Virus record (IMG/VR): IMGVR_UViG_2703718856_000005
Length of the DNA: 51,466 nt
Source: a virus
Taxonomy: Duplodnaviria; Heunggongvirae; Uroviricota; Caudoviricetes
Strand: one strand, 5' to 3'
In this document: piece by piece, positions 1-51,466 of the stretch
Layout: the number at the start of each line of letters is the position of its first letter
Numbering within the stretch: the stretch's first letter is position 1
Notes under the pieces: generated by a model
The model's database searches: none
What the model saw: only the letters and a program-made list of their open reading frames with translations
Told to the model about the DNA's origin: nothing
Made by a program: the position numbers and the translations under genes

Positions 1-1284
1 TTACAGACTTCTGGAAGGTTGCGCAGCTCTTACAACACGCGGTTGATCTTCCGCAGCGTCTTCCAGCGCACTTAAATCACGGTCTTTCACCTCTGGTATT
101 TTCAGCGCAGAGATTAAACCAATCACTGAATATGCCATGATCATAATGGCGATCGGATACCAGGATTCCGTCATGGTGCAGAAAATACCCGCCAGGATAG
201 GACCAAAACCGGAAGCGATAAGACCACCAATTTCTTTAGAAATAGCCATCCGGGTAAAGCGGTTTTTACAGCCGAACATTTCTGCCATGGTAATGTTTTC
301 CAGAGCAAATAATCCCAGCACCGCACAGTTATGAATCACAATCAGTGCAACCATAATGGTGCTCGGGGCATAGCTTTTATCTACAATGATAGAAAGCATT
401 GGCCATGCCAGCACAATCGCGGAGGTATTCATAATAATATACGGGATCCGGCGACCAATTTTATCGGATAACCAACCAAGGAACGGAATGGTCATAAAGC
501 CGAGAATCGAACTGATCATCAATGCATCTGTTGGAATTGCTTTGTTAAACAATAACGTCTGCACTAAATAGCCTGCAAGGAAAGTCTGAATTAACCCGGA
601 GTTACCCGCCTGACCAAAACGCAGCCCTGTTGCCAGCCAGAAGGATTTGCTCTGGAACATGCTACCAGCAGGTGCAGGTTTTGCTGTCGGTTGGTTACTG
701 TCGTTAACCTTCTCAAAGACCGGGCTTTCTTTCAGATTCATACGCAACCAGATAGCAAAGACCATCACGACAACGCTCGCCAGGAACGGTATACGCCATC
801 CCCACGCCAGCAGTTCCTCTTTACTGAGAATGAAGAACATAAAGGCCCAGATTGCCGTTGCGCTCAAGGTTCCGCAGTTAGTTCCCATAGCCACAAATGA
901 GGAGATAATTCCGCGCTTACCTTTTGGCGCATATTCCGCCAGCATCGTACCGGCACCGGAAATTTCCGCACCTGCACCCAACCCCTGAATAATACGCAAC
1001 GTCACCAGCAAGATGGGTGCAAAAACACCAATCTGTGCATAGGTCGGTAACACACCAATTAAGGTGGTACAGATCCCCATCATGGTGATGGTAATAAAGA
1101 GCACTTTTTTACGCCCTATTCTGTCGCCCATTTTGCCGAAAATAAATGCTCCGACAATACGCGCCACATAACCTGCACCGTAGGTTCCCATTGCCAGAAT
1201 TAACGCCATTGCCGTTGATGATTCAGGAAAAAATATTTCATGAAACACTAACGCTGCGCCGAGCGAATATAACTGGAAATCCAT
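1..1284 (-). CDS. ydfJ: MFS transporter, ShiA/ProP-like; ORF begins inside the first transmembrane helix and its C-terminus runs off the window start
   Basis: 427 aa ORF with the MFS loop motif GDRIGRKK and multiple hydrophobic helices; N-terminal residues expected for this family are missing, and prophage sequence starts immediately upstream. Confidence 0.8.
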   Translation of the reverse strand: MDFQLYSLGAALVFHEIFFPESSTAMALILAMGTYGAGYVARIVGAFIFGKMGDRIGRKKVLFITITMMGICTTLIGVLPTYAQIGVFAPILLVTLRIIQGLGAGAEISGAGTMLAEYAPKGKRGIISSFVAMGTNCGTLSATAIWAFMFFILSKEELLAWGWRIPFLASVVVMVFAIWLRMNLKESPVFEKVNDSNQPTAKPAPAGSMFQSKSFWLATGLRFGQAGNSGLIQTFLAGYLVQTLLFNKAIPTDALMISSILGFMTIPFLGWLSDKIGRRIPYIIMNTSAIVLAWPMLSIIVDKSYAPSTIMVALIVIHNCAVLGLFALENITMAEMFGCKNRFTRMAISKEIGGLIASGFGPILAGIFCTMTESWYPIAIMIMAYSVIGLISALKIPEVKDRDLSALEDAAEDQPRVVRAAQPSRSL

Positions 1285-1888
1285 AATTCACAGGTGTTTT
1301 TTCCCATCCTGTGGTTTCCTTGGCGTTTTCTAGGTTTTTTCAGATAGTTGCATTTTTTAAAAAGCATCCTAAGTTCGATCTCAGTGTCTATCTGGGGCCT
1401 ATTTATGTCCCATATATGCCCCAAAAAAAACTCCCCAACAGATAAGTAGTTTTTTCATGGATTTATGCGTAAAATCAAGAACGGCTGGAAATCATTCAAT
1501 ACTCACACTATCGAAAAATTTACCAGCCAACCGCAGCACGTTCTTGCATAAGGCGTGTCTGCGGTTTTTCAACTATTCAGATACATCACTCCCATCACAT
1601 TCATTCCTCCGCATCAAAGGCATATAGGCTATATCACCTTGATATTTTTATTTTTCAGATAAAAACTGTTATCTATGTATACTTTTAAACCCAATCCGTG
1701 TAGAGTCTCTGCATAAGATAGTTTGCAGTTGCCGCTTCAGCTTGCGCCATAAACCGCCTGATTTTTGCTGCCACCTGTTAGCATTCCTGTATACCTGAAA
1801 CGACAATGTTTATCTACGAACTTTAAGAACACCCAAGATAAAAATTGTCAACTATATCATATATAACACATTACTAATTCGAGGCTAT

Positions 1889-2002
1889 ATGAACAGCATA
1901 CTGATAATCACATCTCTCCTTATCATATTCAGCATTTTTAGTCATGCCCTAATAAAATTAGGGATTGGCATATCCAATAACCCAGACAAAACCGATGTAT
2001 AA
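1889..2002 (+). CDS. small hydrophobic peptide, 37 aa ([37 protein letters not shown])
   Basis: ATG at 1889 preceded by GAGG at 1881..1884; single predicted transmembrane helix; below the 60 aa track cutoff. Confidence 0.25.
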
Positions 2003-2070
2003 GTCAACATATCCTGAATCAGACATACAATATCGCAATGAAAATCAATAATATTTTAAGGAATATCTTC

Positions 2071-2304
2071 ATGAAATCAAAAGACACCCTAAAGTGGTTC
2101 CCTGCGCAGCTTCCTGAAGTAAGAATTATCCTAGGGGATGCTGTAGTGGAAGTAGCAAAACAGGGAAGACCTATCAATACCAGAACATTGCTTGATTACA
2201 TTGAAGGAAACATAAAGAAAAAATCATGGCTGGATAACAAAGAATTATTACAAACAGCGATATCAGTTCTTAAAGACAACCAAAATTTAAATGGTAAAAT
2301 GTAA
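2071..2304 (+). CDS. ydfK: YdfK-like small prophage protein (77 aa from the internal ATG; track ORF starts at 2038)
   Basis: Translation recalled as Qin-prophage YdfK; AAGGA ribosome-binding site 8 nt upstream of ATG 2071, none before 2038. Confidence 0.7.
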   Translation: MKSKDTLKWFPAQLPEVRIILGDAVVEVAKQGRPINTRTLLDYIEGNIKKKSWLDNKELLQTAISVLKDNQNLNGKM

Positions 2305-2620
2305 TATAATAAACTTACTTTTTTATCATTTTTCCACTTTAACAACATTTTGCTCCACTTTTCCACGACCAAACAACTTGAAATCTGGTTAAAATAACAC
2401 GCAACACTATTCTTCTTCCTTGAGTCCGCCCGGAACTCGAAAAACAAACCGAGTTAAAGCCATTTTTCACAAAATCGATTTTGGGTCTCACCAAAATTAC
2501 GGGGTTGCATACGCATTCGTTTATTTTCGAACGTGTACATACAAATATGCACAAAAATAATCAAAATTATTTTCTGAGATGCATTATGATATGAACACCA
2601 ATTTCGTATAGAGTCTCACT

Positions 2621-3211
2621 ATGTCTCGAATTTTTGCTTACTGTCGGATATCAACGCTGGATCAGACCACCGAAAATCAACGCCGGGAAATCGAAAGTGC
2701 AGGTTTTAAAATCAAACCTCAGCAAATAATCGAAGAACACATTAGCGGCTCAGCAGCAACCAGTGAGCGTCCTGGTTTTAACCGGTTGCTTGCTCGCCTG
2801 AAATGTGGTGATCAATTGATTGTGACAAAACTGGATCGCCTTGGTTGTAATGCAATGGATATCAGGAAAACAGTGGAACAACTGACCGAAACAGGTATCA
2901 GAGTGCATTGCTTAGCATTGGGGGGCATTGACCTGACCAGTCCAACAGGAAAAATGATGATGCAAGTAATTTCAGCAGTCGCTGAATTTGAACGAGACCT
3001 TTTACTTGAACGCACTCATTCCGGGATAGTAAGAGCCCGGGGCGCAGGGAAACGTTTTGGTCGACCACCTGTGTTAAATGAAGAACAGAAACAGGTGGTA
3101 TTCGAACGAATTAAGTCAGGTGTAAGTATAAGTGCCATTGCCCGGGAATTCAAAACCTCGCGGCAAACCATTTTAAGAGCCAAAGCAAAACTTCAGACAC
3201 CTGACATATAA
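2621..3211 (+). CDS. pinQ: serine recombinase, DNA invertase of the Pin/Gin/Hin family
   Basis: 196 aa; N-terminal catalytic motif YCRISTLDQ and C-terminal helix-turn-helix; sits next to tail fibre genes as in Qin and e14. Confidence 0.9.
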
Positions 3212-3308
3212 AAAATAATCTCGGTGTGAGATGCTTTACGTCTTCCAAGCCACCTTCCTTGCCGTAAATGGAAAGATACATCTAATTATAGAATTTATAT
3301 GTTTTACC

Positions 3309-3884
3309 CTACGGCAGTGCTGGCCATTCAATATCCTGTGCAGTTGACGTATCAACACGGTTCAGCAATACCCGATACTTTTTCCATGCTTCCAGCAACG
3401 AGATTTCTTCCTCCGTTGCAATTTCCAGATCTGCAGCATCCTGAAGCGGCGCAATATGCTCACTGGCTACCTGCATCAGGCTGTTTTTTGTTTCTTCCGC
3501 CTCCCGGATCCGGAACAGTTTTTCTGCTTCCGTATCCTTCACCCAGGCTGTGCCGTTCCACTTCTGATATTCCCCTCCCGGCGATAACCAGGTAACATTT
3601 TCCGGTAACGGACCGAGTTCAGAAATAAATAACGCGTCGCCGGAAGCCACGTCATAAACCGTTTTACCCCGATGATCTTCAACGAGATGCCACGATGCCT
3701 CATCACTGTTGAAAACAGCCACGAAGCCTGCCGGAATATCTGGCGGTGCAATATCGATACTGTTTGCTGGCAGACCTGTATGAGGCGGAATATATGCGTC
3801 ACCTTCACCAATAAATTCATTAGTTCCGGCCAGCAGATTATAAATTTTTATGGTCCGTGGTTGTTCACTCATTCTGAATGCCAT
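3309..3884 (-). CDS. tfa: tail fibre assembly protein Tfa
   Basis: 191 aa ORF immediately downstream of stf, start overlapping the stf stop; translation recalled as the lambda/Qin Tfa family. Confidence 0.85.
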
Positions 3885-6800
3885 TATGCAAGCCTCACAA
3901 TATAGTTAAATGCGATGTTTTTGACGGTGTTTTCCGCGTTACCAGCAGCGTTAACGGTGATGGTATGTCCATGTGAACCAATCGCAACGGAGTGCGTATG
4001 AGCACCAATACCGACAGTATGTGCGTGTGCACCTGCGCTTGCAGCAGTACCCGATACAGAGTGCGTATGAGCGCCTGCAGAAGAAGTGTTAACACTGTAT
4101 TTAGAGTAATCAGGTGATCCACTTCCCGGAGCACCACTGGAACCACCTGAAACAAATGTCATCGAATGGGTATGTGCACCGGCTGAAGCAGCCGTACCGC
4201 TAACACTATGGGTATGCGCACCAGTGTTATTCGTGGATTTAGTGCCGTAATCAAACGACGATGTGGTTTTCGTCCCCAAATCCGTACTGGATACGCTGGC
4301 GCTGTGGGTGTGTGATTTAATGCCGTCCTGTTCCTGAGACAATACGGCTCGATCACTGGCGGGCTTGCCCTTAATCGTCCAGCCACGCATATCAGGGATC
4401 ACGCCTGACGGATAAGCGGCTGCAAGTTTCGGGTAAGCAGATTTGTCAAAAGTCTGCCCCTGCATCAGGGCATAACCAGACGGAACGGTATCTGATGGCC
4501 ACGGGATTGGTGCACCGACTGGATAAAACTCTGCAGGAGGATGAGCCGAGGTGTAAAGCTGCGCCCACGGCGACCAGTTTGCGTCGGTCGTATCCCGTCG
4601 TGAACGAATAAATGCCGGAGCATGAGCACCGCTTGTACCACTCCAGCCGATGAGTAACTCACCTTCGCCAACGGCTGTCATCCCTTTCAGGTGAATGATA
4701 TTTCCATACGCTGTTGGATATCCGTTGTTATACACCTCGTATAACTCAAGACCTGTTGCCCCCTGCGTATTGTCTGTCAGCGCGGTTACCCGACCTTTTG
4801 AAGACAGATTAACTGATGATACTGCTGTTCCACCTGACGGTAACGCCCCGATCTCTGATGCCGTTGGCTTATTTCTGGAGTTATAGTCCCTTCGCCAGCC
4901 AGGTGAATAATCTGTTCCGTGATTAATATAGGTAAACTGGGCGTTAGTTGTTCCACCACCAGTGGAGGTGGTCGGTGTGGTAATGCGGATCGTCATCGCT
5001 GACTTTATCCCCATTACTTCAATGACAGCTCCGGCGAGATGAATATTACCGCAGCCAGTATCAGTAATGATTTTATTATTGCCATAAGACCAGGAACCCT
5101 TGCACATCCAGTATGGATGGTTAAATGCTCCCTGAGAATCCAGCCACTCGATAAACTGTGCAGTCGTCCAGTTTCCTGTTGTTGTGCTTACTGACCCACC
5201 GAAGGCACGGCAGGCACCAATATTTTTCGTAAAGGTGTCTTTGCCAGGGATATCCGCACCGTTCTGATCTTTCTGCAGACGTTTCTCAGCATTGTCATTG
5301 GCTGCTTTTACTGCCTTTGGCGTTGCCGCCAGCGTTTCAGACGTGCTGTTGGTCGCGCTGCTTAGCTGGATTATCCCTTTCTGTGCTGTCGTTGCATCCT
5401 GTGCGGTGTATTTCCCGTTAGCCAGGTCATACGCGGCCTTAACGGCTTTTGGCGTTGCCGCCAGTGACTCGGAAGTGCTGTTGGTCGCACTGCTGAGCTG
5501 TACTATCCCCTTTTTCGTCGTGCTCGCATCCTCAAGCGCCACGGCGGATGCAATATCCTCTGCCCGTTTTGCCGCTGTCTCAGCGCGCGTTGCTGCAGAT
5601 TCCGCCGTACTTTTGCTCTGAGCTGCTGCCGTCGCACTGCCAGCTGCCTCTGTCGCCTTCGTGGATGCCGTCGTGGCGCTACCCTTCGCTGCTGACGCCT
5701 GTCTGGTCGCCTCATCTTTTGAAGCAGACGCAGATGATGCCGATGACGACGCCGAACTGGCTGACGATGCGGCAGCCGTTTTTGAGGATTCTGCGCTGGT
5801 TTCCGACGCTTTCGCGTTCGTTTCGGATGTCTTCGCTGCGGAAGCAGACCTCGCTGCTGCGCTGGCCTGTTCAGTGGCTTCGCCAGCCTTCGTTGTGGCT
5901 GTTGAAGCAGACGATGCGGCGCTTTCTGCCGATTTTCCGGCGGCGGTGGCACTGGCTGAGGCCTGCCCGGCACTTGTTGACGCTGCACTGGCAGACGACG
6001 CAGCCGCTGTTTTTGAGCCTGCCGCAGCCGAGGCGCTCTGTCCCGCTGCCGTTTCAGAAGACCTGGCGTTCGTCTCTGACGTTTTTGCCGCCTTCGCGGA
6101 ATTTCCTGCCGCTGTTGCCGAGGAAGCTGCGCTACTGGCGCTCGAGGATGCGTTCGTTTCTGATGATTTTGCCGCCTCTTTTGAAGCCGCCGCATCCCGG
6201 GCTGAGGTGGCAGCTTCTGACGCTTTCGTAGTCGCGGTGGATGCAGAAGTGGCTGCTGATTGTTGTGACGCTGCAGCATTCGTTTCTGACGTTTTCGCGG
6301 CACTGGCACTGGTAGCTGCCGCGCTTTTTGAGGACTCTGCAGCGGCAGCACTTTTTGATGCTTCAGTGGCCTTTGTTGATGCCGTTCCTGCGCTGGAAGT
6401 CGCTGACTGAGCCGACGACGCGGCCTGTCCGGCTGACGTGCTGGCTGCGCGTGCTGAGCCTGCAGCATCAGTCGCATGGGTTGCCGCCTCACGGGCTGAT
6501 GTGCTGGCATCACTGGCTGACTTCTTCGCGGCTGCCGTGTTCTGTGCCACCACGGACGCGTTACGCGCCACCTCTTCCACCATCAGCTCAAAACGGCGCA
6601 GTGCCTCCGGACGGGCATCATCCTCCGTCATGGCACCGAGAAAATCATTCAGCGTACCGGGTCGGGAATCTTCATACACTGTGATGGTCCCGGCATGTGA
6701 CGGCGGGAATCCTTCCACCAACAGAATAACGCTGTACTGACCGTACTCAACGTCCATACTGTAACGCCCGGCTTCATCCGGATTTTCAGATGCCAGCGTG

Positions 6801-6913
6801 TTCACCACCACCGTGGTACTGTTACGTTTTGCTTTCAGCTGGATTGTGCAGTTCTGTACCGGTTTTCCTGTGCCGTCTTTCAGTACACCTGAAATTTTTA
6901 CTGCCATATTCAC
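3884..6913 (-). CDS. stf: side tail fibre protein Stf, 1009 aa
   Basis: N-terminus [26 protein letters not shown] matches lambda Stf; long Ala/Ser-rich repeat shaft; C-terminal GAHTHS repeats. Confidence 0.9.
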
Positions 6914-6920
6914 CCCACAA

Positions 6921-6948
6921 AAAAGCCCGCCTGAACCGGCGGGCTGTC
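6921..6948 (-). terminator. rho-independent terminator candidate downstream of lom
   Basis: GC stem AGCCCGCC/GGCGGGCT followed by a T-run on the minus strand. Confidence 0.45.
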
Positions 6949-6971
6949 ATAACACTGTGTTACCTGGCTAA

Positions 6972-7523
6972 TCAGAATTTATAACCAACACCCACGATGA
7001 ACCCGTCAGTGCGCCAGTCACCACTGCCGGAGCCTTCATAAGCGACATCAATGGCCACGGATTCGGTCGGGTTAAACTGCACGCCAGCTCCCCACGCCAG
7101 AGACGTGTTGCTGTGGCGACCGTCATCACTTCCGGTCAGCACGTCGTGCGTTTTCCCCTTGTTGTCAGTTACGCGGAGATAATCCCCGGAGAAAGTCGAC
7201 ACACGGCTGTAAGCCATACCCGCCATCACGCTGAACCAGCGGTTACGCACGGAATCTTCATGCCAGCGGGTATCGCTGTAACGGGTAAGCTGGCGATTCT
7301 TGTCTCCTGCATAGCTGAATGACGTCACCAGCCCCAGTGTGTCCGTAAACTCATAACGGTATTTCACGTTAATCCCGTTCAGATCATCGCTGCCGGGAAC
7401 GTTCGTCGAGGCATGAAGATACCCCGCGCTCAGCGTGGACTGATGTTCAGACGCCCATGCAGGCGCACCGGATACGGCCAGACAAATGGCTGCGGACAAA
7501 ATGGCGGCATAAAGTTTACGCAT
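6972..7523 (-). CDS. lom: outer membrane protein Lom (Ail/Lom/PagC family)
   Basis: 183 aa with signal peptide and beta-barrel-like alternating pattern ending in a C-terminal aromatic residue; positioned between J and stf as in lambda. Confidence 0.85.
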
Positions 7524-7544
7524 AATTACCTCTCGCTTTTCTGC

Positions 7545-7568
7545 AATAAAAAAGGCGTCATTTCTGAC
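7545..7568 (-). terminator. rho-independent terminator candidate downstream of J
   Basis: Hairpin GGCGTCA-TTTC-TGACGCC followed by T-run on the minus strand. Confidence 0.4.
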
Positions 7569-7589
7569 GCCCGTTCTGGGTTATAAAAT

Positions 7590-10991
<3,402 letters not shown>

Positions 10992-11048
10992 TCACGCTCC
11001 ATAAATGACAAAACCGCCCGCAGGCGGTTTCACATAAAACATTTTGCA

Positions 11049-11720
11049 TCAGCGACCAATCACCACAACCTGACCACCGTCCCCTTCGTCTGCCGTGCTG
11101 ATCTCCTGAGAAACCACGCGTGACCCCACGCGCATTTCCCCGTACAGAACAGGCAGAACATTGCCCTGGGCAACCATGTTATCCAGTGAGGAGAAATAGG
11201 TGTTCTGCTTACCGTTATCCGTTGTCTGTGTACGGGGAGTTCTGGCTTTCGGTGCCAGCATCTGCGCCACACCACCGAACACCATACTGGCACCGAGAGA
11301 AAACAGGATGCCGGTCATACCACCGGCCCCAATGGCTGCCCCCCATGCTGCAAGGGTGGCTCCGGCGGTAAAGAATGATCCGGCAATGGCGGCAGCCCCC
11401 AGGACAATCTGGATTACGCCACCTGACTTGGCCCCGGCGACTCTGGGAACAATATGAATCACAGCGCCATCAGGCAGAGTCTCATGTAACTGCGCCGTTA
11501 ACCCGGACGTGCTGACGTCCCGCCCGGCAATCCGTACCTGATACCAGCCGTCGCTCAGTTTCTGACGAAACGCCGGGAGCTGTGTGGCCAGTGCCCGGAT
11601 GGCTTCAGCCCCCGTTTTCACACGAAGGTCGATGCGGCGACCAAATCGTTGTAAATCCCCGTAAAGGCAGATGCGCGCCATGCCCGGTGACGCCAGAGGG
11701 AGTGTGTGCGTCGCTGCCAT
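11049..11720 (-). CDS. I: tail assembly protein I
   Basis: 223 aa, length and order match lambda I. Confidence 0.9.
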   Translation of the reverse strand: MAATHTLPLASPGMARICLYGDLQRFGRRIDLRVKTGAEAIRALATQLPAFRQKLSDGWYQVRIAGRDVSTSGLTAQLHETLPDGAVIHIVPRVAGAKSGGVIQIVLGAAAIAGSFFTAGATLAAWGAAIGAGGMTGILFSLGASMVFGGVAQMLAPKARTPRTQTTDNGKQNTYFSSLDNMVAQGNVLPVLYGEMRVGSRVVSQEISTADEGDGGQVVVIGR

Positions 11721-12361
11721 TTGTCGGTGTACCTCTCTCGTTTGCTCAGTTGTTCAGGAATATGGTGCAGCAGCTCGCCGTCGCCGCAGTAAATTGCGGC
11801 GTGATTCGGCACCGATGAACCAAAACAGCACAGCAGCACATCGCCCGGCTGTGCCGCTGACAACGGCACCTGATACAGCCCCGTCGCCTCCAGATTATCC
11901 AGATAGAGATTCTGGCCGTTACGCCACCAGTCATCCTCACGATGAAAGTCCGGCATCTCAATCCCCGCCAGATGATAAGCATCCCGGAACAGTGTGTAAC
12001 AGTCCGTCACACCGTGCTCAAAGCGCCGCCCGGTGAGATGCGGCACACAGCGGAACTTATGAATCGTCCCCCGGCAGACCAGCCACCACGGCAAATCACT
12101 CTGCACCTGCAGCCGCCGGTCGGCCTCACTCAGCCAGGGCAGACCACCGGGGTGGCTGTGGACCAGCGCCACAATCTCACCCTGCATTTCTGCCTGCAGC
12201 CAGTCTTCCGGCGACATACGGAAATACGCCTCCGGCTCACCGGAGATATTCACGCAGGGGAAATATCTTTCCCCCTCCGGCGTGCTTACCACGAAGCCGC
12301 ACGACTCCGCTGGCGCACATCGCCGGGCGTGCGCCAGAATCGCTGATTCTGTCTGTGTCAT
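11618..12361 (-). CDS. K: tail assembly protein K (NlpC/P60 and JAB/MPN-like); 247 aa from first start, or 199 aa if started at the internal MSPEDW methionine
   Basis: HSHPGG motif; overlaps the start of I by about 100 nt; lies directly after L. Confidence 0.85.
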   Translation of the reverse strand: MTQTESAILAHARRCAPAESCGFVVSTPEGERYFPCVNISGEPEAYFRMSPEDWLQAEMQGEIVALVHSHPGGLPWLSEADRRLQVQSDLPWWLVCRGTIHKFRCVPHLTGRRFEHGVTDCYTLFRDAYHLAGIEMPDFHREDDWWRNGQNLYLDNLEATGLYQVPLSAAQPGDVLLCCFGSSVPNHAAIYCGDGELLHHIPEQLSKRERYTDKWQRRTHSLWRHRAWRASAFTGIYNDLVAASTFV

Positions 12362-12366
12362 GGGAT

Positions 12367-13065
12367 TTACTGCGAAAGTTTGTTAATGGAAAGGAAGCCG
12401 CCAAAGTTGCCGACGTTATTGCGGAACTTACAACCGCTCAGGCATTTGCTGCATTTATCCTTCGTGATATCGGACGTTGGCTGGTCATATTCATCCGCGA
12501 CAGCCGGACCGCTATAACCGCACTCGTCACCGCGATAGGTCCAGGTGCAGGTGTTGGCCAGCATGATACGTCCCGGAAAAACAGCGCCATCCGTTTCCGT
12601 CGGCGTGGACAGTACAAAGGAGGCACTCACCGCGCTCAGTTCGCTGCACTGCTCAATGCGCCAGCGGCTGATCACCTCCTGCTCCGGATCGGCGTAACTG
12701 TTTCCGTTGACGAAGTTCACCGCATCCAGAAAACGGGCGTAAACCTTACGCCGGACCACCGTTCCGCCGACCAGACTCTGCATATCTTCCGCCATCCCGG
12801 TGACCATACCGTACAGGTTAGAAACCGTCAGCGTGGGGCGCGTACTGGTGCCTTTGCCATTCAGTTCAAAACCGCTCCCCTGAATGGGATACGGCTGATA
12901 CTGTCGCCCCTGCCAGGTGACCGGCTCACCTTTTTCGTTCTGCTCATTACAGAAAAAATAACGTTCTCCACCGACCTCTGTCAGGTCGATTTCCCAGAGC
13001 ACCACGCTGGCCGACTGCTCCGCACGGGTGCATTCATTCAGTGTTTCCTGCCGGATATCCTGCAT
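12367..13065 (-). CDS. L: tail assembly protein L
   Basis: 232 aa, lambda L length; cysteine-rich C-terminus. Confidence 0.9.
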   Translation of the reverse strand: MQDIRQETLNECTRAEQSASVVLWEIDLTEVGGERYFFCNEQNEKGEPVTWQGRQYQPYPIQGSGFELNGKGTSTRPTLTVSNLYGMVTGMAEDMQSLVGGTVVRRKVYARFLDAVNFVNGNSYADPEQEVISRWRIEQCSELSAVSASFVLSTPTETDGAVFPGRIMLANTCTWTYRGDECGYSGPAVADEYDQPTSDITKDKCSKCLSGCKFRNNVGNFGGFLSINKLSQ

Positions 13066-13394
13066 CAGTTCACCACCTGTTCAAACTCTGCGCTGAACTC
13101 AACACGCAGCATACTGACCCGCGACGACCATTTTGCGCAGGTCACCTTTATCTGCCGCCACTCATAAGGCGGCGTCCACAGAAAGGATTTCCAGCCCCCG
13201 TGCTCTTCCAGAAACGACTCCAGTACCGTGGCCTCCTCACGGGGGACAGAAAGCGTCACGCTGTACGTTTTCAGGTTGGCATTCAGCCCGGCAGGCGCTC
13301 GCTGAGAATAGCCATCACCAAAGCGCACCTTTCTTACAGAAGGGATCGAAGCCACATCCATACCGGGTTTCACTTTCCAGCGGAAGGTCTTCAT
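13065..13394 (-). CDS. M: tail assembly protein M
   Basis: 109 aa, lambda M length and position. Confidence 0.9.
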   Translation of the reverse strand: MKTFRWKVKPGMDVASIPSVRKVRFGDGYSQRAPAGLNANLKTYSVTLSVPREEATVLESFLEEHGGWKSFLWTPPYEWRQIKVTCAKWSSRVSMLRVEFSAEFEQVVN

Positions 13395-15952
13395 CGTCCA
13401 CCTCCGGAGAACAGGCCACCATCACGCATCTGTGTCTGAATTTCATCACGGGCACCCTTGCGGGCCATGTCATACACCGCCTTCAGAGCAGCCGGACCTA
13501 TCTGCCCGTTCGTGCCGTCGTTGTTAATCACCACATGGTTATTCTGCTCAAACGTCCCGGACGCCTGCGACCGGCTGTCTGCCATGCTGCCCGGTGTACC
13601 GACATAACCGCCGGTGGCATAGCCGCGCATCAGCCGGTAAAGATTCCCCACGCCAATCCGGCTGGTTGCCTCCTTCGTGAAGACAAACTCACCACGGTGA
13701 ACAATCCCCGCTGGCTCATATTTGCCGCCGGTTCCCGTAAATCCTCCGGTTGCAAAATGGAATTTCGCCGCAGCGGCCTGAATGGCTGTACCGCCTGACG
13801 CGGATGCGCCGCCACCAACAGCCCCGCCAATGGCGCTGCCGATACTCCCGACAATCCCCACCATTGCCTGCTTAAGCAGAATTTCTGTCATCATGGACAG
13901 CACGGAACGGGTGAAGCTGCGCCAGTTCTGCTCACTGCCGGTCAGCATCGCCGCCATATTCTGTGCAATACCATCAAAGGTCTGCGTGGCTGCACTTTTT
14001 ACCTGCGACATACTGTCCGTGGCGCTCTCTTCCCACTCACTCCAGCCGGACTTCAGGCCTGCCATCCAGTTCCCGCGAAGCTGGTCTTCAGCCGCCCAGG
14101 TCTTTTTCTGCTCTGACATGACGTTATTCAGCGCCAGCGGATTATCGCCATACTGTTCCTTCAGGCGCTGTTCCGTGGCTTCCCGTTCTGCCTGCCGGTC
14201 AGTCAGCCCCCGGCTTTTCGCATCAATGGCGGCCCGTTTTGCCCGTTGCTGCTGTGCGAATTTATCCGCCTGCTGCGCCAGCGCGTTCAGGCGCTCCTGA
14301 TACGTAACCTTGTCGCCAAGTGCAGCCAGCTGGCGTTTGTACTCCAGCGTCTCATCTTTATGCGCCAGCAGGGATTTCTCCTGTGCAGACAGCTGGCGAC
14401 GTTGCGCCGCCTCCTCCAGTACCGCGAACTGACTCTCCGCCTTCCACAAATCCCGGCGCTGCTGGCTGATTTTCTCATTTGCTCCGGCATGCTTCTCCAG
14501 CGTCCGGAGTTCTGCCTGAAGCGTCAGCAGGGCAGCATGAGCACTGTCTTCCTGACGATCGCCCGCAGACACCTTCACGCCGGACTGTTTCGGCTTTTTC
14601 AGCGTCGCTTCATAATCCTTTTTCGCCGCCGCCATCAGCGTGTTGTAATCCGCCTGCAGGATTTTCCCGTCTTTCAGTGCCTTGTTCAGTTCTTCCTGAC
14701 GGGCGGTATATTTCTCCAGCGGCGTCTGCAGCCGTTCGTAAGCCTTCTGCGCCTCTTCGGTATATTTCAGCCGTGACGCTTCGGTATCGCTCTGCTGCTG
14801 CGCATTTTTGTCCTGTTGAGTCTGCTGCTCAGCCTTCTTTCGGGCGGCTTCAAGCGCAAGACGGGCCTTTTCACGATCATCCCAGTAACGCGCCCGCGCT
14901 TCATCGTTAACAAAATAATCATCCTTGCGCAGATTCCAGATGTCGTCTGCTTTCTTAAACGCAGCCTCTGCCTTAATCAGCATCTCCTGCGCGGTATCAG
15001 GACGACCAATATCCAGCACCGCATCCCACATGGATTTGAATGCCCGTGCTGTCCTGTCTGCCCAGGTCTCCAGCGTGCCCATGTTCTCTTTCAGGCGGCG
15101 GGTCTGGTCATCAAACCCTTTCGTTGCGGCCTCGTTCGCCGCCTGCAATGCCCCGGCTTCATCGCCGGAACGCTGCAACTGAGCAACATACGCAATCTGC
15201 TCCGCCGTCACGTTATGGAACTGGCGTGCCATCGCCGTCAGCCCCGACGTCGGGTCTGTGGTCAGCTTCCCGAAGGCTTCAGCGACCTTGTCCACCTCCA
15301 CGCCGGATGCAGAGGAGAAACGCGCCACACTCTGGCTGATGGACGCAATCTGAGCCTCACCGCTTACCCCCGCCTTAACCAGTGCGCTGAGTGACTCGCT
15401 GGTCTGGTTAAACGTCAGCCCTGCCGCCTGCCCGGCTCTGGACAGGGCCAGAATACGATCTGCCGTCAGTCCCGCCTGATTGCCGGAAAGGACCAGCGTT
15501 TTGTTGAAATCGGACAGGGTTGAGTTGCCCTGATACCAGGCATACGCCAGCGCACCGGTCGCCACCGCCAGCGAGGTGGCCCCCACCATCGGCAGGGTGA
15601 TCGCACCGGCAAGCCCCCTGAACATGGGGATCATCCCGCCGAAGGAGTCCTTAACCTGACCACCCTGTTGCAGCAGGATCAGCCACGGACTTTGCCCGCC
15701 TGCAAGCTGCGTGGCCACGTCGGTGAACTGTGCAGGCAGCATACGCATGGCGGCTTTATACTGCCCGACGGAAATCCCCGCTTTCTGTGCAGCCAGCGCC
15801 TGTCGGCTCAGCGACTGTTCAACGACTGCCGCTGTTTTTTTCGCATCAGTTTCCGTACCGGAAAAATGACGCCTGACTCTGGCCATCTGCTCGTCAAATC
15901 TGGCCGCATCCAGACTTAAATCAACGACCAGATCGCCTACCGGTTCAGCCAT
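13391..15952 (-). CDS. H: tail tape measure protein H
   Basis: 853 aa, lambda H length; coiled-coil-rich middle and Gly-rich C-terminus. Confidence 0.95.
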   Translation of the reverse strand: MAEPVGDLVVDLSLDAARFDEQMARVRRHFSGTETDAKKTAAVVEQSLSRQALAAQKAGISVGQYKAAMRMLPAQFTDVATQLAGGQSPWLILLQQGGQVKDSFGGMIPMFRGLAGAITLPMVGATSLAVATGALAYAWYQGNSTLSDFNKTLVLSGNQAGLTADRILALSRAGQAAGLTFNQTSESLSALVKAGVSGEAQIASISQSVARFSSASGVEVDKVAEAFGKLTTDPTSGLTAMARQFHNVTAEQIAYVAQLQRSGDEAGALQAANEAATKGFDDQTRRLKENMGTLETWADRTARAFKSMWDAVLDIGRPDTAQEMLIKAEAAFKKADDIWNLRKDDYFVNDEARARYWDDREKARLALEAARKKAEQQTQQDKNAQQQSDTEASRLKYTEEAQKAYERLQTPLEKYTARQEELNKALKDGKILQADYNTLMAAAKKDYEATLKKPKQSGVKVSAGDRQEDSAHAALLTLQAELRTLEKHAGANEKISQQRRDLWKAESQFAVLEEAAQRRQLSAQEKSLLAHKDETLEYKRQLAALGDKVTYQERLNALAQQADKFAQQQRAKRAAIDAKSRGLTDRQAEREATEQRLKEQYGDNPLALNNVMSEQKKTWAAEDQLRGNWMAGLKSGWSEWEESATDSMSQVKSAATQTFDGIAQNMAAMLTGSEQNWRSFTRSVLSMMTEILLKQAMVGIVGSIGSAIGGAVGGGASASGGTAIQAAAAKFHFATGGFTGTGGKYEPAGIVHRGEFVFTKEATSRIGVGNLYRLMRGYATGGYVGTPGSMADSRSQASGTFEQNNHVVINNDGTNGQIGPAALKAVYDMARKGARDEIQTQMRDGGLFSGGGR

Positions 15953-16783
15953 ACCGGACTCCTCCTGCGATCCCTTCTGATACTGTCATCAGCATTACGT
16001 CATCCTCCGTCATGTCCGCCACATCCGGGGAAGCGGGGATAACTTCATTCCCGTCCGGGCCAAAACGAACGCCTCCGGCAAGCCCTGCCGCTTTCTGCAT
16101 CAGCACATCATCTTCAGGCTCTTCGTCAGCCTCGCGCCGGTTCAGCAGACTGAAATCCAGCGGATGCATATCCGGATCGCTGAAAAACAGGCTGAGCACG
16201 GTGTACGTCAGCCCGGAAAAGTGCATATCCAGCAGAACATCATGAAAATAATGGGTACTGTAAAAGCGGTGCCAGTCGGCATACTCCGTGGATGACATCC
16301 CGGCAAGCATGGCACGCCAGTCGGGTCGCCCCATCTCGCGCGCCAGTTTCAGGGCAAAACTCAGCTCACCGTCGAACACTTTCCCGCAGAAACAGGCTCT
16401 GCAGGCCCGGCGTCCTCTGCCTGTTCAGGGGCATCATTCACCACAAACTCATACATACCAGACAGCCGGTACACCACGTTTTCAGCATGAGAAATTGCCT
16501 CCGTGGGCCAGGTGGTAAGCACTTCCTGCTCAATCTGTTTAACGGCTTCATTCATGGACGGCATCTGCGTCTTCTGCGGATGGTTATGCCACAGGGACAT
16601 CGCCACCAGAAACGCGCCGGTTCTGATGGCGTCTTCCACAGTAAACTTCCGGTTGCTGTCTGACTCCGCCTGTTCTGCCTGCCGTTTCATCAGGGCGAGA
16701 TGCTCAATGCGCTGCAGGGCTGACAGTTCAGAAAGCGTGACGGTCACACCGTTATGTTCAAATGATTCGGTTTTCAGGAACAT
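15945..16783 (-). CDS. G-T: tail assembly chaperone fusion G-T produced by programmed -1 ribosomal frameshift
   Basis: T-frame ORF (15945..16379) is -1 relative to G; slippery heptamer GGGAAAG lies at 16379..16385 in the G zero frame. Confidence 0.75.
16361..16783 (-). CDS. G: tail assembly chaperone G
   Basis: 140 aa, lambda G length; directly upstream of the T frame. Confidence 0.9.
   Translation of the reverse strand: MFLKTESFEHNGVTVTLSELSALQRIEHLALMKRQAEQAESDSNRKFTVEDAIRTGAFLVAMSLWHNHPQKTQMPSMNEAVKQIEQEVLTTWPTEAISHAENVVYRLSGMYEFVVNDAPEQAEDAGPAEPVSAGKCSTVS
16379..16385 (-). other. slippery sequence G GGA AAG for the G to G-T -1 frameshift
   Basis: Plus strand reads CTTTCCC at 16379..16385; minus-strand codon phasing worked out by hand matches the X XXY YYZ pattern in the G frame. 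Confidence 0.8.
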
Positions 16784-16798
16784 CGCTGACTCTCCGGA

Positions 16799-17539
16799 TT
16801 AACTGGCGGTGACGGTAATTTCTGCAACCGCAGCAAACTCACCATTACCGGATACAACCGGAATGTTGACCTTGCCTGCAGCAACGCCGTTCACGGTGAT
16901 GGTCATACCACTGACCGACACGGTGGCTTTTGTTTTATCCGCAGACACCGCACGAAAGCTCTTGTCGGTTACGCCCTCCGGCTGGAAGGCCACGGTCAGC
17001 GTGGTGCTCTGCCCTTTCACCACCGAGGTGCTGGCAGGCGTCACGGTCATGCCGGTTGCCGCTGTTACCGTGCTGCGATCTTCTGCCATCGACGGACGTC
17101 CCACATTGGTGACTTTCACCGTGCGGGTGATCACTTCCTTCGCCGTCACCGCCTTACCGATACTGCTGACCCAGCCACGGAACACATCGACCGTGCCGTT
17201 CGGGAAGCGGATTTTATAGGCACGGGTATCGCCTTCATTAAACCACGCCAGCAGCGCCTGCTGCCCCTGCTCTCCGGGCATCCACGCCAGCGTGAAGCTG
17301 GTATCTCCGGCAGATTTCTGCCCCTGCCCGGTCGCAGTCCAGTCTGCATCTTCATCATCGAGATAGCTGTCGTCATAGGACTCAGCGGTCAGTTCGCCGG
17401 GCGTCAGGTCTTTAACTTTTGCCAGACGCGACCAGTCAACGTCTGAAAGCGGATTCGCATAAGGGTCACCGCTCCCCTTATAAACCCACAGGGTGGTCCC
17501 GGCACCTTTCACCGGCATTGTAGGATTTGGTACAGGCAT
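16799..17539 (-). CDS. V: major tail protein V (246 aa from internal start; track ORF extends to 17569)
   Basis: Begins [22 protein letters not shown] as in lambda V; C-terminal Ig-like domain. Confidence 0.9.
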
Positions 17540-17546
17540 AGCGTCC

Positions 17547-17942
17547 TCACATTTCATAGGTAATGACATAAGTCAGATCGGCTGAACTCCACAGGCCCGC
17601 ATCATCGTCGCGCCGGTAGTCATAGCCGCTGGCCACCATACTGGTGATCAAATCTGACAGTGCCGGGATATCGCTCATCACCGGATAAATCCGGGACTCC
17701 ATCCACGCATCCAGCTCTGAATCCGGCACCTGAGCAGGCAGGAAAACTTCGATATGCAGCTCCGCCTGCCAGGTATCGCTGTCCAGCTCTTCGCCCGTGT
17801 ATTCAGCGCCGGTGAGATAAACGGCAACTGCCGGAAAATCCGCCTCATCAAAAACAGCGGGGCGACCATCAAAAAACGTCGCCCCGGTGTCATGCTTCTC
17901 CAGTGCATCCAGTACGGCTGCACGGAGTTCAGTATGTTTCAT
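17547..17942 (-). CDS. U: tail terminator protein U
   Basis: 131 aa, lambda U length and position. Confidence 0.9.
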
Positions 17943-18517
17943 CGCTTTATTACCATCCTCAGTTGATGCTGCAGCGCATAGCCCAGCTCTTTCGGAAGAC
18001 GTTCACGCCGTATCCGCTCAATATTTTGTTTAAACGCCGTGGTCAGCGGCACCGCCATCGGGATTTTCACCACATCAATGGGGTAACGGTTTTTCCCGGC
18101 CACACGCTGCATGACATGCCACCGGCCATTTTTCAGTTGCTGAATAAACGCGCCGGGAATACGACGGTTACCCACCACAAGCACGCTGCCGCCACCTTTC
18201 AGGGATGAACGCTGCCCCTTTTTACGACGCCTGCGGCGCGAAAGGACAACCCGCGCATTACCCAGCTTGATTACGGGCAAATCCCCCCGGTTAACTTTGA
18301 TTCTGGCCTGCGGATTTTTGACCGTGGCCCTTTTCAGCCTGGCCCTTTCCTTTACCAGTTTCCGGCGTACCTTTGTCTCACGGGCAACTTGTGACGCCGA
18401 CTGCGATATCGCGGATGAAGCAACGCGGTTAATGGCCATTGCGGCGGCACCAGGCACCGCCGTTTTGCTGATACGGCTGAGGTTTTCAACGGCCTGCTCA
18501 AGACCTTTTATGGCCAT
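17939..18517 (-). CDS. Z: tail completion protein Z
   Basis: 192 aa, lambda Z length; Arg/Lys-rich segment. Confidence 0.9.
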   Translation of the reverse strand: MAIKGLEQAVENLSRISKTAVPGAAAMAINRVASSAISQSASQVARETKVRRKLVKERARLKRATVKNPQARIKVNRGDLPVIKLGNARVVLSRRRRRKKGQRSSLKGGGSVLVVGNRRIPGAFIQQLKNGRWHVMQRVAGKNRYPIDVVKIPMAVPLTTAFKQNIERIRRERLPKELGYALQHQLRMVIKR

Positions 18518-18528
18518 ACATCCCCCTT

Positions 18529-18882
18529 TCAGCGGCGACGGTTAACGGCAGGCGGTACGCCCCGTCCAAGCCAGAGATGACAACTTCCGCCATCATCCGG
18601 CGAAACCCGATCTACCCAGAAATTTTCCTCACCGATGGTCAGCGTGTCTCCACGCCGCAGCTGCCGCACCTCATCAGTCCGGACAAACAGGGACGGGCTG
18701 GAGCCTTCAACGCGCACGCCCTGTCCGGCATAGCTGATATTTTCAGGGTCATCAAAAACACCACGTATCACCGCACCTGACTGCTCACCGGATGTCATGG
18801 TGGCTGACGTTCCCATGTACCCGCGTATCGTTTCATCGGCGCGGGCAATGGCAGCATCGAACAGGTTATCGAAATCAGCCAC
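18529..18882 (-). CDS. FII: head-tail joining protein FII
   Basis: 117 aa, lambda FII length and position. Confidence 0.9.
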   Translation of the reverse strand: MADFDNLFDAAIARADETIRGYMGTSATMTSGEQSGAVIRGVFDDPENISYAGQGVRVEGSSPSLFVRTDEVRQLRRGDTLTIGEENFWVDRVSPDDGGSCHLWLGRGVPPAVNRRR

Positions 18883-18893
18883 AGCGCCTCCCG

Positions 18894-19292
18894 TTATTGC
18901 ATTCTGGCCAGGCCGCGCTCTGTCATTTCGGCTGCCACACCGGCAGAGACACGAAACGCCGTTCCCGGCAGCACAAATGCCACAGGTTCATCCCGCGTGG
19001 CGTGAAGTGCATCAGTATGCAGCTTCACCAGTGCCACGACCGTGACCAGTTCAGACGTATCCAGAATCACGGTATCCGGCTGCGCTGATCCCACCTCATT
19101 TTCATGTCCGGTCAGCACATTTTCCCGGCTGAGAGGGGTGTCCTGACCGGCAGTTTCATCCGTGTCATCAAGCTCCTCTTCCAGCTCTGCCACACGGAGC
19201 GCCAGTTCTTCTTTCGTCCCCGTCAGGCTGACATCACGGTTCAGTTGTTCACCCAGCGAGCGGAGACGGGCAATCAGTTCATCTTTCGTCAT
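18894..19292 (-). CDS. FI: DNA packaging protein FI (132 aa from internal start MTKDELIARL)
   Basis: Matches lambda FI N-terminus and length from the internal methionine. Confidence 0.85.
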   Translation of the reverse strand: MTKDELIARLRSLGEQLNRDVSLTGTKEELALRVAELEEELDDTDETAGQDTPLSRENVLTGHENEVGSAQPDTVILDTSELVTVVALVKLHTDALHATRDEPVAFVLPGTAFRVSAGVAAEMTERGLARMQ

Positions 19293-19333
19293 GGACTCCT
19301 CCACAGAGAAACAATGGCCCCGAAGGGCCATGA

Positions 19334-20359
19334 TTACGCCAGTTGTACGGACACGAACGCATCAGGGTCAGCCAGCAGCATCAGCGGTGCTGACTGAATC
19401 ATGGTGAACTCACGCGCCGGATCGCCGGTGGTCACCCAGTTTTTCGGGTAACGGGCAGAGGCGTTAATGCCTTCGCGCTGTGCGTCCGCATCCTGAATGC
19501 AGCCATAGGTGCGCAGACCGCGTGCCTGAGTGTTCCCCAGCACCATCGTGTTGTCCGGCAGGAAGTTCTTTTTGACGCCGTTTTCCACGTACTGTCCGGA
19601 ATACACGACGATGGCCACATCGCCATACATCCCCTTATAGGACACCGCTTTGCCCAGGTCTTTCACCGCTGTCTCCAGCTCGGAATTAGAGCCACGACGG
19701 GTATCCAGCTTCTCCTTGACGGCTTTGAAGGAACGGAACAGCGCCCAGCCTTTCGGATCGAACACGATGATATTCACCACACCGCTGGCGTTCAGCGCGT
19801 AGGCTTCGATATCGTCGGTCGGGTCATACGTGGACTTGTCACGCTTGCTCCACTCCGTGCCGCCGGACTGCGTGATGTTATTCTCCTCACTGCGGCCCAT
19901 ATCCACCTCAACCGGATCGAAGGCTTCACCGGTCATGGTGTATTTGCCCTTAAGCACGGCAGAAACTGCCTGCATCTCTTCGACCTGAGCAATGGCCAGC
20001 TCTTCGTCACGCATGTTCTGCATGATGATGCGACGGCGGCGGTAAGCCGGGTCCGCCAGATTCTGCGGATCTTCATCCGGCAGGCGACGCAGGGTCATCT
20101 GCGGATTCACTTCATGCTTCGGCTTGACATATCCCGGCGTAAATTCAGAGGTGGAGCCGCCACGGGAACGGATAACCTCACCGGAAACAATCGGCGAAAC
20201 GTACAGCGCCATGTTTACCAGTCCCGGAATTTGTGAGAGATAGACTTTCTCCGTGGTGAAGGGATAGCTCTCACGGAAAAAGAGACACAGAAACAGCGGA
20301 TCAAACTTAAATTTCTGCTCATTTGCCGCCAGCAGTTGGGCGGTTGTGTACATCGACAT
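19334..20359 (-). CDS. E: major capsid protein E (341 aa from internal start MSMYTTAQLL)
   Basis: Near-identical to lambda E as recalled; track ORF starts 9 codons upstream. Confidence 0.95.
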   Translation of the reverse strand: MSMYTTAQLLAANEQKFKFDPLFLCLFFRESYPFTTEKVYLSQIPGLVNMALYVSPIVSGEVIRSRGGSTSEFTPGYVKPKHEVNPQMTLRRLPDEDPQNLADPAYRRRRIIMQNMRDEELAIAQVEEMQAVSAVLKGKYTMTGEAFDPVEVDMGRSEENNITQSGGTEWSKRDKSTYDPTDDIEAYALNASGVVNIIVFDPKGWALFRSFKAVKEKLDTRRGSNSELETAVKDLGKAVSYKGMYGDVAIVVYSGQYVENGVKKNFLPDNTMVLGNTQARGLRTYGCIQDADAQREGINASARYPKNWVTTGDPAREFTMIQSAPLMLLADPDAFVSVQLA

Positions 20360-20414
20360 AAAAAAATCCCGTAAAAAAAGCCGCACAGGCGGCCTTTAGT
20401 GATGAAGGGTAAAG

Positions 20415-20747
20415 TTAAACGATGCTGATTGCCGTTCCGGCAAACGCGGTCCGTTTTTTCGTCTCGTCGCTGGCAGCCTCCGGCCAGAGCACATCCTCAT
20501 AACGGAACGTGCCGGACTTGTAGAACGTCAGCGTGGTGCTGGTCTGGTCAGCAGCAACCGCAAGAATGCCAACGGCAGCACCGTCGGTGGTGCCATCCCA
20601 CGCAACCAGCTTACGGCTGGAGGTGTCCAGCATCAGCGGGGTCATTGCAGGCGCTTTCGCACTCAATCCGCCGGGCGCGGTTGCGGTATAAGCCGGGTCA
20701 CTGTTGCCCAGCGGCTGGTAATGGGTAAAGGTTTCTTTGCTCGTCAT
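20415..20747 (-). CDS. D: head decoration protein D (110 aa)
   Basis: [19 protein letters not shown] matches lambda D. Confidence 0.9.
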
Positions 20748-20756
20748 AAACATCCC

Positions 20757-21152
20757 TTACACTGGTGTGTTCAGCAAATCGTTAACGGCATCAGATGCCG
20801 GGTTACCTGCAGCCAGCGGTGCCGGTGCCCCCTGCATCAGACGATCCAGCGCAGTGTCACTGCGCGCCTGTGCACTCTGTGGTGCTGCGGCCAGAATGCG
20901 GCGGGCCGTTTCCACGGTCATACCGGGGGTTTCTGCCAGCACGCGTGCCTGTTCTTCGCGTCCGTGAGCCTCCTCACAGTTGAGGATCCCCATAATGCGG
21001 CTGTTTTCTGCCGCAACCGCTGCGGTGATCTGCGCGTTCACGTCCGGCTGCGCCGCGCTGGCGTTTTCGCCCTCCGTCGCTGGCACCACGTCAGTAACGT
21101 CAGCCTGCGAAGCAGTGGCTGAAACAGTTGTTGATTGAGTCTCTTTGGTCAT
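20757..21152 (-). CDS. Nu3: scaffolding protein Nu3, in-frame internal start within C (131 aa)
   Basis: Internal ATG at 21150..21152 gives MTKETQSTTVSATASQ, as in the lambda C/Nu3 nested pair. Confidence 0.75.
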   Translation of the reverse strand: MTKETQSTTVSATASQADVTDVVPATEGENASAAQPDVNAQITAAVAAENSRIMGILNCEEAHGREEQARVLAETPGMTVETARRILAAAPQSAQARSDTALDRLMQGAPAPLAAGNPASDAVNDLLNTPV

Positions 21153-22056
21153 TCGCCCTCCTGAGAGACGGGATTTACGTGCATCCAGTGCATCACGCAT
21201 GACGGTGATCGCATCGGTGCTGTTAACAAGTTCATCAGCCAGTCCGGCATCAATGGCCTCCTGACCGCTGTACACTGCAGCCTCGGTATCCAGCACAGCC
21301 TGCACGGACAGGCCGGTATATGCCGACACCTTCTGCGCAAACATCTGGCGGGTTGCGTCCATCCGGGACTGCAGTGTCTCCCGGACGTCATCCGGAAGAT
21401 GGCTGTAGGGGTTGCCATCCACCTTATGGCTGCCGCTGTAAATCAGAGTGATTTCCACACCCTGTTTCTCCAGCGCAGCACCGTAATTACTGTGAGCCAT
21501 CATGACGCCGATGGAGCCTGTCCGGGCGGTCTGCGTGACCAGACGCCGGGAGGCGGCACTGGCAAGCAGCTGACCTGCACTGCAGTTCATGTCGTTGGCC
21601 AGCGCCCATACCGGTTTTATGTCACGCACACGGGCGATGATGTCAGCGCAGTCAAATGCCCCCGCCACCATCCCGCCGGGCGTGTCCATATCGAGCAGAA
21701 TGCCGTCCACCATCGGATCGCTGGCAGCCTGTTGCAGACGGGCGATAATGCCGTTGTAACCGGTCATCCCCGAATACGGCTGCAGCGCCCGCGTCCGGCT
21801 GACCAGCGTGCCGGACACCGGCAGCACGGCGATGCCGTTCATGACCTGATAACTGCGGGCCTGTCGTGGTCCGTCATCATCAACGGATAACGCCAGCGCC
21901 GCGGGTGCCTCTCCGGCAGTCAGGCTGTCGCCGGACACCGCATCCGTCAGGCGGCTGATCCCAAGCTGGCCTGCAAGCGCACAAAAGAAAACCCGCGCAT
22001 AGGCGGGTTCAAGCATCAGCGGCTCATTAAAAGCCATGCTGGCAATATGCGGGAGA

Positions 22057-22076
<20 letters not shown>
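20757..22076 (-). CDS. C: prohead protease/scaffold protein C (439 aa, GTG start)
   Basis: Begins VTAELRNLPHIASMAFNEPLMLEP as lambda C; GTG codon verified at 22074..22076 on the minus strand. Confidence 0.85.
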
Positions 22077-25757
<3,681 letters not shown>

Positions 25758-25783
<26 letters not shown>

Positions 25784-26303
25784 TCAGCAACCCCGGTATC
25801 AGTTCATCCAGCGCGGCTGCTTTGTTCATGGCTTTGATGATATCCCGTTTCAGGAAATCAACATGTCGGTTTTCCAGTTCCGGAAAACGCCGCTGCACCG
25901 ACAGGGGGATCCCGTCGAGAATACTGGCAATTTCACCTGCGATCCGCGACAGCACGAAAGTACAGAATGCGGTTTCCACCACTTCAGCGGAGTCTCTGGC
26001 ATTTTTCAGCTCCTGTGCGTCGGCCTGCGCACGCGTAAGTCGATGGCGTTCGTACTCAATAGTCCCTGGCTGGAGATCTGTCTCGCTGGCCTGCCGCAGT
26101 TCTTCAACTTCCCGGCGCAGCTTTTCGTTCTCAATTTCAGCATCCCTTTCGGCATACCATCTTATAACGGCGGCAGAGTCATAAAGCACCTCATTACCCT
26201 TGCCACCGCCTCGCAGAACGGGCATTCCCTGTTCCTGCCAGTTCTGAATGGTACGGATACTCGCACCGAAAATGTCAGCCAGCTGCTTTTTGTTGACTTC
26301 CAT
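25758..26303 (-). CDS. Nu1: terminase small subunit Nu1
   Basis: 181 aa; MEVNKKQLADIFGASIRTIQNWQEQGMPV winged-helix N-terminus as in lambda Nu1. Confidence 0.95.
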
Positions 26304-26520
26304 TGTTCATTCCACGGCCAAAAACAGAGAAAGGAAACGACAGAGGCCCAAAAGCTCGTTTTCAGCACCTGTCGTTTCCTTTCTTTTCAGGGGGTATTTT
26401 AAATAAAAACATTAAGTTACGACGAAGAAGAACGGAAATGCCTTAAACCGGAAAATTTTCATAAATAGCGAAAACCCGCGAGGTCGCCGCCCCGTAACCT
26501 GTCGGATCACCGGAAAGGAC
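26304..26520. other. cos: cos region: cosB, the 12 nt cohesive-end sequence cosN (26481..26492), and the expected cosQ side
   Basis: aggtcgccgccc at 26481..26492 is the reverse complement of lambda GGGCGGCGACCT; flanking sequence resembles both lambda genome ends. Confidence 0.85.
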
Positions 26521-26691
26521 CCGTAAAGTGATAATGATTATCATCTACATATCACAACGTGCGTGGAGGCCATCAAACCACGTCAAATAATCAATTATGA
26601 CGCAGGTATCGTATTAATTGATCTGCATCAACTTAACGTAAAAACAACTTCAGACAATACAAATCAGCGACACTGAATACGGGGCAACCTC

Positions 26692-26925
26692 ATGTCAACG
26701 AAGAACAGAACCCGCAGAACAACAACCCGCAACATCCGCTTTCCTAACCAAATGATTGAACAAATTAACATCGCTCTTGAGCAAAAAGGGTCCGGGAATT
26801 TCTCAGCCTGGGTCATTGAAGCCTGCCGCCGGAGACTGTGCTCAGAAAAAAGAGTTTCTTCTGAAGCAAACAAAGAAAAGAGTGACATTACTGAATTGCT
26901 CAGAAAACAGGTCAGACCAGATTGA
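26692..26925 (+). CDS. small basic protein, possible ribbon-helix-helix fold (YnfO-like by position)
   Basis: 77 aa ORF between cos and the ydfO-like gene. Confidence 0.45.
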   Translation: MSTKNRTRRTTTRNIRFPNQMIEQINIALEQKGSGNFSAWVIEACRRRLCSEKRVSSEANKEKSDITELLRKQVRPD

Positions 26926-26982
26926 AGCAATTTAGATAATCGTGCAGACTACGCCCCCTCATATCACATGGAAGGTTTATCT

Positions 26983-27393
26983 ATGGATCAGGTAGTCATT
27001 TTTAAACAAATATTTGATAAAGTTCGAAACGATTTAAACTATCAATGGTTTTATTCTGAGCTAAAACGTCACAATGTCTCACATTACATTTACTATTTAG
27101 CCACAGAGAATGTTCATATTGTATTAAAAAATGATAATACAGTGTTATTAAAGGGCCTAAAAAACATTGTGTCTGTCAAATTTTCAAAGGATAGGCATCT
27201 TATAGAAACGACCTCTAATAAGCTGAAATCCAGAGAGATCACATTTCAGGAATACAGAAGAAACCTTGCTAAAGCAGGAGTTTTTCGGTGGGTTACAAAT
27301 ATCCACGAACAAAAAAGATATTACTATACCTTTGATAATTCATTACTATTTACTGAAAGCATCCAGAAAACTACACAGATCTTACCACGCTAA
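26983..27393 (+). CDS. ydfO: DUF1398-family prophage protein, YdfO-like (136 aa from internal start)
   Basis: Translation recalled as the YdfO/YbcV family; position matches Qin. Confidence 0.65.
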
Positions 27394-27544
27394 ACCATAA
27401 CGTCCGGCTTCTCTCACTCCTGAGCCGGACTGCATTGGTTTAATAAAAACCATCAACAATTGTGATTTAGATATTCGGAACCATTCAAATATAACAAAAC
27501 CCCGTAAAAACGAGGTTTATGGATAAATTTTATTATTGAATACA

Positions 27545-27718
27545 TCAGATTAAATTAATCTTGACATCATAGCTTTCAAGACCCGTCATTTTTTCCCGTG
27601 CGGTAAACTGAATACTGGTAACTTCTTTCCCGGTCTTTTTCTTAAGTTCAATAATTTTTTTTGTTATATATTCAGAAATATCTGCTTCTGCTTTTGTTTT
27701 TAAGTTTTCAATATTCAT
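27545..27718 (-). CDS. gnsB: GnsA/GnsB-family small protein (57 aa)
   Basis: Hand translation MNIENLKTKAEADISEYITKKIIELKKKTGKEVTSIQFTAREKMTGLESYDVKINLI; start and stop codons verified; below track cutoff. Confidence 0.8.
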   Translation of the reverse strand: MNIENLKTKAEADISEYITKKIIELKKKTGKEVTSIQFTAREKMTGLESYDVKINLI

Positions 27719-27889
27719 CATTTCCTCTTTTAGTCTGTTATGACTTTCCAGTTACACAGTAAGTCGATTATATGGTGCAAACGTGTAAAAGATAAGATGA
27801 AACATCGCAATAATCAACATACGATAGTCTAAATTTTACACAAACAGACAAAGAGAATTTTCCTGAATTATCAATGCAATAGCATCAAA

Positions 27890-28162
27890 TCAACTCAAGA
27901 GCCTTATTGCTGCTTCCAGAATTTCTTCTGAAGTAACATGTCGATCCGCGGCTACATAAATGACTTTATGATCTCCGGTCAGAGATGGAAACCCTGCGGC
28001 CATTACAGTAAGGTGTGTTTTTTCGCCATTTGGATATTCACGCATGATGGTGTTAACTCCAGTCATCGCTGGCACTACCACTGCTGGTTCAGAGTTAAAA
28101 AAAACTATGATTTTTTTCATGATGTTACCGTAGTATGTGAGTATCCATCGAATAGACACCAA
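27890..28162 (-). CDS. hypothetical small protein, YnfN-like (an internal start at 28045 would give 51 aa)
   Basis: 90 aa ORF between gnsB and cspI. Confidence 0.4.
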   Translation of the reverse strand: MVSIRWILTYYGNIMKKIIVFFNSEPAVVVPAMTGVNTIMREYPNGEKTHLTVMAAGFPSLTGDHKVIYVAADRHVTSEEILEAAIRLLS

Positions 28163-28391
28163 GCAAAAAAGCTCCCGAAGGAGCCTTCATTTTCACTTTT
28201 TTAAATCCAACGACAGACGGCTGGCATTTAAGTATTGTGAAATATTATCAAATGTAATCATCATTGATTTACAAAAGATACATTTTGCCCCGAAAGGATT
28301 CATGTCAGAAACATCAAAAGATGATGTTCTATACTGGGAACCATGACAACACGGGCATCTAAAGTGAATATGGTTTGTAATATTGTCTACC

Positions 28392-28604
28392 TCAAAGCGC
28401 CACTACATGAACAGCGGCAGGACCTTTAGGTCCGTTCTCAATACCAAATTCAACTTCCTGATTCTCAGTTAATGTTTTGAAATCGTTGCTCTGAATTGCT
28501 GAGAAATGGACAAACACATCTTTGCTGCCATCTTTCGGCGTGATGAAACCAAAACCTTTTTCAGGGTTAAACCATTTCACTAAACCAGTCATTTTGTTAG
28601 ACAT
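28392..28604 (-). CDS. cspI: cold shock protein CspI-like
   Basis: 70 aa; RNP motifs KGFGFI and VFVHF. Confidence 0.9.
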
Positions 28605-28966
28605 AATTATTACCTTTTGAAGAAATTAGCCCTTGGGCAGAATGGTCCGAAAAAAAATATCAGAGAGAAAAACCAACAAGGAAATCTCAAGAGGTACAAA
28701 TAATAAAATTATAACAATGACTGCTTCAGATAAATTTGTAACAAACCAGAACACCATTAACGCATGATTAACCACCCATAGCAAGGATTACTTTTGTAAA
28801 GAAAAACACAGCAATGAAAGAATAGCTTTATTTATTAATAAAACGTGTCATTCTGATTAAGACCTTTTATCTTACCCTTAAGATTTCAGGAATTTTGGCT
28901 CATGGAAGAGTCCTTTTTATTTAAATTTTACATTCCGCGATGTAAATGTTCCGATTTAATATTACC

Positions 28967-29990
<1,024 letters not shown>

Positions 29991-29994
<4 letters not shown>

Positions 29995-30302
29995 AGATAT
30001 TTATGATGAGGACGCTCGTGCTTATTGGCAGGATTTTCAATCTTAAAGGAGTACTGATGCTGCAGATAAGACTCAACTTTTTCTGACAATTTTTCTGCTA
30101 CTTCCAGGAAGACTTGCCGGACGCTCCTTCTGGCTGCTGCCTCATAAAACTCCAGCGCAGCTCCTTCAACACGGTCCATGGCGACATCCAGGTCAAAAAT
30201 TTCACCGTCAAAGCGTTCTTTGTCCTGTAAGGCTACAGTTACCGTAACTTTATTCTCAAAATTACGGACTCCTTTCACAACCAGTTCATAGTCTTGAGTC
30301 AT
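29991..30302 (-). CDS. ydfR: YdfR-like protein (DUF1327)
   Basis: 103 aa between holin and endolysin, as in Qin. Confidence 0.65.
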
Positions 30303-30306
30303 TGGA

Positions 30307-30522
30307 TTACTCTCCTCTCGCAGCCTTACGCCTGTCTTCTTTAATCTTGAAATAAAGATTTGTCAGATACGTCAGCAGGCCAAAAACCAGGCTACCCAGC
30401 ACACCGATTGCAGCCCACTGTGACGGAGTTACTTTATCGAGTAACTGCAATGCCCAGAAACCAGCATTACCCGCCGATGTGCCATAGGCAACACCTGTTG
30501 TTAACTTATCCATTGATTTCAT
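30307..30522 (-). CDS. essQ: pinholin, phage 21 S-like, dual-start MKSM (71/68 aa)
   Basis: [26 protein letters not shown]...[32 protein letters not shown] resembles S21; two transmembrane domains. Confidence 0.8.
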
Positions 30523-30741
30523 ATCCTCACCCCGATGTACACGGATGGTGCAATATGTTTGAAAAGATCGGAGTCTACGGGGTAGTTTTGACAGCACACG
30601 TTGTTCTCAACGGCGCTAAAAAAACATACACATTAAAAATGTGGGTAATTATTTTGAAAGAAAGTCATATATAAAATAATAATACGAGAAATGTTTTCAT
30701 ATTTAGTGTACTGTATACGGCCATTTATACAGGAAAAGCCT

Positions 30742-30912
30742 ATGTCAGAACGTAAAAACTCAAAATCACGCCGTAATTATCTCGTTAAATGTTCCTGCCC
30801 AAACTGCACCCAAGAGTCAGAACACAGTTTTTCAAGAGTACAAAAAGGTGCCCTTTTGATCTGCCCTCATTGCAACAAAGTATTCCAGACAAATCTTAAA
30901 GCTGTAGCCTGA
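30742..30912 (+). CDS. small zinc-ribbon protein (CxxC...CxxC), 56 aa
   Basis: CPNC and CPHC pairs; AGGAAAAG ribosome-binding site before ATG 30742. Confidence 0.45.
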   Translation: MSERKNSKSRRNYLVKCSCPNCTQESEHSFSRVQKGALLICPHCNKVFQTNLKAVA

Positions 30913-30971
30913 TTGATTTTATTAGTAACAAGTATTTTTTATATTTTAATAATATATTTAAAGCAGATAAT

Positions 30972-30993
30972 AAAAAACCCGCCTGAGCGGGTT
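30972..30993. terminator. bidirectional-looking hairpin terminator
   Basis: AAACCCGC-CTGA-GCGGGTTT with A-run on one side and T-rich sequence on the other. Confidence 0.4.
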
Positions 30994-31275
30994 TGAGATT
31001 GTGGTGCTTTTTGTGGGAGTCATCCACTTACGCACTTTGTTTTGCCATGCCAGCAGTTAGCTTCTGCTGTAAAACTATTCATGCAGCAAACCTGCACTTC
31101 ACCACAATGGTTAGCATACTTTTCCTGATTAATATTTTGCCAAATATGCTAGCCATTGTTTCATGTATTGGACCTCCTTACTTTTTATTAAAGAGATCCA
31201 ATATTCACTACTCTGTCCGTATCTCTACTCAGGCATCAGCCTTCTTCGTTATCGTATACAGACGAGCGATGAATT

Positions 31276-31491
31276 TTAATCAGTAATGATGACATTTGCT
31301 GCTGCAGGACCTTTAGCACCACTCTCTATAGAGAAGGTAACCTTTTGACCTTCAAATAAGGTTCGATAATTATCATTCTGAATCGCAGAAAAATGCACAA
31401 ACACATCTTTACTACCATCAACAGGAGAAATAAAGCCGAAACCTTTATCAGCGTTAAACCATTTTACTAAACCAGTCATTTTATTTGACAT
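31276..31491 (-). CDS. cspB: cold shock protein CspB-like
   Basis: 71 aa; [23 protein letters not shown] with RNP motifs. Confidence 0.9.
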
Positions 31492-31791
31492 TCTACATTC
31501 CTTAACTTGAGCCTTTCGGCATAAATGGTTTGCATAACAGAAACGACTTCGTACTTAATTGGAGAGACTCAAAGAAGGAATAAGTGAATAACACCTGAAA
31601 TGAGAACTGCTTTAGTAAACTACTTCGTATATCGTCTGTTCTTCAAACCGACGCAATCATTAACGCATAGTTGAACATATGAAGCAATGTTTATTTTAGA
31701 CATCCAGCCATCTTCAACCCCATCAAAAAACTATAGCTTTCTTCAGGAACGTGTGTATAGTGCGCCAAGTTATCAGTATTAAGGAATTTTT

Positions 31792-32004
31792 TTGTCCCGT
31801 AAAATGACAGGAATTGTCAAAACCTTTGACGGCAAAAGCGGCAAGGGTCTTATCACCCCATCCGATGGTCGTATCGATGTCCAGCTTCATGTTTCAGCGC
31901 TCAATCTCCGCGATGCAGAAGAAATTACCACCGGATTACGCGTGGAATTTTGCCGGATAAATGGTCTGCGTGGCCCTTCAGCTGCCAATGTTTACCTTTC
32001 ATGA
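31792..32004 (+). CDS. cspF: cold shock domain protein CspF-like
   Basis: 70 aa divergent Csp paralogue. Confidence 0.85.
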
Positions 32005-32296
32005 GCTATATTAAAGCTTTAATTTCAGGCCCCATCGGATCACACATGGAGAGTTTTTATGAATAACCCCGTCTGTCTTGATGACTGGTTGATTGGCTTT
32101 AAAAGCTTATGCTGTACTTTGGCCGTAATAGCTCTGCTAATAATATAATAAGCAGACTCATTGTGTTTAGGGACATTGTACTGGAAGAAAACATTTTAAA
32201 CATCAGGCAAATAACCAAGTCACCAGCTAAATAATAAGTTAACAGACATGAGTCCCGGGATGAGATTCAACATTACCATTGCCCCATTTAAAGCAC

Positions 32297-32320
32297 AAAA
32301 CCCGCTCATCAGCGGGTTTT
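32297..32320 (-). terminator. intrinsic terminator just downstream of Q; candidate tR' of the late transcript
   Basis: AAAACCCGCT-CATC-AGCGGGTTTT hairpin about 100 nt downstream of the Q stop. Confidence 0.5.
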
Positions 32321-32425
32321 CTACTTTTTCTTAACGTCGGGTATACAAAGCCCATCGTTGAAAAAATTTTATCCATATTTTTTGAAAAATGCAAACATCA
32401 TGTCGCCATCTTCAGCAAAAATCAT

Positions 32426-33178
32426 TTATCTCGTCACCTTCCTCAATTGCGCTTCCGCGTATGCTTCTTCCTGCCAGCACTTTGTTACCAGTTTACCAAT
32501 GACGTCCGCATACCCCTTATACCACTGATAATCGGTCAGGTCTGGTACCAGCTTCTGGACATGACGTCGTGCCAGCGTGGTCGGTAAACGACTAAACCGG
32601 TTTCCATTACAACGCCCACAAATCTTATATACCGGTACGCCATGAAACCGGGTTCTTTTTTCATCCAGAACAATCCCTTTACCCTTACACCCTCTGCACG
32701 CTGTGCTGGCTTCGCCCTTACCATGGCAATGCTGACATAGTTCCTTCACCCATTCTTCCTTGATTACAGATTCCCCGCGTCTGTAGTGTTTCACCACTTC
32801 GCGCAATACATTATAAAATCCCGTACCTGAACAATGCTCACCGCGAGCCTTACTTGCCGCAGACCTGGAGTAATCAGCAAAGGCAAAACTCACGAGGTAA
32901 GGAATAATCTGTAACCGGATTTCTTCACTCAATTTGTTCAATGTCGGGTTATCCAGTGCCATCGCGTAATTTAGCAGGCCTTCAATCGCAAACTGAGGGT
33001 CCTGAACACCAACTTTTGCCAGAAATAAGGCCAACCCAAGTGGTGCTTTCGACTGCACCATCCCCTGCGCTGCCATTACATCCGTAATTGTTAAACAACC
33101 GGTGCCTGTCGCTGGAGCGTCATCGCTCAATTTTGGAGATTTTGGGGAGTAATATTTTGGTAAGGCTTCAAGGTTCAT
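32426..33178 (-). CDS. quuQ: late-gene antitermination protein Q (250 aa from internal start)
   Basis: Cys-rich zinc-binding region CQHCHGKGE...CRGCKGKG and position upstream of the lysis genes. Confidence 0.8.
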   Translation of the reverse strand: MNLEALPKYYSPKSPKLSDDAPATGTGCLTITDVMAAQGMVQSKAPLGLALFLAKVGVQDPQFAIEGLLNYAMALDNPTLNKLSEEIRLQIIPYLVSFAFADYSRSAASKARGEHCSGTGFYNVLREVVKHYRRGESVIKEEWVKELCQHCHGKGEASTACRGCKGKGIVLDEKRTRFHGVPVYKICGRCNGNRFSRLPTTLARRHVQKLVPDLTDYQWYKGYADVIGKLVTKCWQEEAYAEAQLRKVTR

Positions 33179-33191
33179 GCTCGTTCTCCAC

Positions 33192-34280
33192 TTACGCCAG
33201 TACGCCAATTGCCAGCGCGCGATCGATAAAACGAAATATCAGCTCCAGTTGGGAGCCATACTTATCTTCAAATGCCACTGTATCCGTATGCAGCTCGTTG
33301 TGATGCTTTCTGCACAAAGGCAACACAAAGAGATCATGTGCTTTTGTTCCCATTCCGCCCTGCCCGTGACCAATCAGATGATGCGGATCGTCGGCTGGCA
33401 TACCGCAGCAAGCACACGGCTGTGTCTTAACCCAACGTGTGTATTTCTCCTTAACCCAGCGGCGACGTTTAGGCAGCTTCATGAAAGATTCCGGAGACTC
33501 TGGATCAACGGTGATGCTTACCACCGTCTTTTCCTGTGGTGATTTTTGTTGCTGGTGGGCGTAAGGCAACGGTGCAAGATTTTTTGTGCGTTGTTTCAAT
33601 ATGCTGGTGGCGGTCTGCTCTCCCGGTACGATGTCGCTTTCGCGGTACACCGAGCAGATTTTTTCCGCTGGTAATCCCAGCGAACGACGCGATACAGCCT
33701 CAGGTAGTGCATCCACCACCTGATTGCAGACCGCCCACCAGGATAATTCAGCCAAAGATAATTCCCGCTCCTGCGTACCGCTTATTGCGTGACGGATGAC
33801 GTCAATCACCCATGCTGTCAGATTTTGTTGAGCAAGCAGCTCCAGTGATTCCGATGTCTGGTCACGCAGTTGGTTGTCGCAGTGCCAGCACAACACCATT
33901 GCGCCGGTACCATAACGGTGAATGACTGTTTCAGTGTGATGGTAATCGCCATTAGGCCACTGGCAGGATGTAACATGACGTAATAGCCAGTCGGACAATG
34001 CGCCAACGCCGCCAGCAGCACGAATCACCCGTTCGTTACTAAAAAACGGCAGCAATGTTTTGTCTTCCGCCAGCGGCTGGCGAACGGCAGGAACGACTCC
34101 GGATGGCAGATTACGCATGCTTTTTGGTTCCGGTTCCACCAGCACTCGAGGATTATGAAATATCTGTATGGATTCACGGCCCGGCTTAAGGACCACCAGC
34201 CCAAGCTCAGGCACCAGAACAGGTCTAAGTAATACCCGCACGTTACCTCCAGATCCGTTGCTGGAAAGTGCGGGACGCAC
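33192..34280 (-). CDS. ydfU: DUF968-family protein with HNH-like Cys/His motif (YdfU-like)
   Basis: C-terminal PCACCGMPADDPHHL...LCRKHHNELH motif; start codon uncertain. Confidence 0.65.
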   Translation of the reverse strand: MRPALSSNGSGGNVRVLLRPVLVPELGLVVLKPGRESIQIFHNPRVLVEPEPKSMRNLPSGVVPAVRQPLAEDKTLLPFFSNERVIRAAGGVGALSDWLLRHVTSCQWPNGDYHHTETVIHRYGTGAMVLCWHCDNQLRDQTSESLELLAQQNLTAWVIDVIRHAISGTQERELSLAELSWWAVCNQVVDALPEAVSRRSLGLPAEKICSVYRESDIVPGEQTATSILKQRTKNLAPLPYAHQQQKSPQEKTVVSITVDPESPESFMKLPKRRRWVKEKYTRWVKTQPCACCGMPADDPHHLIGHGQGGMGTKAHDLFVLPLCRKHHNELHTDTVAFEDKYGSQLELIFRFIDRALAIGVLA

Positions 34281-34521
34281 GTGGTGGGCGTTCGGAATAA
34301 GGCAGCCTGACAGAGATTATCCAGTGCCGATAGTCGAGACTGAGAGCTTTCTTAACCTCGAACCCGCGCCTGCGGTAAGAATGAATCAGCCATTCGGCCT
34401 GTTCTGCAGTGCATGGAGGGTGCTGGAACCATTCAGACTTGAATGCGTGAGAATACCGCCCGTGCGTGCAGGCAAGAACGGGCGAATTATCAGAATTGTA
34501 ATATTTTGCGTTGCGTGCCAT
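34243..34521 (-). CDS. rem: Rem-like small prophage protein
   Basis: 92 aa ORF in the position rem occupies in Qin. Confidence 0.55.
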   Translation of the reverse strand: MARNAKYYNSDNSPVLACTHGRYSHAFKSEWFQHPPCTAEQAEWLIHSYRRRGFEVKKALSLDYRHWIISVRLPYSERPPRASRTFQQRIWR

Positions 34522-34587
34522 CGGTTTTCTCCGGTGGCACGGTGTTACTCAGCGGGAGTTCAGCCCCGCGCAAGATTGTAGATGAGT

Positions 34588-34839
34588 TTATTCTCCTGAA
34601 AAAGCAGAAAAGCCAGCTTTTATTCCGATCTCTTTCAATGCCTGTAATGAAGTGACAAACTCACCTTCGCGCAAGATAAATCCGTCCGTGACCCGAGCAT
34701 CCACAAAATTAATTAACGCAGCCCCATTCTTTCGCAAACACATAATGCGGTAATGACTAACAAGATTTCCATTTTCAACGCACACAGCATAGAGGCCATC
34801 TTCACAAAAAATTTTACGCAGTTCTTCGATGTTCATCAT
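34588..34839 (-). CDS. hypothetical protein, 83 aa
   Basis: ORF between rem and the terminator of the relBE-hokD operon; no family recognised. Confidence 0.4.
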   Translation of the reverse strand: MMNIEELRKIFCEDGLYAVCVENGNLVSHYRIMCLRKNGAALINFVDARVTDGFILREGEFVTSLQALKEIGIKAGFSAFSGE

Positions 34840-34955
34840 CAGAATCCTTCCGGATAATTAGCTCTCCCCTTTAAGGGACCATCCCTCTTATCCCTGCGCG
34901 CTACTTAAGTATTTTTGATTCTATTCCGGCACCGTCCAGAACTTCAAACGCGTTG

Positions 34956-34991
34956 AAAATAAAAACAAAAACCCGCCGAAGCGGGTTAAGT
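34956..34991 (-). terminator. rho-independent terminator of the relB-relE-hokD transcript
   Basis: AACCCGCTTCGGCGGGTT hairpin followed by TTTTTGTTTTTATTTT on the minus strand. Confidence 0.55.
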
Positions 34992-35055
34992 GCGGGTGCG
35001 TTGAGGATGCCTGCCACATCAGAGGTGGCGAGGGATTTCTCCCCCGCCGGGTCTC

Positions 35056-35211
35056 TTACTCCTCAGGTTCGTAAGCTGTGAAGACAGCGACCTCCGTCTG
35101 GCCGGTTCGGATTCGTACCTCGCAGAGGTCTTTCCTCGTTACCAGTGCCGTCACTATGACGGTTAAACAGATGACGATCAGGGCGATTAACATCGCCTTT
35201 TGCTGCTTCAT
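35056..35211 (-). CDS. hokD: Hok-family type I membrane toxin (51 aa)
   Basis: Hand translation MKQQKAMLIALIVICLTVIVTALVTRKDLCEVRIRTGQTEVAVFTAYEPEE; codons verified; below track cutoff. Confidence 0.85.
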   Translation of the reverse strand: MKQQKAMLIALIVICLTVIVTALVTRKDLCEVRIRTGQTEVAVFTAYEPEE

Positions 35212-35282
35212 AGCCTGCTTCTCCTGTCAACGCAAAGCAGAAGTGTCACCTTCGGTGCGAAACAGAGATGTCATGCTTTGGT

Positions 35283-35570
35283 TCAGAGAATGCGTTTGAC
35301 CGCCTCGCTATATACTTCCGAGCGTTCTCTTTTCCCAACAGAAATCACGAAAACGACAACTTTCTCGTCTATAACCTGGTATACAAGGCGATAGCCTGAA
35401 GACCGGAGCTTAATCTTGTAACAATCAGGCATACCACGGAGCTTGTTTGCTTCAATCCGGGGTGACTCAAGTACTTCAACCAGCTTCTTTTTCAACTGTT
35501 CACGTACCGTCGAGCCCAGCTTTCGCCATTCCTTTAGTGCCCGCTCGTCAAAATCCAGAAAATACGCCAT
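35283..35570 (-). CDS. relE: RelE mRNA interferase toxin
   Basis: 95 aa, recalled as RelE. Confidence 0.9.
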   Translation of the reverse strand: MAYFLDFDERALKEWRKLGSTVREQLKKKLVEVLESPRIEANKLRGMPDCYKIKLRSSGYRLVYQVIDEKVVVFVISVGKRERSEVYSEAVKRIL

Positions 35571-35809
35571 CAGAGTTCATCCAGCGTCACACGTACTGGC
35601 TTAGGATTACGAAGCCGTTCTTTCACTATCTCCACAAGTTCAGCATCTTCATCACTCAGGAGTGTCTGTTTGAACGGCAAGCGTTCATTGTCAGCGATAT
35701 ACTCGAGCATGAGACGAAGCGCTTCAGAAGGAGTTACACCCATTTTTTCAAGCGCGGCGTAAGAACGCGCTTTAAGTTCATCGTCAATACGCAGGTTAAT
35801 GCTACCCAT
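35570..35809 (-). CDS. relB: RelB antitoxin
   Basis: 79 aa, recalled as RelB; overlaps the relE start. Confidence 0.9.
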   Translation of the reverse strand: MGSINLRIDDELKARSYAALEKMGVTPSEALRLMLEYIADNERLPFKQTLLSDEDAELVEIVKERLRNPKPVRVTLDEL

Positions 35810-35833
35810 GTCTTACACCTCTTGTAATTACAA

Positions 35834-36139
35834 ATGTCATTACAAGTATCGCACTACAACATGCTTAGGGCAAGTCACGAAGGAAGTCAGAAAGTAGTCG
35901 TAAGAACGGTGATCACTGTCCGCTTTGTGCCAGGAGCAGCCATTGCTAAGTCCATCCTGTATTGTGCAGGTCAGCTCGTTTTTAAAGAGTCCGGCCATCA
36001 TCTTACTGGTACAGACACCATATACTTTGTGACGGTCAGGCTACATATGCACAACTCAACTTATTCATCTATTTTTTGCTTTAGCATGTCAGTGTTGCTT
36101 TCTCGTCGGCGGGTGAGCGGTGACCTGACCTGTCGATAA
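35834..36139 (+). CDS. ydfV: YdfV-like ORF; may not be a real gene
   Basis: 101 aa ORF with atypical composition in the position annotated as ydfV in Qin. Confidence 0.3.
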   Translation: MSLQVSHYNMLRASHEGSQKVVVRTVITVRFVPGAAIAKSILYCAGQLVFKESGHHLTGTDTIYFVTVRLHMHNSTYSSIFCFSMSVLLSRRRVSGDLTCR

Positions 36140-36291
36140 AGGAACGTAACACGTTTTATGCAACACCCGCATGCGGCAGAAAATTATTGCCGAACGTTTA
36201 CCCCTGTCAACAAGCTTTACTTTCTGAGGCGCGCCAGCCCGCGAGGAAAACAATCTGAACATCAAACAATTAATGACACAAGAAATACGAT

Positions 36292-36318
36292 TAAAGATTT
36301 TTTTGTGCATGCCGATAG
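36292..36318 (+). promoter_or_regulatory. sigma-28 (FliA) class 3 flagellar promoter for flxA
   Basis: TAAA, 15 nt spacer, GCCGATAG: close to consensus TAAA-N15-GCCGATAA, 23 nt upstream of flxA. Confidence 0.55.
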
Positions 36319-36341
36319 TGCTTTTTTAAAAGGAGAAATCT

Positions 36342-36674
36342 ATGTCTGTCACAATTCAGGGAAATACCTCAACCGTTATTTCAAACAACTCCGCCCCGGA
36401 AGGAACATCAGAAATAGCCAAAATCACAAGACAAATTCAGGTGCTGACTGAAAAGCTTGGGAAAATCTCATCGGAAGAGGGGATGACGACACAGCAGAAA
36501 AAAGAAATGGCTGCATTGGTACAGAAGCAAATTGAAAGCCTCTGGGCTCAACTGGAGCAGTTGTTAAGGCAGCAGGCAGAGAAAAAGAATGAAGACGCGA
36601 CAGTTCAGCCTGATAAAAAAGAAGAGAAAAAAGACGATACAAATACCGCTGGCACCATTGATATTTACGTCTAA
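36342..36674 (+). CDS. flxA: FlxA, FliA-regulated protein
   Basis: 110 aa, recalled as FlxA. Confidence 0.85.
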   Translation: MSVTIQGNTSTVISNNSAPEGTSEIAKITRQIQVLTEKLGKISSEEGMTTQQKKEMAALVQKQIESLWAQLEQLLRQQAEKKNEDATVQPDKKEEKKDDTNTAGTIDIYV

Positions 36675-36688
36675 GTGACAGCCGTATT

Positions 36689-36712
36689 GTGGCCCTCATC
36701 GGGCCACTTTTC
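36689..36712 (+). terminator. rho-independent terminator after flxA
   Basis: GTGGCCC-TCATC-GGGCCAC followed by TTTT. Confidence 0.55.
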
Positions 36713-37110
36713 GCCATCAGCCTTTTCTTTAAAGACATATTATCTTTGTATCATTTCTGATAGTTAACATTACAAGATATAAGTAATGGACGCACTCCCA
36801 ATTAGTCTATTTAAATCGCCACGAGTTTAACTGACAACCCATGATCAATTATGAATTGCAACTATTTCTGTAGTCACTTTTGTGGGGACAGTCCACAAAA
36901 CTGCCAACTTCCGCTTCTTGCTCTTAGCGGACATTAGCATAGGCTATTTACCATAACGCCTCATTACGCGCACCGCCCAGACTGACTCAGCGCGTTTCTG
37001 GCATATCCCCGGTAAAACAAGTAACAAACCACCCGAAAATGAACACCAGAAACGCGACTTAAGAATCTACCCTATGAATGGATATGCACTCAACCGAATC
37101 GATCTTGGTT

Positions 37111-38424
37111 TCAATCTTTTTTATCGGGATCAGGCTTCTTTTTAGGTAACTTCGGGGGCTTAACTTGCTGATGACTTTGCGTTCGGCGCGTAAGCCAGGG
37201 ATGGTCAGCTTTAGGTTTAACATAGTATTTTGAGCGTAAATCAATACGGGCATTATCCACTCGTTCATGGACACTCTTTTCATCATCCAGTGGTATAGGC
37301 TCCGGGCCATCAACATACTTTTCCCAGCCCAGCGCTTTCCCGTCATACAGAACGTTAATTTCACCGTCAAAGTTCTCGCATACAGTAACAACCGAATGCC
37401 TAAGTCGATATCCCCGGCCCTCACTGCGTACCTGAAACGCACTGCTTTTGTACTGGAAAGTGAGATTTTTAGACAGAACGCGCTTCGCCTGTAGGCTGAA
37501 GATATAACCCAGTTCCTCTTCAGAATGGTGCACATCAAGATGAGCATTATCAGTAGTACGAGGCGACGTAGCGAACCGGTTGTTATAGGCTTCAATAAAG
37601 GTCGGCAACCATGCATTTGCTGTTTCAATATCACTGATATTCTGAAGCCGCATTTCTTTGACCAGCCTGTCCTGTAGTGTCTGATTGGCGCGCTCTACCC
37701 GCCCTTTTGCCTGCGGGCTGTTGGCATGGATTGGCTCGATGCCCAGTGTCTTTATCGCACGAGTGAACTGGGTCAGCTCAACTTCCCGCTCTGGGTTATT
37801 TACCCTGAATATACTGTGTCTATCAGAGTAGAGAGCGAGCGGTACGCCATGATCATTAAGGTAACCCCGGAGGGTTTCCATGTAAGCCCGGGTTGTTTCA
37901 GCAGGCACAAAACGCAACGCCATCAACGCACTGGTGGCATCATCAATGAAAACGATCAGTGTACATCTGGGGCCTCGATTTTCAAACCAGTCATGAGGTG
38001 AGCCATCAATCTGGATCAGTTCACCGTAAGATGGTCGTCGCATGCGGCGTTGATATATACGGGCAATTTTACGACGGCGTTCACGCCATAACCCCTCTTC
38101 TATCATCCACTTTCTGAGGGTTTCAACGGATAAAGATAAACCGTGTATCTCGCGCAATTTTTCGCACGCAAACGTAGGTCCAAAATCAGCGTAACGGCCT
38201 TTGAGGAGTGAAATTACTGTTGCTCTGAATTCAGTAGAAAAGGAATTATTAGGACGCTTTCCACGTCGGTGGGAAACCAGACCAGAAGGCCCTTCATTTC
38301 TATACCGTTGCACCAGACGTTTAACCTGCCGAATAGAAATGCCAATGCGTGCCGCAGCTTGTTCCTGAATAATCTGAAGTCGGTGGAGTTCCTTATGACT
38401 CATCGTAACAGTCTCTTTGATCAT
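37111..38424 (-). CDS. DDE transposase with N-terminal helix-turn-helix and rve-type integrase core (IS481/ISNCY-like architecture)
   Basis: 437 aa; catalytic-core-like segments QIDGSPHDW, LYSDRHSIF and KGRVERANQTLQ; element ends not resolved. Confidence 0.8.
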   Translation of the reverse strand: MIKETVTMSHKELHRLQIIQEQAAARIGISIRQVKRLVQRYRNEGPSGLVSHRRGKRPNNSFSTEFRATVISLLKGRYADFGPTFACEKLREIHGLSLSVETLRKWMIEEGLWRERRRKIARIYQRRMRRPSYGELIQIDGSPHDWFENRGPRCTLIVFIDDATSALMALRFVPAETTRAYMETLRGYLNDHGVPLALYSDRHSIFRVNNPEREVELTQFTRAIKTLGIEPIHANSPQAKGRVERANQTLQDRLVKEMRLQNISDIETANAWLPTFIEAYNNRFATSPRTTDNAHLDVHHSEEELGYIFSLQAKRVLSKNLTFQYKSSAFQVRSEGRGYRLRHSVVTVCENFDGEINVLYDGKALGWEKYVDGPEPIPLDDEKSVHERVDNARIDLRSKYYVKPKADHPWLTRRTQSHQQVKPPKLPKKKPDPDKKD

Positions 38425-38758
38425 GAAAAATCCCCCAGAGAATTGTCTGGGGACATTTTAGAATGGTTCAAAGGGGACATTACAGCTTGGTGTTAACAAT
38501 AGCCTGCTTCTCCGTGCCTTTCGGCACGTAAGAGGCTAACCTACATGTGTCTAGCATGAAATTGGCCTCAGATTAATGTTAAGCGTCTTGCAGGACGCGT
38601 AATGTTAACTGGGGCTTTTCTCTATCTGCCGTTGGTGTCCATGCCCGAGGCAGATAGCCTCAAGCACCCGCAGTCATTCTACTTAACTAAGATTTCCCCG
38701 CAAACCGTTTTTGTCCAGCACAGTAAATATCCAACTAAACCAATGGAGTTCGCTGTAT

Positions 38759-38977
38759 TTACCGCCAGTATTCAATGCACATGACCGCCATGAACACCCC
38801 TAAAAAAAGGGCATTTATATATCCAAATATTAATATCAAAACATCAACTTTTTCCATATACCTTGCTGTGAAGATGATGGGCATACATGATGCGAACAAC
38901 CAGAACGCAACAAACAAAAACTGCAATGCGTTTTTCATTATTCCTCCTACAATCAATGTGCAATTACATTTAAACAC
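38759..38977 (-). CDS. small predicted membrane protein
   Basis: 72 aa ORF with two hydrophobic helices. Confidence 0.25.
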   Translation of the reverse strand: MFKCNCTLIVGGIMKNALQFLFVAFWLFASCMPIIFTARYMEKVDVLILIFGYINALFLGVFMAVMCIEYWR

Positions 38978-39476
38978 ACCTCAATTTGGCCGGACATATA
39001 AATATCTAAACCAGAAAAAATCACTTACATAGCGTTACAAACTCTTTAGTCTAAAGGTTCATCGTAAAATATTCCCCATACTTATCAGTCCGTTCCGCGC
39101 CAGGTAGCTCATTGCCTTATCTGGCAACCTGTAATCAGGTTTCCGCTTTTTCAGTTGGCTGGTCGTTTAACCGACATAGTTAATCCATTAATCTAGTTGC
39201 CGGATGTTGGTGGATTTTCGCGTTTTAGTTGTTCATAAAAGTGCACAGCTTTAACCAGTTCTTCTGATGTAACTGGGACTGGTGAGGCAGTGAATAAGGC
39301 CTGAATTTGATAGTTCGGCCTGTCGTTACAATCCTCTTTTTTCGGTACATATTTCCAGTCACCAGACCACTACTTCCCCTGAAAGTCCGTAACGCCTTTT
39401 TTCACGTAGCGATATCGCCATGCCACTGGTTTTGCTTGCCCCGCCGTTTCATGCCCTTCCTGATAATTAATCTCGC

Positions 39477-39668
39477 TCATTCATCGCCCCACTCATCACA
39501 ATATGCTTCGACCGGAGTTTTTCCCGCTTCATAGTCATCACGCTAGGATTCGACATCAGCAGCACTTCCACCGCGTAACTCACCATAGTCCATTAATAGT
39601 TCATCCCGCTCTTCAAAACTGATGTTATATTTAGCTGAACAAAAATCAGCCACTTTGTTCTTCCTCAT
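39477..39668 (-). pseudogene. small ORF interrupted by an in-frame TAG, followed by overlapping short ORFs; decayed nin-region genes
   Basis: Hand translation MRKNKVADFCSAKYNISFEERDELLMDYGELRGGSAADVES-stop-RDDYEAGKTPVEAYCDEWGDE; next ORF overlaps by ATGA. Confidence 0.3.
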
Positions 39669-39824
39669 CGTCTTTTATTTCGTGGTATGAGTAATTGCAG
39701 TAGTTAAAGAAAATTTCTTATGCTCCGTCATGAATTTCCGTAAGCGTAAACTGACCGCCGTATGTAGCCATCAGACGAGAATTGGTAACTTAGACGCCCA
39801 TCTGATATAGACGGACATCTAAGT

Positions 39825-40250
39825 ATGGAATTACAGGACTGGCGAAAAGAACCTCGTAAAAACTATTCGAATGAATTCAAACTTCGTATGGTGGAACTGG
39901 CATCACAACCTGGAGCTTGTGTTGCACAGATTGCACGTGAAAATGGCGTCAATGATAATGTTATTTTCAAATGGCTCAGGCTCTGGCAGAACGAAGGGCG
40001 TGTTTCGCGGCGTCTTCCGGTAACGACCTCTTCTGACACTGGCGTTGAATTATTACCTGTAGAAATAACGCCGGATGAGCAGAAAGAACCTGTGGCGGCC
40101 ATTGCGCCGTCTTTATCCACTTCCACTCAGACCAGAGTCAGTGCCAGTTCCTGCAAGGTGGAATTCCGTCACGGTAACATGACGCTGGAAAATCCATCGC
40201 CAGAGCTGCTCACAGTGTTGATCCGTGAACTGACCGGGAGGGGAAGATGA
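39825..40250 (+). CDS. tnpA: IS66-family accessory protein TnpA (orf1)
   Basis: 141 aa with helix-turn-helix, first ORF of the element. Confidence 0.85.
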   Translation: MELQDWRKEPRKNYSNEFKLRMVELASQPGACVAQIARENGVNDNVIFKWLRLWQNEGRVSRRLPVTTSSDTGVELLPVEITPDEQKEPVAAIAPSLSTSTQTRVSASSCKVEFRHGNMTLENPSPELLTVLIRELTGRGR

Positions 40251-40597
40251 TCTCACTCCCATCAGGTACCCGTATCTGGCTCGTTGCCGGCGTTACCGAT
40301 ATGCGTAAATCCTTCAACGGACTGGGAGAACAGGTACAACATGTGCTGAATGATAATCCCTTCTCCGGTCACCTGTTTATCTTCCGTGGCCGACGGGGTG
40401 ACACCGTCAAAATTCTTTGGGCTGATGCTGATGGTCTGTGCCTGTTCACCAAACGCCTGGAGGAAGGCCAGTTTATCTGGCCTGCGGTACGTGACGGCAA
40501 GGTATCCATTACCCGCTCGCAACTGGCAATGCTCCTCGATAAGCTGGACTGGCGTCAGCCAAAAACATCCAGCCGTAACTCACTGACAATGTTGTAA
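40247..40597 (+). CDS. tnpB: IS66-family TnpB (orf2)
   Basis: 116 aa; start overlaps the tnpA stop. Confidence 0.9.
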   Translation: MISLPSGTRIWLVAGVTDMRKSFNGLGEQVQHVLNDNPFSGHLFIFRGRRGDTVKILWADADGLCLFTKRLEEGQFIWPAVRDGKVSITRSQLAMLLDKLDWRQPKTSSRNSLTML

Positions 40598-40627
40598 AAA
40601 ACTCCTGACCGCATTATAAAAACGGTC

Positions 40628-42241
40628 ATGAGTCAGAAATACCTCATTCGCATCGCAGAGCTGGAAAGGTTGCTCTCTGAGCAGGCTGAAGCCCTCCGTC
40701 AGAAAGACCAGCAACTGAGTCTGGTTGAAGAGACGGAAGCCTTCCTGCGCTCTGCACTGACACGTGTCGAAGAAAAGATCGAAGAAGATGAACGGGAAAT
40801 AGAACATCTGCGGGCTCAGATAGAAAAACTGCGCCGGATGCTGTTCGGTACCCGTTCTGAAAAACTGCGTCGTGAAGTTGAACTGGCTGAGGCTCTGCTG
40901 AAACAACGTGAACAGGACAGCGATCGTTACAGTGGGCGGGAAGACGATCCTCAGGTTCCCCGCCAGTTGCGACAGTCGCGCCATCGTCGTCCGTTACCGG
41001 CACACCTTCCCCGTGAAATACACCGCCTGGAGCCAGAAGAAAGCTGTTGCCCGGAGTGTGGCGGTGAGCTGGATTATCTGGGGGAAGTCAGCGCTGAACA
41101 GCTGGAACTGGTGAGCAGTGCCCTGAAAGTGATCCGCACAGAACGGGTAAAAAAAGCCTGTACAAAATGTGACTGTATTGTTGAAGCACCGGCGCCGTCC
41201 CGCCCGGTAGAGCGTGGTATCGCGGGCCCCGGATTACTTGCCCGCGTGTTAACGGGAAAATACTGCGAACATCTGCCACTGTATCGTCAGAGTGAAATCT
41301 TTGCCCGCCAGGGTGTCGAACTGAGCCGGGCCTTACTCTCCAACTGGGTTGACGCGTGCTGCCAGTTAATGACACCGGTGAATGATGCCCTGTACCGTTA
41401 TGTAATGAACACCCGCAAGGTTCACACTGATGACACACCGGTAAAGGTACTGGCACCGGGTCAGAAAAAGGCGAAAACAGGGCGTATCTGGACGTATGTC
41501 CGGGATGATCGCAATGTGGGTTCGTCATCTCCTCCAGCGGTCTGGTTCGCGTACTCGCCGAACCGGCAGGGGAAACACCCGGAGCAACACCTCCGCCCCT
41601 TCCGGGGTATCCTGCAGGCGGATGCGTTCACAGGTTACGACAGGTTGTTCAGTGCAGAACGTGAAGGTGGTGCACTGACAGAAGTTGCGTGCTGGGCCCA
41701 TGCCCGGCGAAAAATCCACGATGTATACATCAGCAGCAAAAGTGCGACGGCAGAAGAAGCCCTGAAGCGAATCAGTGAACTGTACGCCATCGAGGATGAA
41801 ATACGGGGATTACCGGAGTCAGAGCGTCTTGCCGTCAGGCAGCAGCGAAGCAAAGTGTTACTGACGTCGCTGCATGAATGGATGGTGGAGAAGAATGGTA
41901 CGCTGTCGAAAAAATCCAGACTGGGCGAAGCGTTCAGCTATGTACTGAATCAGTGGGATGCCCTCTGTTATTACAGTGATGACGGTCTGGCGGAGGCGGA
42001 TAATAATGCTGCGGAAAGAGCGCTTCGTGCAGTCTGTCTCGGAAAGAAAAACTTTATGTTCTTTGGCAGCGATCACGGCGGCGAGCGTGGAGCACTGTTG
42101 TACGGGCTGATCGGCACCTGCCGTCTGAACGGTATCGATCCGGAAGCGTATCTGCGCCATATCCTGAGCGTACTGCCGGAATGGCCTTCCAACCGAGTTG
42201 ATGAACTCCTGCCATGGAACGTAGTACTCACCAATAAATAA
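40628..42241 (+). CDS. tnpC: IS66-family transposase TnpC (orf3)
   Basis: 537 aa; N-terminal coiled coil, CxxC zinc motifs, DDE-type core. Confidence 0.9.
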   Translation: MSQKYLIRIAELERLLSEQAEALRQKDQQLSLVEETEAFLRSALTRVEEKIEEDEREIEHLRAQIEKLRRMLFGTRSEKLRREVELAEALLKQREQDSDRYSGREDDPQVPRQLRQSRHRRPLPAHLPREIHRLEPEESCCPECGGELDYLGEVSAEQLELVSSALKVIRTERVKKACTKCDCIVEAPAPSRPVERGIAGPGLLARVLTGKYCEHLPLYRQSEIFARQGVELSRALLSNWVDACCQLMTPVNDALYRYVMNTRKVHTDDTPVKVLAPGQKKAKTGRIWTYVRDDRNVGSSSPPAVWFAYSPNRQGKHPEQHLRPFRGILQADAFTGYDRLFSAEREGGALTEVACWAHARRKIHDVYISSKSATAEEALKRISELYAIEDEIRGLPESERLAVRQQRSKVLLTSLHEWMVEKNGTLSKKSRLGEAFSYVLNQWDALCYYSDDGLAEADNNAAERALRAVCLGKKNFMFFGSDHGGERGALLYGLIGTCRLNGIDPEAYLRHILSVLPEWPSNRVDELLPWNVVLTNK

Positions 42242-42630
42242 GCGTCAATACGGTGCTCCGTTGACGCTTACGAATTTCCTCAGGTGTTGCGTCATCGTCC
42301 ACTTCGAATACATCCTCAAAATCTCCACCAGCTATTCCCGTTTCAATAATAATTTTGAACTTTCGCATTTCACTACCGCCCTTTCGGGCGGCCTCCTGAT
42401 GTTCTGAGGGTGCAGAAATCCATCCGGTTAAGGATTAAATTTTATTTACAGAACTGAATTTAATTATTCAGATATACGTATCTGTAGCCTTACGAATCTA
42501 CTCACTGGATGCCTCTTTCATAAAAATAATCCAGTGGGTTTTATCGTTTTTTCCCTGTTCGTTGACAGATAACAGGTTTTCTGTCTGTCAGTGCCAGAAT
42601 CTGGCTTACCGGTATTTGCGTTTCATTCCA

Positions 42631-42987
42631 TTAAAAAATCAGAACGCCGTGCGGCCTCAACACCCGAAAGGCTTCTTTAAATCTCTGTCGCGAATCATCA
42701 CGCCAGGCATCTTTATTCAGCCGTCCATATTTCTTTCCCATCCAGGCGTTATCACCAACACTCTCAAGATGCGGAGGGTCTAATACAACCATCGAAAAAG
42801 ATGCGTCTGCAAATGATAATGCACGAAAATCTGCGATAATGTCAGGGCTGATAATCAAGCGTCTCCCATTGCGTAATGTGTATCCTTCTTTTCTGATATC
42901 GCTGAATATCGCCCGTTCGTCAGACTTATCGAACCAGAACATGCGGCTGCCACAGCACATATCAAGAATGGTTGCCGGTGCACTCAC
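42631..42987 (-). CDS. DNA methyltransferase-like protein, short (118 aa), possibly truncated
   Basis: SAM-binding-like ILDMCCGSRMF and a DPPH motif resembling the DPPY catalytic motif of amino-methyltransferases. Confidence 0.45.
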   Translation of the reverse strand: MSAPATILDMCCGSRMFWFDKSDERAIFSDIRKEGYTLRNGRRLIISPDIIADFRALSFADASFSMVVLDPPHLESVGDNAWMGKKYGRLNKDAWRDDSRQRFKEAFRVLRPHGVLIF

Positions 42988-43406
42988 TGCGCCACGTCCT
43001 GAAAATTACCCTGATAGAAAGCCAGTATGCGCTGCATAACTTCGCTCTTCCGGCACTCGCGACAGATTATGTTTAGGCGACTGTCGTAGCGACGTATTTC
43101 TCCGTCAGGTGATGACCAGATAAGGTCCGGATCAACCACAGCAGGTTTCTTCACCTTTGCCCTCGAGAGTTTTTTGCGGGCGTTTTGCCAGTCCTTACGC
43201 GCCTGTTCAGAGGGGAATAACCCGTAGCCGGAGTTGTATACATCGCCACTGGCTACCAGCTCTCTGGCAAGAACGCTCATCAGATATCTAGTCGCACCTG
43301 TTTTAGCTTCCAGTTGCCGTAACGTCTCACGGCCGCTCTGGCGCACGAGTTCCACCACCTGCCATTTAATTTTTTCCCGCTCTTCTTGTGTAAAAACTTT
43401 TGCCAC
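42984..43406 (-). CDS. hypothetical protein, 140 aa, basic, possibly DNA-binding
   Basis: ORF translationally coupled to neighbours in the dicC-side operon. Confidence 0.4.
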   Translation of the reverse strand: MAKVFTQEEREKIKWQVVELVRQSGRETLRQLEAKTGATRYLMSVLARELVASGDVYNSGYGLFPSEQARKDWQNARKKLSRAKVKKPAVVDPDLIWSSPDGEIRRYDSRLNIICRECRKSEVMQRILAFYQGNFQDVAQ

Positions 43407-43446
43407 AAGTCCCCCTTAAAATTACCTCATGACCTGAAATCAACAC

Positions 43447-44466
43447 TTATCCTCTGAAACCAGGCGGAATTTCTGTATCCGGTTCAGAAATATGATTAAC
43501 ACAACGCTGTACAGGTGAACGTCCCAGGCGGATGACCAGTTCGTCCCATTTTTCGCGGAGCTTTGACGGGCTCATGATGTTTTTTACCCAGAATGGATCT
43601 CGCTGAACCCGACCAAACATTTCGCAAATTTGTCTGTGGCTTCTGCCATCCAGCATCCGCATTGTGCGCACGTCATTGGCCCAGGCAGTCCAGTTAGGCT
43701 CTTTTGGTCGCATGATCTCGCCATCATCACTGGCTGCCTGTTCGTAGAGACCCACGATCCGCCCCCAGATCCACTGCGCACACGCCAAATCCTCCCTGCT
43801 ACCCCACTGGCGTTTTTTCGCACTAAACACAACCGCGTCGGAGTTCCGGGTTAAAAAATCCTGTTCAGTCGTCTGCGGGTCCGGTTGCGAAGCTTCCGGA
43901 CGAAAAGTGTTTTTATTCTCTGTAGTAATCTCTGTTGTATTCTCTGTAAGATCATCAGGCCATTTTGACCCGATGACATTGGGTCGTTTTGAACCAATGG
44001 AGCGTTTCATTTTGACCTCTTCCATCGTGTCATTTTGACCTGATGGAGCGGCGCATTTTGAACCGATGGATTCGCTCAATTTGCCACCATCTAAAAGCTC
44101 GCTCCCATAGTTGATCGTGTAGAAATTGGTCATATCGCGCTTTGATTTATTGAGCTTTTCACAACGCAAAAGCCCCAGCGTTTTCAGACTTGCAAACGCG
44201 CGCTTTAACGTTGACTCTGACCAGAATGGGAACTGTTCCAGCCATTGTTCCGTTGTGTTATAAATCCAGCGAACACCATCACATTCCATGCCGGAGTTGG
44301 TATCTCTCAACCAGTAGTGCAGTTGTTGCAAAACAATGGCTTCGTTTAAGCCAATTTTCATTGCCAGCTGCGTGTTTATAACCAGTGGGCGTTCAGCAAA
44401 AAGAAGGCTCATAATTCCATCCAGCTTTTTGTTGGTATTGCTGTCGATACGCAAGTTTGAAAGCAA
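43447..44466 (-). CDS. phage replication initiator / replisome-organiser-type protein, iterons within the gene (alternative start at 44412)
   Basis: N-terminal winged-helix-like segment MSLLFAERPLVINTQLAMKIGLNEAIVLQQLHYWL; repeated IGSK peptide motif encoded by the DNA iterons. Confidence 0.75.
   Translation of the reverse strand: MLSNLRIDSNTNKKLDGIMSLLFAERPLVINTQLAMKIGLNEAIVLQQLHYWLRDTNSGMECDGVRWIYNTTEQWLEQFPFWSESTLKRAFASLKTLGLLRCEKLNKSKRDMTNFYTINYGSELLDGGKLSESIGSKCAAPSGQNDTMEEVKMKRSIGSKRPNVIGSKWPDDLTENTTEITTENKNTFRPEASQPDPQTTEQDFLTRNSDAVVFSAKKRQWGSREDLACAQWIWGRIVGLYEQAASDDGEIMRPKEPNWTAWANDVRTMRMLDGRSHRQICEMFGRVQRDPFWVKNIMSPSKLREKWDELVIRLGRSPVQRCVNHISEPDTEIPPGFRG
43961..44092. repeat. origin-like iteron array: about six copies of CATTTTGACC-type repeats at roughly 23 bp spacing, with three TCTCTGT repeats just beside it (43918..43950)
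   Basis: Repeats read directly at about 43961, 43987, 44009, 44031, 44054 and 44078. Confidence 0.7.
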
Positions 44467-44914
44467 TTGCTTTTTCTATAAGTTCGTCAGTTTCACGATC
44501 CACTACGGCAGGATCAGCAAAAAGCAGTCCGGACTCCACCACATCGCCATATTCTTTGTTTAACCCGGCGATCATGCACGTGATGCTTTTTCCGTCAGTA
44601 ATTTCACGATACAACCTGAAATCATTAATCCGGATAGCCTCCATAATTGCAGGCACTAGCGCCGTGAACTTTTCACGCTTATCCCTGGTGTCGATAGCCT
44701 TCCAGCGTTCAAATATCTTCACTCGATTAACGCCAAGCGCTCGCTGATCAATCGCGCCACCTTCATATGTGACACGCTGAACATCGATGTTCGGGCGCTC
44801 TTTCAAAGCCCAGAATGCTTCAGTGATTAATATCGTCGCCTGCTCCTGTGTCATTCCTGGTCGACATATCCAGGCATCCAGAGCCTCACGAGCCTGTTCA
44901 GGAGTGATTTTCAT
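44393..44914 (-). CDS. hypothetical protein, 173 aa, first gene after dicC
   Basis: ORF overlapping the dicC stop and the initiator start; family not recognised. Confidence 0.45.
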   Translation of the reverse strand: MKITPEQAREALDAWICRPGMTQEQATILITEAFWALKERPNIDVQRVTYEGGAIDQRALGVNRVKIFERWKAIDTRDKREKFTALVPAIMEAIRINDFRLYREITDGKSITCMIAGLNKEYGDVVESGLLFADPAVVDRETDELIEKAIAFKLAYRQQYQQKAGWNYEPSFC

Positions 44915-45128
44915 TGTTCAACCGCCCCGCCCGCTTCGTCTTACGATATTCATCATAAACTTTGGGATCATACTGAAGCTCCCCGCCAGATGCCTCCTGT
45001 AGACGCATCGCGCGACCTTCGGGAACTAAATCCCCTTTCCAGCTATAAAGCGAAGCCAAACGAATACCTGCTGCTTGTGCAAGTTTTGTTTTTGAACCGA
45101 AATACAAAAGAGCGTCAGTTTTAAGCAT
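44898..45128 (-). CDS. dicC: DicC, Cro-like regulator
   Basis: 76 aa, recalled as DicC; divergent from dicA. Confidence 0.85.
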   Translation of the reverse strand: MLKTDALLYFGSKTKLAQAAGIRLASLYSWKGDLVPEGRAMRLQEASGGELQYDPKVYDEYRKTKRAGRLNNENHS

Positions 45129-45211
45129 TTAAAACACCTTTATTGTTAGTCATAACTAACAAGATAGATGTTAACAAAAACATAGTCAATACGATTTAGC
45201 ATTAGCTAACT
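45129..45211. promoter_or_regulatory. dicA/dicC divergent promoter-operator region with three palindromes
   Basis: TTGTTAGT-CATA-ACTAACAA (45143..45162), ATGTT-AACAAA-AACAT (45169..45184), TTAGC-ATTA-GCTAA (45196..45209). Confidence 0.6.
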
Positions 45212-45619
45212 ATGGAAACAAAAAATTTAACTATCGGCGAACGCATCAGGTATCGTCGGAAAAACCTCAAACACACCCAAAGGTCTCTTGCTAAAGCCCT
45301 GAAAATCTCCCATGTGTCTGTATCACAATGGGAACGGGGTGATAGTGAACCTACAGGGAAGAACCTTTTTGCCCTCAGCAAAGTATTGCAATGCTCACCA
45401 ACATGGATTCTATTTGGCGATGAAGACAAGCAACCAACACCACCTGTTGAGAAGCCAGTTGCCTTATCCCCCAAAGAACTAGAGCTCCTTGAGCTGTTTA
45501 ATGCACTGCCAGAATCAGAACAGGATACCCAGCTCGCCGAAATGCGAGCTCGAGTAAAAAACTTCAATAAACTCTTTGAAGAATTACTAAAAGCCCGTCA
45601 GCGGACAAATAAAAGATAA
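45212..45619 (+). CDS. dicA: DicA, helix-turn-helix repressor
   Basis: 135 aa, recalled as DicA; XRE-type helix-turn-helix near the N-terminus. Confidence 0.9.
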   Translation: METKNLTIGERIRYRRKNLKHTQRSLAKALKISHVSVSQWERGDSEPTGKNLFALSKVLQCSPTWILFGDEDKQPTPPVEKPVALSPKELELLELFNALPESEQDTQLAEMRARVKNFNKLFEELLKARQRTNKR

Positions 45620-45785
45620 CATCATCAATGAGTTATCTTTTACCACATCAATTATGTTAGCTATAGCATACAAAATCACTTGACCGATATGTTAGTCATG
45701 GCTAATCTTGTTTGCATCAACACACCGCACGGTGTTCTCAGCAAACAGTTCCGCTACCCCAGCGTTAAGGGGAAATGAGGTCAGC

Positions 45786-45941
45786 ATGGATACTATCGAT
45801 CTTGGCAACAACGAATCTCTGGTGTACGGCGTGTTTCCAAACCAGGACGGCACGTTCACCGCAATGACGTATACCAAAAGCAAAACGTTTAAAACCGAAA
45901 ATGGTGCCCGTCGCTGGCTGGAAAGAAACTCAGGTGAGTGA
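45786..45941 (+). CDS. ydfA: YdfA-like small protein (51 aa)
   Basis: MDTIDLGNNESLVYGVFPNQDGTFTAMTYTK from the internal ATG at 45786. Confidence 0.75.
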   Translation: MDTIDLGNNESLVYGVFPNQDGTFTAMTYTKSKTFKTENGARRWLERNSGE

Positions 45942-45942
45942 T

Positions 45943-46071
45943 ATGGATTTCGACACAATCATGGAAAAGGCTTACGAAGAATACTTCGAAGGCCTTGCCG
46001 AAGGCGAAGAAGCTCTCAGCTTCAGTGAGTTTAAACAGGCGCTTTCCAGTTCGGCAAAATCTAACGGCTGA
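45943..46071 (+). CDS. ydfB: YdfB-like small protein (42 aa)
   Basis: Hand translation MDFDTIMEKAYEEYFEGLAEGEEALSFSEFKQALSSSAKSNG; below track cutoff. Confidence 0.6.
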   Translation: MDFDTIMEKAYEEYFEGLAEGEEALSFSEFKQALSSSAKSNG

Positions 46072-46100
46072 TAAGCGAAACAGCACCGCGAGGAATCAGT

Positions 46101-46319
46101 ATGCAGAAACGAGAACCCGTCATCATCGCGCCAGACTATACCGATGATGAACTTTATGAGTGGATGCGCCAGAAAATTAATGCAGCGCAGGATCTGAAAT
46201 GGGCTAATGAAGCCAGGGCTAAGCAGGCTGAAAATCTGTCCGCTCTGGAGCAGGATATCACCAATCTGGAAAAAGCAGCGGCATTAAGCATTGCCAGAAT
46301 GATTACATACCCGCGTTAG
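46101..46319 (+). CDS. ydfC: YdfC-like protein
   Basis: 72 aa, position and sequence as recalled for Qin. Confidence 0.8.
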   Translation: MQKREPVIIAPDYTDDELYEWMRQKINAAQDLKWANEARAKQAENLSALEQDITNLEKAAALSIARMITYPR

Positions 46320-46659
46320 TAGCTAATCAACAAAGCTAAGGTTAGTAATTAAGGAGTTCTCCACGGGTGAGGTGGAGTGCGTGCGCCGGACACGGGTGCG
46401 CATCCGGAACTGACAGTTTACTGAAAGGATATTTCCCTGAAAAGTCAGACCATAACGCGAAAGCGCACGGCGAGGTAGCTGGTTCATAGATAGCCTGTCG
46501 TTAAATTTTCGTCGACCGTGCGCTTCCGGTTGTGGCAACCCGCGAAATGGCGCGGCGGTAAGTATGGCGGGGTTATTCCTTCCCCGTTGAGGACACCGGG
46601 TTGTCAGGTTGACCATACGCTTAAGTGACAACCCCGCTGCAACGCCCTCTGTTATCAAT

Positions 46660-46717
46660 TTTCTGGTGACGTTTGGCGGTATCAGTTTTACTCCGTGACT
46701 GCTCTGCCGCCCTTTTT
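46660..46717 (+). ncRNA. dicF: DicF small RNA (ftsZ-targeting, Hfq-dependent), with its intrinsic terminator
   Basis: TTTCTGGTGACGTTTGGCGGTATCAGTTTTACTCCGTGACTGCTCTGCCGCCCTTTTT matches the recalled DicF sequence; sits between ydfC and dicB. Confidence 0.7.
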
Positions 46718-46886
46718 AAAGTGAATTTTGTGATGTGGTGAATGCGGCTGAGCGCACGCGGAACAGTTAAAACCCAAAACAGTGTTATGGGTGGATTCTC
46801 TGTATCCGGCGTTAATTGTTAACTGGTTAACGTCACCTGGAGGCACCAGGCACTGCATCACAAAATTCATTGTTGAGGACGCGATA

Positions 46887-47075
46887 ATGAAAACGTTATT
46901 ACCAAACGTTAATACGTCTGAAGGTTGTTTTGAAATTGGTGTCACTATCAGTAACCCAGTATTTACTGAAGATGCCATTAACAAGAGAAAACAAGAACGG
47001 GAGCTATTAAATAAAATATGCATTGTTTCAATGCTGGCTCGTTTACGTCTGATGCCAAAAGGATGTGCACAATGA
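46887..47075 (+). CDS. dicB: DicB cell division inhibitor (62 aa)
   Basis: MKTLLPNVNTSEGCFEIGVTISNPVF from the internal ATG at 46887. Confidence 0.85.
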   Translation: MKTLLPNVNTSEGCFEIGVTISNPVFTEDAINKRKQERELLNKICIVSMLARLRLMPKGCAQ

Positions 47076-47263
47076 ATTCAGCATTTGTGCTTGTTCTGAC
47101 AGTTTTTCTTGTTTCCGGAGAGCCAGTTGATATTGCAGTCAGTGTTCACAGGACAATGCAGGAGTGTATGACTGCAGCAACCGAACAGAAAATTCCCGGT
47201 AACTGTTACCCGGTCGATAAAGTTATTCACCAGGATAATATCGAAATCCCGGCAGGTCTTTAA
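47072..47263 (+). CDS. ydfD: YdfD-like small membrane protein (63 aa)
   Basis: MNSAFVLVLTVFLVSGEPVDIAVSVHRT; ATGA overlap with the dicB stop. Confidence 0.8.
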   Translation: MNSAFVLVLTVFLVSGEPVDIAVSVHRTMQECMTAATEQKIPGNCYPVDKVIHQDNIEIPAGL

Positions 47264-47319
47264 AACAGTTCCGTAATAAATATCCGGTTTCATTCTTATA
47301 TGCCAGCAATGGCAGGGAT

Positions 47320-48045
47320 TTGTTCATCCTTAAATCTGTCATGAGGTTAAAACAAATGAGTAAAGTCTTTATTTGCGCCGCTATTCCTGACGAACTGGCA
47401 ACAAGGGAAGAAGGCGCTGTGGCTGTAGCCACAGCCATTGAAGCTGGCGACGAACGCCGTGCTCGAGCAAAATTTCACTGGCAATTCCTGGAACATTATC
47501 CGGCTGCTCAGGACTGCGCTTATAAATTTATTGTCTGCGAGGATAAACCTGGCATACCCCGCCCTGCCCTCGATTCATGGGATGCTGAATATATGCAGGA
47601 AAACCGCTGGGATGAGGAGTCTGCTTCTTTTGTCCCGGTTGAGACTGAATCCGATCCGATGAACGTCACTTTTGACAAGCTGGCCCCTGAAGTACAGAAC
47701 GCTGTCATGGTTAAGTTCGACACATGTGAAAACATCACCGTTGATATGGTTATTAGCGCACAGGAATTGTTGCAGGAAGACATGGCAACATTCGACGGAC
47801 ATATCGTTGAAGCGTTGATGAAAATGCCAGAAGTTAACGCCATGTATCCGGAGCTTAAGTTGCACGCCATTGGGTGGGTTAAGCATAAATGTATTCCTGG
47901 TGCTAAATGGCCCGAAATTCAGGCAGAGATGCGCATCTGGAAAAAACGTCGCGAAGGTGAACGCAAGGAAACCGGAAAATACACGTCTGTTGTTGATCTC
48001 GCCCGCGCCAGAGCCAATCAACAGTACACTGAAAATTCAACATGA
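47320..48045 (+). CDS. ydfE: YdfE-like protein, apparently full length (about 229 to 241 aa)
   Basis: ORF following ydfD; the K-12 counterpart is recalled as a fragment. Confidence 0.5.
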   Translation: MFILKSVMRLKQMSKVFICAAIPDELATREEGAVAVATAIEAGDERRARAKFHWQFLEHYPAAQDCAYKFIVCEDKPGIPRPALDSWDAEYMQENRWDEESASFVPVETESDPMNVTFDKLAPEVQNAVMVKFDTCENITVDMVISAQELLQEDMATFDGHIVEALMKMPEVNAMYPELKLHAIGWVKHKCIPGAKWPEIQAEMRIWKKRREGERKETGKYTSVVDLARARANQQYTENST

Positions 48046-48141
48046 AAAATCAGCCCGGTCATTGCTGCCATTCATCGCGAATACAAGCAGACATGGAAAA
48101 CACTGGATGACGAACTGGCCTACGCTCTCTGGCCTAGTGAT

Positions 48142-49827
48142 GTGGATGCCGGAAACATTGACGGCAGCATCCATCGCTGGGCAAAAAAAGAAGTTATCGA
48201 CAACGACCGCGAAGACTGGAAGCGTATCTCGGCATCAATGCGCAAACAGCCTGATGCCCTTCGCTACGACCGCCAAACTATTTTTGGCCTTGTCCGTGAG
48301 CGTCCGATCGACATTCACAAAGATCCCGTAGCACTGAACAAATATATCTGCGAATACCTGACGACAAAGGGCGTGTTTGAGAATGAAGAAACAGACCTGG
48401 GCACTGTTGATGTTCTCCAGTCATCAGAAACACAAACTGATGCAGTGGAAACTGAGGTATCTGATATCCCAAAAAATGAAACCGCGCCGGAAGCTGAACC
48501 ATCTGTAGAGCGTGAGGGGCCGTTCTATTTCCTCTTCGCAGATAAGGACGGAGAAAAATACGGTCGCGCAAACAAACTCTCTGGTCTGGATAAGGCACTG
48601 GCTGCTGGCGCCACTGAAATCACAAAAGAAGAATATTTTGCCCGAAAAAATGGCACATACACGGGCTTACCGCAAAATGTAGATACCGCTGAAGATTCAG
48701 AACAACCAGAGCCGATAAAAGTTACCGCTGACGAAGTAAACAAAATTATGCAGGCAGCCAATATCAGCCAGCCTGACGCCGATAAGTTGCTTGCTGCATC
48801 ACGTGGTGAATTTGTTGAAGGGATTAGTGACCCGAATGATCCGAAATGGGTTAAGGGGCTCCAGACCCGCGATTCTGTGAACCAGAACCAGCATGAATCG
48901 GAACGGAACTACCAAAAAGCGGAACAAAACAGTCCAAATGCGTTACAAAACGAGCCAGAAACGAAACAGCCTGAACCAGTAGCGCAACAGGAAGTGGAAA
49001 AAGTCTGCACCGCCTGCGGTCAGACCGGCGGCGGCAACTGCCCTGATTGTGGCGCGGTGATGGGCGACGCAACATACCAAGAAACATTCGATGAAGAGTA
49101 TCAGGTTGAAGTTCAGGAAGATGATCCGGAGGAAATGGAAGGCGCTGAACATCCACACAAGGAGAACACTGGCGGCAATCAGCATCACAATAGCGATAAT
49201 GAAACTGGCGAGACGGCAGATCACCCAATTAAGGTGAACGGTCATCACGAAATCACATCCACCAGCAGGACGTGTGACCATCTAATGATCGACCTTGAAA
49301 CCATGGGAAAAAATCCTGATGCCCCGATCATCTCAATAGGTGCAATATTTTTCGATCCGCAAACCGGAGATATGGGACCGGAATTTAGTAAGACTATCGA
49401 TCTGGAAACTGCTGGCGGAGTCATTGATCGGGACACCATTAAATGGTGGCTTAAGCAATCACGCGAAGCGCAATCTGCCATTATGACCGATGAAATCCCG
49501 TTAGATGATGCACTGTTACAATTGCGAGAATTTATCGACGAAAACTCCGGTGAATTTTTTGTTCAGGTTTGGGGAAATGGAGCCAACTTCGACAACACGA
49601 TTTTGCGCCGTTCATACGAACGGCAGGGGATCCCCTGCCCGTGGCGTTACTACAACGATCGCGATGTACGCACAATCGTTGAGCTGGGGAAAGCCATAGA
49701 CTTCGATGCCAGAACGGCTATTCCATTCGAAGGTGAGCGCCATAATGCACTTGATGACGCCCGTTACCAGGCAAAATACGTTTCAGTTATCTGGCAAAAA
49801 CTGATCCCGAGTCAGGCTGATTCTTAA
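48142..49827 (+). CDS. multidomain protein: acidic N-terminal region, central CxxC...CxxC zinc ribbon, C-terminal DnaQ-like DEDDh 3'-5' exonuclease domain (GTG start in track)
   Basis: Exonuclease motifs MIDLETMG, WGNGANFD and HNALDDARYQ; zinc ribbon CTACGQTGGGNCPDCG. Confidence 0.7.
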   Translation: MDAGNIDGSIHRWAKKEVIDNDREDWKRISASMRKQPDALRYDRQTIFGLVRERPIDIHKDPVALNKYICEYLTTKGVFENEETDLGTVDVLQSSETQTDAVETEVSDIPKNETAPEAEPSVEREGPFYFLFADKDGEKYGRANKLSGLDKALAAGATEITKEEYFARKNGTYTGLPQNVDTAEDSEQPEPIKVTADEVNKIMQAANISQPDADKLLAASRGEFVEGISDPNDPKWVKGLQTRDSVNQNQHESERNYQKAEQNSPNALQNEPETKQPEPVAQQEVEKVCTACGQTGGGNCPDCGAVMGDATYQETFDEEYQVEVQEDDPEEMEGAEHPHKENTGGNQHHNSDNETGETADHPIKVNGHHEITSTSRTCDHLMIDLETMGKNPDAPIISIGAIFFDPQTGDMGPEFSKTIDLETAGGVIDRDTIKWWLKQSREAQSAIMTDEIPLDDALLQLREFIDENSGEFFVQVWGNGANFDNTILRRSYERQGIPCPWRYYNDRDVRTIVELGKAIDFDARTAIPFEGERHNALDDARYQAKYVSVIWQKLIPSQADS

Positions 49828-49899
49828 TGTTCAACTGTCGCCGGTTGTGACTGGTATTCTGCAACCGGCGCTCGTCTGATGTAAGAGATAAAGAAATCG

Positions 49900-50151
49900 A
49901 TGAGCGAAGTAATCATGATTGTCTCTCCCGGCAAATGGGTATCCGAAGAGCAGTTAATTGCGCTGAAAGGAATAAAAAAAGGTACGTTAAAAAAGGCCCG
50001 GGAAAAATCGTTTATGGAAGGAAGGGAATATAAGCATGTCGCTCATGACGGTATGCCATGGGATAACAGTCCATGCTTTTACAACCTGGAAGAAATTGAT
50101 CGCTGGATTGAGCGCCAGGCATCAGCGAGACCAAGACGTCATCTTACTTGA
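49900..50151 (+). CDS. xis: putative excisionase
   Basis: 83 aa ORF immediately upstream of the integrase. Confidence 0.5.
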   Translation: MSEVIMIVSPGKWVSEEQLIALKGIKKGTLKKAREKSFMEGREYKHVAHDGMPWDNSPCFYNLEEIDRWIERQASARPRRHLT

Positions 50152-50170
50152 CTAAAAGCCACACTAACTA

Positions 50171-51466
50171 ATGAGAGAAGTTGAAATGAAATATCCGACA
50201 GGCGTGGAAAACCATGGAGGGAAATTACGTATCTGGTTTGTTTATAAAGACGTAAGAGTCAGGGAAAATCTGGGGGTTCCTGACACAGCAAAAAACAGGC
50301 GCGTTGCAGGTGAACTACGCTCCTCTGTTTGTTACGCAATAAAAACTGGTGTTTTCGACTATGCAAAACAGTTTCCCTCCTCACGCAATCTGGAAAAATT
50401 TGGTGAGGCCCGACAAGATTTAACCATAAAAGAACTGGCTGAAAAATTTCTGGCACTGAAAGAAACTGAAGTCGCCAAAACATCACTCAACACATACCGT
50501 GCCGTCATCAAAAATATCCTGAGCATAATCGGTGAAAAAAATCTTGCCTCATCGATTAATAAAGAAAAATTACTGGAGGTTCGTAAAGAGTTACTGACTG
50601 GATACCAGATCCCCAAAAGTAACTATATTGTTACACAACCAGGGAGATCGGCTGTAACTGTAAATAATTACATGACAAATCTTAACGCCGTGTTCCAGTT
50701 TGGTGTTGATAACGGTTACCTGGCAGATAATCCGTTTAAGGGGATCTCGCCATTAAAGGAATCAAGAACCATTCCGGATCCTCTTTCGCGGGAAGAATTT
50801 ATCCGTCTTATCGATGCGTGCAGAAATCAGCAAGCAAAAAATTTATGGTGTGTTTCTGTTTATACTGGAGTTCGCCCTGGTGAGCTGTGTGCACTTGGAT
50901 GGGAGGACATAGATCTGAAAAATGGAACAATGATGATCAGGAGAAATTTAGCAAAAGACCGTTTCACGGTACCAAAAACACAGGCGGGAACCAATCGGGT
51001 CATTCATCTTATTAAGCCAGCAATCGACGCTCTCCGGAGTCAGATGACATTAACGAGACTGAGCAAAGAGCATATCATTGATGTTCACCTCAGAGAGTAT
51101 GGCAGAACAGAAAAACAAAAATGCACCTTTGTTTTTCAACCTGAAGTGTCAGCGAGAGTAAAAAATTATGGTGACCATTTTACCGTTGACTCAATAAGGC
51201 AGATGTGGGACGCAGCGATAAAACGTGCCGGACTCCGCCATCGAAAATCATATCAGTCGAGACATACTTATGCCTGCTGGTCGCTGACAGCTGGTGCTAA
51301 CCCGGCATTTATAGCAAACCAGATGGGCCATGCAGATGCGCAAATGGTATTTCAGGTATACGGAAAATGGATGTCTGAAAACAATAATGCACAGGTAGCT
51401 TTGTTAAATACACAGTTAAGCGAGTTTGCCCCAACCATGCCCCATAACGAAGCAATGAAAAATTAA
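50171..51466 (+). CDS. int: tyrosine site-specific integrase, apparently intact
   Basis: 431 aa; catalytic-domain residues including HxxR and terminal tyrosine context (RHTYACW, VFQVYGKW); stop codon is the last three bases of the window. Confidence 0.9.
   Translation: MREVEMKYPTGVENHGGKLRIWFVYKDVRVRENLGVPDTAKNRRVAGELRSSVCYAIKTGVFDYAKQFPSSRNLEKFGEARQDLTIKELAEKFLALKETEVAKTSLNTYRAVIKNILSIIGEKNLASSINKEKLLEVRKELLTGYQIPKSNYIVTQPGRSAVTVNNYMTNLNAVFQFGVDNGYLADNPFKGISPLKESRTIPDPLSREEFIRLIDACRNQQAKNLWCVSVYTGVRPGELCALGWEDIDLKNGTMMIRRNLAKDRFTVPKTQAGTNRVIHLIKPAIDALRSQMTLTRLSKEHIIDVHLREYGRTEKQKCTFVFQPEVSARVKNYGDHFTVDSIRQMWDAAIKRAGLRHRKSYQSRHTYACWSLTAGANPAFIANQMGHADAQMVFQVYGKWMSENNNAQVALLNTQLSEFAPTMPHNEAMKN

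Follow-up and report, generated by a model that had tools for sequence, protein, structure and literature searches.

What has entered the early-right operon of this prophage, how did it get there, and did its arrival cost the prophage a working gene? The stretch of DNA that we analyzed (51,466 nucleotides, hereafter the window) is an Escherichia coli Qin-type lambdoid prophage carrying dicA, dicC, dicB, DicF, relBE, and hokD. The dicA/dicC switch, DicF, dicB, relBE-hokD, Q, lysis, and csp genes are all present in Qin order, Rfam models matched DicF, sok, and cspA, Pfam models matched P22_Cro and Antiterm Q, and the prophage region is 99.99% identical to the annotated region of CFSAN061762. An earlier note on this DNA had described an IS66-family element inserted in a small ORF of the early-right operon. 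Taken together, the evidence makes it almost certain that an active-looking ISEc23 transposed once, recently, into an already decayed DUF7167 pseudogene in the nin-like region of a Qin-type prophage.

The inserted element is a complete copy of the IS that RefSeq names ISEc23

The element comprises three consecutive genes, all intact and all on the plus strand, between imperfect terminal inverted repeats:

39740..42271, plus strand: ISEc23 (IS66 family), complete 2,532-bp copy, 100% full-length identity to RefSeq-named ISEc23 copies
39740..39763, plus strand: left terminal inverted repeat GTAAGCGTAAACTGACCGCCGTAT, matching the right end at 20/24 positions
39825..40250, plus strand: tnpA, 141 aa, helix-turn-helix accessory protein (PF01527 HTH_Tnp_1, E 5e-12)
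40247..40597, plus strand: tnpB (IS66 Orf2), 116 aa (PF05717, E 1e-36, 125 bits)
40628..42241, plus strand: tnpC, 537-aa DDE transposase (PF03050, E 6e-98, 328 bits, profile 1-283 of 284)
42248..42271, minus strand: right terminal inverted repeat GTAAGCGTCAACGGAGCACCGTAT

TnpA scored 83 bits against NF047595 IS66_ISRel24_TnpA (cut-off 74), TnpB 120.9 bits against NF033819 (cut-off 50), and TnpC 450 bits against NF033517 (cut-off 180). These matches, well above the cut-offs, argue for membership of the IS66 family, as the earlier note had proposed. The other traits of the family are also present, namely the three-gene layout with an Orf2-type TnpB, a tnpB start that overlaps the tnpA stop (ATGA), a DDE TnpC with leucine-zipper, zinc-finger, DDE_Tnp_IS66, and C-terminal domains (PF13007, PF13005, PF03050, and PF13817), inverted repeats of the 5'-GTAAGCG type (here starting GTAAGCGT), and an 8-bp target-site duplication (TSD). 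Over all 2,532 bp, the element matches at 100% identity RefSeq copies whose genes PGAP names 'IS66-like element ISEc23 family transposase', tnpA, and tnpB, and it is from this annotation of identical copies that we took the name. Copies at least 99% identical were found in 2,100 records. Based on the intact ORFs, the identity to widespread copies, and the existence of both empty and occupied sites, this copy is probably still active.

The termini, GTAAGCGTAAAC... at 39740 and ...GTTGACGCTTAC at 42271, each directly adjoin a copy of the TSD. The span 39722-42279 proposed earlier does contain the element, but its start is misplaced: position 39722 is no end of the IS, being instead 2 nt away from where the restored ORF stops (codon 39718-39720).

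Just 3' of the tnpC stop, the right inverted repeat and positions 42239-42247 form a 32-nt palindrome (42239-42270) with a predicted fold of -17 kcal/mol (z -3.5). We rejected it as a conserved family structure, as close copies are all identical there, complementarity is lost in L021 (an 84%-identical relative), and covariation gave no support. A hairpin in the tnpA leader (39788-39824) did not exceed shuffled sequences in stability (z -0.7) and was also rejected, and a promoter and terminator scan of 39300-42700 returned counts no higher than those in shuffled sequence.

ISEc23 almost certainly arrived by a single, recent transposition

The element is flanked by a perfect 8-bp duplication, as the earlier note had observed:

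39732..39739: left 8-bp target-site duplication GAATTTCC
42272..42279: right 8-bp target-site duplication GAATTTCC

This octamer occurs only three times in the whole window, approximately the number expected by chance, while an 8/8 match of the flanks at fixed ends has a chance of ~4^-8 = 1.5e-5. It is the position of the octamer at both ends of the element, not its count in the window, that carries the weight. Independent copies with other flanks confirmed the element ends (the RM14721 copy with TSD AGTTACCG and the L009 copy with TSD TTATTTAC); these copies, too, are flanked by 8-bp duplications, at unrelated sites.

Excision in silico of the element together with one duplicate gave a 600-bp sequence that was found at 100% identity in 30/30 listed E. 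coli genomes (ATCC 8739, E. coli W, 042, and IAI39 are among them); 474 records contain it at no less than 99% identity. Phage homologues ~90% identical also bridge the site, and their two aligned blocks overlap by 7 nt at the duplicated octamer. The occupied junction was present in 8 of 5,426 complete genomes, in all of them at 100% identity, and this IS shows no divergence from other copies. The perfect duplication and the exact empty site in many genomes speak for a simple transposition, in agreement with the earlier reading, and the rarity of the occupied junction and the zero divergence of the IS speak for a recent one; as far as sequence comparison can tell, the arrival of ISEc23 is one recent, simple event. 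From the identical site, orientation, and sequence, we infer that the eight occupied genomes share a single origin. This exact insertion is already present and annotated in eight RefSeq complete genomes, namely CFSAN061762, G5, PF9285, 1008S13, 20A24, LR-21-1, EC102, and LST200A, and the finding is thus a known one.

Going by the known behaviour of the IS66 family, TnpC (the DDE transposase), together with TnpA and TnpB, would have cut the two strands at GAATTTCC with an 8-bp stagger, and gap repair would have duplicated the octamer. Of these steps, the DNA itself records the outcome alone. The element landed at codon 32/33 of the DUF7167 pseudogene.

The interrupted DUF7167 gene was already a pseudogene

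The insertion divides a minus-strand gene with a conserved leader:

42375..42397, minus strand: AGGAGG (42392-42397) and GC-rich GAAA-loop hairpin (42375-42392), 5' of the DUF7167 ATG
42280..42368, minus strand: 5' part of the DUF7167 / phrog_1997 pseudogene split by the IS, ATG at 42368 (PF23768, 29 bits)
39646..39739, minus strand: 3' part of the DUF7167 pseudogene, with TAA codon 37 at 39718-39720 and the ancestral TGA at 39646-39648

As predicted in the earlier note, excision restores exactly MRKFKIIIETGIAGGDFEDVFEVDDDATPEEIHDGA*, an ORF of 36 codons on the minus strand, and this ORF is present in the uninterrupted homologues. The insertion does lie within this ORF, but the ORF is no complete small gene. 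It represents the beginning of a DUF7167 gene of 60 codons, which even after excision is cut by a TAA nonsense codon at position 37. This codon is AAA (Lys) in the intact homologues of the phages ArgO145 and 606R7, and beyond it these two and the Qin copy keep the same frame and reach the same stop. Against PF23768 (cut-off 24.4), the read-through sequence scored 50 bits over profile positions 1-60 of 60, compared to 29.9 bits over positions 1-34 of 60 for the 36-aa product; the read-through sequence also matched phrog_1997 over positions 1-57 of 57 (E 2e-28).

An intact ~60-codon DUF7167 ORF is absent from the Qin copy. All uninterrupted Qin copies that we examined, PhiR42_1 among them, carry the nonsense codon, and PGAP annotates the uninterrupted copies in ATCC 8739 and RM14721 as a pseudogene with an 'internal stop'. 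In this prophage lineage, the TAA at codon 37 had already turned the gene into a pseudogene, and the distribution of this codon places the nonsense mutation before the insertion of ISEc23. At the occupied site, the 5' part of the gene now reads into the IS, giving a 46-aa chimeric ORF (42228-42368, minus strand) made up of 32 gene codons and 14 codons from the IS end, which PGAP labels 'DUF7167 family protein' in CFSAN061762. A literature search returned no paper mentioning DUF7167.

The AGGAGG and the GC hairpin do precede the ORF, as had been noted earlier. The hairpin, GCCGCCC-GAAA-GGGCGGU, sits between the AGGAGG and the ATG, which are 23 nt apart, and its 7-bp stem is seen in the minimum-energy and centroid structures alike. 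The same AGGAGG-hairpin-ATG module occurs in ArgO145, 606R7, and Rac 442/2 despite different upstream DNA. Covariation in the stem was uninformative, with one wobble-preserving and one disruptive change among four homologues. One possibility, of low probability, is that this conserved leader acts as a split ribosome-binding site controlling translation of DUF7167 genes.

Consequences for the prophage and alternative readings

Upstream of ISEc23 lie dicC (Cro-like) and the genes for a CII-like YdaT protein, an O-like replication initiator (phrog_391, E 1e-91), a Ren-like DUF977 protein, and a methyltransferase, and the Q antiterminator (PF03589) lies ~6.5 kb downstream. With the O-like initiator on one side and Q on the other, the statement that the insertion separates the replication genes from the rest of the early-right operon is therefore topologically right. 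ISEc23 is antisense to the dicC early-right transcription unit. This operon had suffered in other ways: the two ORFs next downstream of DUF7167 are also truncated relative to ArgO145, and an older 3.3-kb insertion, which carries relBE, ydfV, flxA, and an ISNCY-like gene and includes opposite-strand genes, lies between the ISEc23 site and Q, where it splits the hok/sok locus and already interrupts the operon. As the DUF7167 gene was already a pseudogene before ISEc23 arrived, no working gene was lost, and the sole plausible consequence would be extra transcriptional polarity in an operon already decayed and interrupted. An effect of ISEc23 on prophage function is possible and, if real, would be polar.

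The opposite view, that the insertion inactivated a small gene that still worked and that it impairs the prophage by severing the replication genes from Q and the late genes, draws on the location of the IS within the open part of the ORF, antisense and between the O-like gene and Q. Moreover, a transcript from the dicC side would first meet a stable hairpin and then UUUAUU (minus-strand fold), which could terminate transcription, and PhiR42_1, a Qin-type element without the IS, has been deposited as a complete 48.7-kb phage genome, so a Qin-type prophage might still be viable. Against this view stand the nonsense codon that pre-exists even in PhiR42_1, the truncation of the next two ORFs, the older insertion with its ISNCY-like transposase, and a simple terminator scan that found no terminator at the IS end; we consider it unlikely. 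Literature searches on PhiR42_1 and on the induction of Qin in ECOR strains turned up no relevant work. If the long Qin-type prophage were inducible in some strains, ISEc23 could constitute a polar block, acting through its antisense orientation and the end hairpin with its U-rich tail, that uncouples Q-dependent late expression from the DicA/DicC switch. The eight occupied strains would then represent a natural 'locked prophage' variant, a scenario to which we assign a still lower probability.

It could also be argued that the 36-aa product was a functional protein in its own right, a natural short form of DUF7167 that the IS destroyed, given that the start codon and the AGGAGG-hairpin module are kept, that its 29.9 bits exceed the Pfam cut-off, that the TAA allele occurs at 100% identity in many genomes, and that PhiR42_1 carries it as an annotated CDS. 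The 23 codons past the TAA are, however, still in frame and homologous and end at the ancestral stop, a pattern that marks a recent nonsense mutation and not an evolved short form. Its match covers little more than half of the profile (1-34 of 60), and PGAP calls a pseudogene. The Rac 442/2 homologue has lost the ATG and gained another stop, so the DUF7167 family decays readily in cryptic prophages. Should the N-terminal 36-aa fragment still have a function, which is conceivable, the insertion would have removed its last four residues, yet we regard a functional short variant as very improbable. Least credible of all is an arrival by IS-IS homologous recombination, as part of a composite transposon, or as an assembly artefact. 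Among five complete related copies that we compared, L010 and L014 lack matching 8-bp flanks, and IS-mediated rearrangements therefore do occur for this family. Here, however, a perfect duplication flanks the element, many genomes have the sequence restored by excision at 100% identity and show neither deletion nor inversion, and neither a second IS copy nor an IS fragment was found within the 51,466-nt window. With the identical junction in eight independently assembled complete genomes and the exact empty site, a recombination or artefactual origin is effectively refuted.

Implications for annotation

The value of these results is chiefly in annotation, as annotated public genomes already contain the element, its family, the 8-bp duplication, and this very insertion. 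We propose three corrections: ISEc23 in fact spans 39740-42271, the ORF restored by excision is a DUF7167 pseudogene truncated by a nonsense codon rather than an intact small gene, and the 46-aa 'DUF7167 family protein' annotated by PGAP in occupied genomes is a chimera of gene and IS. For the few strains that carry it, the insertion could also be used to mark their lineage.

Comparison with known systems

The element shares with the RefSeq copies of ISEc23 the same 2,532 bp at 100% identity, the same ends, gene order, and 8-bp duplication; the element itself is no different, and only its insertion site is particular. It resembles the IS679 and IS66 prototypes in its tnpA-tnpB-tnpC order, tnpA/tnpB overlap, imperfect inverted repeats of ~20-25 bp with a GTAAGCG start, 8-bp target duplication, and size near 2.5 kb, although IS679 and ISEc23 are different members of the IS66 family. 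All three Tnp proteins are reportedly required for transposition, as shown for IS679 and not for ISEc23. Imperfect terminal inverted repeats beginning 5'-GTAAGCG are a trait of the IS66 family that Han et al. 2001 (J Bacteriol 183:4296) reportedly described; that study and Gourbeyre et al. 2010 (Res Microbiol 161:136) reportedly deal with the IS679 and IS66 prototypes.

The prophage shares with the cryptic lambdoid prophage Qin (Kim) dicA, dicC, ydfA, ydfB, ydfC, DicF, dicB, ydfD, relBE, hokD, and rem, as well as ydfU, ydfT(Q), cspB/F/I, essD, rrrQ, nohA, pinQ, ydfK, and the adjoining ydfJ. Whereas Qin of K-12 measures ~20 kb, the prophage studied here is of a long form that includes int, xis, exo, an O-like gene, and a full complement of head and tail genes, and it carries ISEc23.

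DUF7167 (PF23768) / phrog_1997 genes are small and belong to the nin region in lambdoid and Stx phages, an example being ArgO145 ARW58330.1, and the Qin copy has 88-90% amino-acid identity to these phage homologues over 60 residues. Its position after a Ren-like DUF977/LygF gene is common to 606R7 and Rac 442/2. The Qin copy differs from the phage homologues in the TAA at codon 37 and, in this prophage, also in the IS at codon 32/33.

Identity of the inserted element

The element and its three genes occupy the following positions.

39740-42271, plus strand: ISEc23, 2,532 bp
39825-40250, plus strand: first ORF (TnpA-type), 141 aa
40247-40597, plus strand: second ORF (IS66 Orf2/TnpB), 116 aa, its start overlapping the preceding stop (ATGA)
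40628-42241, plus strand: third ORF (IS66 DDE transposase), 537 aa

The 141-aa protein matched the HTH_Tnp_1 and IS66-type TnpA models, the 116-aa protein matched IS66 Orf2/TnpB (PF05717, 125 bits; NF033819), and the 537-aa protein matched the IS66 DDE transposase family (PF03050, 328 bits, positions 1-283/284), the IS66 leucine-zipper, zinc-finger, and C-terminal models, and NF033517 (450 bits). The termini (GTAAGCGTAAACTGACCGCCGTAT... and ...ATACGGTGCTCCGTTGACGCTTAC) are imperfect inverted repeats, identical at 20 of 24 positions. When all complete RefSeq E. coli genomes were searched by megablast, the 2,532 bp were recovered at 100% full-length identity in copies annotated as "IS66-like element ISEc23 family transposase / TnpA / TnpB", and 2,100 records, comprising chromosomes and plasmids, held a copy of at least 99% identity. 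Within the window, no further copies or fragments of ISEc23 were found. These profile matches and identities bear out the assignment to the IS66 family made in the earlier note and point to ISEc23, a catalogued member of that family, as the identity of 39740-42271.

The right inverted repeat is half of a 32-nt palindrome (42239-42270) that begins at the tnpC stop codon. Its predicted fold has an energy of -17 kcal/mol (z -3.5) and is followed by UUUAUU when read from outside the element. Close copies all carry the palindrome unchanged, an 84%-identical relative has it in degraded form, and no covariation supporting a function was seen among the compared copies. Separately, tnpC was found at 91-100% identity on short contigs (comparison loci L009, L010, L011, L012, L015-L017, and L020) labeled as Clostridia MAG, Moraxella osloensis, Streptococcus sanguinis, Rikenellaceae, Lachnospiraceae, Segatella copri, and Bacillota MAGs, which most likely reflects Enterobacteriaceae contamination or mis-binning and not true cross-phylum spread.

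Transposition and distribution of the occupied site

The octamer GAATTTCC lies directly outside both ends of ISEc23 (39732-39739 and 42272-42279). The window has just three copies of it, close to the chance expectation, and its significance rests on its placement and not on its rarity, the chance of lying flush at both fixed ends being about 4^-8. Deletion of 39740-42279 in silico, with 300 bp kept per side, gave a 600-bp empty site that was present at 100% identity in all 30 genomes listed (including ATCC 8739, E. coli W, 042, IAI39, CE10, and UMNK88) and at 99% identity or above in 474 records; no deletion, inversion, or extra base was seen relative to the identical genomes. More distant uninterrupted homologues, in phages 606R7 and Rac 442/2 (85-92% identity), align to both flanks in two blocks that share 7 nt where the octamer is duplicated. 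The perfect duplication, which the earlier note had read as the mark of simple transposition, and the exact empty site together show that ISEc23 arrived in this way.

A 200-bp probe spanning the left junction was fully matched in only 8/5,426 genomes, at 100% identity in each, and the same eight rank first when the region is queried with 24 kb. Because the element is undiverged from other copies, occupancy of the site is rare, and all eight agree in position and orientation, these data indicate a single recent event, presumably shared by descent among a few strains.

Independent insertions of ISEc23 at other sites share these ends and are likewise flanked by 8-bp duplications (AGTTACCG in E. 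coli RM14721; TTATTTAC in L009). The RM14721 copy (L006, 3245-5776), which differs from the window copy by 4 SNPs, lies inside ydfR (DUF1327) and is a second independent insertion into the same Qin-type prophage. Two other complete related copies are without matching flanks, as expected after IS-mediated rearrangements. RM14721 also has an IS3-family element in its DUF977 gene, and in other strains the region carries ISEc22, ISEc8, IS3-family, and IS5-type elements. Since the same prophage in other strains bears both ISEc23 at a different position and several other insertion sequences, IS hits in this region are commonplace.

The host prophage and the interrupted ORF

Over 50 kb, the window matches the E. 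coli CFSAN061762 chromosome at 99.99% identity, and that region is annotated as a long Qin-type lambdoid prophage adjoining ydfJ. The gene order in CFSAN061762 is int, xis, exo, ydfD, dicB, DicF, ydfC/B/A, dicA, and dicC; then a YdaT/CII-like gene, a 321-aa gene, DUF977, a methyltransferase, and DUF7167; further on relBE, hokD, rem, ydfU, ydfT (Q), cspF/B, lysis genes, cspI, and nohA; and finally complete head and tail genes, pinQ, and ydfK. Scans of the window agree with this annotation. Pfam identified dicC as P22_Cro and ydfT as antitermination Q, and PHROGs described the 321-aa protein as "replication initiation O-like" (phrog_391, E 1e-91), DUF977 as "Ren-like exclusion protein", and the YdaT-like protein as "CII-like activator". 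An Rfam scan returned a sok-like element and the following RNAs.

46661-46712, plus strand: DicF
28365-28750 and 31260-31652, minus strand: two cspA-type thermoregulator leaders, upstream of cspI and cspB
3343-3541, minus strand: IS009 candidate sRNA

The ydfU gene (DUF968; 33192-34241, minus strand) is an intact ORF in the window and an annotated pseudogene with an internal stop in CFSAN061762; the difference would be one of 6 mismatches over the 50 kb.

Excision in silico restored the 36-codon ORF exactly as the earlier note gave it (MRKFKIIIETGIAGGDFEDVFEVDDDATPEEIHDGA*), but this is not a complete gene: its TAA truncates a 60-codon DUF7167 gene. Beyond the TAA, 23 more in-frame codons (EIFFNYCNYSYHEIKDDEEEQSG) precede a TGA. 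The 60-residue read-through matches Pfam DUF7167 over positions 1-60 (50 bits) and phrog_1997 end to end, and the 36-aa product matches DUF7167 only over positions 1-34 (30 bits). Full-length homologues were found by tblastn in 16 records of phage genomes; the 60-codon ORF is intact in phage 606R7 and in the Stx phage ArgO145, where AAA (Lys) stands in both at the place of the Qin TAA and the stop position is unchanged. The uninterrupted copies in ATCC 8739 and RM14721 are annotated by PGAP as a pseudogene of 183 nt ("DUF7167 family protein", internal stop), and PhiR42_1, a Qin-type phage record from ECOR13 without the element, has the same TAA. Because uninterrupted Qin copies already carry it, the A-to-T nonsense mutation predates the insertion, which lies five codons upstream. 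Decay in this region goes beyond that one mutation: in Rac 442/2 the homologue's ATG is lost and a further stop has appeared. Where the site is occupied, PGAP predicts a "DUF7167 family protein" of 46 aa (42228-42368), a chimera of 32 genuine codons and 14 from the right end of the element.

The GC hairpin and AGGAGG that the earlier note placed before the ORF are both real.

42375-42392, minus strand: hairpin GCCGCCC-GAAA-GGGCGGU, in both minimum-energy and centroid folds
42392-42397, minus strand: AGGAGG, 23 nt from the DUF7167 ATG

The AGGAGG is too distant for an ordinary Shine-Dalgarno sequence unless the hairpin shortens the gap. As a Shine-Dalgarno-like hexamer stands 23 nt from the start codon, the leader may be a hairpin-bridged ribosome-binding site; few substitutions separate the homologues, and covariation gave no evidence for or against the hairpin. 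The module of AGGAGG, GAAA-loop hairpin, and ATG (42366-42397, minus strand) recurs in L005 (2960-3003) and in L007 and L008 (~2460-2503). Since TCAGGAGGCCGCCCGAAAGGGCGGTAGTNAAATG accompanies the DUF7167 gene in ArgO145, 606R7, and Rac 442/2 despite unrelated DNA further upstream, it is part of the gene cassette.

Consequences for the prophage

The early-right genes lie on the minus strand and ISEc23 is therefore antisense to them. The earlier note held that the element separates the replication-type genes from the rest of the rightward operon, and the position stands, with the O-like gene on one side and Q on the other.

32426-33208: Q (ydfT), ~6.5 kb beyond ISEc23
39432-39668, minus strand: two truncated ORF remnants after DUF7167, by comparison with ArgO145
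34967-35225 and 38499-38712, minus strand: hok/sok halves, with an insert (~35226-38498) between them
37111-38424: ISNCY-like 437-aa ORF (HTH and rve_3)

A transcript from the dicC side would first reach the stable end hairpin of ISEc23 and then UUUAUU, which could add polarity. The hairpin was not flagged by a simple terminator scan, and antiterminated phage transcription might pass it. In uninterrupted relatives the operon is already broken, by pseudogenes and by a 3.3-kb block. The two ORFs after DUF7167 encode 58 and 211 aa in ArgO145 and survive in Qin only as truncated pieces (41 and 36 aa), and PGAP flags part of this stretch as frameshifted; the Qin nin-like region is thus a run of pseudogenes. 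The 3.3-kb block holds relBE, opposite-strand ydfV and flxA, ydfW, and the ISNCY-like ORF, and places the sok/mok regulatory half (Rfam sok, 38498-38669) 3.3 kb away from the hokD coding half. The locus is contiguous in 606R7 and Rac 442/2, and the block resembles a composite insertion that entered hok/sok at an earlier time. A search for literature on PhiR42_1, which would bear on the inducibility of this prophage type, found none. A functional effect of ISEc23 on the prophage is possible but unlikely and, if real, would be polarity and not gene loss.

The observation is thus confirmed and its interpretation partly supported; a known element of a known family behaves here as that family does, in a well-known cryptic prophage, and public genomes already carry the annotated insertion. 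The hallmarks of IS66 elements are a three-gene layout, GTAAGCG ends, and an 8-bp duplication, and ISEc23 of the window is like the family in all three.

Follow-up and report, generated by a model that had tools for sequence, protein, structure and literature searches.

Two short, overlapping open reading frames (ORFs) in phage DNA can represent a functional pair, or a gene in decay next to an unrelated neighbor, and it is this question that the locus described here raises. It lies in a 51,466-nt stretch of caudoviricete DNA (IMG/VR record IMGVR_UViG_2703718856_000005), the whole of which is referred to as the window. A 118-aa ORF with methyltransferase motifs follows an ORF for a basic protein of 140 aa (pI 9.7, 26 Lys plus Arg versus 18 Asp plus Glu residues). 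The initial annotation had noted the basic character of the larger protein, had assigned it to no family, and had proposed either a truncated, orphan Dam-like methylase or a distinct module of two genes in the replication operon. Both ORFs exist as described, and the smaller one encodes a SAM-binding-like motif I (ILDMCCGS, residues 7–14) and a motif IV of the DPPH type (residues 70–73). Its GTG start and the TGA that terminates the 140-aa ORF share 4 bp, in the sequence GTGA. The explanation that we consider very probable is that the methyltransferase gene is dead in the distal early-right operon of a Qin-type prophage, that the Ren homologue next to it is intact, and that the two do not form a module.

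The early-right operon of a Qin-type prophage

The PGAP annotation of the matching locus in Escherichia coli ATCC 8739 together with an Rfam search places both ORFs in a Qin-type cryptic lambdoid prophage of E. coli, for which dicA, dicC, the DicF RNA, dicB, relBE and hokD/sok serve as markers. The window is identified as such by its Rfam RNAs (Table 1) in combination with dicA, dicC, relBE and hokD. From position 42272 rightwards it matches ATCC 8739 with 100% identity, and several other complete genomes carry the region in identical form. The genes of the operon are arranged in the order dicC, cII/YdaT-like gene, O-like replication initiator gene, 140-aa ORF, 118-aa ORF and a decayed DUF7167 gene. 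The placement in a replication operon, as originally proposed, is borne out by the O-like gene that precedes both ORFs. The remnant of the DUF7167 gene, which was already decayed, is interrupted by ISEc23, and ATCC 8739 has the empty site.

Table 1. Features of the window discussed in the text and their positions
Feature	Position	Strand	Remarks
IS009	3343–3541	−	Rfam
cspA-type thermoregulator leader	28365–28750	−	Rfam
cspA-type thermoregulator leader	31260–31652	−	Rfam
sok antitoxin RNA	38498–38669	−	Rfam
ISEc23 (IS66 family)	39740–42271		8-bp target-site duplication; carries tnpA, tnpB and tnpC
tnpB of ISEc23	40247–40597
tnpC of ISEc23	40628–42241
Decayed DUF7167 gene, remnant ORF	42228–42368	−	Downstream of the 118-aa ORF
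Class I SAM methyltransferase pseudogene, full extent	42498–42987	−	Ancestral reading 162 aa; tblastn and DNA alignment
G run (CCC on the plus strand) with 1-bp insertion	42553–42555	−	DNA alignment column 436, GGG versus GG
Premature TAA stop, codon 119	42631–42633	−	DNA alignment column 358, T versus A
118-aa ORF, methyltransferase N-terminal fragment	42631–42987	−	GTG start; strand 1 to mid-strand 5; PHROG 954
DUF977/Ren-family protein, 140 aa	42984–43406	−	GTG start; intact; Pfam PF06163 and PHROG 142
O-like replication initiator	43447–44466	−	PHROG 391 'replication initiation O-like', E 1.3e-91
cII/YdaT-like gene	44393–44914	−
dicC (cro-like) and cII-like/YdaT-family gene	44393–45128	−	First genes of the operon
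Promoter-like site	45189–45161	−	Ahead of dicC, operon start
DicF sRNA	46661–46712	+	Rfam

Between the O-like initiator and the Ren-like gene there is no gene for a helicase loader of the lambda P or DnaC type. Profile matches of the O-like protein include DnaD-like helicase-loader PHROGs for the C-terminal half and, weakly, the C-terminus of DnaT for the last 20 residues (NCBIfam, E 0.006). In light of these three observations, the O-like protein may combine the roles of initiator and loader.

A methyltransferase gene with two lesions

A search of 5.8 billion proteins retrieved 1630 relatives of the 118-aa product that are typically 157–167 aa long and bear the name 'class I SAM-dependent methyltransferase'. 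The fragment matches PHROG 954 with an E value of 6.7e-58 over profile positions 52–165 of 229, and the intact homologue P0017 does so with an E value of 7.1e-88 over positions 50–204. Intact members run past the last residue of the window product and end with the consensus GVLIFKWNETQIPVSQILALTDRKPVIGQRTGKxDKTHWIIFMKE, in which some positions vary. In the window, the same frame reads GVLIF-stop-WNETQIPVSQILALTDRKPVICQRTGK and, followed further, GVLIF-stop-WNETQIPVSQILALTDRKPVICQRTGKKR-stop, and translation in three frames places GKNDKTHWIIFMKEASSE-stop in the neighboring frame. When intact P0017 was used as the query for tblastn, its residues 1–146 aligned with positions 42987–42550 in a single frame, straight through the stop, and residues 145–161 aligned with positions 42554–42504 in the next frame.

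Alignment with the DNA of the intact gene from E. coli O111:H8 resolves two lesions. An exchange of A to T has turned the codon AAA for Lys119, a residue present in at least 90% of 58 intact homologues and encoded by AAA in the O111 gene, into TAA. The second lesion is located 78 nt beyond this stop and consists of one extra G that shifts the frame of the C-terminal remnant. Removal of both lesions restores a reading of 162 aa. Sequencing errors are excluded as a cause, because the lesions are present in many independent complete assemblies including that of ATCC 8739. Annotation pipelines disagree on the status of the gene: in strain GPEC1446, where the locus is 99.2% identical, PGAP flags it as a pseudogene ('frameshifted; internal stop'), whereas in ATCC 8739, the DNA of which is that of the window, a CDS for a protein of 118 aa (WP_001310834.1) is called instead. 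The alignments identify the 118-aa ORF as a pseudogene fragment, i.e., a plain C-terminal truncation caused by a nonsense mutation and accompanied by a frameshift lesion further downstream. Comparison with full-length methylases had been named at the outset as a suitable check, with a simple C-terminal truncation of a known methylase as the refuting outcome, and such a truncation, with a stop and a 1-bp insertion, is what it revealed.

Over residues 1–118, the window product is 82%–87% identical to WP_000145671.1 (157 aa, E. coli O111) and to P0010, P0013 and P0017 (161–162 aa). The start and the motifs ILDMCCGS and DPPH are common to all of them and the C-terminal remnant is still recognizable in the DNA, whereas TAA at codon 119, the 1-bp insertion and eight substitutions at conserved sites set the window allele apart. 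These substitutions (H36Y, C39R, D40N, P58S, F69L, R76S, T94A and G102R) affect alignment columns that are at least 90% conserved; by the same measure intact members have 1.1 substitutions on average and four at most (n = 58). Synonymous sites were saturated against every comparator but one, the O111 gene, for which dN/dS analysis yielded an omega of 0.23, a value that by itself gives no sign of relaxed selection.

The consequences for the protein were assessed with an AlphaFold2 model of intact P0017 that was calculated from a 59-sequence alignment (pLDDT 71, pTM 0.74). In this model, residues 110–120, 138–143 and 151–156 form strands and residues 127–131 form a helix, and a protein that ends at residue 118 would therefore break off before strand 5 is complete and would lack a helix as well as strands 6 and 7. 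Intact relatives have a complete seven-stranded sheet, which the window product does not. The 44 missing residues rank among the most conserved of the family and include the segments KWNETQIP and QRTGK-DKTHW. As strands 6 and 7 and these conserved segments are missing, it is very unlikely that the 118-aa product folds or methylates anything.

The Ren-like neighbor and the gene neighborhood

Contrary to the initial annotation, the 140-aa protein does belong to a recognizable family. It matches Pfam DUF977 (PF06163) with an E value of 5e-29 and 101.5 bits (gathering cut-off 22.1), with residues 1–136 aligned to positions 1–134 of the 134-position profile, and it matches PHROG 142 ('Ren-like exclusion protein') with an E value of 1.6e-47. 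Lambda Ren (96 aa, NP_040633.1) is also a member of PHROG 142 (E 1.6e-41), and both proteins have an N-terminal helix-turn-helix and a common C-terminal motif, (I/F)(C/K)ECR(K/Q)S..M(Q/K)R(I/V)LA.Y, that reads CRECRKSEVMQRILAFY in the 140-aa protein. In pairwise comparison (E 2e-6), 10 of 20 residues are identical (NIICRECRKSEVMQRILAFY versus NLVFKECRQSAAMKRVLAVY). The position of the gene is also that of lambda, where ren comes last in the cro-cII-O-(P)-ren operon. On the other hand, the 140-aa protein has an extra basic linker and about 30 further residues compared with lambda Ren, and lambda Ren does not match Pfam DUF977. NCBIfam returned nothing specific for either the 140-aa or the 118-aa protein.

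Ren lets lambda escape Rex exclusion. To our knowledge, escape from RexAB exclusion is established for lambda ren only, and we know of no Rex-related phenotype for DUF977 proteins. LygF, from the Sdf region of Salmonella Enteritidis, is a locus name only. An AlphaFold2 model of the 140-aa protein reaches pLDDT values above 90 for residues 11–70, which form a winged helix, while the C-terminal 45 residues are poorly modelled. The best fold matches of residues 11–70 are weak (E ≥ 0.02) and comprise DNA-binding domains of the MarR, GntR, ArsR and AspA types. The model agrees with a profile analysis from 2009 that assigned a winged helix to DUF977 (PMC2686095), the only mention of DUF977 that we found in the literature; lambda ren itself has been treated in a published paper as the gene that ends the pR operon. 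The 140-aa protein is an intact, ordinary relative of lambda Ren encoded by a separate accessory gene.

If the two genes formed a unit, they should be found together, and we examined their genetic environment accordingly. At 80 loci, one per species, the methyltransferase gene is flanked upstream and downstream by dozens of unrelated singleton clusters, and a clear DUF977 gene is located upstream at a single locus (Shigella flexneri), where the copy is fragmented. The region is matched by 4064 of 5426 complete E. coli genomes; most have the DUF977 part only, and 484 of the 4064 hold both genes. In the O111 strain, the intact methyltransferase gene (O111:H8 copy, locus L006, 2574–3047) follows yfdR and a YfdS-like gene in a CPS-53-like prophage, and the O157 copy resides in the same setting. 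An overlap of four bases with whichever gene is located upstream is the rule among methyltransferase loci, so that the overlap in the window reflects operon packing and is no sign of a functional pair. DUF977 and the methyltransferase are not a conserved two-gene module, and the distinct module originally envisaged is not borne out.

The copy from O157:H7 strain ECP17-46 (locus L004, 4074–4547) contains an independent stop, TGG to TAG. With the O111:H8 copy being intact, this suggests that the methyltransferase gene has been lost repeatedly in E. coli prophages. In Escherichia phage HannyBb (locus L002, 2934–3140), the DUF977/Ren homologue is followed by a gene for a 68-aa product annotated as 'DNA methyltransferase', and this ORF seems to be a further fragment from the same family at the equivalent place. 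YfdM ('putative methyltransferase') and YfdT from the CPS-53 prophage of E. coli K-12 were considered as relatives and rejected (BLASTP E values of 8.9 and 42).

The intact methyltransferase family and alternative readings

The intact PHROG 954 family is annotated as 'DNA methyltransferase' and comprises 1275 clusters at 50% identity (E 1e-10 or better). Homologues are present in 256 phage records from Streptococcus, Vibrio, Acinetobacter, Porphyromonas, Listeria, Gordonia, Enterococcus and Staphylococcus (e.g., Listeria phage A118 ORF50, L089 2501–2965, and Streptococcus phage T12, L090 2486–2971), most of them with approximately 45%–60% identity to the E. coli protein. Members of about 155 aa from enterobacterial prophages are 45%–55% identical to those from phages of Firmicutes, Actinobacteria and Bacteroidetes, and the conservation of the family, for which Pfam has no entry of its own, is unusually strong for an accessory phage gene. 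A118 ORF50 (NP_463515.1, 154 aa) aligns with 96% of the intact E. coli homologue at 53% identity and follows its upstream neighbor directly with a 4-bp overlap. It differs from the window gene in that it is intact, stems from a Firmicute phage and has a gene for a DnaD-like replication/loader protein and not for DUF977 upstream. The note in its record, an annotation only, reads 'methylates cytosine residues in DNA'. Some longer homologues have N-terminal extensions of about 50–150 residues, in which a profile scan detected no consistent DNA-binding or target-recognition domain; they seem to be artefacts of gene calling or fusions with unrelated sequences.

In the alignment of 59 sequences, the family exhibits the hallmarks of a class I fold, namely motif I and an invariant D30 at the end of strand 2, and those of an amino-methyltransferase motif IV, in which D70, P72 and H73 show no variation and the conservation of P71 reaches at least 90%. 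A catalytic motif of the type (D/N/S)PP(Y/F/H) is shared with Dam-type and other orphan phage methyltransferases (T4/P1 Dam, MethyltransfD12, N6_N4_Mtase), which are likewise phage-borne without a cognate nuclease nearby. For the window product and three intact homologues, Pfam searches with E values up to 1 yielded only marginal matches to Methyltransf_11 and Methyltransf_25 and none to the Dam/MethyltransfD12 profiles; N6_N4_Mtase (PF01555) gave one sub-threshold match for a distant relative (E 0.003, 18 bits versus a cut-off of 26.7). Dam enzymes have about 260–300 aa. In contrast to them, members of the family measure about 160 aa when intact and have no target-recognition domain, and motif I precedes motif IV, which is not the order of the beta class (IV, target-recognition domain, I). 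Of the 'truncated orphan Dam-like methylase' that had been proposed, the truncated orphan stands, as the fragment belongs to a class I family of 157–167 aa, while the label Dam-like is not supported. A comparison with solved structures, by single sequence or family profile, gave no significant match (best 1ve3, E 0.019), and we found neither a functional study of DUF977 or of the methyltransferase family nor an experimental demonstration of methyl transfer in the literature.

Could the 118-aa protein nevertheless act as a minimal methyltransferase or SAM-binding protein that contributes catalysis, with DUF977 providing recognition of DNA? Such a division of labor would fit the 4-bp overlap, a methyltransferase family without a target-recognition domain of its own, the confidently modelled winged helix of DUF977 and a few other loci where small HTH-like proteins with very weak similarity to DUF977 (E ~1e-4) are encoded upstream. 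We regard it as highly improbable, however, as the stop is derived by mutation and followed by a recognizable, frameshifted C-terminal remnant, highly conserved residues are missing, key residues in the retained part are mutated, DUF977 is so seldom the partner, and intact copies follow unrelated genes. The fragment might also have retained some function, perhaps in SAM binding or regulation as a partner of the Ren-like winged-helix protein. Its persistence in unchanged form in hundreds of E. coli genomes would then be accounted for; this too strikes us as very improbable. A full-length enzyme might still be produced by programmed recoding, with readthrough at codon 119 and, at the G3A6 run, a frameshift of +1 or slippage during transcription; slippage is conceivable, as the second lesion is located in a homopolymeric GGGAAAAAA stretch. 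The next base after the stop is, however, a T, and no other context terminates translation in E. coli as efficiently as UAAU. Recoding was rejected because of this context and the two separate, independent events it requires. In addition, intact relatives have neither stop nor insertion, which argues for a derived defect and not a conserved signal, and conserved residues are decaying as well, so that we attach next to no probability to it.

A different question is which substrate the intact family, and thus the ancestor of the window gene, acts upon. It might be an RNA or protein amino-methyltransferase of the Trm11, RsmD or PrmC-like kind that serves host takeover, and not a DNA methyltransferase. 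Foldseek searches with the intact model retrieved class I methyltransferases with the archaeal tRNA m2G10 methyltransferase Trm11 at the top, a target-recognition domain is missing, and identities of 45%–55% across phages of four bacterial phyla suggest a universally conserved substrate. The same Foldseek list, however, contains M.BceJIV, M.TaqI and an N4-cytosine methyltransferase with scores similar to that of Trm11, and PHROG, GenBank and the A118 record all state DNA methyltransferase, although these are annotations and not tests. On balance, we consider an RNA or protein substrate unlikely. The intact family is best described as a minimal orphan amino-methyltransferase without a recognizable target-recognition domain that would be expressed with early and replication genes and that probably acts on phage DNA; its members could prove to methylate DNA without specificity or to act on RNA.

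For the window itself, we return to a dead methyltransferase gene beside an intact Ren homologue. The region is the distal part of an early-right (pR-type) operon in which an accessory orphan methyltransferase gene comes last after that for the Ren homologue. The nonsense mutation AAA to TAA cuts the product to 118 of 162 ancestral residues, so that the Rossmann fold breaks off halfway through strand 5, and the 1-bp insertion 78 nt further on disrupts the remaining frame. Where the gene is intact, prophage induction most likely leads to synthesis of the enzyme, which most likely methylates the exocyclic amino group of N6-adenine or N4-cytosine in phage DNA, thereby blunting host restriction, a role that we infer from its DPPH motif, the way the family is annotated and the position of the gene. 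The Ren-like protein is a winged-helix accessory protein separate from the methyltransferase.

The locus is an ordinary one and has already been annotated in public genomes, once as a pseudogene. Biologically, it is of little consequence, as it adds to the decayed accessory genes of cryptic prophages a further example, located beside a member of the DUF977/Ren family, which is known but obscure in function. For annotation it matters that the name 'class I SAM-dependent methyltransferase' continues to be passed on with the 118-aa entry WP_001310834.1, the gene for which is a pseudogene disrupted by a nonsense mutation and a frameshift. Where methylomes are determined for strains like ATCC 8739, no activity is to be expected from the 118-aa allele. 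The intact PHROG 954 family, a small protein widespread in temperate phages, is a reasonable target for methylome analysis, at loci other than that of the window.

What the first reader, a model, noticed from the sequence alone, without database searches (positions are those of the whole stretch)
43447..44914. Replication origin embedded in the initiator gene; no helicase loader found
About six roughly 23 bp iterons sit inside the initiator coding sequence, as for ori-lambda within O. I did not recognise a P-like or DnaC-like helicase loader downstream, so this replicon may recruit host factors directly, or a loader was lost.
Basis: partly seen in the sequence, partly recalled or inferred. Interest (0 to 1): 0.5.

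Follow-up and report, generated by a model that had tools for sequence, protein, structure and literature searches.

The report
Loader-less lambda-type origin with DnaT-like tail
A prophage replication origin sits inside its own initiator gene as in phage lambda, but no helicase-loader gene follows, and the initiator instead ends in a 20-residue copy of the tail of the host restart protein DnaT, which probably lets it borrow the host's DnaB-DnaC helicase-loading machinery.

Summary
Five well-conserved 23/24-bp iterons plus one degenerate copy lie at 43953-44091, followed by a 35%-GC stretch, inside a 321-aa initiator gene (43447-44412, minus strand). The iteron core is read in all three codon phases, so the repeat is a DNA-level feature. 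No DnaC-, lambda-P- or DnaB-like gene exists anywhere in the 51-kb prophage. The 173-aa neighbour is a cII/YdaT-like regulator and the 140-aa one a Ren-like DUF977 protein.

The initiator is a chimera: a winged-helix N-domain, a true lambda-O C-terminal domain (hhalign 99.8%), and a tail 14/20 identical, end to end, to E. coli DnaT.

Across 72 species-level loci the tail type predicts the next gene:
- Lambda-O-like aromatic/acidic tails: 39/40 are followed by a P-like loader.
- GFRG (DnaT-like) tails: 0/21 by P, 3/21 by a DnaC-like loader, 18/21 by none.

dnaT-dnaC, Rac ydaU-ydaV, Gifsy-2 and phage 75/02 Stx repeat the tail-then-DnaC order.

The same replicon occurs with and without a phage DnaC-like gene. 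The loader-less form is in deposited phage genomes and about 1,585 complete E. coli genomes.

Best reading: the initiator uses host DnaB-DnaC, recruited through the DnaT-like tail. This last step is inferred, not shown.

The parts
43447..44412 (-). Replication initiator gene, 321 aa. It is a chimera of a winged-helix N-domain, a disordered linker, a lambda-O-type C-domain and a DnaT-like tail.
   Evidence: PHROG 391 'replication initiation O-like', E = 1e-91. The ATG at 44412 is the annotated start in phages PhiR42_1, HannyBb and mEp460_ev081. AF2 domain layout.
44098..44385 (-). N-terminal winged-helix DNA-binding domain (residues ~10-105), presumed to read the iterons.
   Evidence: AF2 pLDDT 71-88. 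The best Foldseek hits are plasmid RepA N-domains 4pql/4pt7/5kbj (E = 0.02-0.07, weak). There is no Pfam Phage_rep_O hit. The iteron core is present only where this N-domain type is present.
43953..44091 (-). Iteron array: five conserved 23/24-bp units plus one degenerate unit.
   Evidence: The core occurs 5 times against 0.67 expected, found nowhere else in the window, and is read in all three codon phases.
43896..43952 (-). A+T-rich stretch (35% GC) with three 12-bp repeats; the putative DNA-unwinding element.
   Evidence: It occupies the same position relative to the iterons as the A+T-rich region of ori-lambda (lambda annotation).
43519..43857 (-). Lambda-O-type C-terminal helical domain (residues ~186-298).
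43450..43509 (-). C-terminal tail QRCVNHISEPDTEIPPGFRG, a copy of the last 20 residues of E. coli DnaT.
   Evidence: 14/20 identical, terminus to terminus (pairwise E = 9e-8). It matches DnaT PDB chains 2ru8, 6aep and 9zbt and NCBIfam DnaT positions 160-179 of 179.
42984..43406 (-). DUF977 / LygF / Ren-like gene (140 aa), in the position where lambda has P then ren. Not a loader.
   Evidence: Pfam DUF977 E = 5e-29 and PHROG 142 'Ren-like' E = 2e-47. It sits downstream of DnaC-like genes in Rac and many other loci.
44393..44914 (-). YdaT / cII-like regulator gene (173 aa), upstream of the initiator and overlapping it by 20 nt.
   Evidence: Pfam YdaT_toxin E = 4.5e-5; PHROG 163 'CII-like transcriptional activator' E = 5.5e-40.
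44898..45128 (-). Cro / DicC-like gene (76 aa), first gene of the rightward-type operon that carries the replication genes.
   Evidence: Pfam P22_Cro E = 1.7e-11. RefSeq names it dicC.
45161..45189 (-). pR-like sigma-70 promoter candidate (TTGACT-17-TATCTT) that would drive cro, the cII-like gene and the initiator.
   Evidence: Consensus scan only; function not shown.
45212..45619 (+). cI / DicA-like repressor gene (135 aa), divergent from the replication operon.
   Evidence: Pfam HTH_3 E = 1.3e-16 and Phage_CI_repr E = 7.5e-6.

Best explanation
This is a lambda-type replicon of a Qin/DicC-type lambdoid prophage.

**Shown**
- The origin (5+1 iterons plus an A+T-rich stretch) lies in the linker-coding part of the initiator gene.
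- The initiator is a chimera. It has a winged-helix N-domain whose presence tracks these iterons, a genuine lambda-O C-terminal domain, and a 20-residue tail copied from the C-terminus of the host restart protein DnaT.
- No loader or helicase gene exists in the prophage.

**Inferred**
- Initiator dimers bind the dyad-symmetric iterons, form an O-some-like complex and destabilise the adjacent A+T-rich DNA. Transcription from the cro-side promoter may assist.
- Lambda's O recruits a phage P-DnaB complex. This initiator instead recruits the host DnaB6-DnaC6 complex, and host DnaC does the loading.
- The recruiting element is proposed to be the extreme C-terminal peptide ...IPPGFRG-COOH. In this initiator superfamily the tail type predicts the loader type: lambda-O-like aromatic/acidic tails go with P-like loaders, and DnaT-like GFRG tails go with DnaC-like loaders or with none.
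- A phage-borne DnaC paralogue (YdaV type, 50% identical to host DnaC) is an optional extra that this copy does not carry.
For: **Origin**
- Iteron statistics and the use of all three reading frames.
- The A+T-rich neighbour.
- The iteron core is present (3-5 copies) only in genes whose N-domain is at least 78% identical to this one, and absent with other N-domains.

**Initiator**
- PHROG O-like.
- O C-domain homology.
- AF2 layout with a disordered linker over the ori-coding part.

**No loader**
-.
- The whole HannyBb genome has none by tblastn and none in its PHROG-style annotation.

**Viability**
- 96-99.9% identical modules occur in deposited phage genomes PhiR42_1, HannyBb and mEp460_ev081.
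- At least 80% of the module is present in 1,585 of 5,426 complete E. coli genomes.

**Loader is facultative**
- Among 80 IMG/VR loci with a C-domain at least 91% identical and the identical tail, about half have a YdaV gene right after the initiator and half do not.
- This includes loci with a 96-99% identical N-domain and the same iterons.
- YdaV is 50% identical to E. coli DnaC over its full length.

**Tail**
- 14/20 identity to the DnaT end.

**Tail-to-loader association**
- In 72 loci from different species, aromatic-x4-W tails were followed by a P-like gene in 39/40.
- GFRG tails were followed by P-like in 0/21, DnaC-like in 3/21 and none in 18/21. Fisher p = 2e-15, without phylogenetic correction.
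- IMG/VR gave the same picture: GFRG with 0 P-like, WENTL-type with 7/7 P-like.

**Independent tail-then-DnaC pairs**
- dnaT-dnaC, Rac ydaU-ydaV, Gifsy-2 and Shigella phage 75/02 Stx.

**Independent loader-less tail bearers**
- Salmonella phage SPN1S and a Klebsiella phage.

**Other support**
- In the phage collection, the 45 phage-record hits (of 48) of the DnaT tail fall in genes in the initiator position, mostly annotated as replication genes; the other three are host dnaT itself in Salmonella contigs or a fragment.
- In lambda, removing the last 5 residues of O (Oam29, 294 of 299 aa) abolishes O function (PMC6022878).
Against: - No experiment or structure links the tail to DnaC or DnaB, and no multimer modelling tool was available.
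- The papers I could read do not say what DnaT's last 20 residues bind. The 2026 preprimosome paper suggests the DnaT N-domain, not the tail, as the DnaB/DnaC recruiter, and shows the DnaT C-domain docking on PriA (PMC13377028).
- Synteny is correlation, and the loci are not phylogenetically independent.
- Most GFRG-tailed initiators have no adjacent DnaC-like gene, so the tail's partner could be any host factor.
- Origin activity of this fragment has not been tested.
- N-domain fold matches are weak (E = 0.02).
Confidence: 0.55

Rival explanations
1. The origin and initiator are the same, but the DnaT-like tail plugs the initiator into the replication-restart machinery. It would bind PriA, or host DnaT itself, in the way DnaT's own tail or C-domain does. 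DnaB would then be loaded by a PriA/PriB/DnaT-type primosome assembled at the opened origin, rather than by direct capture of DnaB-DnaC.
For: - The tail is DnaT's.
- DnaT's C-terminal domain docks on PriA through a small (640 square angstrom) hydrophobic interface and forms filaments (PMC13377028).
- Removing DnaT residues 154-179 lowers the cooperativity of ssDNA binding (PMC4132743).
- Some tail-bearing phage initiators (Rac YdaU, SPN1S) also carry a DnaT-like C-domain.
Against: - The window's initiator has only the tail, not the DnaT C-domain.
- The tail is repeatedly followed by DnaC-like genes, never by P-like ones. This fits a loader partner better than PriA.
- An initiator that opens its own origin has no obvious need for the fork-recognition protein PriA.
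Confidence: 0.2
2. The loader-less module is a decayed or dependent replicon. The loader gene was lost, and the element either replicates only passively as a prophage or borrows a DnaC-like loader from another resident prophage (for example a Rac-type ydaV).
For: - Sister modules do carry ydaV.
- This prophage carries IS insertions just downstream (IS66 at 39825-42241 and another IS at 37111-38424).
- E. coli genomes with a hit have a median of two places matching at least part of the query.
Against: - The loader-less arrangement is found in complete genomes deposited as phages (HannyBb, mEp460_ev081, PhiR42_1).
- It is found in unrelated loader-less tail bearers such as SPN1S.
- It is found in 18 of 21 GFRG-type loci from different species.
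- The initiator ORF, iterons and tail are intact and conserved.
Confidence: 0.1
3. One of the small neighbours (DUF977 or the YdaT-like protein) is an unrecognised kind of helicase loader that replaces P/DnaC.
For: - DUF977 occupies the slot directly after the initiator.
- Its function is untested.
- PHROG also gives a weak 'DNA binding protein' hit.
Against: - DUF977 sits after a DnaC-like loader in Rac, 75/02 Stx and about 39 IMG/VR loci, so it is not an alternative to one.
- Many loader-less GFRG-type loci have a PerC-like regulator, a methylase or DUF1064 there instead.
- It groups with lambda Ren (weak tblastn hit).
- The YdaT-like protein is a cII-type regulator and lies upstream.
Confidence: 0.05

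Closest known systems
Phage lambda O / ori-lambda / P replication module
   Same: - The origin (iterons, then an A+T-rich region) lies inside the linker-coding part of the initiator gene.
- The initiator has a homologous O C-terminal domain.
- The gene order is repressor, cro, cII-like, initiator, then a Ren-like gene.
   Different: - There is no P gene.
[quoted passage not shown]
- There are 5+1 iterons of 23 bp rather than four of 18 bp.
- The extreme C-terminus is DnaT-like (..IPPGFRG) instead of lambda's ..TNTDWIYGVDL.
Rac prophage ydaS-ydaT-ydaU-ydaV-ydaW module (likewise Gifsy-2 and Shigella phage 75/02 Stx, the 'Eru4' type)
   Same: - The regulators are cro-like and YdaT-like.
- The initiator ends in the DnaT-like tail.
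- A DUF977/Ren-like gene lies downstream.
   Different: - Those modules encode a DnaC-like loader between the initiator and DUF977; the window does not.
- Rac YdaU has a DUF1376 N-domain and a DnaT-like C-domain rather than an O-type C-domain.
E. coli DnaT (primosomal protein I), encoded directly upstream of dnaC
   Same: The last 20 residues are 14/20 identical and both end the protein. Both genes belong to systems that deliver DnaB via a DnaC-type loader.
   Different: There is no DnaT N-domain, acidic linker or three-helix ssDNA-binding C-domain. DnaT acts at abandoned forks with PriA/PriB, not at a sequence-specific origin.
Iteron plasmids whose Rep protein uses host DnaB-DnaC (pSC101, R6K, RK2, F, P1). 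This comparison rests on my own knowledge, not on a test here.
   Same: A single element-encoded initiator plus iterons and an A+T-rich region, with no element-encoded loader or helicase.
   Different: Those origins usually carry DnaA boxes and need DnaA. No DnaA box lies at this origin beyond chance. Their iterons are not inside the rep gene, and no DnaT-like tail is known in them.

Membership tests
Lambda-type replicon (ori inside an O-type initiator gene) | Tandem iterons within the initiator coding sequence, in the inter-domain linker region. | tested here: met
   The iterons fall within residues ~108-153, inside the disordered stretch (115-178) of the AF2 model.
Lambda-type replicon (ori inside an O-type initiator gene) | An A+T-rich unwinding region next to the iterons, on the promoter-distal side. 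| tested here: met
   43896-43952 has 35% GC. Actual unwinding was not tested.
Lambda-type replicon (ori inside an O-type initiator gene) | O-type C-terminal domain. | tested here: met
   hhalign probability 99.8%, E = 8e-30 against lambda O residues 177-293; tblastn E = 3e-21.
Lambda-type replicon (ori inside an O-type initiator gene) | Phage_rep_O (PF04492) N-terminal DNA-binding domain. | tested here: not met
   No Pfam hit at E <= 0.1 for the window protein, whereas lambda O scores 5.7e-36. The N-domain is a different winged helix.
Lambda-type replicon (ori inside an O-type initiator gene) | A P-type helicase loader gene immediately downstream. | tested here: not met
   The next gene is DUF977.
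Lambda-type replicon (ori inside an O-type initiator gene) | The fragment supports autonomous replication. | not testable with these tools
   Requires a plasmid replication assay.
DnaT (primosomal protein I) | Full-length match to the DnaT family model (N-domain, acidic linker, three-helix C-domain). | tested here: not met
DnaT (primosomal protein I) | Conserved C-terminal tail ..VSEPDSQIPPGFRG-COOH. | tested here: met
   14/20 identity, end to end.
DnaC/IstB-type or lambda-P-type helicase loader (any gene in the window) | An AAA+ IstB/DnaC domain or a Phage_lambda_P domain. | tested here: not met
   Pfam, PHROG and NCBIfam scans of the neighbours and of ten further ORFs. Six-frame tblastn of the whole window gave a best E of 0.5.
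DUF977 / Ren-like (the 140-aa neighbour) | Match to PF06163 / PHROG 142. | tested here: met
   E = 5e-29 and 1.6e-47.

The most novel reading that the evidence does not exclude
The extreme C-terminal peptide of O-type and related phage initiators acts as a portable 'loader address'.
- Aromatic/acidic tails (lambda ..TDWIYGVDL, ..HWNSPEAWENTL) engage P-type loaders.
- The ..IPPGFRG tail shared with host DnaT engages DnaC-type loaders.

If so, DnaT's own last ~10-20 residues would be the element that brings DnaB-DnaC to the restart primosome. How that happens was still described as unknown in 2026 (PMC13377028). Loader-less enterobacterial phages would replicate by mimicking DnaT. The dnaT-dnaC operon itself may descend from a phage initiator-loader pair.
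Probability: 0.35. Interest if true: 0.8.

Novelty: new variant of a known kind. Interest (0 to 1): 0.58.

Why it matters
Origins inside initiator genes are textbook for lambda. Lambdoid replication is usually described as an initiator plus a phage loader or helicase.

Here a very common E. coli prophage replicon has no loader. About 1,585 of 5,426 complete genomes hold most of it, and it also occurs in deposited phage genomes.

The initiator carries the C-terminal tail of host DnaT. Comparative data show that the tail type of O-family initiators predicts which loader gene follows.

This yields a concrete peptide-level hypothesis for two things:
- how these phages capture the host helicase;
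- how DnaT hands DnaB-DnaC to the restart primosome, which the papers I read still call unresolved.

On the practical side, RefSeq calls this initiator 'hypothetical protein' and RAST-style pipelines call it 'primosomal protein I'. Both labels can be corrected.

Tried and rejected
2. **DnaA boxes at the origin.** There are four relaxed matches in 51 kb against 4.9 expected, and none lies in the iteron region.
3. **Published 'Eru' replication types of Stx phages.** Neither paper's text search turned up DUF977, DnaC, DnaT or a loader-less module. The only link found is that Eru4's reference phage 75/02 Stx has a tail-bearing initiator plus a DnaC-like loader.
4. **Literature on the partner of DnaT's last 20 residues.** Nothing was found in the accessible papers, and two key subscription papers are not held. 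No paper contains the strings IPPGFRG or TDWIYG.
5. **'Tail replaces the loader'.** My first idea was rejected when Rac YdaU, which is followed by DnaC-like YdaV, turned out to carry the same tail. The hypothesis was revised to 'the tail goes with DnaC-type loaders, phage or host'.
6. **Whole-protein Foldseek.** It gave only weak winged-helix hits for the N-domain.
7. **An apparent exception, L259.** This locus has a GFRG tail with a P-like hit at +901. The P-like hit is on an ORF under 90 aa that was not shown in the follow-up listing and is too short and too far downstream to count as an adjacent loader; I did not examine it further.
Full report
**What is there**

The window is a lambdoid (Qin/DicC-type) prophage. 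It has an integrase at 50171-51466, late genes on the left, and an immunity and replication region at about 42.6-45.7 kb.

The replication region runs as follows:
- a cI/DicA-like repressor gene (45212-45619, plus strand);
- a divergent operon on the minus strand, made of a Cro/DicC-like gene (44898-45128), a 173-aa YdaT/cII-like gene (44393-44914), the initiator (43447-44412) and a 140-aa DUF977 gene (42984-43406);
- a methyltransferase gene fragment (42631-42987), with an IS66-family element about 390 bp beyond it (39825-42241).

The 339-aa TTG ORF is an ORF-finder artefact. Three phage records annotate the 321-aa ATG start at 44412.

- Repeat finders report a 23-bp period array.
- The core GKTCAAAAYG occurs five times in the window against 0.67 expected. 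All copies are on the gene strand at 43961-44063, 23-24 bp apart, with none elsewhere.
- A sixth, degenerate unit lies at 44069-44091.
- The units have dyad-symmetric ends, as expected for sites bound by dimers.
- The period is not a multiple of three, so the same DNA word falls in codon phases 2, 1, 0, 2, 1, 1. The repeat is therefore selected as DNA, not as a peptide repeat.
- Immediately promoter-distal is a 57-bp stretch of 35% GC with three 12-bp repeats. Ori-lambda has the same order.
- In the AF2 model the iterons and the A+T-rich stretch encode a disordered linker (residues 115-178) between two folded domains.
- Across about 235 related loci, the iteron core is present (3-5 copies) only where the N-terminal domain is at least 78% identical to this one. 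It is absent where a different N-domain is fused to the same C-domain. This is the co-variation expected of a cognate protein and binding site.

**No loader**

- The 173-aa protein is YdaT/cII-like and lies upstream.
- The 140-aa protein is DUF977, which PHROG groups with lambda Ren.
- Ten further ORFs across the prophage show no replication function.
- Six-frame tblastn with E. coli DnaC, Rac YdaV, lambda P and E. coli DnaB finds nothing in the window, nor in the whole genome of the 96% identical phage HannyBb. HannyBb's annotation lists the O-like protein as its only replication gene.

**What the initiator is**

- PHROG 391 'replication initiation O-like' matches at E = 1e-91. Pfam and NCBIfam do not cover it, and RefSeq calls it 'hypothetical protein'.
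- *N-domain (about 10-105):* a winged helix. Its best, weak structural neighbours are staphylococcal plasmid RepA N-domains. It is not the Pfam Phage_rep_O domain of lambda O.
- *Last 20 residues (QRCVNHISEPDTEIPPGFRG):* 14/20 identical to the last 20 residues of E. coli DnaT, terminus to terminus. The similarity to DnaT stops there.

**The tail is a portable module on phage initiators**

- Rac YdaU has a DUF1376 N-domain and a DnaT-like C-domain, and ends ..SLPDSAIPPGFRG.
- The Gifsy-2 'gpO homolog', Shigella phage 75/02 Stx gp15, the Salmonella phage SPN1S initiator and a Klebsiella phage initiator all end in ..P.GFRG.
- A tblastn of the DnaT tail against 50,697 phage records hit 48 records. 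The 45 that are phage records all hit genes in the initiator position, mostly annotated as replication genes. The other three are host dnaT itself or a fragment.
- Within the O-C-domain family the tail varies while the domain is conserved. Lambda O itself ends ..LDLTNTDWIYGVDL.

**Tail type predicts the next gene**

I took 72 loci from different species (one genome per species collection). Downstream ORFs were classified with profiles iterated from DnaC/YdaV, lambda P, DnaB and DUF977 seeds.

| Tail type | Loci | P-like loader next | DnaC-like loader next | No loader detected |
|---|---|---|---|---|
| Aromatic-x4-W acidic (lambda-O-like) | 40 | 39 | 0 | 1 |
| GFRG (DnaT-like) | 21 | 0 | 3 | 18 |

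- Fisher p = 2e-15, not corrected for phylogeny.
- In loader-less GFRG loci the following genes are DUF977, PerC-like regulators, methylases, ParB-like proteins, RusA and so on.
- IMG/VR contigs gave the same picture.
- The order 'tail-bearing protein, then DnaC-type loader' recurs in dnaT-dnaC, ydaU-ydaV, Gifsy-2 and 75/02 Stx.
- The GFRG-tailed loci recovered are assigned to Enterobacterales genera, apart from one unclassified isolate and a few MAGs (two of them, labelled Bacillota and Veillonella, look like contamination). P-associated relatives also occur in Aeromonas, Photobacterium, Gilliamella and Pseudomonas. That fits the narrow distribution of DnaC and DnaT. The DnaT part is stated in the reviews I read; the DnaC part is from my own knowledge.

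**The loader gene is facultative in this very replicon**

- Of 80 IMG/VR loci with a C-domain at least 91% identical and the identical tail, about half have a YdaV gene starting 7 nt after the initiator stop, followed by DUF977. About half have DUF977 directly, as here.
- Loci with a 96-99% identical N-domain and the same iterons occur in both states.
- Homology between the two states ends right at the initiator stop codon. This is typical of mosaic module exchange.
- YdaV is 50% identical to host DnaC over its full length, including the N-terminal region.

**Mechanism proposed**

*Shown:*
- the anatomy of the origin;
- the chimeric initiator;
- the absence of a loader;
- the occurrence of the same module in deposited phage genomes;
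- the tail identity;
- the tail-to-loader association.

*Inferred:*
- The initiator binds the iterons and opens the A+T-rich DNA as lambda O does.
- Host DnaB-DnaC is recruited directly.
- The ..IPPGFRG-COOH tail is the recruiting peptide for DnaC-type loaders.

Support from lambda: truncating O by only five residues (Oam29) abolishes its function (PMC6022878), so the extreme tail of O-type initiators is functionally critical.

**Caveats**

- Nothing here shows a physical interaction.
- The accessible literature does not assign a partner to DnaT's tail. The 2026 preprimosome structure paper suggests the DnaT N-domain as the possible DnaB/DnaC recruiter and shows the C-domain docking on PriA.
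- The main rival is therefore that the tail connects the initiator to PriA or DnaT rather than to DnaC.
- A helper loader from another prophage cannot be excluded without a prophage-free host experiment.

**Comparison and novelty**

- It works like ori-lambda/O and shares the O C-domain. It fails two defining features of the lambda module: the Phage_rep_O N-domain and a P loader.
- It is not a DnaT family member, since only the tail matches.
- In gene content it is the Rac/Gifsy/75-02 type minus the DnaC-like gene.
- In logic it resembles iteron plasmids that rely on host DnaB-DnaC, but it has no DnaA boxes.
- I rate it a new variant of a known kind.
The DnaT-tail mimicry and the tail-to-loader rule raise it, because they make a stated open question directly testable: how DnaB-DnaC is recruited by DnaT.

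Noticed in passing
window 39825-42241 (+), next to 42631-42987 (-): A complete IS66-family element (141-aa, 116-aa and 537-aa ORFs in the usual three-gene IS66 arrangement, identified by eye and not scanned) lies about 390 bp beyond a 118-aa methyltransferase fragment. The fragment matches only positions 52-165 of a 229-position PHROG methyltransferase profile.
   Followed up: no
window 37111-38424 (-): A second transposase ORF (437 aa, with HTH and rve integrase-core domains) lies in the nin/late-regulatory region. The prophage therefore carries at least two IS insertions.
   Followed up: no
window 48142-49827 (+): A 561-aa protein has an Rv2179c-like 3'-5' exoribonuclease domain at residues 380-551 and a long acidic, low-complexity N-terminal part. 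Related phages have a 2,472-bp 'exodeoxyribonuclease VIII' gene at this position.
   Followed up: no
L274-L276, L288, L296 (Sodalis, Acerihabitans, Edwardsiella, Yersinia; genome contigs): A third class of tail occurs on O-C-domain initiators (..RWNxIWxEcsQR..., proteins of 369-400 aa). No P-like or DnaC-like gene was detected downstream, so their partner is unknown.
   Followed up: partly
L246 and L248 (genome contigs): Contigs with a 96% identical copy of this E. coli-type replication module are filed under MAGs labelled 'Bacillota bacterium' and 'Veillonella parvula'. This is most likely binning contamination.
   Followed up: no
L318:1748-2563 (Salmonella phage SPN1S) and L085:2620-3477 (Rac ydaU): These initiators carry both the DnaT tail and a DnaT-like C-domain. 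SPN1S reads ..HHDQWQQKLARSVQ.. against DnaT ..HHVQWQQKLARSLQ.., and YdaU aligns to DnaT 111-179 at 40% identity. Together with the dnaT-dnaC and ydaU-ydaV gene orders, this hints that dnaT-dnaC may derive from a phage initiator-loader pair.
   Followed up: partly
window 42984-43406 (-) and HannyBb 32659-32718: The C-terminal ~20 residues of the DUF977 protein resemble the C-terminus of lambda Ren (tblastn 50% over 20 aa, E = 0.004). This is consistent with PHROG grouping the two. DUF977 sits in the position that ren occupies in lambda.
   Followed up: partly
window 43917-43948: Three tandem 12-bp units (ACAGAGAwTAmw) lie inside the A+T-rich stretch and encode TENT/TEIT/TENK. The peptide DLTENTTEITTEN is conserved in homologues that have other C-terminal parts (P0157, P0172, P0175).
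   Followed up: no

Follow-up and report, generated by a model that had tools for sequence, protein, structure and literature searches.

The dicA/dicC immunity region of a Qin-type prophage: predicted operators of unequal strength between divergent repressor genes and a DicA protein lacking an autocleavage domain

The divergent genes dicC (44898-45128, minus strand) and dicA (45212-45619, plus strand) lie in the window, the whole 51,466-nucleotide stretch of viral DNA analysed here, and raise the question of which elements in the short DNA between them form an immunity switch and how such a switch is induced. The initial annotation had called both genes at these coordinates and put them 83 bp apart; both the calls and the spacing agree with the ORF list, the gap running from 45129 to 45211 with a GC content of 26.5%. 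Hundreds of E. coli chromosomes in RefSeq, annotated with dicA, dicC and ydfA, match the surrounding 1 kb at 100% identity. Compared with the Qin prophage of MG1655, there are four differences in 3,488 bp, none of them in intergenic or other regulatory DNA, and the sole difference in dicA is at a third codon position (45379). The divergent pair is followed by ydfA-ydfB-ydfC-dicF-dicB, with an Rfam match to DicF at 46661-46712, and this order is colinear with MG1655 Qin. The prophage also runs colinear with PhiR42_1, a deposited phage that encodes a repressor 100% identical to DicA. We consider, with a probability of roughly 0.93, that the locus represents the immunity (lysis-lysogeny) region of a lambdoid prophage of the Qin/Kim type, that its regulatory DNA is identical to the K-12 dicA-dicC-dicB region, and that its operators, switch and RecA-independent induction are as proposed below. 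Since the regulatory DNA is identical, results obtained in K-12 transfer directly to the prophage in the window.

The dicA/dicC switch found here is already known and is not new. According to the later papers, through which the content of Bejar et al. 1986 and Bejar et al. 1988 is cited here, the locus, three putative operators, a DicA without a cleavage site, a bistable switch and Rem belong to a literature of 1986-1988 that was extended in 2011, 2012, 2023 and 2024. The window and the cryptic Qin (Kim) prophage of K-12 (b1569/b1570) share the genes, the 83-bp gap, the three gap sites Oc, Om and Oa, the promoter dicBp and rem. However, the prophage copy in the window is more complete than K-12 Qin, as it keeps the YdaT-like, replication, DUF977 and methyltransferase genes together with xis and int. 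Its exonuclease ORF (561 aa) is longer than the K-12 ydfE pseudogene, the E. coli C version having 825 aa, and an IS66-family insertion of 2.5 kb (39740-42271) is a further difference from K-12 Qin. This Qin-type prophage was probably recently active.

The gene dicA encodes a CI-like immunity repressor of 135 aa, an assignment made from the ORF list and profile matches. It matched Pfam HTH_3 (E=1.3e-16) and NCBIfam DicA NF007257 (234.3 bits, above the cutoff of 101), and Phage_CI_repr also fell on the dicA side of the gap. The DNA-binding domain of P22 c2 matched residues 7-71 (E=8e-20), and an AlphaFold (AF2) model of DicA (pLDDT 85) was matched by Foldseek to 3jxb with an rmsd of 0.6 Å over 66 residues at 56% identity. 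Its HTH domain spans about residues 7-70, and a Pro-rich linker (about 71-86) leads from there to a helix-turn-long-helix tail of about 50 residues (87-134), which the model shows as just two helices, 87-97 and the long 101-134. DicA probably dimerises through this C-terminal helical hairpin. A previously proposed resemblance of the C-terminus to the MarR/SlyA/RovA winged helix (PMC3441716) was unsupported by profile search or model: DicA gave no MarR-family Pfam match at E<=10, residues 80-135 form no winged helix-turn-helix in the model, and no MarR/SlyA structure appeared in the 50 best PDB matches that Foldseek listed for it. No Shine-Dalgarno sequence precedes the dicA ATG, and no convincing sigma-70 promoter for dicA was readable in a scan of 44850-45850, as was likewise reported previously (PMC3441716, PMC7567609); we infer the exact position of PdicA.

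The gene dicC encodes a Cro-like repressor of 76 aa, again called from the ORF list and profile matches (Pfam P22_Cro, E=1.7e-11; NCBIfam DicC NF007282, 159.5 bits, above the cutoff of 130; P22 Cro structure PDB 1rzs, E=7e-6), and the identical DNA is annotated dicC in RefSeq. It is the first gene of a rightward (PR-like) operon and overlaps the next ORF, which is YdaT-like (44393-44914), by 17 nt. Its promoter, PdicC (45161-45189, minus strand), has a -35 element TTGACT (45189-45184), a 17-nt spacer and a -10 element TATCTT (45166-45161), and is the only sigma-70-like match in 44850-45850. Its position agrees with the dicC start and promoter mapped by 5'-RACE (PMC3441716).

Three palindromes are present in the gap, namely TTGTTAGTCATAACTAACAA at 45143-45162 (8-bp arms), ATGTTAACAAAAACAT / TGTTAACA at 45168-45183 (5-bp arms) and TTAGCATTAGCTAA at 45196-45209 (5-bp arms). 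In 5,000 dinucleotide-preserving shuffles of the 83-mer, arms of at least 8 bp arose with P = 0.026, while arms of at least 5 bp were present in 66%. The palindromes are accordingly not significant in themselves, as only the one at 45143-45162 beats chance. Bare palindromes are uninformative here because 5-bp arms are common in AT-rich shuffles; the real support comes from a shared motif. This motif, TGTTAG-N6-CTAACA, occurs in the gap and at two sites downstream of dicA and nowhere else in the 51 kb. Its core TTAGYNNNNRCTAA (TTAGY-N4-RCTAA) occurs exactly three times in the 51 kb (45146, 45196 and 45692) against an expected 0.05, a count of three that was reached in 0 of 100 shuffles. With a half-site matrix (PWM) built from six other loci only, leaving out the window and any middle site, the top four of 51,449 18-mers were Oc (25.4), OB2 (21.8), Oa (20.8) and OB1 (19.3), and the best non-operator 18-mer in the window scored 7.8.

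The three sites of the gap are unequal. Oc (45143-45162; TTGTTAGTCATAACTAACAA), a strong DicA operator ranked first by the PWM, overlaps the end of the PdicC -10 element and the start site, which resembles the role of OR1. The operator cloned in pHL1105, which is bound by DicA in vivo and loses binding upon a single A-to-C change (PMC3441716), has the identical sequence, and among 28 natural variants the changes in Oc are confined to the central TCATAA spacer. Oa (45194-45211; ATTTAGCATTAGCTAACT, with the core TTAGCATTAGCTAA at 45196-45209) ranks third with an exact core match and abuts the dicA ATG, ending 1 nt ahead of it, an OR3-like location; DicC probably acts at this site to turn dicA off. 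Om (45169-45186; TGTTAACAAAAACATAGT), the middle candidate, is weak, with a PWM score of 0.5 (rank 35 of 51,449, top 0.07%); it lies inside the PdicC spacer and pairs a good half-site (TGTTAA) with a poor one. Its centre is 25 bp from that of Oc and 25 bp from that of Oa, a register kept in seven loci, where the site at the Om position falls in the top 0.008-0.7% of 18-mers by PWM. Reading Om in the register of the 16-mer ATGTTAACAAAAACAT was rejected, since its half-site spacing is 4 bp shorter and relatives do not keep it. Three operators have been reported in the dicA-dicC gap (PMC10448788), but isolated Om and Oa were unbound by DicA in vivo (data not shown in PMC3441716). Because they did not bind, 'three DicA operators' is not fully demonstrated, and a model with three DicA sites is one suggested by sequence and comparative evidence. 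The gap holds two clear operators and one marginal one, so of the earlier reading of three operator palindromes the palindromes themselves and the strong motif matches of Oc and Oa stand, but Om is only a weak match.

Beyond dicA, two further operators with clear motif matches and a promoter were found, both operators falling outside the 44898-45619 segment that had been marked as the switch, which also omits rem. The PL-like promoter dicBp of ydfABC-dicF-dicB (45680-45708, plus strand) would consist of TTGACC (45680-45685), a 17-nt spacer and TAATCT (45703-45708), as we infer from the sequence, the -10 element being too weak for the promoter scan. OB1 (45655-45672; TGTTAGCTATAGCATACA), a DicA-type candidate ranked fourth by the PWM, lies just upstream of the dicBp -35 element. 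OB2 (45690-45707; TGTTAGTCATGGCTAATC), ranked second and matching the core exactly, occupies the spacer and reaches into the -10 element. Previous studies showed that DicA represses dicBp 22-fold (PMC10448788), and a second DicC site on the downstream side of dicA was inferred from ChIP-seq (PMC11430063). The literature mentions three dicBp operators; a candidate for the third, TGTTTGCATCAACACACC (45709-45726), was rejected, as it ranks 37th by PWM and is not conserved in relatives. An 11-bp inverted repeat at 45610-45642 was also rejected as an operator, having a different half-site and no conservation.

Eleven diverged loci, obtained from phage records, a genome scan and encoding-contig look-ups, were compared with the window. 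A scan of viral contigs yielded relatives only 93-100% identical, which served the analysis of polymorphism, not divergence, and nothing new was found in the mEp460 literature. A divergent P22_Cro gene across a gap of 74-87 bp (about 81 bp in L096, should an upstream ATG be the true start) is retained in all 11, and the three upstream sites are kept in 11/11. The two downstream sites, among them an OB1 equivalent (33-36 bp from OB2 in the six loci measured), and the -35/operator/-10 layout of dicBp are kept in 10/11, the exception in each case being L096. The -35 core TTGAC (GTCAA on the plus strand) is found at the PdicC position in nine of the 11 loci, L096 having ATCAA and L097 GTAAA. In 11 of the 12 TTAG-core loci a palindrome resembling Oa lies directly against the dicA ATG, and in phiES15 (L011) it ends 5 nt before the ATG. 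The nine TGTTAG-type loci share conserved, asymmetric Oa flanks, A(T/A)TTAG to the left and CTAACT to the right, and in the CTTAG-type loci L010 and L098 Oa ends in CCTAAT. The Om position is a good palindrome in other specificity groups, GTAG-N6-CTAA in L010/L098 and TTCG-N6-CGAA in L012, and its conservation could partly reflect its location within the PdicC promoter. The operator motif covaries with the recognition helix across the diverged loci: ISHVSVSQWER pairs with TGTTAG-N6-CTAACA, VAHVTISQWE(R/T) with (C/G)TTAG-N6-CTAA(G/C) (CTTAG...CTAAG in L010/L098 and TGTTAG...CTAACA in L012), and KSSVSVFKWE with CTAAC-N4-GTTAG. Within the TGTTAG group the spacing is constant partly through shared ancestry, because the loci compared are homologous.

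Two other accounts of the gap were weighed against this evidence. It is unlikely that Oc is the sole genuine operator in the gap, with Om and Oa being no more than incidental AT-rich palindromes or elements of a promoter, as the frequency of 5-bp arms in shuffled 83-mers, the failure of DicA to bind isolated Om and Oa in vivo (PMC3441716) and the PWM score of 0.5 for Om would suggest. Against it, only two 18-mers in the 51 kb outscore Oa on the PWM, the best non-operator standing at 7.8, and Oa carries the exact core that is otherwise present only at Oc and OB2. Moreover, all three positions persist across the 11 diverged loci, with the motif switching together with the recognition helix, and the middle site is clearly palindromic in L010, L098, L012 and L011. 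A cell contains only about 20-25 copies of DicA (PMC7567609), and weak or cooperative sites would be missed by a single-site in vivo assay. A much more plausible account, though we would still lean slightly away from it, takes all three sites as functional, with Oc, aided by Om, as the DicA site and Oa as essentially a DicC (Cro) site never occupied by DicA at physiological levels. The lack of DicA binding to isolated Oa (PMC3441716) fits this division, as do the outer bases of Oa, which are non-consensus and conserved in the nine TGTTAG-type loci (A(T/A)TTAG instead of TGTTAG, and CTAACT). For the DicC ChIP motif (PMC11430063) the TTNG...CNAA core is sufficient, and that core is perfect in Oa; the position of Oa against the dicA start is the expected place for Cro-like action. 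However, the DicC site at Oa is putative at base resolution, and the lambda and P22 repressors also fill OR3 at high concentration, as by analogy DicA might; in any case, such a division refines the main model and does not contradict it.

The other question is whether DicA might be inactivated by RecA-stimulated self-cleavage in the SOS response, like lambda CI and P22 c2, which the 56-59% identity of its N-terminal domain to that of the self-cleaving P22 c2 would bring to mind. We regard this as extremely improbable. DicA has 135 aa against the 216 aa of c2, Pfam gave no Peptidase_S24 match in it even at E<=10, and no Ala-Gly or Cys-Gly dipeptide occurs in any of its 135 residues, the absence of the Ala-Gly bond having been reported previously (PMC10448788). 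Its tail, as modelled, forms two helices instead of a beta-rich protease fold. Lacking an S24 autoprotease and an Ala-Gly site, DicA is therefore not cleavable via RecA, and deletion of recA left spontaneous and urea induction unchanged (PMC10448788). DicA has also been placed explicitly in the non-cleaved Gifsy-type repressor class (PMC3121763). The original description of DicA as a short HTH protein without an autocleavage domain thus holds, and so does the expectation that induction does not proceed by RecA-mediated cleavage.

Instead, recA-independent induction can be driven by the antirepressor Rem, which derepresses dicBp 165-fold in K-12 (PMC10448788). The window carries an intact rem gene (34591-34839, minus strand; 83 aa), matched by tblastn at 100% identity over 83 aa to Rem of an E. 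coli C-type Qin record. It lies in the rightward operon region about 10 kb from the dicA/dicC switch, and its flanking DNA is 99.98% identical to K-12 Qin. LexA control of this antirepressor was considered and rejected, with no LexA box near rem and no convincing one anywhere in the window: CTGT-N8-ACAG with at most one mismatch is absent from about 900 bp upstream of rem, the nearest match (34164) lies about 410 bp downstream, and the only exact match in the window (13885) has a GC-rich spacer.

Taken as a switch within the Qin-type immunity region, DicA is a CI-like repressor that would act on 18-bp operators with the consensus TGTTAG-N6-CTAACA. The gap would offer it three sites 25 bp apart: a strong Oc on the PdicC -10/+1 region, a weak Om in the PdicC spacer, and Oa, with a strong core and atypical flanks, against the dicA start codon. 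At Oc, where DicA represses dicC and activates dicA in vivo (PMC3441716), it would turn dicC off and stimulate its own gene, and at OB1 and OB2, bracketing the -35 and -10 elements of the leftward promoter dicBp, it would shut off ydfABC-dicF-dicB. DicC, the Cro analogue, would read the same TTNG...CNAA core; its repression of dicA is established in the literature and takes place most plausibly at Oa, and its strongest ChIP-seq peak is the dicA promoter, with the motif TTNG...CNAA (PMC11430063). Mutual repression would make the switch bistable, as has been reported for the identical K-12 locus (PMC10448788, PMC11430063), and either Rem, the small antirepressor, or DicA-destabilising conditions, heat and urea among them, can flip it. 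In this scheme the parts played by Om and Oa are our reading. Tentatively, and a little short of an even chance, the sites may form a graded, conserved operator set that single-site assays miss, with Om as a cooperativity-dependent DicA site, Oa as an asymmetric, OR3-like site read preferentially by DicC, and a dicA mRNA that is leaderless or lacks a Shine-Dalgarno sequence, as that of lambda cI.

Among other known systems, immC of P22 (c2, cro and the 18-bp operators OR1-OR3) is close: the c2 DNA-binding domain is homologous to DicA residues 7-71 and P22 Cro to DicC, the genes diverge, a leftward promoter has operators of its own as well, and the operator between the genes is tripartite, as it would be here with Om counted. 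The operator sequence differs, and P22 c2 has an S24 autoprotease C-terminal domain with an Ala-Gly bond, whereas DicA has a short helical tail and dicA/dicC is not induced through RecA cleavage. The lambda cI/cro pair likewise sets a repressor against a Cro around three adjacent operators between divergent promoters, and shares positive autoregulation of the repressor, a PL-like second target and bistability (for DicA/DicC, PMC10448788). Unlike this pair, however, dicA/dicC has a 25/25 bp spacing, the activation site of DicA is Oc itself (PMC3441716), DicA has no self-cleavage, and the Cro fold and the CI C-terminal domain of lambda are unrelated to DicC and DicA. The Gifsy-1/-3 repressors GfoR/GfhR of Salmonella are also of about 135 aa without a cleavage motif and are inactivated by small prophage-encoded antirepressors (GfoA/GfhA), as rem encodes one in the window. 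Rem was indeed found through GfoA (PMC10448788), but the Gifsy antirepressors are LexA-controlled, while rem has no detectable LexA box nearby. SinR/SinI and the arbitrium phi106 repressor/AimX also combine an XRE-type HTH with a helical oligomerisation tail targeted by a small protein, and full-length architectural matches to the DicA model were found by Foldseek (1b0n, 9sf2 and 9iaq). However, SinR and phi106 match DicA loosely outside the HTH (rmsd 9-12 Å), with no sequence similarity in the tail, and the likeness is one of design alone.

As a discovery, the locus is of little importance, and the useful residue of the analysis is practical. The comparative data give independent support for Oa, and more weakly for Om, as real operators despite the published negative result. 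If the graded operator set suggested above is real, the DicA family would represent a compact natural series in which a fixed 25-bp scaffold has seen its operator specificity re-coded on at least three occasions, as TGTTAG-N6-CTAACA, CTTAG-N6-CTAAG and CTAAC-N4-GTTAG.

The Cro-like repressor gene dicC (44898-45128, minus strand, 76 aa) and the CI-like repressor gene dicA (45212-45619, plus strand, 135 aa) are divergently oriented and separated by an 83-bp gap (26.5% GC), so that gene calls and coordinates agree with the arrangement described in the initial annotation. A 1-kb query around the locus matched many E. coli chromosomes at 100% identity, where RefSeq annotates dicA, dicC, a YdaT-family gene, and ydfA. 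Compared with the Qin prophage of K-12 MG1655, 44635-48122 carries four mismatches in 3,488 bp, including one at a third codon position of dicA (45379), and both the dicC-dicA gap and the dicA-ydfA interval are free of mismatches; therefore, experimental results from K-12 are directly applicable here, and the essentials have all been published already, for a K-12 sequence identical to this one. Both proteins score above the curated cutoffs of their NCBIfam families, DicA and DicC. DicC is also matched by Pfam P22_Cro and by the structure of P22 Cro, and DicA residues 7-71 match the DNA-binding domain of P22 c2 (E=8e-20).

Three operator palindromes had been proposed in the gap, and three palindromes are present: TTGTTAGTCATAACTAACAA (45143-45162, 8-bp arms), ATGTTAACAAAAACAT (45168-45183, 5-bp arms), and TTAGCATTAGCTAA (45196-45209, 5-bp arms). 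When the 83-mer was shuffled 5,000 times with dinucleotide composition preserved, arms of at least 8 bp arose in 2.6% and arms of at least 5 bp in 66%; therefore, palindromy by itself backs only the first palindrome (45143-45162). On sequence grounds, the shared motif is stronger evidence than palindromy: the 51,466 bp contain exactly three copies of the core TTAGYNNNNRCTAA (45146, 45196, and 45692; 0.05 expected), a count reached in none of 100 shuffles. A 9-nt half-site matrix, derived from the operators of six other loci with the window and all middle sites excluded, was scanned over the 51,449 18-mers of the window. The best score was that of Oc, the site nearest dicC (45144, 25.4), followed by OB2, downstream of dicA (45690, 21.8), Oa, nearest dicA (45194, 20.8), and OB1, also downstream of dicA (45655, 19.3), while the next best score was 7.8. 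The middle site Om, taken as the 18-mer TGTTAACAAAAACATAGT (45169-45186), scored 0.5 (rank 35, top 0.07%), and, measured between centres, it is exactly 25 bp from both Oc and Oa. By these scores and core counts, Oc and Oa are clear operators in the gap and Om is a marginal one. Two more clear operators, OB1 and OB2, are predicted beyond the interval that the initial annotation covered.

Eleven diverged DicA-family loci (50-81% protein identity to DicA) were compared, from Salmonella, Citrobacter, Klebsiella-like, Cronobacter, Erwinia, and Serratia genomes and phages PPompW, phiES15, and BUCT709. All share one layout, including a divergent P22_Cro-family gene and a gap of 74-87 bp (about 81 bp in L096 if an upstream ATG is the true start), in which a strong palindrome adjoins the cro-like gene, a promoter-spacer site ends at a TTGAC-like -35 core (plus strand GTCAA in nine of the eleven, ATCAA in L096, and GTAAA in L097), and a palindrome abuts the repressor ATG (ending 5 nt before it in phiES15). 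On the downstream side of the repressor gene, two further sites surround a -35/-10 pair in every locus but L096, where none is visible. The operator motif varies together with the recognition helix: ISHVSVSQWER is paired with TGTTAG-N6-CTAACA, VAHVTISQWE(R/T) with (C/G)TTAG-N6-CTAA(G/C) (CTTAG...CTAAG in L010 and L098; TGTTAG...CTAACA in L012, which has a one-residue difference in its helix), and KSSVSVFKWE of phiES15 with CTAAC-N4-GTTAG. In Cronobacter phage phiES15 (L011, 2420-2500 and 2940-3000), the Qin-motif pentamers (GTTAG-N6-CTAAC) are thus turned inside out, with different spacing. Specificity groups other than TGTTAG have a good palindrome at the middle position; within the TGTTAG group, the middle site ranks in the top 0.008-0.7% of 18-mers and its 25/25-bp spacing does not vary, a constancy that in part reflects common descent. 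Viral contigs supplied 28 distinct near-identical variants, in which substitutions within Oc are confined to the central TCATAA, and Om and Oa are almost invariant.

The sole sigma-70-like match in the region lies on the minus strand (TTGACT, 45189-45184; 17 nt; TATCTT, 45166-45161) and is the dicC promoter mapped by 5'-RACE (PMC3441716). Oc overlies the end of its -10 element and the start site, Om occupies its spacer, and Oa lies upstream of its -35 element and ends one base before the dicA ATG. No good dicA promoter is readable from the sequence, none is apparent in PMC3441716 either, and Reg-Seq likewise failed to find one. No Shine-Dalgarno sequence lies ahead of dicA, and the third operator reaches 1-3 nt before the ATG in 11 of 12 loci (window 45194-45214; L005, L006, L010, L012, and L094-L099; the exception is phiES15), which together suggest that dicA mRNA is leaderless or Shine-Dalgarno-independent, like lambda cI from PRM.

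Downstream of dicA, TTGACC (45680-45685), 17 nt, and TAATCT (45703-45708) likely constitute dicBp, the PL-like dicB-operon promoter, as conservation supports; OB2 sits in its spacer and -10 element and OB1 just upstream of its -35 element. The dicB leader carries two conserved plus-strand hairpins, ACACCG-CA-CGGTGT (45722-45735) and CGCT-ACCCC-AGCG (45752-45764), the latter with compensatory changes in two of four pairs across 10 loci and resembling the stem of P22-type boxB; this second hairpin may be a nutL-like or put-like antitermination element. A perfect 11-bp inverted repeat, TAAAAGATAAC-N11-GTTATCTTTTA, spans the dicA stop codon (45610-45642). A classical terminator is ruled out, as the repeat is AT-rich without a T-tract; its half-site does not resemble that of the DicA operator, and the diverged relatives do not conserve the repeat.

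According to PMC11430063, the strongest DicC ChIP-seq signal lies at the promoter of this locus, and the DicC sites inferred on either side of dicA (palindromic motif TTNG...CNAA) match the two operator clusters found here. Isolated Om and Oa showed no DicA binding in vivo (data not shown in PMC3441716), and DicA is present at ~20-25 copies per cell. Given this low copy number, the strong motif score of Oa, its conserved and asymmetric flanks, and its location on the dicA start, the likeliest reading is that Oa is a low-affinity DicA site that is DicC-preferred (OR3-like) and that Om depends on cooperativity.

Only HTH-type profiles matched DicA. Neither Peptidase_S24 nor MarR-family profiles matched even at E<=10, and the protein contains no Ala-Gly or Cys-Gly dipeptide, bearing out the earlier view that it has no obvious autocleavage domain. 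The missing Ala-Gly bond is also reported in PMC10448788, and DicA was placed in the non-cleaved Gifsy repressor class (PMC3121763). The similarity to RovA/SlyA proposed in PMC3441716 finds no support in the MarR-family search or the structural model. The AlphaFold model (42-sequence alignment, mean pLDDT 85) consists of five helices (8-68), a Pro-rich linker, a short helix (87-97), and a long helix (101-134); Foldseek placed its N-domain on operator-bound P22 c2 (rmsd 0.6 A, 56% identity). Loose full-length matches were SinR/SinI and phi106 repressor/AimX, in which the helical tails of short XRE repressors are targeted by small proteins (SinI, AimX).

The antirepressor of DicA is encoded by rem (34591-34839, minus strand); the protein is 100% identical to Rem of an E. 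coli C-type Qin record, and the DNA around the gene matches K-12 Qin at 99.98% identity. No LexA-box-like site was found near or upstream of rem. Within 34591-35000 (minus strand), the gene is preceded by a hairpin resembling a terminator, aacccgcttcggcgggttttt, and by the promoter-like sequence TTGAAG-N18-TAGAAT. The left half of Oc, the 11-mer TTGTTAGTCAT, has one further exact copy in the window (0.03 expected), at 34753-34763 (minus strand) within the rem coding sequence, where the adjoining half is unrelated to the operator. The coding sequence may contain it by coincidence, though a DicA half-site inside the gene of its own antirepressor is curious. With Rem, dicBp activity rises 165-fold; spontaneous dicBp switch-on in about 1% of cells is DicC-dependent and recA- and rem-independent, and urea and heat are further inducers (PMC10448788). 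The suggestion that induction probably does not proceed by direct RecA-mediated cleavage is supported by the absence of Ala-Gly and the recA-independent switching (PMC10448788); overall, the initial observation is confirmed and its interpretation supported.

The integrase gene and the window end at exactly the same point, and the compared stretch (~30285-51466) runs colinear with the Qin-type prophages found in E. coli C/ATCC 8739. Relative to these, a 2,532-bp insertion (39740-42271) in a DUF7167 pseudogene carries an IS66-family transposase (40628-42241, plus strand), with an 8-bp overlap of flanks consistent with target-site duplication. Rfam gathering-level matches at 46661-46712, 28365-28750, 31260-31652, 38498-38669, and 3343-3541 comprise DicF sRNA, two cspA-type thermoregulator leaders, sok antitoxin RNA, and IS009. 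From Q to int, by way of rem and the dicC/dicA immunity region, gene order is the same in the deposited phage PhiR42_1 (host ECOR13), whose repressor is identical to DicA of the window; apparently complete phages therefore still exist in the lineage to which the switch belongs.

What the first reader, a model, noticed from the sequence alone, without database searches (positions are those of the whole stretch)
45786..47263. Repressor-controlled operon encoding the DicF sRNA, DicB and small membrane proteins
Downstream of dicA lie ydfA, ydfB, ydfC, the DicF sRNA with its terminator, dicB and ydfD (ATGA overlap with dicB). DicF and DicB are known division inhibitors, so de-repression of this operon would block host division. 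ydfB is below the ORF track cutoff.
Basis: partly seen in the sequence, partly recalled or inferred. Interest (0 to 1): 0.45.

Follow-up and report, generated by a model that had tools for sequence, protein, structure and literature searches.

The report
Known dicBF cell-division-inhibitor prophage operon
This is the well-studied dicBF operon of a Qin-type defective prophage of E. coli, kept silent by the DicA repressor and encoding an RNA (DicF) and a protein (DicB) that stop cell division; it is essentially identical to the laboratory K-12 copy, so the finding is correct but ordinary.

Summary
Rfam finds DicF at 46661-46712 (76.7 bits, threshold 48). ydfA, ydfB, ydfC, dicB and ydfD sit exactly where stated, including the ATGA overlap. 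The stretch 44635-48122 is 99.9% identical to E. coli K-12 MG1655 Qin. All five proteins and DicF match K-12 exactly.

Two corrections:
- Only YdfD has a hydrophobic segment. YdfA, YdfB and YdfC are hydrophilic, not membrane proteins.
- The unit is larger than 45786-47263. The promoter and operators lie at 45655-45708, and transcription can continue past ydfD.

Sequence features here reconcile all published transcript lengths if transcription starts near 45715.

One addition: the DicF-dicB spacer holds a roughly 110-nt structured RNA domain, a diverged relative of the prophage sRNA family STnc100. It is enclosed by a 21-bp helix that matches the published RNase III cut and covaries strongly across phages. 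The same leader precedes kilR in Rac, after the DicF-like sRNA KilS. This is a modest, unproven lead.

Verdict: already known, low interest.

The parts
44898..45128 (-). dicC, the Cro-like regulator, divergent from dicA
   Evidence: NCBIfam NF007282 DicC, 159.5 bits (cut-off 130); Pfam P22_Cro, 1.7e-11; RefSeq annotation
45144..45211 (.). Operators in the dicC-dicA intergenic region: the perfect palindrome TGTTAGTCATAACTAACA (45144-45161) and a weaker copy (45194-45211)
   Evidence: Pattern search; inverted repeats. The literature reports DicA/DicC binding at this divergent promoter (PMC10448788, PMC11430063)
45212..45619 (+). dicA, the CI/C2-like repressor of dicBp (135 aa; HTH only, no peptidase S24 domain)
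   Evidence: NCBIfam NF007257, 234.3 bits (cut-off 101); Pfam HTH_3, 1.3e-16, with no S24 hit. Protein identical to K-12 DicA
45655..45708 (+). dicBp promoter with two operator copies. Operators: TGTTAGCTATAGCATACA (45655-45672) and TGTTAGTCATGGCTAATC (45690-45707). -35 TTGACC at 45680-45685, 17-nt spacer, -10 TAATCT at 45703-45708. Inferred TSS near 45715
   Evidence: Three motif matches at up to 2 mismatches against 0.41 expected, all flanking dicA. Hexamer positions. The TSS is inferred because it reconciles the published +813/814, 190-nt, 1,146-nt and 1,608-nt species (PMC10448788). The consensus promoter scan missed this promoter because the -10 matches only 3 of 6 positions
45786..45941 (+). 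ydfA (51 aa, DUF1391, hydrophilic, function unknown)
   Evidence: PHROG 751, 'unknown function'
45943..46071 (+). ydfB (42 aa, acidic, hydrophilic, function unknown)
   Evidence: PHROG 2061; RefSeq annotation
46101..46319 (+). ydfC (72 aa, hydrophilic, function unknown)
   Evidence: PHROG 1744
46458..46528 (+). Upstream double-stranded stem (arms 46458-46470 and 46516-46528). Probable RNase III site that creates the 5' end of the 190-nt pre-DicF
   Evidence: Inverted repeat of 13 nt, 92% complementary; present in the MFE and centroid structures. The published cut at +813/814 maps to 46527/46528 with a TSS of 45715. The difference from K-12 at 46468 turns a U.G pair into C-G, so the stem is preserved
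46660..46717 (+). DicF sRNA (53 nt, 46660-46712) with its terminator U-tract (46713-46717)
   Evidence: Rfam RF00039, 76.7 bits; 100% identical to K-12 b1574; fold
46720..46871 (+). Structured leader between DicF and dicB. A 21-bp enclosing helix (46720-46740 with 46851-46871) surrounds a roughly 110-nt domain related to the sRNA family STnc100. Core hairpin CCUGG-AGGCA-CCAGG at 46836-46850. Probable RNase III site that gives the 72-nt DicF isoform
   Evidence: Inverted repeat of 19 nt, 89% complementary. MFE z-score -4.9 for the spacer. Rfam STnc100 34.2 bits, below the gathering score of 47. Covariation: 13 of 21 helix pairs change on both sides, 90.6% of cells paired against 33-41% in slid controls, 0 of 500 shuffles reach the score. 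RNAalifold agrees. The 72-nt DicF 3' end falls at 46731, inside the 5' arm (PMC5069750)
46887..47075 (+). dicB (62 aa), a MinC-dependent division inhibitor; SD GAGGA at 46875-46879
   Evidence: Pfam PF05358, 1.9e-40; NCBIfam NF049927; identical to the K-12 protein
47072..47263 (+). ydfD (63 aa), a lysis protein with an N-terminal hydrophobic segment; its start overlaps the dicB stop (ATGA)
   Evidence: Pfam PF07358, 3.9e-26; hydropathy; function from PMC8835842
47301..47324 (+). Weak terminator-like hairpin plus T-rich tail after ydfD. Likely 3' end of the published 1,608-nt transcript
   Evidence: Terminator scan; TSS 45715 + 1,608 gives 47322
47356..49827 (+). Full-length form of ydfE (3'-5' exonuclease, Rv2179c-like domain), the next gene of the early-left operon. 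Here it is interrupted by an in-frame TGA at 48043-48045
   Evidence: Translation and comparison with the intact 823-aa homologue; Pfam PF16473, 1.5e-67; RefSeq annotation in L086
34588..34839 (-). rem, the antirepressor reported to relieve DicA repression of dicBp. It acts in trans and lies 11 kb away in the same prophage
   Evidence: Maps to K-12 rem by 100% identity; function from PMC10448788

Best explanation
The region is the dicBF operon, the early-left (PL-equivalent) operon of a Qin-type lambdoid prophage of E. coli.

Repression. DicA (45212-45619) binds 18-bp palindromic operators on both sides of its own gene. One copy (45690-45707) overlaps the spacer and the -10 of dicBp (-35 at 45680, -10 at 45703), so bound DicA shuts out RNA polymerase.

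De-repression. Published triggers are the antirepressor Rem, spontaneous switching, urea and heat. Transcription then starts near 45715 and runs through ydfA-ydfB-ydfC into a long untranslated, highly structured spacer.

Processing. RNase III cuts a stem at about 46458-46528, giving a 190-nt pre-DicF. RNase E trims this to the 53-nt DicF, which ends at its own intrinsic terminator (46713-46717). Read-through transcripts are cut by RNase III in the 21-bp helix at 46720-46871. This gives the 72-nt DicF isoform and separates a dicB-ydfD mRNA.

Effects. DicF with Hfq represses ftsZ, xylR, pykA and manX translation. DicB binds MinC and carries it to the septum through ZipA, which dismantles the Z ring, and it also blocks ManYZ-dependent phage DNA entry. 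YdfD binds IspG and lyses dividing cells unless DicB has already stopped division.

What is shown here and what is inferred:
- Shown here: the identity, coordinates and integrity of every part; operator placement; the two stems and covariation of the second.
- Taken from published experiments on the identical K-12 sequence: repression, processing and targets.
- Inferred: the exact TSS, and the assignment of the two stems to the mapped RNase III cuts.
For: - Rfam DicF at 76.7 bits.
- Pfam and NCBIfam hits for DicA, DicC, DicB, YdfA and YdfD.
- 99.9% identity to MG1655 Qin, with all products identical.
- RefSeq annotation of 100%-identical loci.
- Operator motif found three times against 0.41 expected, only around dicA, with one copy inside dicBp.
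- Two long stems placed where the published cuts fall.
- Helix covariation.
- Prophage context with Q, lysis genes, rem, exonuclease, xis and int.
- Literature: PMC10448788 (22-fold de-repression in a dicA deletion; RNase III and RNase E processing; Rem), PMC5069750 (DicF-ftsZ compensatory mutations; 53-nt and 72-nt forms), PMC6832061 (DicB-MinC-ZipA, ManYZ), PMC8835842 (YdfD-IspG), PMC11430063 (DicC ChIP peaks on either side of dicA; palindromic TTNG...CNAA motif).
Against: Nothing contradicts the identification. Weak points:
- My in-silico DicF-ftsZ pairing test did not beat shuffled controls (75 of 1,000 for the whole RNA; 377 of 2,000 for the loop). Target regulation therefore rests on published genetics, not on anything computed here.
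- The generic sigma-70 scan did not call dicBp, and the terminator scan did not call the DicF terminator because its loop is too long.
- The TSS is inferred, not read from data.
- Database annotations cited in PMC11430063 list extra promoters upstream of dicF and dicB. PMC10448788 found no evidence for them.
- Expression in this particular strain was not tested.
Confidence: 0.97

Rival explanations
1. DicF and dicB are separate transcription units with their own promoters in the spacer, not parts of one DicA-controlled operon.
For: Database annotation quoted in PMC11430063 lists a promoter upstream of dicF and another upstream of dicB. One older study, cited in PMC10448788, proposed a promoter upstream of dicB. 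KilS, the DicF-like RNA of Rac, was suggested to have its own promoter (PMC8175672).
Against: Primer extension and Northern blots in PMC10448788 show that the 190-nt species starts at an RNase III cut, that it disappears in an rnc mutant, and that no internal promoter is evident. No + strand sigma-70-like site was found between 44800 and 47500, although that scan also missed dicBp. The spacer's conserved features are RNA helices, not promoter hexamers.
Confidence: 0.08
2. The 570-bp gap between ydfC and dicB is protein-coding on the opposite strand (111-aa ORF at 46323-46658, TTG start), and the RNA features are incidental.
For: An open frame of 111 codons fills the ydfC-DicF gap almost exactly.
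Against: There is no Pfam or PHROG match and no RefSeq annotation in any genome inspected. The start codon is TTG. The region is mosaic across DicB loci: only 26 of 80 keep the 46320-46522 part. The + strand RNA fold is far more stable than shuffles (z = -4.9).
Confidence: 0.02
3. The operon here is an inert relic. The prophage is decaying, so the genes, though recognisable, no longer do anything in this strain.
For: The prophage carries IS66 and ISNCY insertions, pseudogenes and a nonsense codon in the downstream exonuclease. The operon is silent under standard conditions (PMC10448788).
Against: Every dicBF product, DicA, the promoter and the operators are identical to the K-12 copy, which is demonstrably active when de-repressed (PMC10448788, PMC5069750). 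The core from pre-DicF through ydfD is 95-100% conserved in 66 of 80 independent viral contigs, which points to maintenance rather than decay.
Confidence: 0.05

Closest known systems
dicBF operon of cryptic prophage Qin, E. coli K-12 MG1655 (b1570-b1576)
   Same: Gene order, all protein sequences, DicF, the promoter and the operators are identical. There are 4 substitutions in 3,488 bp.
   Different: This copy sits in a more complete prophage. K-12 has lost 7.3 kb upstream of dicC (37296-44634 here), and IS2E interrupts its ydfE and intQ. Here ydfE is full length apart from one nonsense codon, and xis and int are present. Two non-coding substitutions (46468, 46775) lie in the spacer.
Early-left operon of prophage Rac (racR | ydaG-ydaF ... 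KilS - kilR - ydaE - racC - recE)
   Same: The architecture is the same: repressor, small DUF1391 protein, an sRNA ending at CCGCCCUUUUU, the stem-enclosed STnc100-like leader, a small FtsZ-directed division inhibitor, then an exonuclease. The RNA part is 80% identical over 340 nt.
   Different: The inhibitor protein is unrelated (KilR rather than DicB). The sRNA KilS scores only 39 bits on the DicF model and has a different seed region.
Lambda / P22 immunity region with the PL operon (cI-cro, OL/OR, kil)
   Same: A repressor flanked by operators on both sides, a divergent cro-like gene, a leftward early operon carrying a host-division inhibitor at the kil position, then exo, xis and int (PMC10448788, PMC3961180).
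   Different: DicA is short and lacks the RecA-cleavable domain, so it is not SOS-inducible (PMC10448788). I did not identify an N-type antiterminator or nut site. The inhibitor works through MinC rather than acting directly on FtsZ.
STnc100 (Rfam RF02076) / PasD prophage sRNAs
   Same: The leader at 46720-46871 shares the closing helix, the GGUGAAU...UCACC junction and the invariant CCNGG-AGGCA-CCN'GG hairpin.
   Different: It scores below the family threshold (34.2 against 47). It has no terminator of its own. It is embedded in an mRNA between an sRNA and an ORF. Its closing helix is extended to about 21 bp, the length of an RNase III substrate.

Membership tests
DicF RNA (Rfam RF00039) | Covariance-model score at or above the gathering threshold over the full model | tested here: met
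   76.7 bits against 48, model positions 1-52 of 52
DicF RNA (Rfam RF00039) | About 53 nt, ending in an intrinsic terminator hairpin plus a U-tract, inside a prophage early operon | tested here: met
   Hairpin fold of -15.9 kcal/mol and TTTTT at 46713-46717; lies between ydfC and dicB
DicF RNA (Rfam RF00039) | Antisense pairing with the ftsZ translation-initiation region | tested here: inconclusive
   The loop pairs across ftsZ -13..+1 (-12.9 kcal/mol), but 377 of 2,000 shuffles do as well. The identical K-12 RNA was validated by compensatory mutations (PMC5069750)
DicF RNA (Rfam RF00039) | [quoted passage not shown] | not testable with these tools
   Published for the identical sequence (PMC5069750, PMC10448788). 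Stems consistent with the mapped cuts are present
DicB (Pfam PF05358 / NCBIfam NF049927) | Full-length profile match above the curated cut-off | tested here: met
   136.8 bits (cut-off 27) and 132.8 bits (cut-off 100), residues 1-62 of 62
DicB (Pfam PF05358 / NCBIfam NF049927) | MinC- and ZipA-dependent block of Z-ring assembly | not testable with these tools
   Published for the identical protein (PMC6832061)
DicA-type prophage repressor (NCBIfam NF007257) | Profile match above cut-off, HTH domain, and cognate palindromic operators overlapping the regulated promoters | tested here: met
   234.3 bits against 101; HTH_3 at 1.3e-16. Operators lie on both sides of dicA, one inside dicBp
Lambdoid early-left (PL-type) operon | Repressor with a divergent cro-like gene; a leftward operon carrying a host-killing gene and leading to exo, xis and int | tested here: met
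   dicC matches P22_Cro; exonuclease, excisionase and integrase lie downstream
Lambdoid early-left (PL-type) operon | N-type antiterminator and nut site at the start of the operon | not tested
   No N-like family was hit among ydfA, ydfB and ydfC. No nut search was done
   YdfA, YdfB, YdfC: best 19-residue windows 0.17, -0.12 and 0.51, with GRAVY -0.88, -0.55 and -0.67. Only YdfD reaches 2.0, at residues 5-23
STnc100 (Rfam RF02076), for the DicF-dicB leader | Score at or above the gathering threshold | tested here: not met
   34.2 bits against 47. The Rac copy scores 28 and the P7 copy 43
STnc100 (Rfam RF02076), for the DicF-dicB leader | Conserved core hairpin and closing helix | tested here: met
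   The variable pair of the core hairpin is only G-C (83 copies) or U-A (41 copies) in 124 copies. The closing helix is recovered by RNAalifold and covaries
STnc100 (Rfam RF02076), for the DicF-dicB leader | Stand-alone sRNA with its own intrinsic terminator | tested here: not met
   Canonical copies end in GCCCCTCTCCGGAGGGGCTTTTT-type terminators. The Qin/Rac subgroup runs straight into the SD of dicB or kilR

The most novel reading that the evidence does not exclude
The DicF-dicB spacer is more than a passive RNase III site. It is a conserved, portable RNA cassette: a diverged STnc100/PasD-type domain of about 110 nt, locked inside a roughly 21-bp covarying helix. In Qin-like, Rac-like and other enterobacterial prophages this cassette links an upstream sRNA (DicF or KilS) to a small toxic ORF (dicB, kilR or other short peptides). 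RNase III cleavage of the helix would release the domain as a discrete RNA of about 128 nt and set the 5' end, and hence the stability or translation, of the toxin mRNA. This would tie the DicF isoform choice (53 or 72 nt) to DicB output. The domain might also act as an sRNA in its own right. It would also make KilS a DicF paralogue.
Probability: 0.3. Interest if true: 0.4.

Novelty: already known. Interest (0 to 1): 0.12.

Why it matters
As stated, the finding matters little. It re-identifies one of the oldest known sRNA and division-inhibitor loci in E. coli, in a copy identical to the K-12 reference, so it adds a strain record and no biology.

Its practical value is as a positive control for the scan: a reader working from raw sequence placed six features to the base.

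The side observation has modest value. It offers a structural reason for the two mapped RNase III cuts. It links the DicF-dicB and KilS-kilR loci as one cassette. It also extends the STnc100/PasD family to mRNA-embedded members. Together these suggest a testable route by which prophages dose toxic division inhibitors after transcription.

Tried and rejected
1. DicF-ftsZ duplex energies against shuffles, for the whole RNA, the 5' tail and the apical loop. None was significant, so I dropped this as evidence.
2. Generic promoter and terminator scan. It missed both dicBp (weak -10) and the DicF terminator (long loop), so it cannot argue for or against internal promoters.
3. Using 80 DicB-encoding viral contigs for covariation. 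The core is 95-100% identical, too little variation, so I switched to motif scans.
4. The 111-aa minus-strand ORF in the spacer. It has no family hit and I rejected it as coding.
5. Attempts to read Faubladier & Bouche 1994 (PMC205167), Conter 1996 (PMC178304) and Masuda 2016 (PMC5975272). None is held. I therefore cannot exclude that the Rac dicF-like sequence and the conserved flanks were already described in 1994.
6. Motif hits in MAGs of unrelated phyla. These were either identical to the E. coli type, which suggests mis-binning, or bare 19-mer chance hits without the core hairpin. About four chance hits are expected in 596 Gb.
7. Protein homology searches, structure prediction and fold search were not used. 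All five proteins are identical to named K-12 proteins, so these would add nothing.
Full report
**Observation**

The hit is there. RF00039 matches 46661-46712 on the + strand at 76.7 bits, against a gathering score of 48, covering the whole model. The K-12 dicF annotation maps to 46660-46712 and is base-for-base identical. Five T residues follow at 46713-46717, and the RNA folds into the expected terminator hairpin.

- ydfA 45786-45941
- ydfB 45943-46071 (42 aa)
- ydfC 46101-46319
- dicB 46887-47075
- ydfD 47072-47263, with the ATGA overlap

Profile searches name DicA, DicC, DicB, DUF1391 (YdfA) and DUF1482 (YdfD), all well above the curated cut-offs.

**Identity of the locus**

Megablast finds 100%-identical copies in many E. 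coli chromosomes, annotated dicA, ydfA, ydfB, ydfC, dicB and ydfD. In all, 4,762 of 5,426 complete genomes have some match. Against MG1655, window 44635-48122 aligns without gaps to 1,647,357-1,650,844 inside cryptic prophage Qin, with four substitutions. One is synonymous in dicA, two are non-coding (46468 and 46775), and one is the nonsense change described below. Every product of the operon therefore equals the experimentally studied K-12 product.

**Correction 1: membrane proteins**

Kyte-Doolittle analysis shows one hydrophobic segment only, at the N-terminus of YdfD (2.0 over residues 5-23). YdfA, YdfB and YdfC are hydrophilic, with GRAVY between -0.55 and -0.88. PHROGs lists all three as unknown function. 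YdfD is published as a lysis protein that binds IspG and whose lysis DicB offsets (PMC8835842). DicB is a soluble MinC partner (PMC6832061).

**Correction 2: extent of the unit and how it is controlled**

The 18-bp palindrome TGTTAGYNNNNRCTAACA occurs three times in the 51-kb window at up to 2 mismatches, against 0.41 expected. All three copies flank dicA. A perfect copy lies between dicC and dicA (45144-45161). Two more lie between dicA and ydfA (45655-45672 and 45690-45707).

The last copy overlaps the 17-nt spacer and the -10 of a promoter with -35 TTGACC (45680-45685) and -10 TAATCT (45703-45708). This placement is what repression by occlusion requires. It agrees with three published results:
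- three lambda-like operators in each of the two intergenic regions flanking dicA (PMC10448788);
- DicC ChIP peaks 'on either side of dicA' with a TTNG...CNAA palindrome (PMC11430063);
- 22-fold induction of dicBp in a dicA deletion (PMC10448788).

DicA has only an HTH domain and no S24 peptidase hit, in line with its reported insensitivity to SOS. The antirepressor gene rem is present at 34588-34839 on the - strand.

**Transcript anatomy**

The 571-nt spacer between ydfC and dicB folds far better than shuffled sequence (z = -4.9). It contains two long double-stranded stems. A transcription start near 45715, seven bases after the -10, places every published length on a sequence feature:

| Published species | Maps to | Feature there |
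|---|---|---|
| RNase III cut at +813/814 | 46527/46528 | 3' arm of the first stem (46458-46470 with 46516-46528) |
| 190-nt pre-DicF | ends at 46717 | terminator U-tract |
| 72-nt RNase III isoform of DicF (PMC5069750) | ends at 46731 | 5' arm of the second helix |
| 1,146-nt species (PMC10448788) | ends at 46860 | the base paired with 46731 |
| 1,608-nt species | ends at 47322 | weak terminator-like hairpin after ydfD |

The TSS and the stem-to-cut assignments are my inferences. The lengths are from the papers. The substitution at 46468 relative to K-12 converts a U.G pair of the first stem into C-G, which preserves the structure.

**Function**

None of this is new. By compensatory mutation, DicF pairs with ftsZ (through its 3' region) and with xylR (through its 5' end). 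It also represses pykA through its 3' end, and it is toxic beyond its effect on ftsZ (PMC5069750). DicB recruits MinC to the septum through ZipA, and it blocks ManYZ-dependent phage entry (PMC6832061).

My own pairing calculation did not separate DicF from shuffled controls. I therefore do not count it as evidence.

**Context**

Window 25100-51466 is 99.98% identical to E. coli CFSAN061762. There the region is a Qin-type prophage running from terminase through lysis genes, Q and rem to dicC/dicA, the dicBF operon, an exonuclease, xis and int, next to rspB. The operon is thus the PL-equivalent early-left operon. dicB sits at the kil position and the exonuclease at the exo position.

**What I followed beyond the finding**

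A permissive Rfam search gave a sub-threshold STnc100 match (34.2 bits, threshold 47) over 46710-46919. BLAST showed that the spacer is mosaic. The segment 46707-46871 recurs without Qin-type DicF in other phages. It lies directly upstream of the Rac-type kil in phage vB_EcoS-666R9 and of terB/tciA in P7 and P1.

Two motif scans of IMG/VR collected 124 and 116 copies. The results were:
- The variable pair of the core hairpin CCNGG-AGGCA-CCN'GG is only G-C (83 copies) or U-A (41 copies).
- Canonical STnc100 copies end in their own terminators. The Qin/Rac subgroup does not, and is instead enclosed by a 20-24-bp helix.
- On a 59-sequence alignment, RNAalifold recovers that helix independently.
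- In the explicit count, 13 of its 21 pairs change on both sides and 90.6% of cells are paired, against 33-41% when the partner is slid. The covariation score is 0.264 against 0.045-0.085, and 0 of 500 shuffles reach it.
- Unrelated arm sequences stay complementary, for example CAACAGACCTTGCAATGCAG and CTTAATCAGGATTTGCAATG, and also in Citrobacter, Klebsiella and Raoultella.
- One class (AGAGAGAATCC...) has only a short stem.

A caveat applies. The tested structure was derived from the window sequence, which inflates the 'cells paired' measure. The both-sides-changed counts and the slid controls are less affected.

Downstream of the main stem class, the ORF is DicB or Rac-type Kil. In K-12 Rac the annotated sRNA KilS (b4833) occupies the DicF position, scores 39 bits on the DicF model and ends at the same terminator. 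The same leader and then kilR follow it. The paper that named KilS does not mention DicF. The STnc100/PasD preprint does not mention DicF, dicB or Qin. I could not read the 1994 dicF survey, which may already cover part of this.

**Verdict**

The system is already known in detail, so interest is low.

The leader cassette is a reasonable small lead. RNase III processing at that helix is very likely. Any role beyond that, such as release of a stable RNA or control of DicB translation, is untested.

Noticed in passing
window 46720-46871 (core hairpin 46836-46850): The DicF-dicB spacer holds a diverged STnc100-family RNA domain (34 bits, below Rfam's threshold of 47). A 21-bp helix encloses it and covaries strongly across phages and enterobacterial genera. 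It coincides with the published RNase III cut that gives the 72-nt DicF.
   Followed up: yes
L286 1715-2060 (- strand; MG1655 Rac, 1,418,214-1,418,559), compared with window 46560-46900: The annotated K-12 sRNA KilS, upstream of kilR, is a DicF-like RNA (39 bits on the DicF model, same terminator). The same stem-enclosed leader follows it. Qin DicF-leader-dicB and Rac KilS-leader-kilR are therefore one cassette with the inhibitor ORF swapped. The KilS paper does not mention DicF.
   Followed up: partly
window 48043-48045 (within 47356-49827): The exonuclease gene after ydfD (the full-length form of K-12 pseudogene ydfE; Rv2179c-like 3'-5' exonuclease domain) has an in-frame TGA where K-12 and strain CFSAN061762 encode Gly230. 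This is either a fresh pseudogene or a sequencing error.
   Followed up: partly
window 37296-44634: This 7.3-kb segment is absent from K-12 Qin. It carries IS66-family and ISNCY transposase genes, a methyltransferase, DUF977, a replication-region ORF and a YdaT-family gene next to dicC. K-12's ydfW and ydfX flank the deletion that removed this segment from its Qin.
   Followed up: partly
window 38498-38669 (- strand): Rfam sok antitoxin RNA (104 bits) lies in the non-K-12 segment, between a truncated ISNCY transposase and a frameshifted ORF. It is probably a hok/sok remnant, separate from hokD/relBE at about 35056-35809.
   Followed up: no
window 28365-28750, 31260-31652 and 3343-3541 (all - strand): Two cspA-type thermoregulator leaders (cspI and cspB of the prophage) and an IS009 RNA hit all pass Rfam gathering scores.
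   Followed up: no
window 46540-46636; L003 2501-2595 (P1 AF234173 68420-68514): The part of the 190-nt pre-DicF that lies upstream of mature DicF is about 78% identical to a stretch just after the ban-operon operator of phage P1. That stretch partly overlaps the feature annotated 'dicF-like region' in the P1 record (68472-68573). It also occurs alone in Stx2c phages, another sign that the spacer is assembled from separable RNA modules.
   Followed up: partly
L154 1387-1577 and L196 4349-4539 (- strand); about 14 of the 80 DicB loci L006-L085: Some dicB loci have lost DicF and the 5' half of the leader, including the 5' arm of the helix, through recombination inside the element. Only the core hairpin and the 3' arm remain before dicB. 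These are natural 'helix-broken' variants that could be compared for DicB expression.
   Followed up: no
L296, L298, L317 (Klebsiella); L287 (Citrobacter); L304 (Raoultella): In other genera the same leader precedes very small ORFs (36-93 aa), several of them strongly hydrophobic (for example MSKNGIRYMVISLVIG..., MNTLFALVISVCALTG...). This suggests a general association with small toxic or membrane peptides.
   Followed up: no

Follow-up and report, generated by a model that had tools for sequence, protein, structure and literature searches.

The question asked of this locus is whether the prophage carries, at the position where recombination genes are expected in a lambdoid phage, an unusual pair of genes or the remains of a single one. 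The window (the whole stretch of 51,466 nucleotides analysed here, IMG/VR record IMGVR_UViG_2703718856_000005, Caudoviricetes) contains two open reading frames (ORFs) at this position, one of 241 aa (47320-48045) and one of 561 aa (48142-49827), both on the plus strand and in the same frame. A sequence-only reading had described them as a ydfE-like gene followed by a fusion of an acidic region, a zinc ribbon and a DnaQ-like 3'-5' exonuclease, and had suggested that this pair might serve some purpose other than recombination. The two ORFs are indeed present; the "pair", on the other hand, corresponds to a known E. coli prophage gene that has decayed in the ordinary way and is a pseudogene in this window. 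For the window the outcome is a correction: a single degenerate copy of a gene very common in prophages takes the place of the supposed unusual gene pair.

One gene interrupted by one nonsense codon

The TGA at 48043-48045 is the sole in-frame stop between the two ORFs. E. coli cq9 matches window positions 47000-50200 at every base but 48043, where cq9 has G and the window has T, so that codon 230 reads GGA (Gly230) in the former and TGA in the latter. The cq9 locus is annotated in RefSeq as a single 823-aa CDS, "exonuclease" (WP_000048342.1), equivalent to window positions 47356-49827, and one 823-aa CDS is likewise annotated in phages Tritos and mEp460_ev081. PHROG 2082 (823 positions) aligns to the reconstructed protein end to end and in one stretch (1827 bits). 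The premature stop itself falls in a segment modelled with low confidence by AF2, which separates two domains belonging to the same protein family. Moreover, of the 3051 complete E. coli genomes carrying the segment, not one is identical to the window over the 61-mer surrounding the T at 48043; the best matches listed are 98.4% identical, that is, they differ by one mismatch. On the basis of these comparisons, this region almost certainly represents a single gene cut in two by a nonsense codon. The idea of two separate genes, whose 241-aa product and 561-aa zinc-ribbon exonuclease would act as a pair, is hardly credible; it draws on the mechanical listing of two ORFs and on the possibility that a genuine stop would still allow a YdfE_N fragment of 229 aa to be produced, and it has the common frame, the single stop, the annotations and the genome comparison against it.

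The same holds for the translation signals. The RefSeq start of WP_000048342.1 is the equivalent of ATG 47356, which is preceded by a Shine-Dalgarno sequence (Table 1) and is likely to be the translation start rather than TTG 47320; with this start, the 5' fragment is 229 aa long. No Shine-Dalgarno sequence was found before GTG 48142, which is merely the first start-like codon past the premature stop, or before the first in-frame ATG (48238), and independent translation of the 561-aa ORF was consequently judged unlikely. As no separate ribosome-binding site serves the catalytic part, the window copy would yield at most the 229-aa N-terminal fragment.

The protein of 241 aa that had been considered unrecognised corresponds to the N-terminal part of the annotated 823-aa exonuclease and does not stand alone, while its description as ydfE-like was apt, in agreement with the precomputed Pfam assignments PF27430 (YdfE_N) and PF27432 (YdfE_C). 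We also considered the 241-aa ORF as an annealing protein of the RecT, Red-beta, Erf, Sak or Rad52 kind and rejected this candidate: the searches returned no Pfam match at E <=0.01 and no PADLOC match, and its PHROG matches are labelled exonuclease or unknown.

Table 1. Coordinates of the exonuclease gene, of the domains of the intact 823-aa protein and of the neighbouring features in the window.
Feature	Residues or codons	Window positions	Strand	Basis and remarks
DicF sRNA		46661-46712	+	Rfam RF00039, 76.7 bits, E 4e-16; same operon
dicB		46887-47075	+	Pfam DicB, E 1e-39; RefSeq annotation of homologous locus; upstream of exonuclease gene
ydfD		47072-47263	+	Pfam DUF1482, E 8e-26; directly upstream of exonuclease gene
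Shine-Dalgarno GAGG		47343-47346	+	9 nt 5' of ATG 47356; read from sequence
5' fragment with premature TGA	codons 1-229 + stop	47356-48045	+	encodes YdfE_N
YdfE_N	aa 1-206	47356-47973	+	AF2 pLDDT ~90; PF27430, precomputed Pfam match for the exact 229-aa product
Premature stop TGA	in place of GGA (Gly230)	48043-48045	+	comparison with cq9
3' remainder with natural stop	codons 231-823 + stop	48046-49827	+	in frame with 5' fragment, without own ribosome-binding site
Helical domain, probable YdfE_C region	aa 245-343	48088-48384	+	AF2 pLDDT ~90; PF27432, precomputed Pfam match
Small beta/alpha domain, GPFYFLFADKDGEKYGRANK...	aa 385-435	48508-48660	+	AF2 pLDDT 81-89
RecE-like linker	aa 472-627	48769-49236	+	holds motif DKLLAASRGEFVEGISDPNDPKWVKG, zinc ribbon and acidic tail
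DEDDh (DnaQ-like) 3'-5' exonuclease domain	aa 642-813	49279-49794	+	PF16473
Excisionase (xis)		49900-50151	+	Pfam DUF1233, E 1.6e-31; RefSeq; directly downstream
Integrase (int)		50171 to window end (51466)	+	RefSeq annotation

The TGA at 48043-48045 might itself have arisen through an error in sequencing or assembly. The public contigs carrying T at 48043 (a set of Logan contigs) all stop no more than 6 nt from that base, and look-ups of the exact 229-aa product recovered mostly wild-type contigs whose end happens to fall at codon 230. Contigs ending at this codon are selected for by the way such a look-up works and do not decide whether the allele is real. A look-up of the downstream 529-aa product recovered other broken copies (by deletion, IS insertion or frameshift) and none with the TGA lesion. 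Indeed, the gene is broken in different ways in other strains, including a frameshift, an upstream deletion and an upstream IS element.

Domain architecture of the intact protein

The architecture that we assign to the intact 823-aa protein (Table 1) is highly probable. AF2 models three confident domains ahead of the catalytic one (residues 1-206, 245-343 and 385-435), the rest of this part being mostly of low confidence; the model of residues 1-344 alone has a pLDDT of 82. The helical domain, probably the YdfE_C region (PF27432), is common to RecE-type proteins and aligns to RecE from RecE residue 278 onwards, and the small beta/alpha domain that follows is predicted to consist of strands 390-396, 399-405 and 420-422 and helices 408-416 and 424-431. 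A Foldseek search of the YdfE_N/YdfE_C model against BFVD returned nothing at E <=0.001 and hence no functional lead from structure.

The zinc ribbon recognised from the sequence alone corresponds, in the intact protein, to C551, C554, C562 and C565 (CxxC-x7-CxxC; 49006-49050, CTACGQTGGGNCPDCG), and what had been described as an acidic region consists of two stretches (residues 344-384 and 567-640) with 26-29% Asp+Glu. The RecE-like linker that contains the ribbon is mostly disordered according to AF2. The full-length model has low confidence at both the catalytic domain and the zinc ribbon because the alignment is shallow, with few C-terminal homologues, so that it constitutes evidence neither way.

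The dN/dS values computed on intact alleles, with the mEp460 allele as the comparison, are 0.07 for YdfE_N, 0.12 for YdfE_C, 0.15 for the DEDDh domain and 0.53 for the linker (residues 438-640); as judged from these values, the folded domains of the intact gene are under purifying selection.

The catalytic domain and its probable substrate

The assignment of the C-terminal domain to the DnaQ-like 3'-5' exonucleases is borne out by a match to PF16473 (Rv2179c-like) that covers profile positions 2-177 of 177 with 226.5 bits against a cut-off of 27 (E 2e-67). All five catalytic residues are in place, namely D646 and E648 (IDLET), D746 (ANFD), and H796 and D801 (H-x4-D); the acidic ones, whose loss would have spoken against a nuclease, are thus retained. 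D646, E648 and D746 align to D7, E9 and D119 of T4 DexA (PDB 8kel; E 1.5e-6), and an EcD-like protein of 189 aa is 38% identical to the domain (E 3e-34), with the H-x4-D motif within the alignment. The latter protein begins with MIDTET like the published EcD forward primer, agrees at its 3' end with the reverse primer except for one base, and has Ala at position 78; PF16473 matches it too. PADLOC returned a generic DEDDh match only.

The domain is predicted to have 3'-5' exonuclease activity, and DNA is its likely substrate, since DexA and EcD, the most similar proteins that have been characterised, degrade DNA exonucleolytically (Kang et al., NAR 2025, PMC12153337). In principle it might instead be an exoribonuclease that would, for example, process or turn over DicF or the long early-left transcript, or degrade host RNA. 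The DicF gene lies some 650 nt upstream and shares the transcription unit, the best Pfam family bears the name "3'-5' exoribonuclease Rv2179c-like", and there is a match, weaker than that of PF16473, to the RNase_T profile. However, the family name carries little weight because DEDDh enzymes often act on both DNA and RNA; the closest assayed relatives are DNases, and the N-terminal scaffold is common to RecE and to probable annealing proteins of DNA recombination modules. An RNA substrate is, in our opinion, quite improbable.

The early-left operon and Chi sites

The exonuclease gene forms the distal part of the dicA-controlled early-left operon (dicA, ydfA, ydfB, ydfC, DicF, dicB, ydfD, the exonuclease gene, xis and int) and lies between dicB/ydfD and xis/int, that is, in the slot that harbors recE-recT in Rac; the position had therefore been correctly read as that of recombination genes. 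The absence of a partner annealing protein is also confirmed, as no RecT, Erf, Sak or Red-beta gene was found in the operon, either among the ORFs of the window or in the annotation of the homologous cq9 prophage. Between dicA and the exonuclease gene the window has no plus-strand ORF of at least 100 aa. Annotation and Pfam revealed no recognised SSB or anti-RecBCD gene in the operon, the small ydfA, ydfB and ydfC being functionally unassigned.

Five Chi sites occur on the strand equivalent to the top strand of lambda and two on the other, with 0.59 expected per strand. This represents a modest enrichment, just under the range of 7/2 to 21/6 that Zheng et al. give for the Tritos class (Genome Res 2025, PMC12315714); a drift towards the Chi density of the host is possible in a decaying prophage.

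A possible role for the intact protein

The DicA-repressed early-left operon is silent in the quiescent lysogen. Because the gene belongs to this operon, the exonuclease would be made on prophage induction and not in the quiet lysogen. We suggest that the scaffold would then carry the nuclease to DNA ends, where it would strip 3' single-stranded tails; the resulting flush ends would let host RecBCD load, and this loading would feed the recombination-dependent growth that has been proposed for such annealing-less, Chi-enriched phages. This mechanism is tentative and, taken by itself, more doubtful than not. In its favor, it is known that in E. coli 3' tails restrain the reloading of the helicase at double-strand ends and that 3'-5' single-strand exonucleases relieve this restraint (PMC5592934). 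Against it, 3'-5' exonucleases usually inhibit recombination, as stated by Zheng et al. (PMC12315714). The modest degree of Chi enrichment in the window also stands on the negative side, and the fold searches with the N-terminal domains gave no informative match that would directly back the targeting role proposed for the scaffold. The nuclease might also serve to degrade host or competitor DNA, as DexA does. If the single broken gene, the architecture and the end trimming are blended into one explanation, the whole appears moderately probable.

A rival reading is defence against superinfection: the intact protein could be an anti-phage enzyme of the HREX/EcD kind that degrades the 5hmC-type DNA of incoming T-even phages, with its long N-terminal part serving control or targeting. 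DicB, which is encoded in the same operon, has been reported to protect against some phages. Besides the similarity of the catalytic domain to the EcD-like protein described above, this idea is in agreement with the finding that EcD degrades the DNA of T4 but leaves unmodified DNA intact and gives E. coli protection against T4, and with the fact that DexA homologues are commonest in Escherichia (PMC12153337). However, expression in the quiescent lysogen is not expected for a gene at the far end of the DicA-repressed operon. The position of DexA Trp152, which is needed for 5hmC recognition, is occupied by Tyr, and that of DexA Asp90 (Ala78 in EcD), whose loss renders EcD dimer-only, by Asp; for Asp169, which also takes part in 5hmC recognition in DexA, there is no confidently aligned position in the 823-aa protein. 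In addition, EcD is a stand-alone protein of a P2-like prophage and not a RecE-type fusion, and the PADLOC match is only generic. We therefore regard a defensive function as unlikely, and we retain the trimming of 3' tails on induction as the preferred, though tentative, role of the intact protein.

Relatives sharing the N-terminal scaffold

In other phages the same N-terminal domains are fused to a RecE-type nuclease or to a probable Rad52-like annealing domain. One such scaffold protein is located between a weak Gam-like match and Gp157/Exc/Int, and a DEDDh variant with a RecE-type N-terminus lies between KilR and an integrase, again with no annealing-protein gene. As far as can be judged from these arrangements, the scaffold appears to belong to the recombination modules of temperate phages.

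The putative annealing domain occurs in a group of relatives that we call class A (15 of the 87 representative proteins), among them the "putative exonuclease" of Pectobacterium phage ZF40. Its identification as Rad52-like should be taken as a lead: sub-threshold Rad52-like Pfam matches were obtained for 11 of the 15 members (best E 0.0023), the hhalign match to human RAD52 is weak (E 0.017, probability 2.7%), and profile searches of the PDB with class-A relatives gave nothing significant. The class-A proteins may correspond to those that Zheng et al. call "RecE-2" (PMC12315714).

Reading these observations jointly, we can speculate that the RecE-type N-terminal region is a general delivery platform, in which YdfE_N or the RecE N-domain is followed by YdfE_C and a conserved zinc-ribbon linker, and to which interchangeable DNA-end effectors would be attached, namely the RecE 5'-3' nuclease, the 3'-5' DEDDh nuclease, the probable Rad52-like domain and a fourth, unknown domain. 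The DEDDh version would mark a phage strategy of its own: by trimming 3' tails, the phage would have host RecBCD together with Chi perform the recombination that it needs. This generalisation is speculative and rather improbable as it stands; if true, it would suggest what the N-terminal two-thirds of RecE, for long without an explanation, might do.

Comparison with known systems

The gene itself is already known and annotated: it is the 823-aa "exonuclease" of the Qin/mEp460/Tritos-type lambdoid prophages, found under the names WP_000048342.1, Tritos TRITO_27 and the "exodeoxyribonuclease" of mEp460 and CP-933P, and ydfE of the K-12 Qin prophage is an N-terminal remnant of it. With the intact gene as query, matches spanning 80% of its length or more were obtained in 3382 of 5426 genomes. 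Roughly 60% of complete E. coli genomes thus have a near-full-length copy, and these copies occupy the recombination slot of an annealing-less lambdoid class; intact copies are also found in the deposited genomes of phages Tritos, HannyBb, PhiR42_1 and mEp460. The copies of cq9, Tritos and mEp460_ev081 share the neighbour order dicB, ydfD, exonuclease gene, xis, int, and the window copy differs from the annotated intact gene in the TGA at codon 230. Our literature search found no functional study on ydfE, on the dicB/ydfD-linked exonuclease or on PF16473/DUF5051.

As for DexA (227 aa) and EcD (189 aa), the DEDDh fold family is the same, but both of them stand alone, whereas in this case the domain is the C-terminal part of a RecE-like protein of 823 aa.

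At the level of the whole module, the counterpart is phage Tritos, whose DNA is 99.1% identical to the window over the 3.2-kb query comprising the gene and its flanks. In Zheng et al. (PMC12315714), DnaQ-like nucleases are listed among the lambdoid Rec modules, and the "Tritos" class is defined as Chi-rich and as having a nuclease without an annealing protein, SSB or anti-RecBCD protein; that paper offers no domain analysis of, or function for, the Tritos protein. The operon of the window is likewise of this nuclease-only type, lacking an annealing gene and any recognised SSB or anti-RecBCD gene. Unlike Tritos, the window prophage is decayed, with an IS66 insertion in addition to the nonsense codon. 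A 3'-5' exonuclease acting in that slot would bear on how recombination-less phages make use of RecBCD and Chi.

A further comparison is that with RecE (exonuclease VIII of the Rac prophage). Residues 262-627 of the 823-aa protein align to RecE 278-592 (39% identity over 366 aa, E 2e-61, BLASTP), a homology of the middle third that had been overlooked when the locus was thought to do something apart from a recombination module. Residues 472-627 are near-identical to K-12 RecE, the zinc ribbon and the DKLLAASRGEF..PKWVKG motif are common to both, and at the DNA level the linker region shares 78% identity with recE across 443 nt. Residues 246-623 match positions 271-600 of the RecE equivalog model NF007259 (NCBIfam; E 1.3e-83), although with 281.6 bits against a cut-off of 1269 the equivalog level is not reached. 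The differences lie at the two ends. The N-terminal domain is YdfE_N instead of the RecE N-terminus, and the 5'-3' PD-(D/E)XK nuclease of RecE (residues about 564/606-866) is missing, with the DEDDh 3'-5' domain in its place. Indeed, the K-12 RecE alignment ends at RecE residue 592, with no match to residues 593-866, and phmmer with the RecE nuclease domain recovered other relatives and not the lineage of the 823-aa protein. Furthermore, recT follows recE in Rac, whereas in the window xis and int come immediately after the exonuclease gene, with no recT adjacent. From the homology of the middle third it follows that the gene is a relative of RecE with a swapped nuclease and is tied to the recombination module; at the level of sequence, the intact protein is a modular RecE relative with a predicted 3'-5' nuclease in place of the 5'-3' one. 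The corresponding non-catalytic part of RecE has itself no assigned role (PMC11611040), and what a 3'-5' exonuclease does in this slot would also bear on the purpose of the N-terminal two-thirds of RecE.

A single gene interrupted by a nonsense codon

The two open reading frames described in the sequence-only reading as a 241 aa protein followed by a 561 aa protein (Table) lie in one frame, and the sole stop between them is a TGA. The corresponding region of Escherichia coli cq9 is one annotated CDS of 823 aa (WP_000048342.1, "exonuclease"), a single gene is also annotated in phages Tritos and mEp460_ev081, and the 823-position profile of PHROG 2082 matches the reconstructed protein in one stretch (1-822, 1827 bits). 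In addition, the annotated start ATG is preceded by GAGG 9 nt upstream, and no GAGG-like signal was found before GTG 48142 or the first in-frame ATG, at 48238. All this evidence shows that the two frames form a single gene in which codon 230 is a nonsense codon; the gene count of the earlier reading was thus wrong, and a two-gene organization was rejected on the basis of the common frame, the single stop and the intact 823 aa homologues. Between 47000 and 50200, the only difference from cq9 is at base 48043 (T instead of G), which turns GGA into TGA. The locus is therefore a prophage gene that is already known and widely annotated, and one nonsense change has inactivated it in this copy; what deserves attention is the intact, uncharacterised protein rather than this locus.

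At its right end, the window holds the early-left (dicBF) operon of a Qin/mEp460-like lambdoid prophage. The closest complete genome, cq9, exhibits an identical gene order, adjoining rspB/rspA, and the two prophages share about 98-100% identity across the whole window, the inserted element excepted. A complete IS66-family element, another sign of prophage decay, is embedded in the replication/nin region, where the cq9 prophage harbors other content, such as the remnant of an ISNCY transposase. The RefSeq features consulted for cq9 include none at DicF, which is annotated in the Tritos record; three further single-base differences from cq9 fall in intergenic/sRNA-flanking parts of the dicBF operon, one of them 15 nt upstream of DicF.

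Features of the prophage region (window coordinates)
Feature	Position (strand)	Details
IS66-family element	39825-42241 (+)	Three ORFs: HTH_Tnp_1 (141 aa), TnpB_IS66 (116 aa), DDE_Tnp_IS66 (537 aa)
dicC	(-)	First in region order; then dicA, ydfA, ydfB, ydfC
Differences from cq9	45677, 46646, 46775	C in window; A, T, A in cq9
DicF sRNA	46661-46712	Canonical; Rfam RF00039, full-length match, 76.7 bits; about 650 nt upstream of the exonuclease gene, same operon
dicB, ydfD		After DicF, before the exonuclease gene; Pfam DicB, DUF1482
Exonuclease gene	47356-49827 (+)	Start ATG 47356; 823 aa in cq9
241 aa ORF	47320-48045	
TGA stop	48043-48045	
561 aa ORF	48142-49827	
Excisionase, integrase		Directly past the exonuclease gene; excisionase, DUF1233
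Chi sites, minus strand	29569, 34136, 34193, 42325, 49259	Strand equivalent to lambda top
Chi sites, plus strand	33551, 33603	

Domain organization and relatives

The full-length AF2 model (alignment of 42 sequences) contains three confident units: one of mixed alpha/beta, then helical structure (aa 1-206), a helical one (245-343) and a small beta/alpha one (385-435), with long low-confidence stretches between and after them; a second model of aa 1-344 agrees with it (pLDDT 82). Precomputed Pfam data assign PF27430 (YdfE_N) and PF27432 (YdfE_C) to this family; our local Pfam copy, which is older than both entries, gave no match in that region. Structure searches with YdfE_N and YdfE_C gave no clue to binding partners. 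From aa 642 onward the protein is a DEDDh exonuclease (PF16473, E 2.4e-67, whole profile covered). In a phmmer comparison with T4 DexA (PDB 8kel, E 1.5e-6), D646, E648 and D746 align to DexA D7, E9 and D119. Alignment with an EcD-like protein places the H-x4-D motif of that protein opposite H796-x4-D801. The 3'-5' exonuclease fusion proposed earlier is thus borne out, catalytic acidic residues included, and the protein parts had been correctly described. The 241 aa ORF corresponds to YdfE_N and matched no annealing-protein family in the Pfam, PADLOC and PHROG searches, the absence of an annealing-protein gene from the operon holds by annotation and Pfam, and the polarity of the nuclease is indeed "wrong" for this slot.

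A full HMMER scan with aa 1-229 against 1.84 billion representatives (E <= 0.001) retrieved only 87 relatives of the YdfE_N region. The longer proteins retain YdfE_N, in most cases together with the middle domain, and differ in their C-terminal ends. The first type of end is the DEDDh domain (the lineage of this gene), which in P0128, encoded between KilR and integrase, follows a RecE-type N-terminus (PF06630) instead; the second is a RecE-type nuclease (three representatives); the third is a conserved domain of about 180 aa (15 representatives: P0123, P0127, P0129, P0135, P0152, P0163, P0179, P0187-P0189, P0193, P0195, P0197, P0204, P0205); the fourth is a further distinct end, with no family given. 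The third domain (consensus TDPRFTK..GTSIN..MRATEiFGP.G.GWG...KKSLTDAiKKALS.LGFSADV) has Rad52_Rad22 as top Pfam match in 11 of the 15 (best E 0.0023, under the curated cut-off) and a colinear, weak match to human RAD52 (hhalign E 0.017, probability 2.7%). Databases label these proteins, which retain the YdfE_N/YdfE_C scaffold, "exonuclease"; their putative Rad52-like nature is a lead. One member (locus L032, 5650-7986) has a weak Gam-like match on one side and Sipho_Gp157/Exc/Int on the other, and its operon encodes no other annealing protein. The domain is also found on its own in phages of Pseudomonas and Vibrio and as part of a fusion in Pectobacterium phage ZF40 (JQ177065.1, 2987-3544). 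These observations favour placing the YdfE scaffold in DNA recombination modules. A survey of 325 lambdoid genomes (Zheng et al., Genome Res 2025, PMC12315714) lists DnaQ-like nucleases in the Rec modules of such phages and mentions "RecE-2" proteins devoid of a nuclease domain; the third type may correspond to the latter and, if so, could represent the annealing proteins that phages such as ZF40 otherwise lack.

Distribution and decay of the gene

The exonuclease gene has a match in 4806 of 5426 complete E. coli genomes, with at least 80% of the query covered in 3382 and a median of two places per genome, and it is intact in the deposited phage genomes PhiR42_1, HannyBb, Tritos, mEp460_ev081 and Evi. 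A 61-mer centred on the TGA and carrying the T matched 3051 of the same 5426 genomes, none identically; the best listed matches show 98.4% identity, that is, one mismatch. The K-12 copy, ydfE, commonly described as an IS-truncated remnant, covers the stop-codon position in this search. An exact look-up of the 229 aa product retrieved many contigs, almost all wild-type and merely ending at that codon; the only contigs with the T allele end at most 6 nt from it and so cannot show whether the allele circulates.

A look-up of the downstream product revealed that the gene is broken otherwise in other strains. Independently broken copies in other E. coli prophages include a frameshift in PPompW_EH1846 (L031, 6058-8525), an apparent upstream deletion (L048, L050), IS elements upstream (L051, L052) and a gene split into 291 and 529 aa (L053); the upstream genes missing from some copies are consistent with deletion. 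Where the allele is intact, its folded domains show purifying selection: relative to the mEp460 allele, dN/dS is 0.07 (YdfE_N), 0.12 (YdfE_C) and 0.15 (DEDDh domain), against 0.53 for the 438-640 linker. The picture is that of a functional phage gene lost repeatedly in resident prophages. Having no second lesion, the window copy was either inactivated very recently or owes its stop to a base-calling error.

Possible role and comparison with known systems

The substrate is probably DNA, because the closest relatives that have been assayed degrade DNA and recombination proteins share the scaffold, although an RNase activity of the DEDDh domain is possible. A defence role, like that of the "HREX" DEDDh exonucleases, is also possible. 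The structure of T4 DexA has been solved, and its E. coli homologue EcD digests only 5hmC DNA and protects against T4 (Kang et al., NAR 2025, PMC12153337). Through the published EcD forward-primer sequence we found an EcD-like protein of 189 aa (starting MIDTET, with Ala78), 38% identical to aa 644-816. However, the DexA Trp152 position is Tyr in the present protein and the Asp90 position is Asp, so that the features tied to 5hmC selectivity and the dimer-only state are not reproduced. The stand-alone EcD-like gene (L025, 5679-6248; also L007, L012, L022, L023 and L028) lies in the early region of P2-like prophages, near genes for a Cox-like protein, repressor, integrase, Dam-type methyltransferase and a ParE-like toxin domain. 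The published "bacterial" nuclease against T4 is EcD, or something very close to it, and so is probably encoded by a prophage too.

The kinship with RecE had been overlooked. Residues 278-592 of K-12 RecE align to aa 262-627 (39% identity, E 2e-61), and the aa 472-627 block is near-identical, including DKLLAASRGEFVxGISDPNDPKWVKG, the zinc ribbon CxxC-x7-CxxC and the acidic tail (78% identity with recE DNA). The NCBIfam RecE model matches only at positions 271-600, far under its cut-off. The homology stops just where the RecE nuclease domain begins, and the DEDDh domain follows instead; the function of the RecE part preceding its nuclease domain is unknown according to a review (PMC11611040).

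We suggest that the intact protein would process DNA ends in a host-dependent phage. Reloading of helicases at double-strand ends is held back in E. coli by 3' tails, and 3'-5' exonucleases lift this restraint (PMC5592934). In the window, Chi (GCTGGTGG) enrichment is present but modest: there are five sites on the strand equivalent to the lambda top strand and two on the other, whereas base composition predicts 0.59 for each; one of the sites is within the exonuclease gene. The present gene occurs in phage Tritos (99.1% identity), and the "Tritos" class defined by Zheng et al. (PMC12315714) combines a nuclease with many Chi sites and lacks an annealing protein, SSB or anti-RecBCD; a phage enzyme that trims 3' tails would fit the dependence on RecBCD and Chi proposed for that class.
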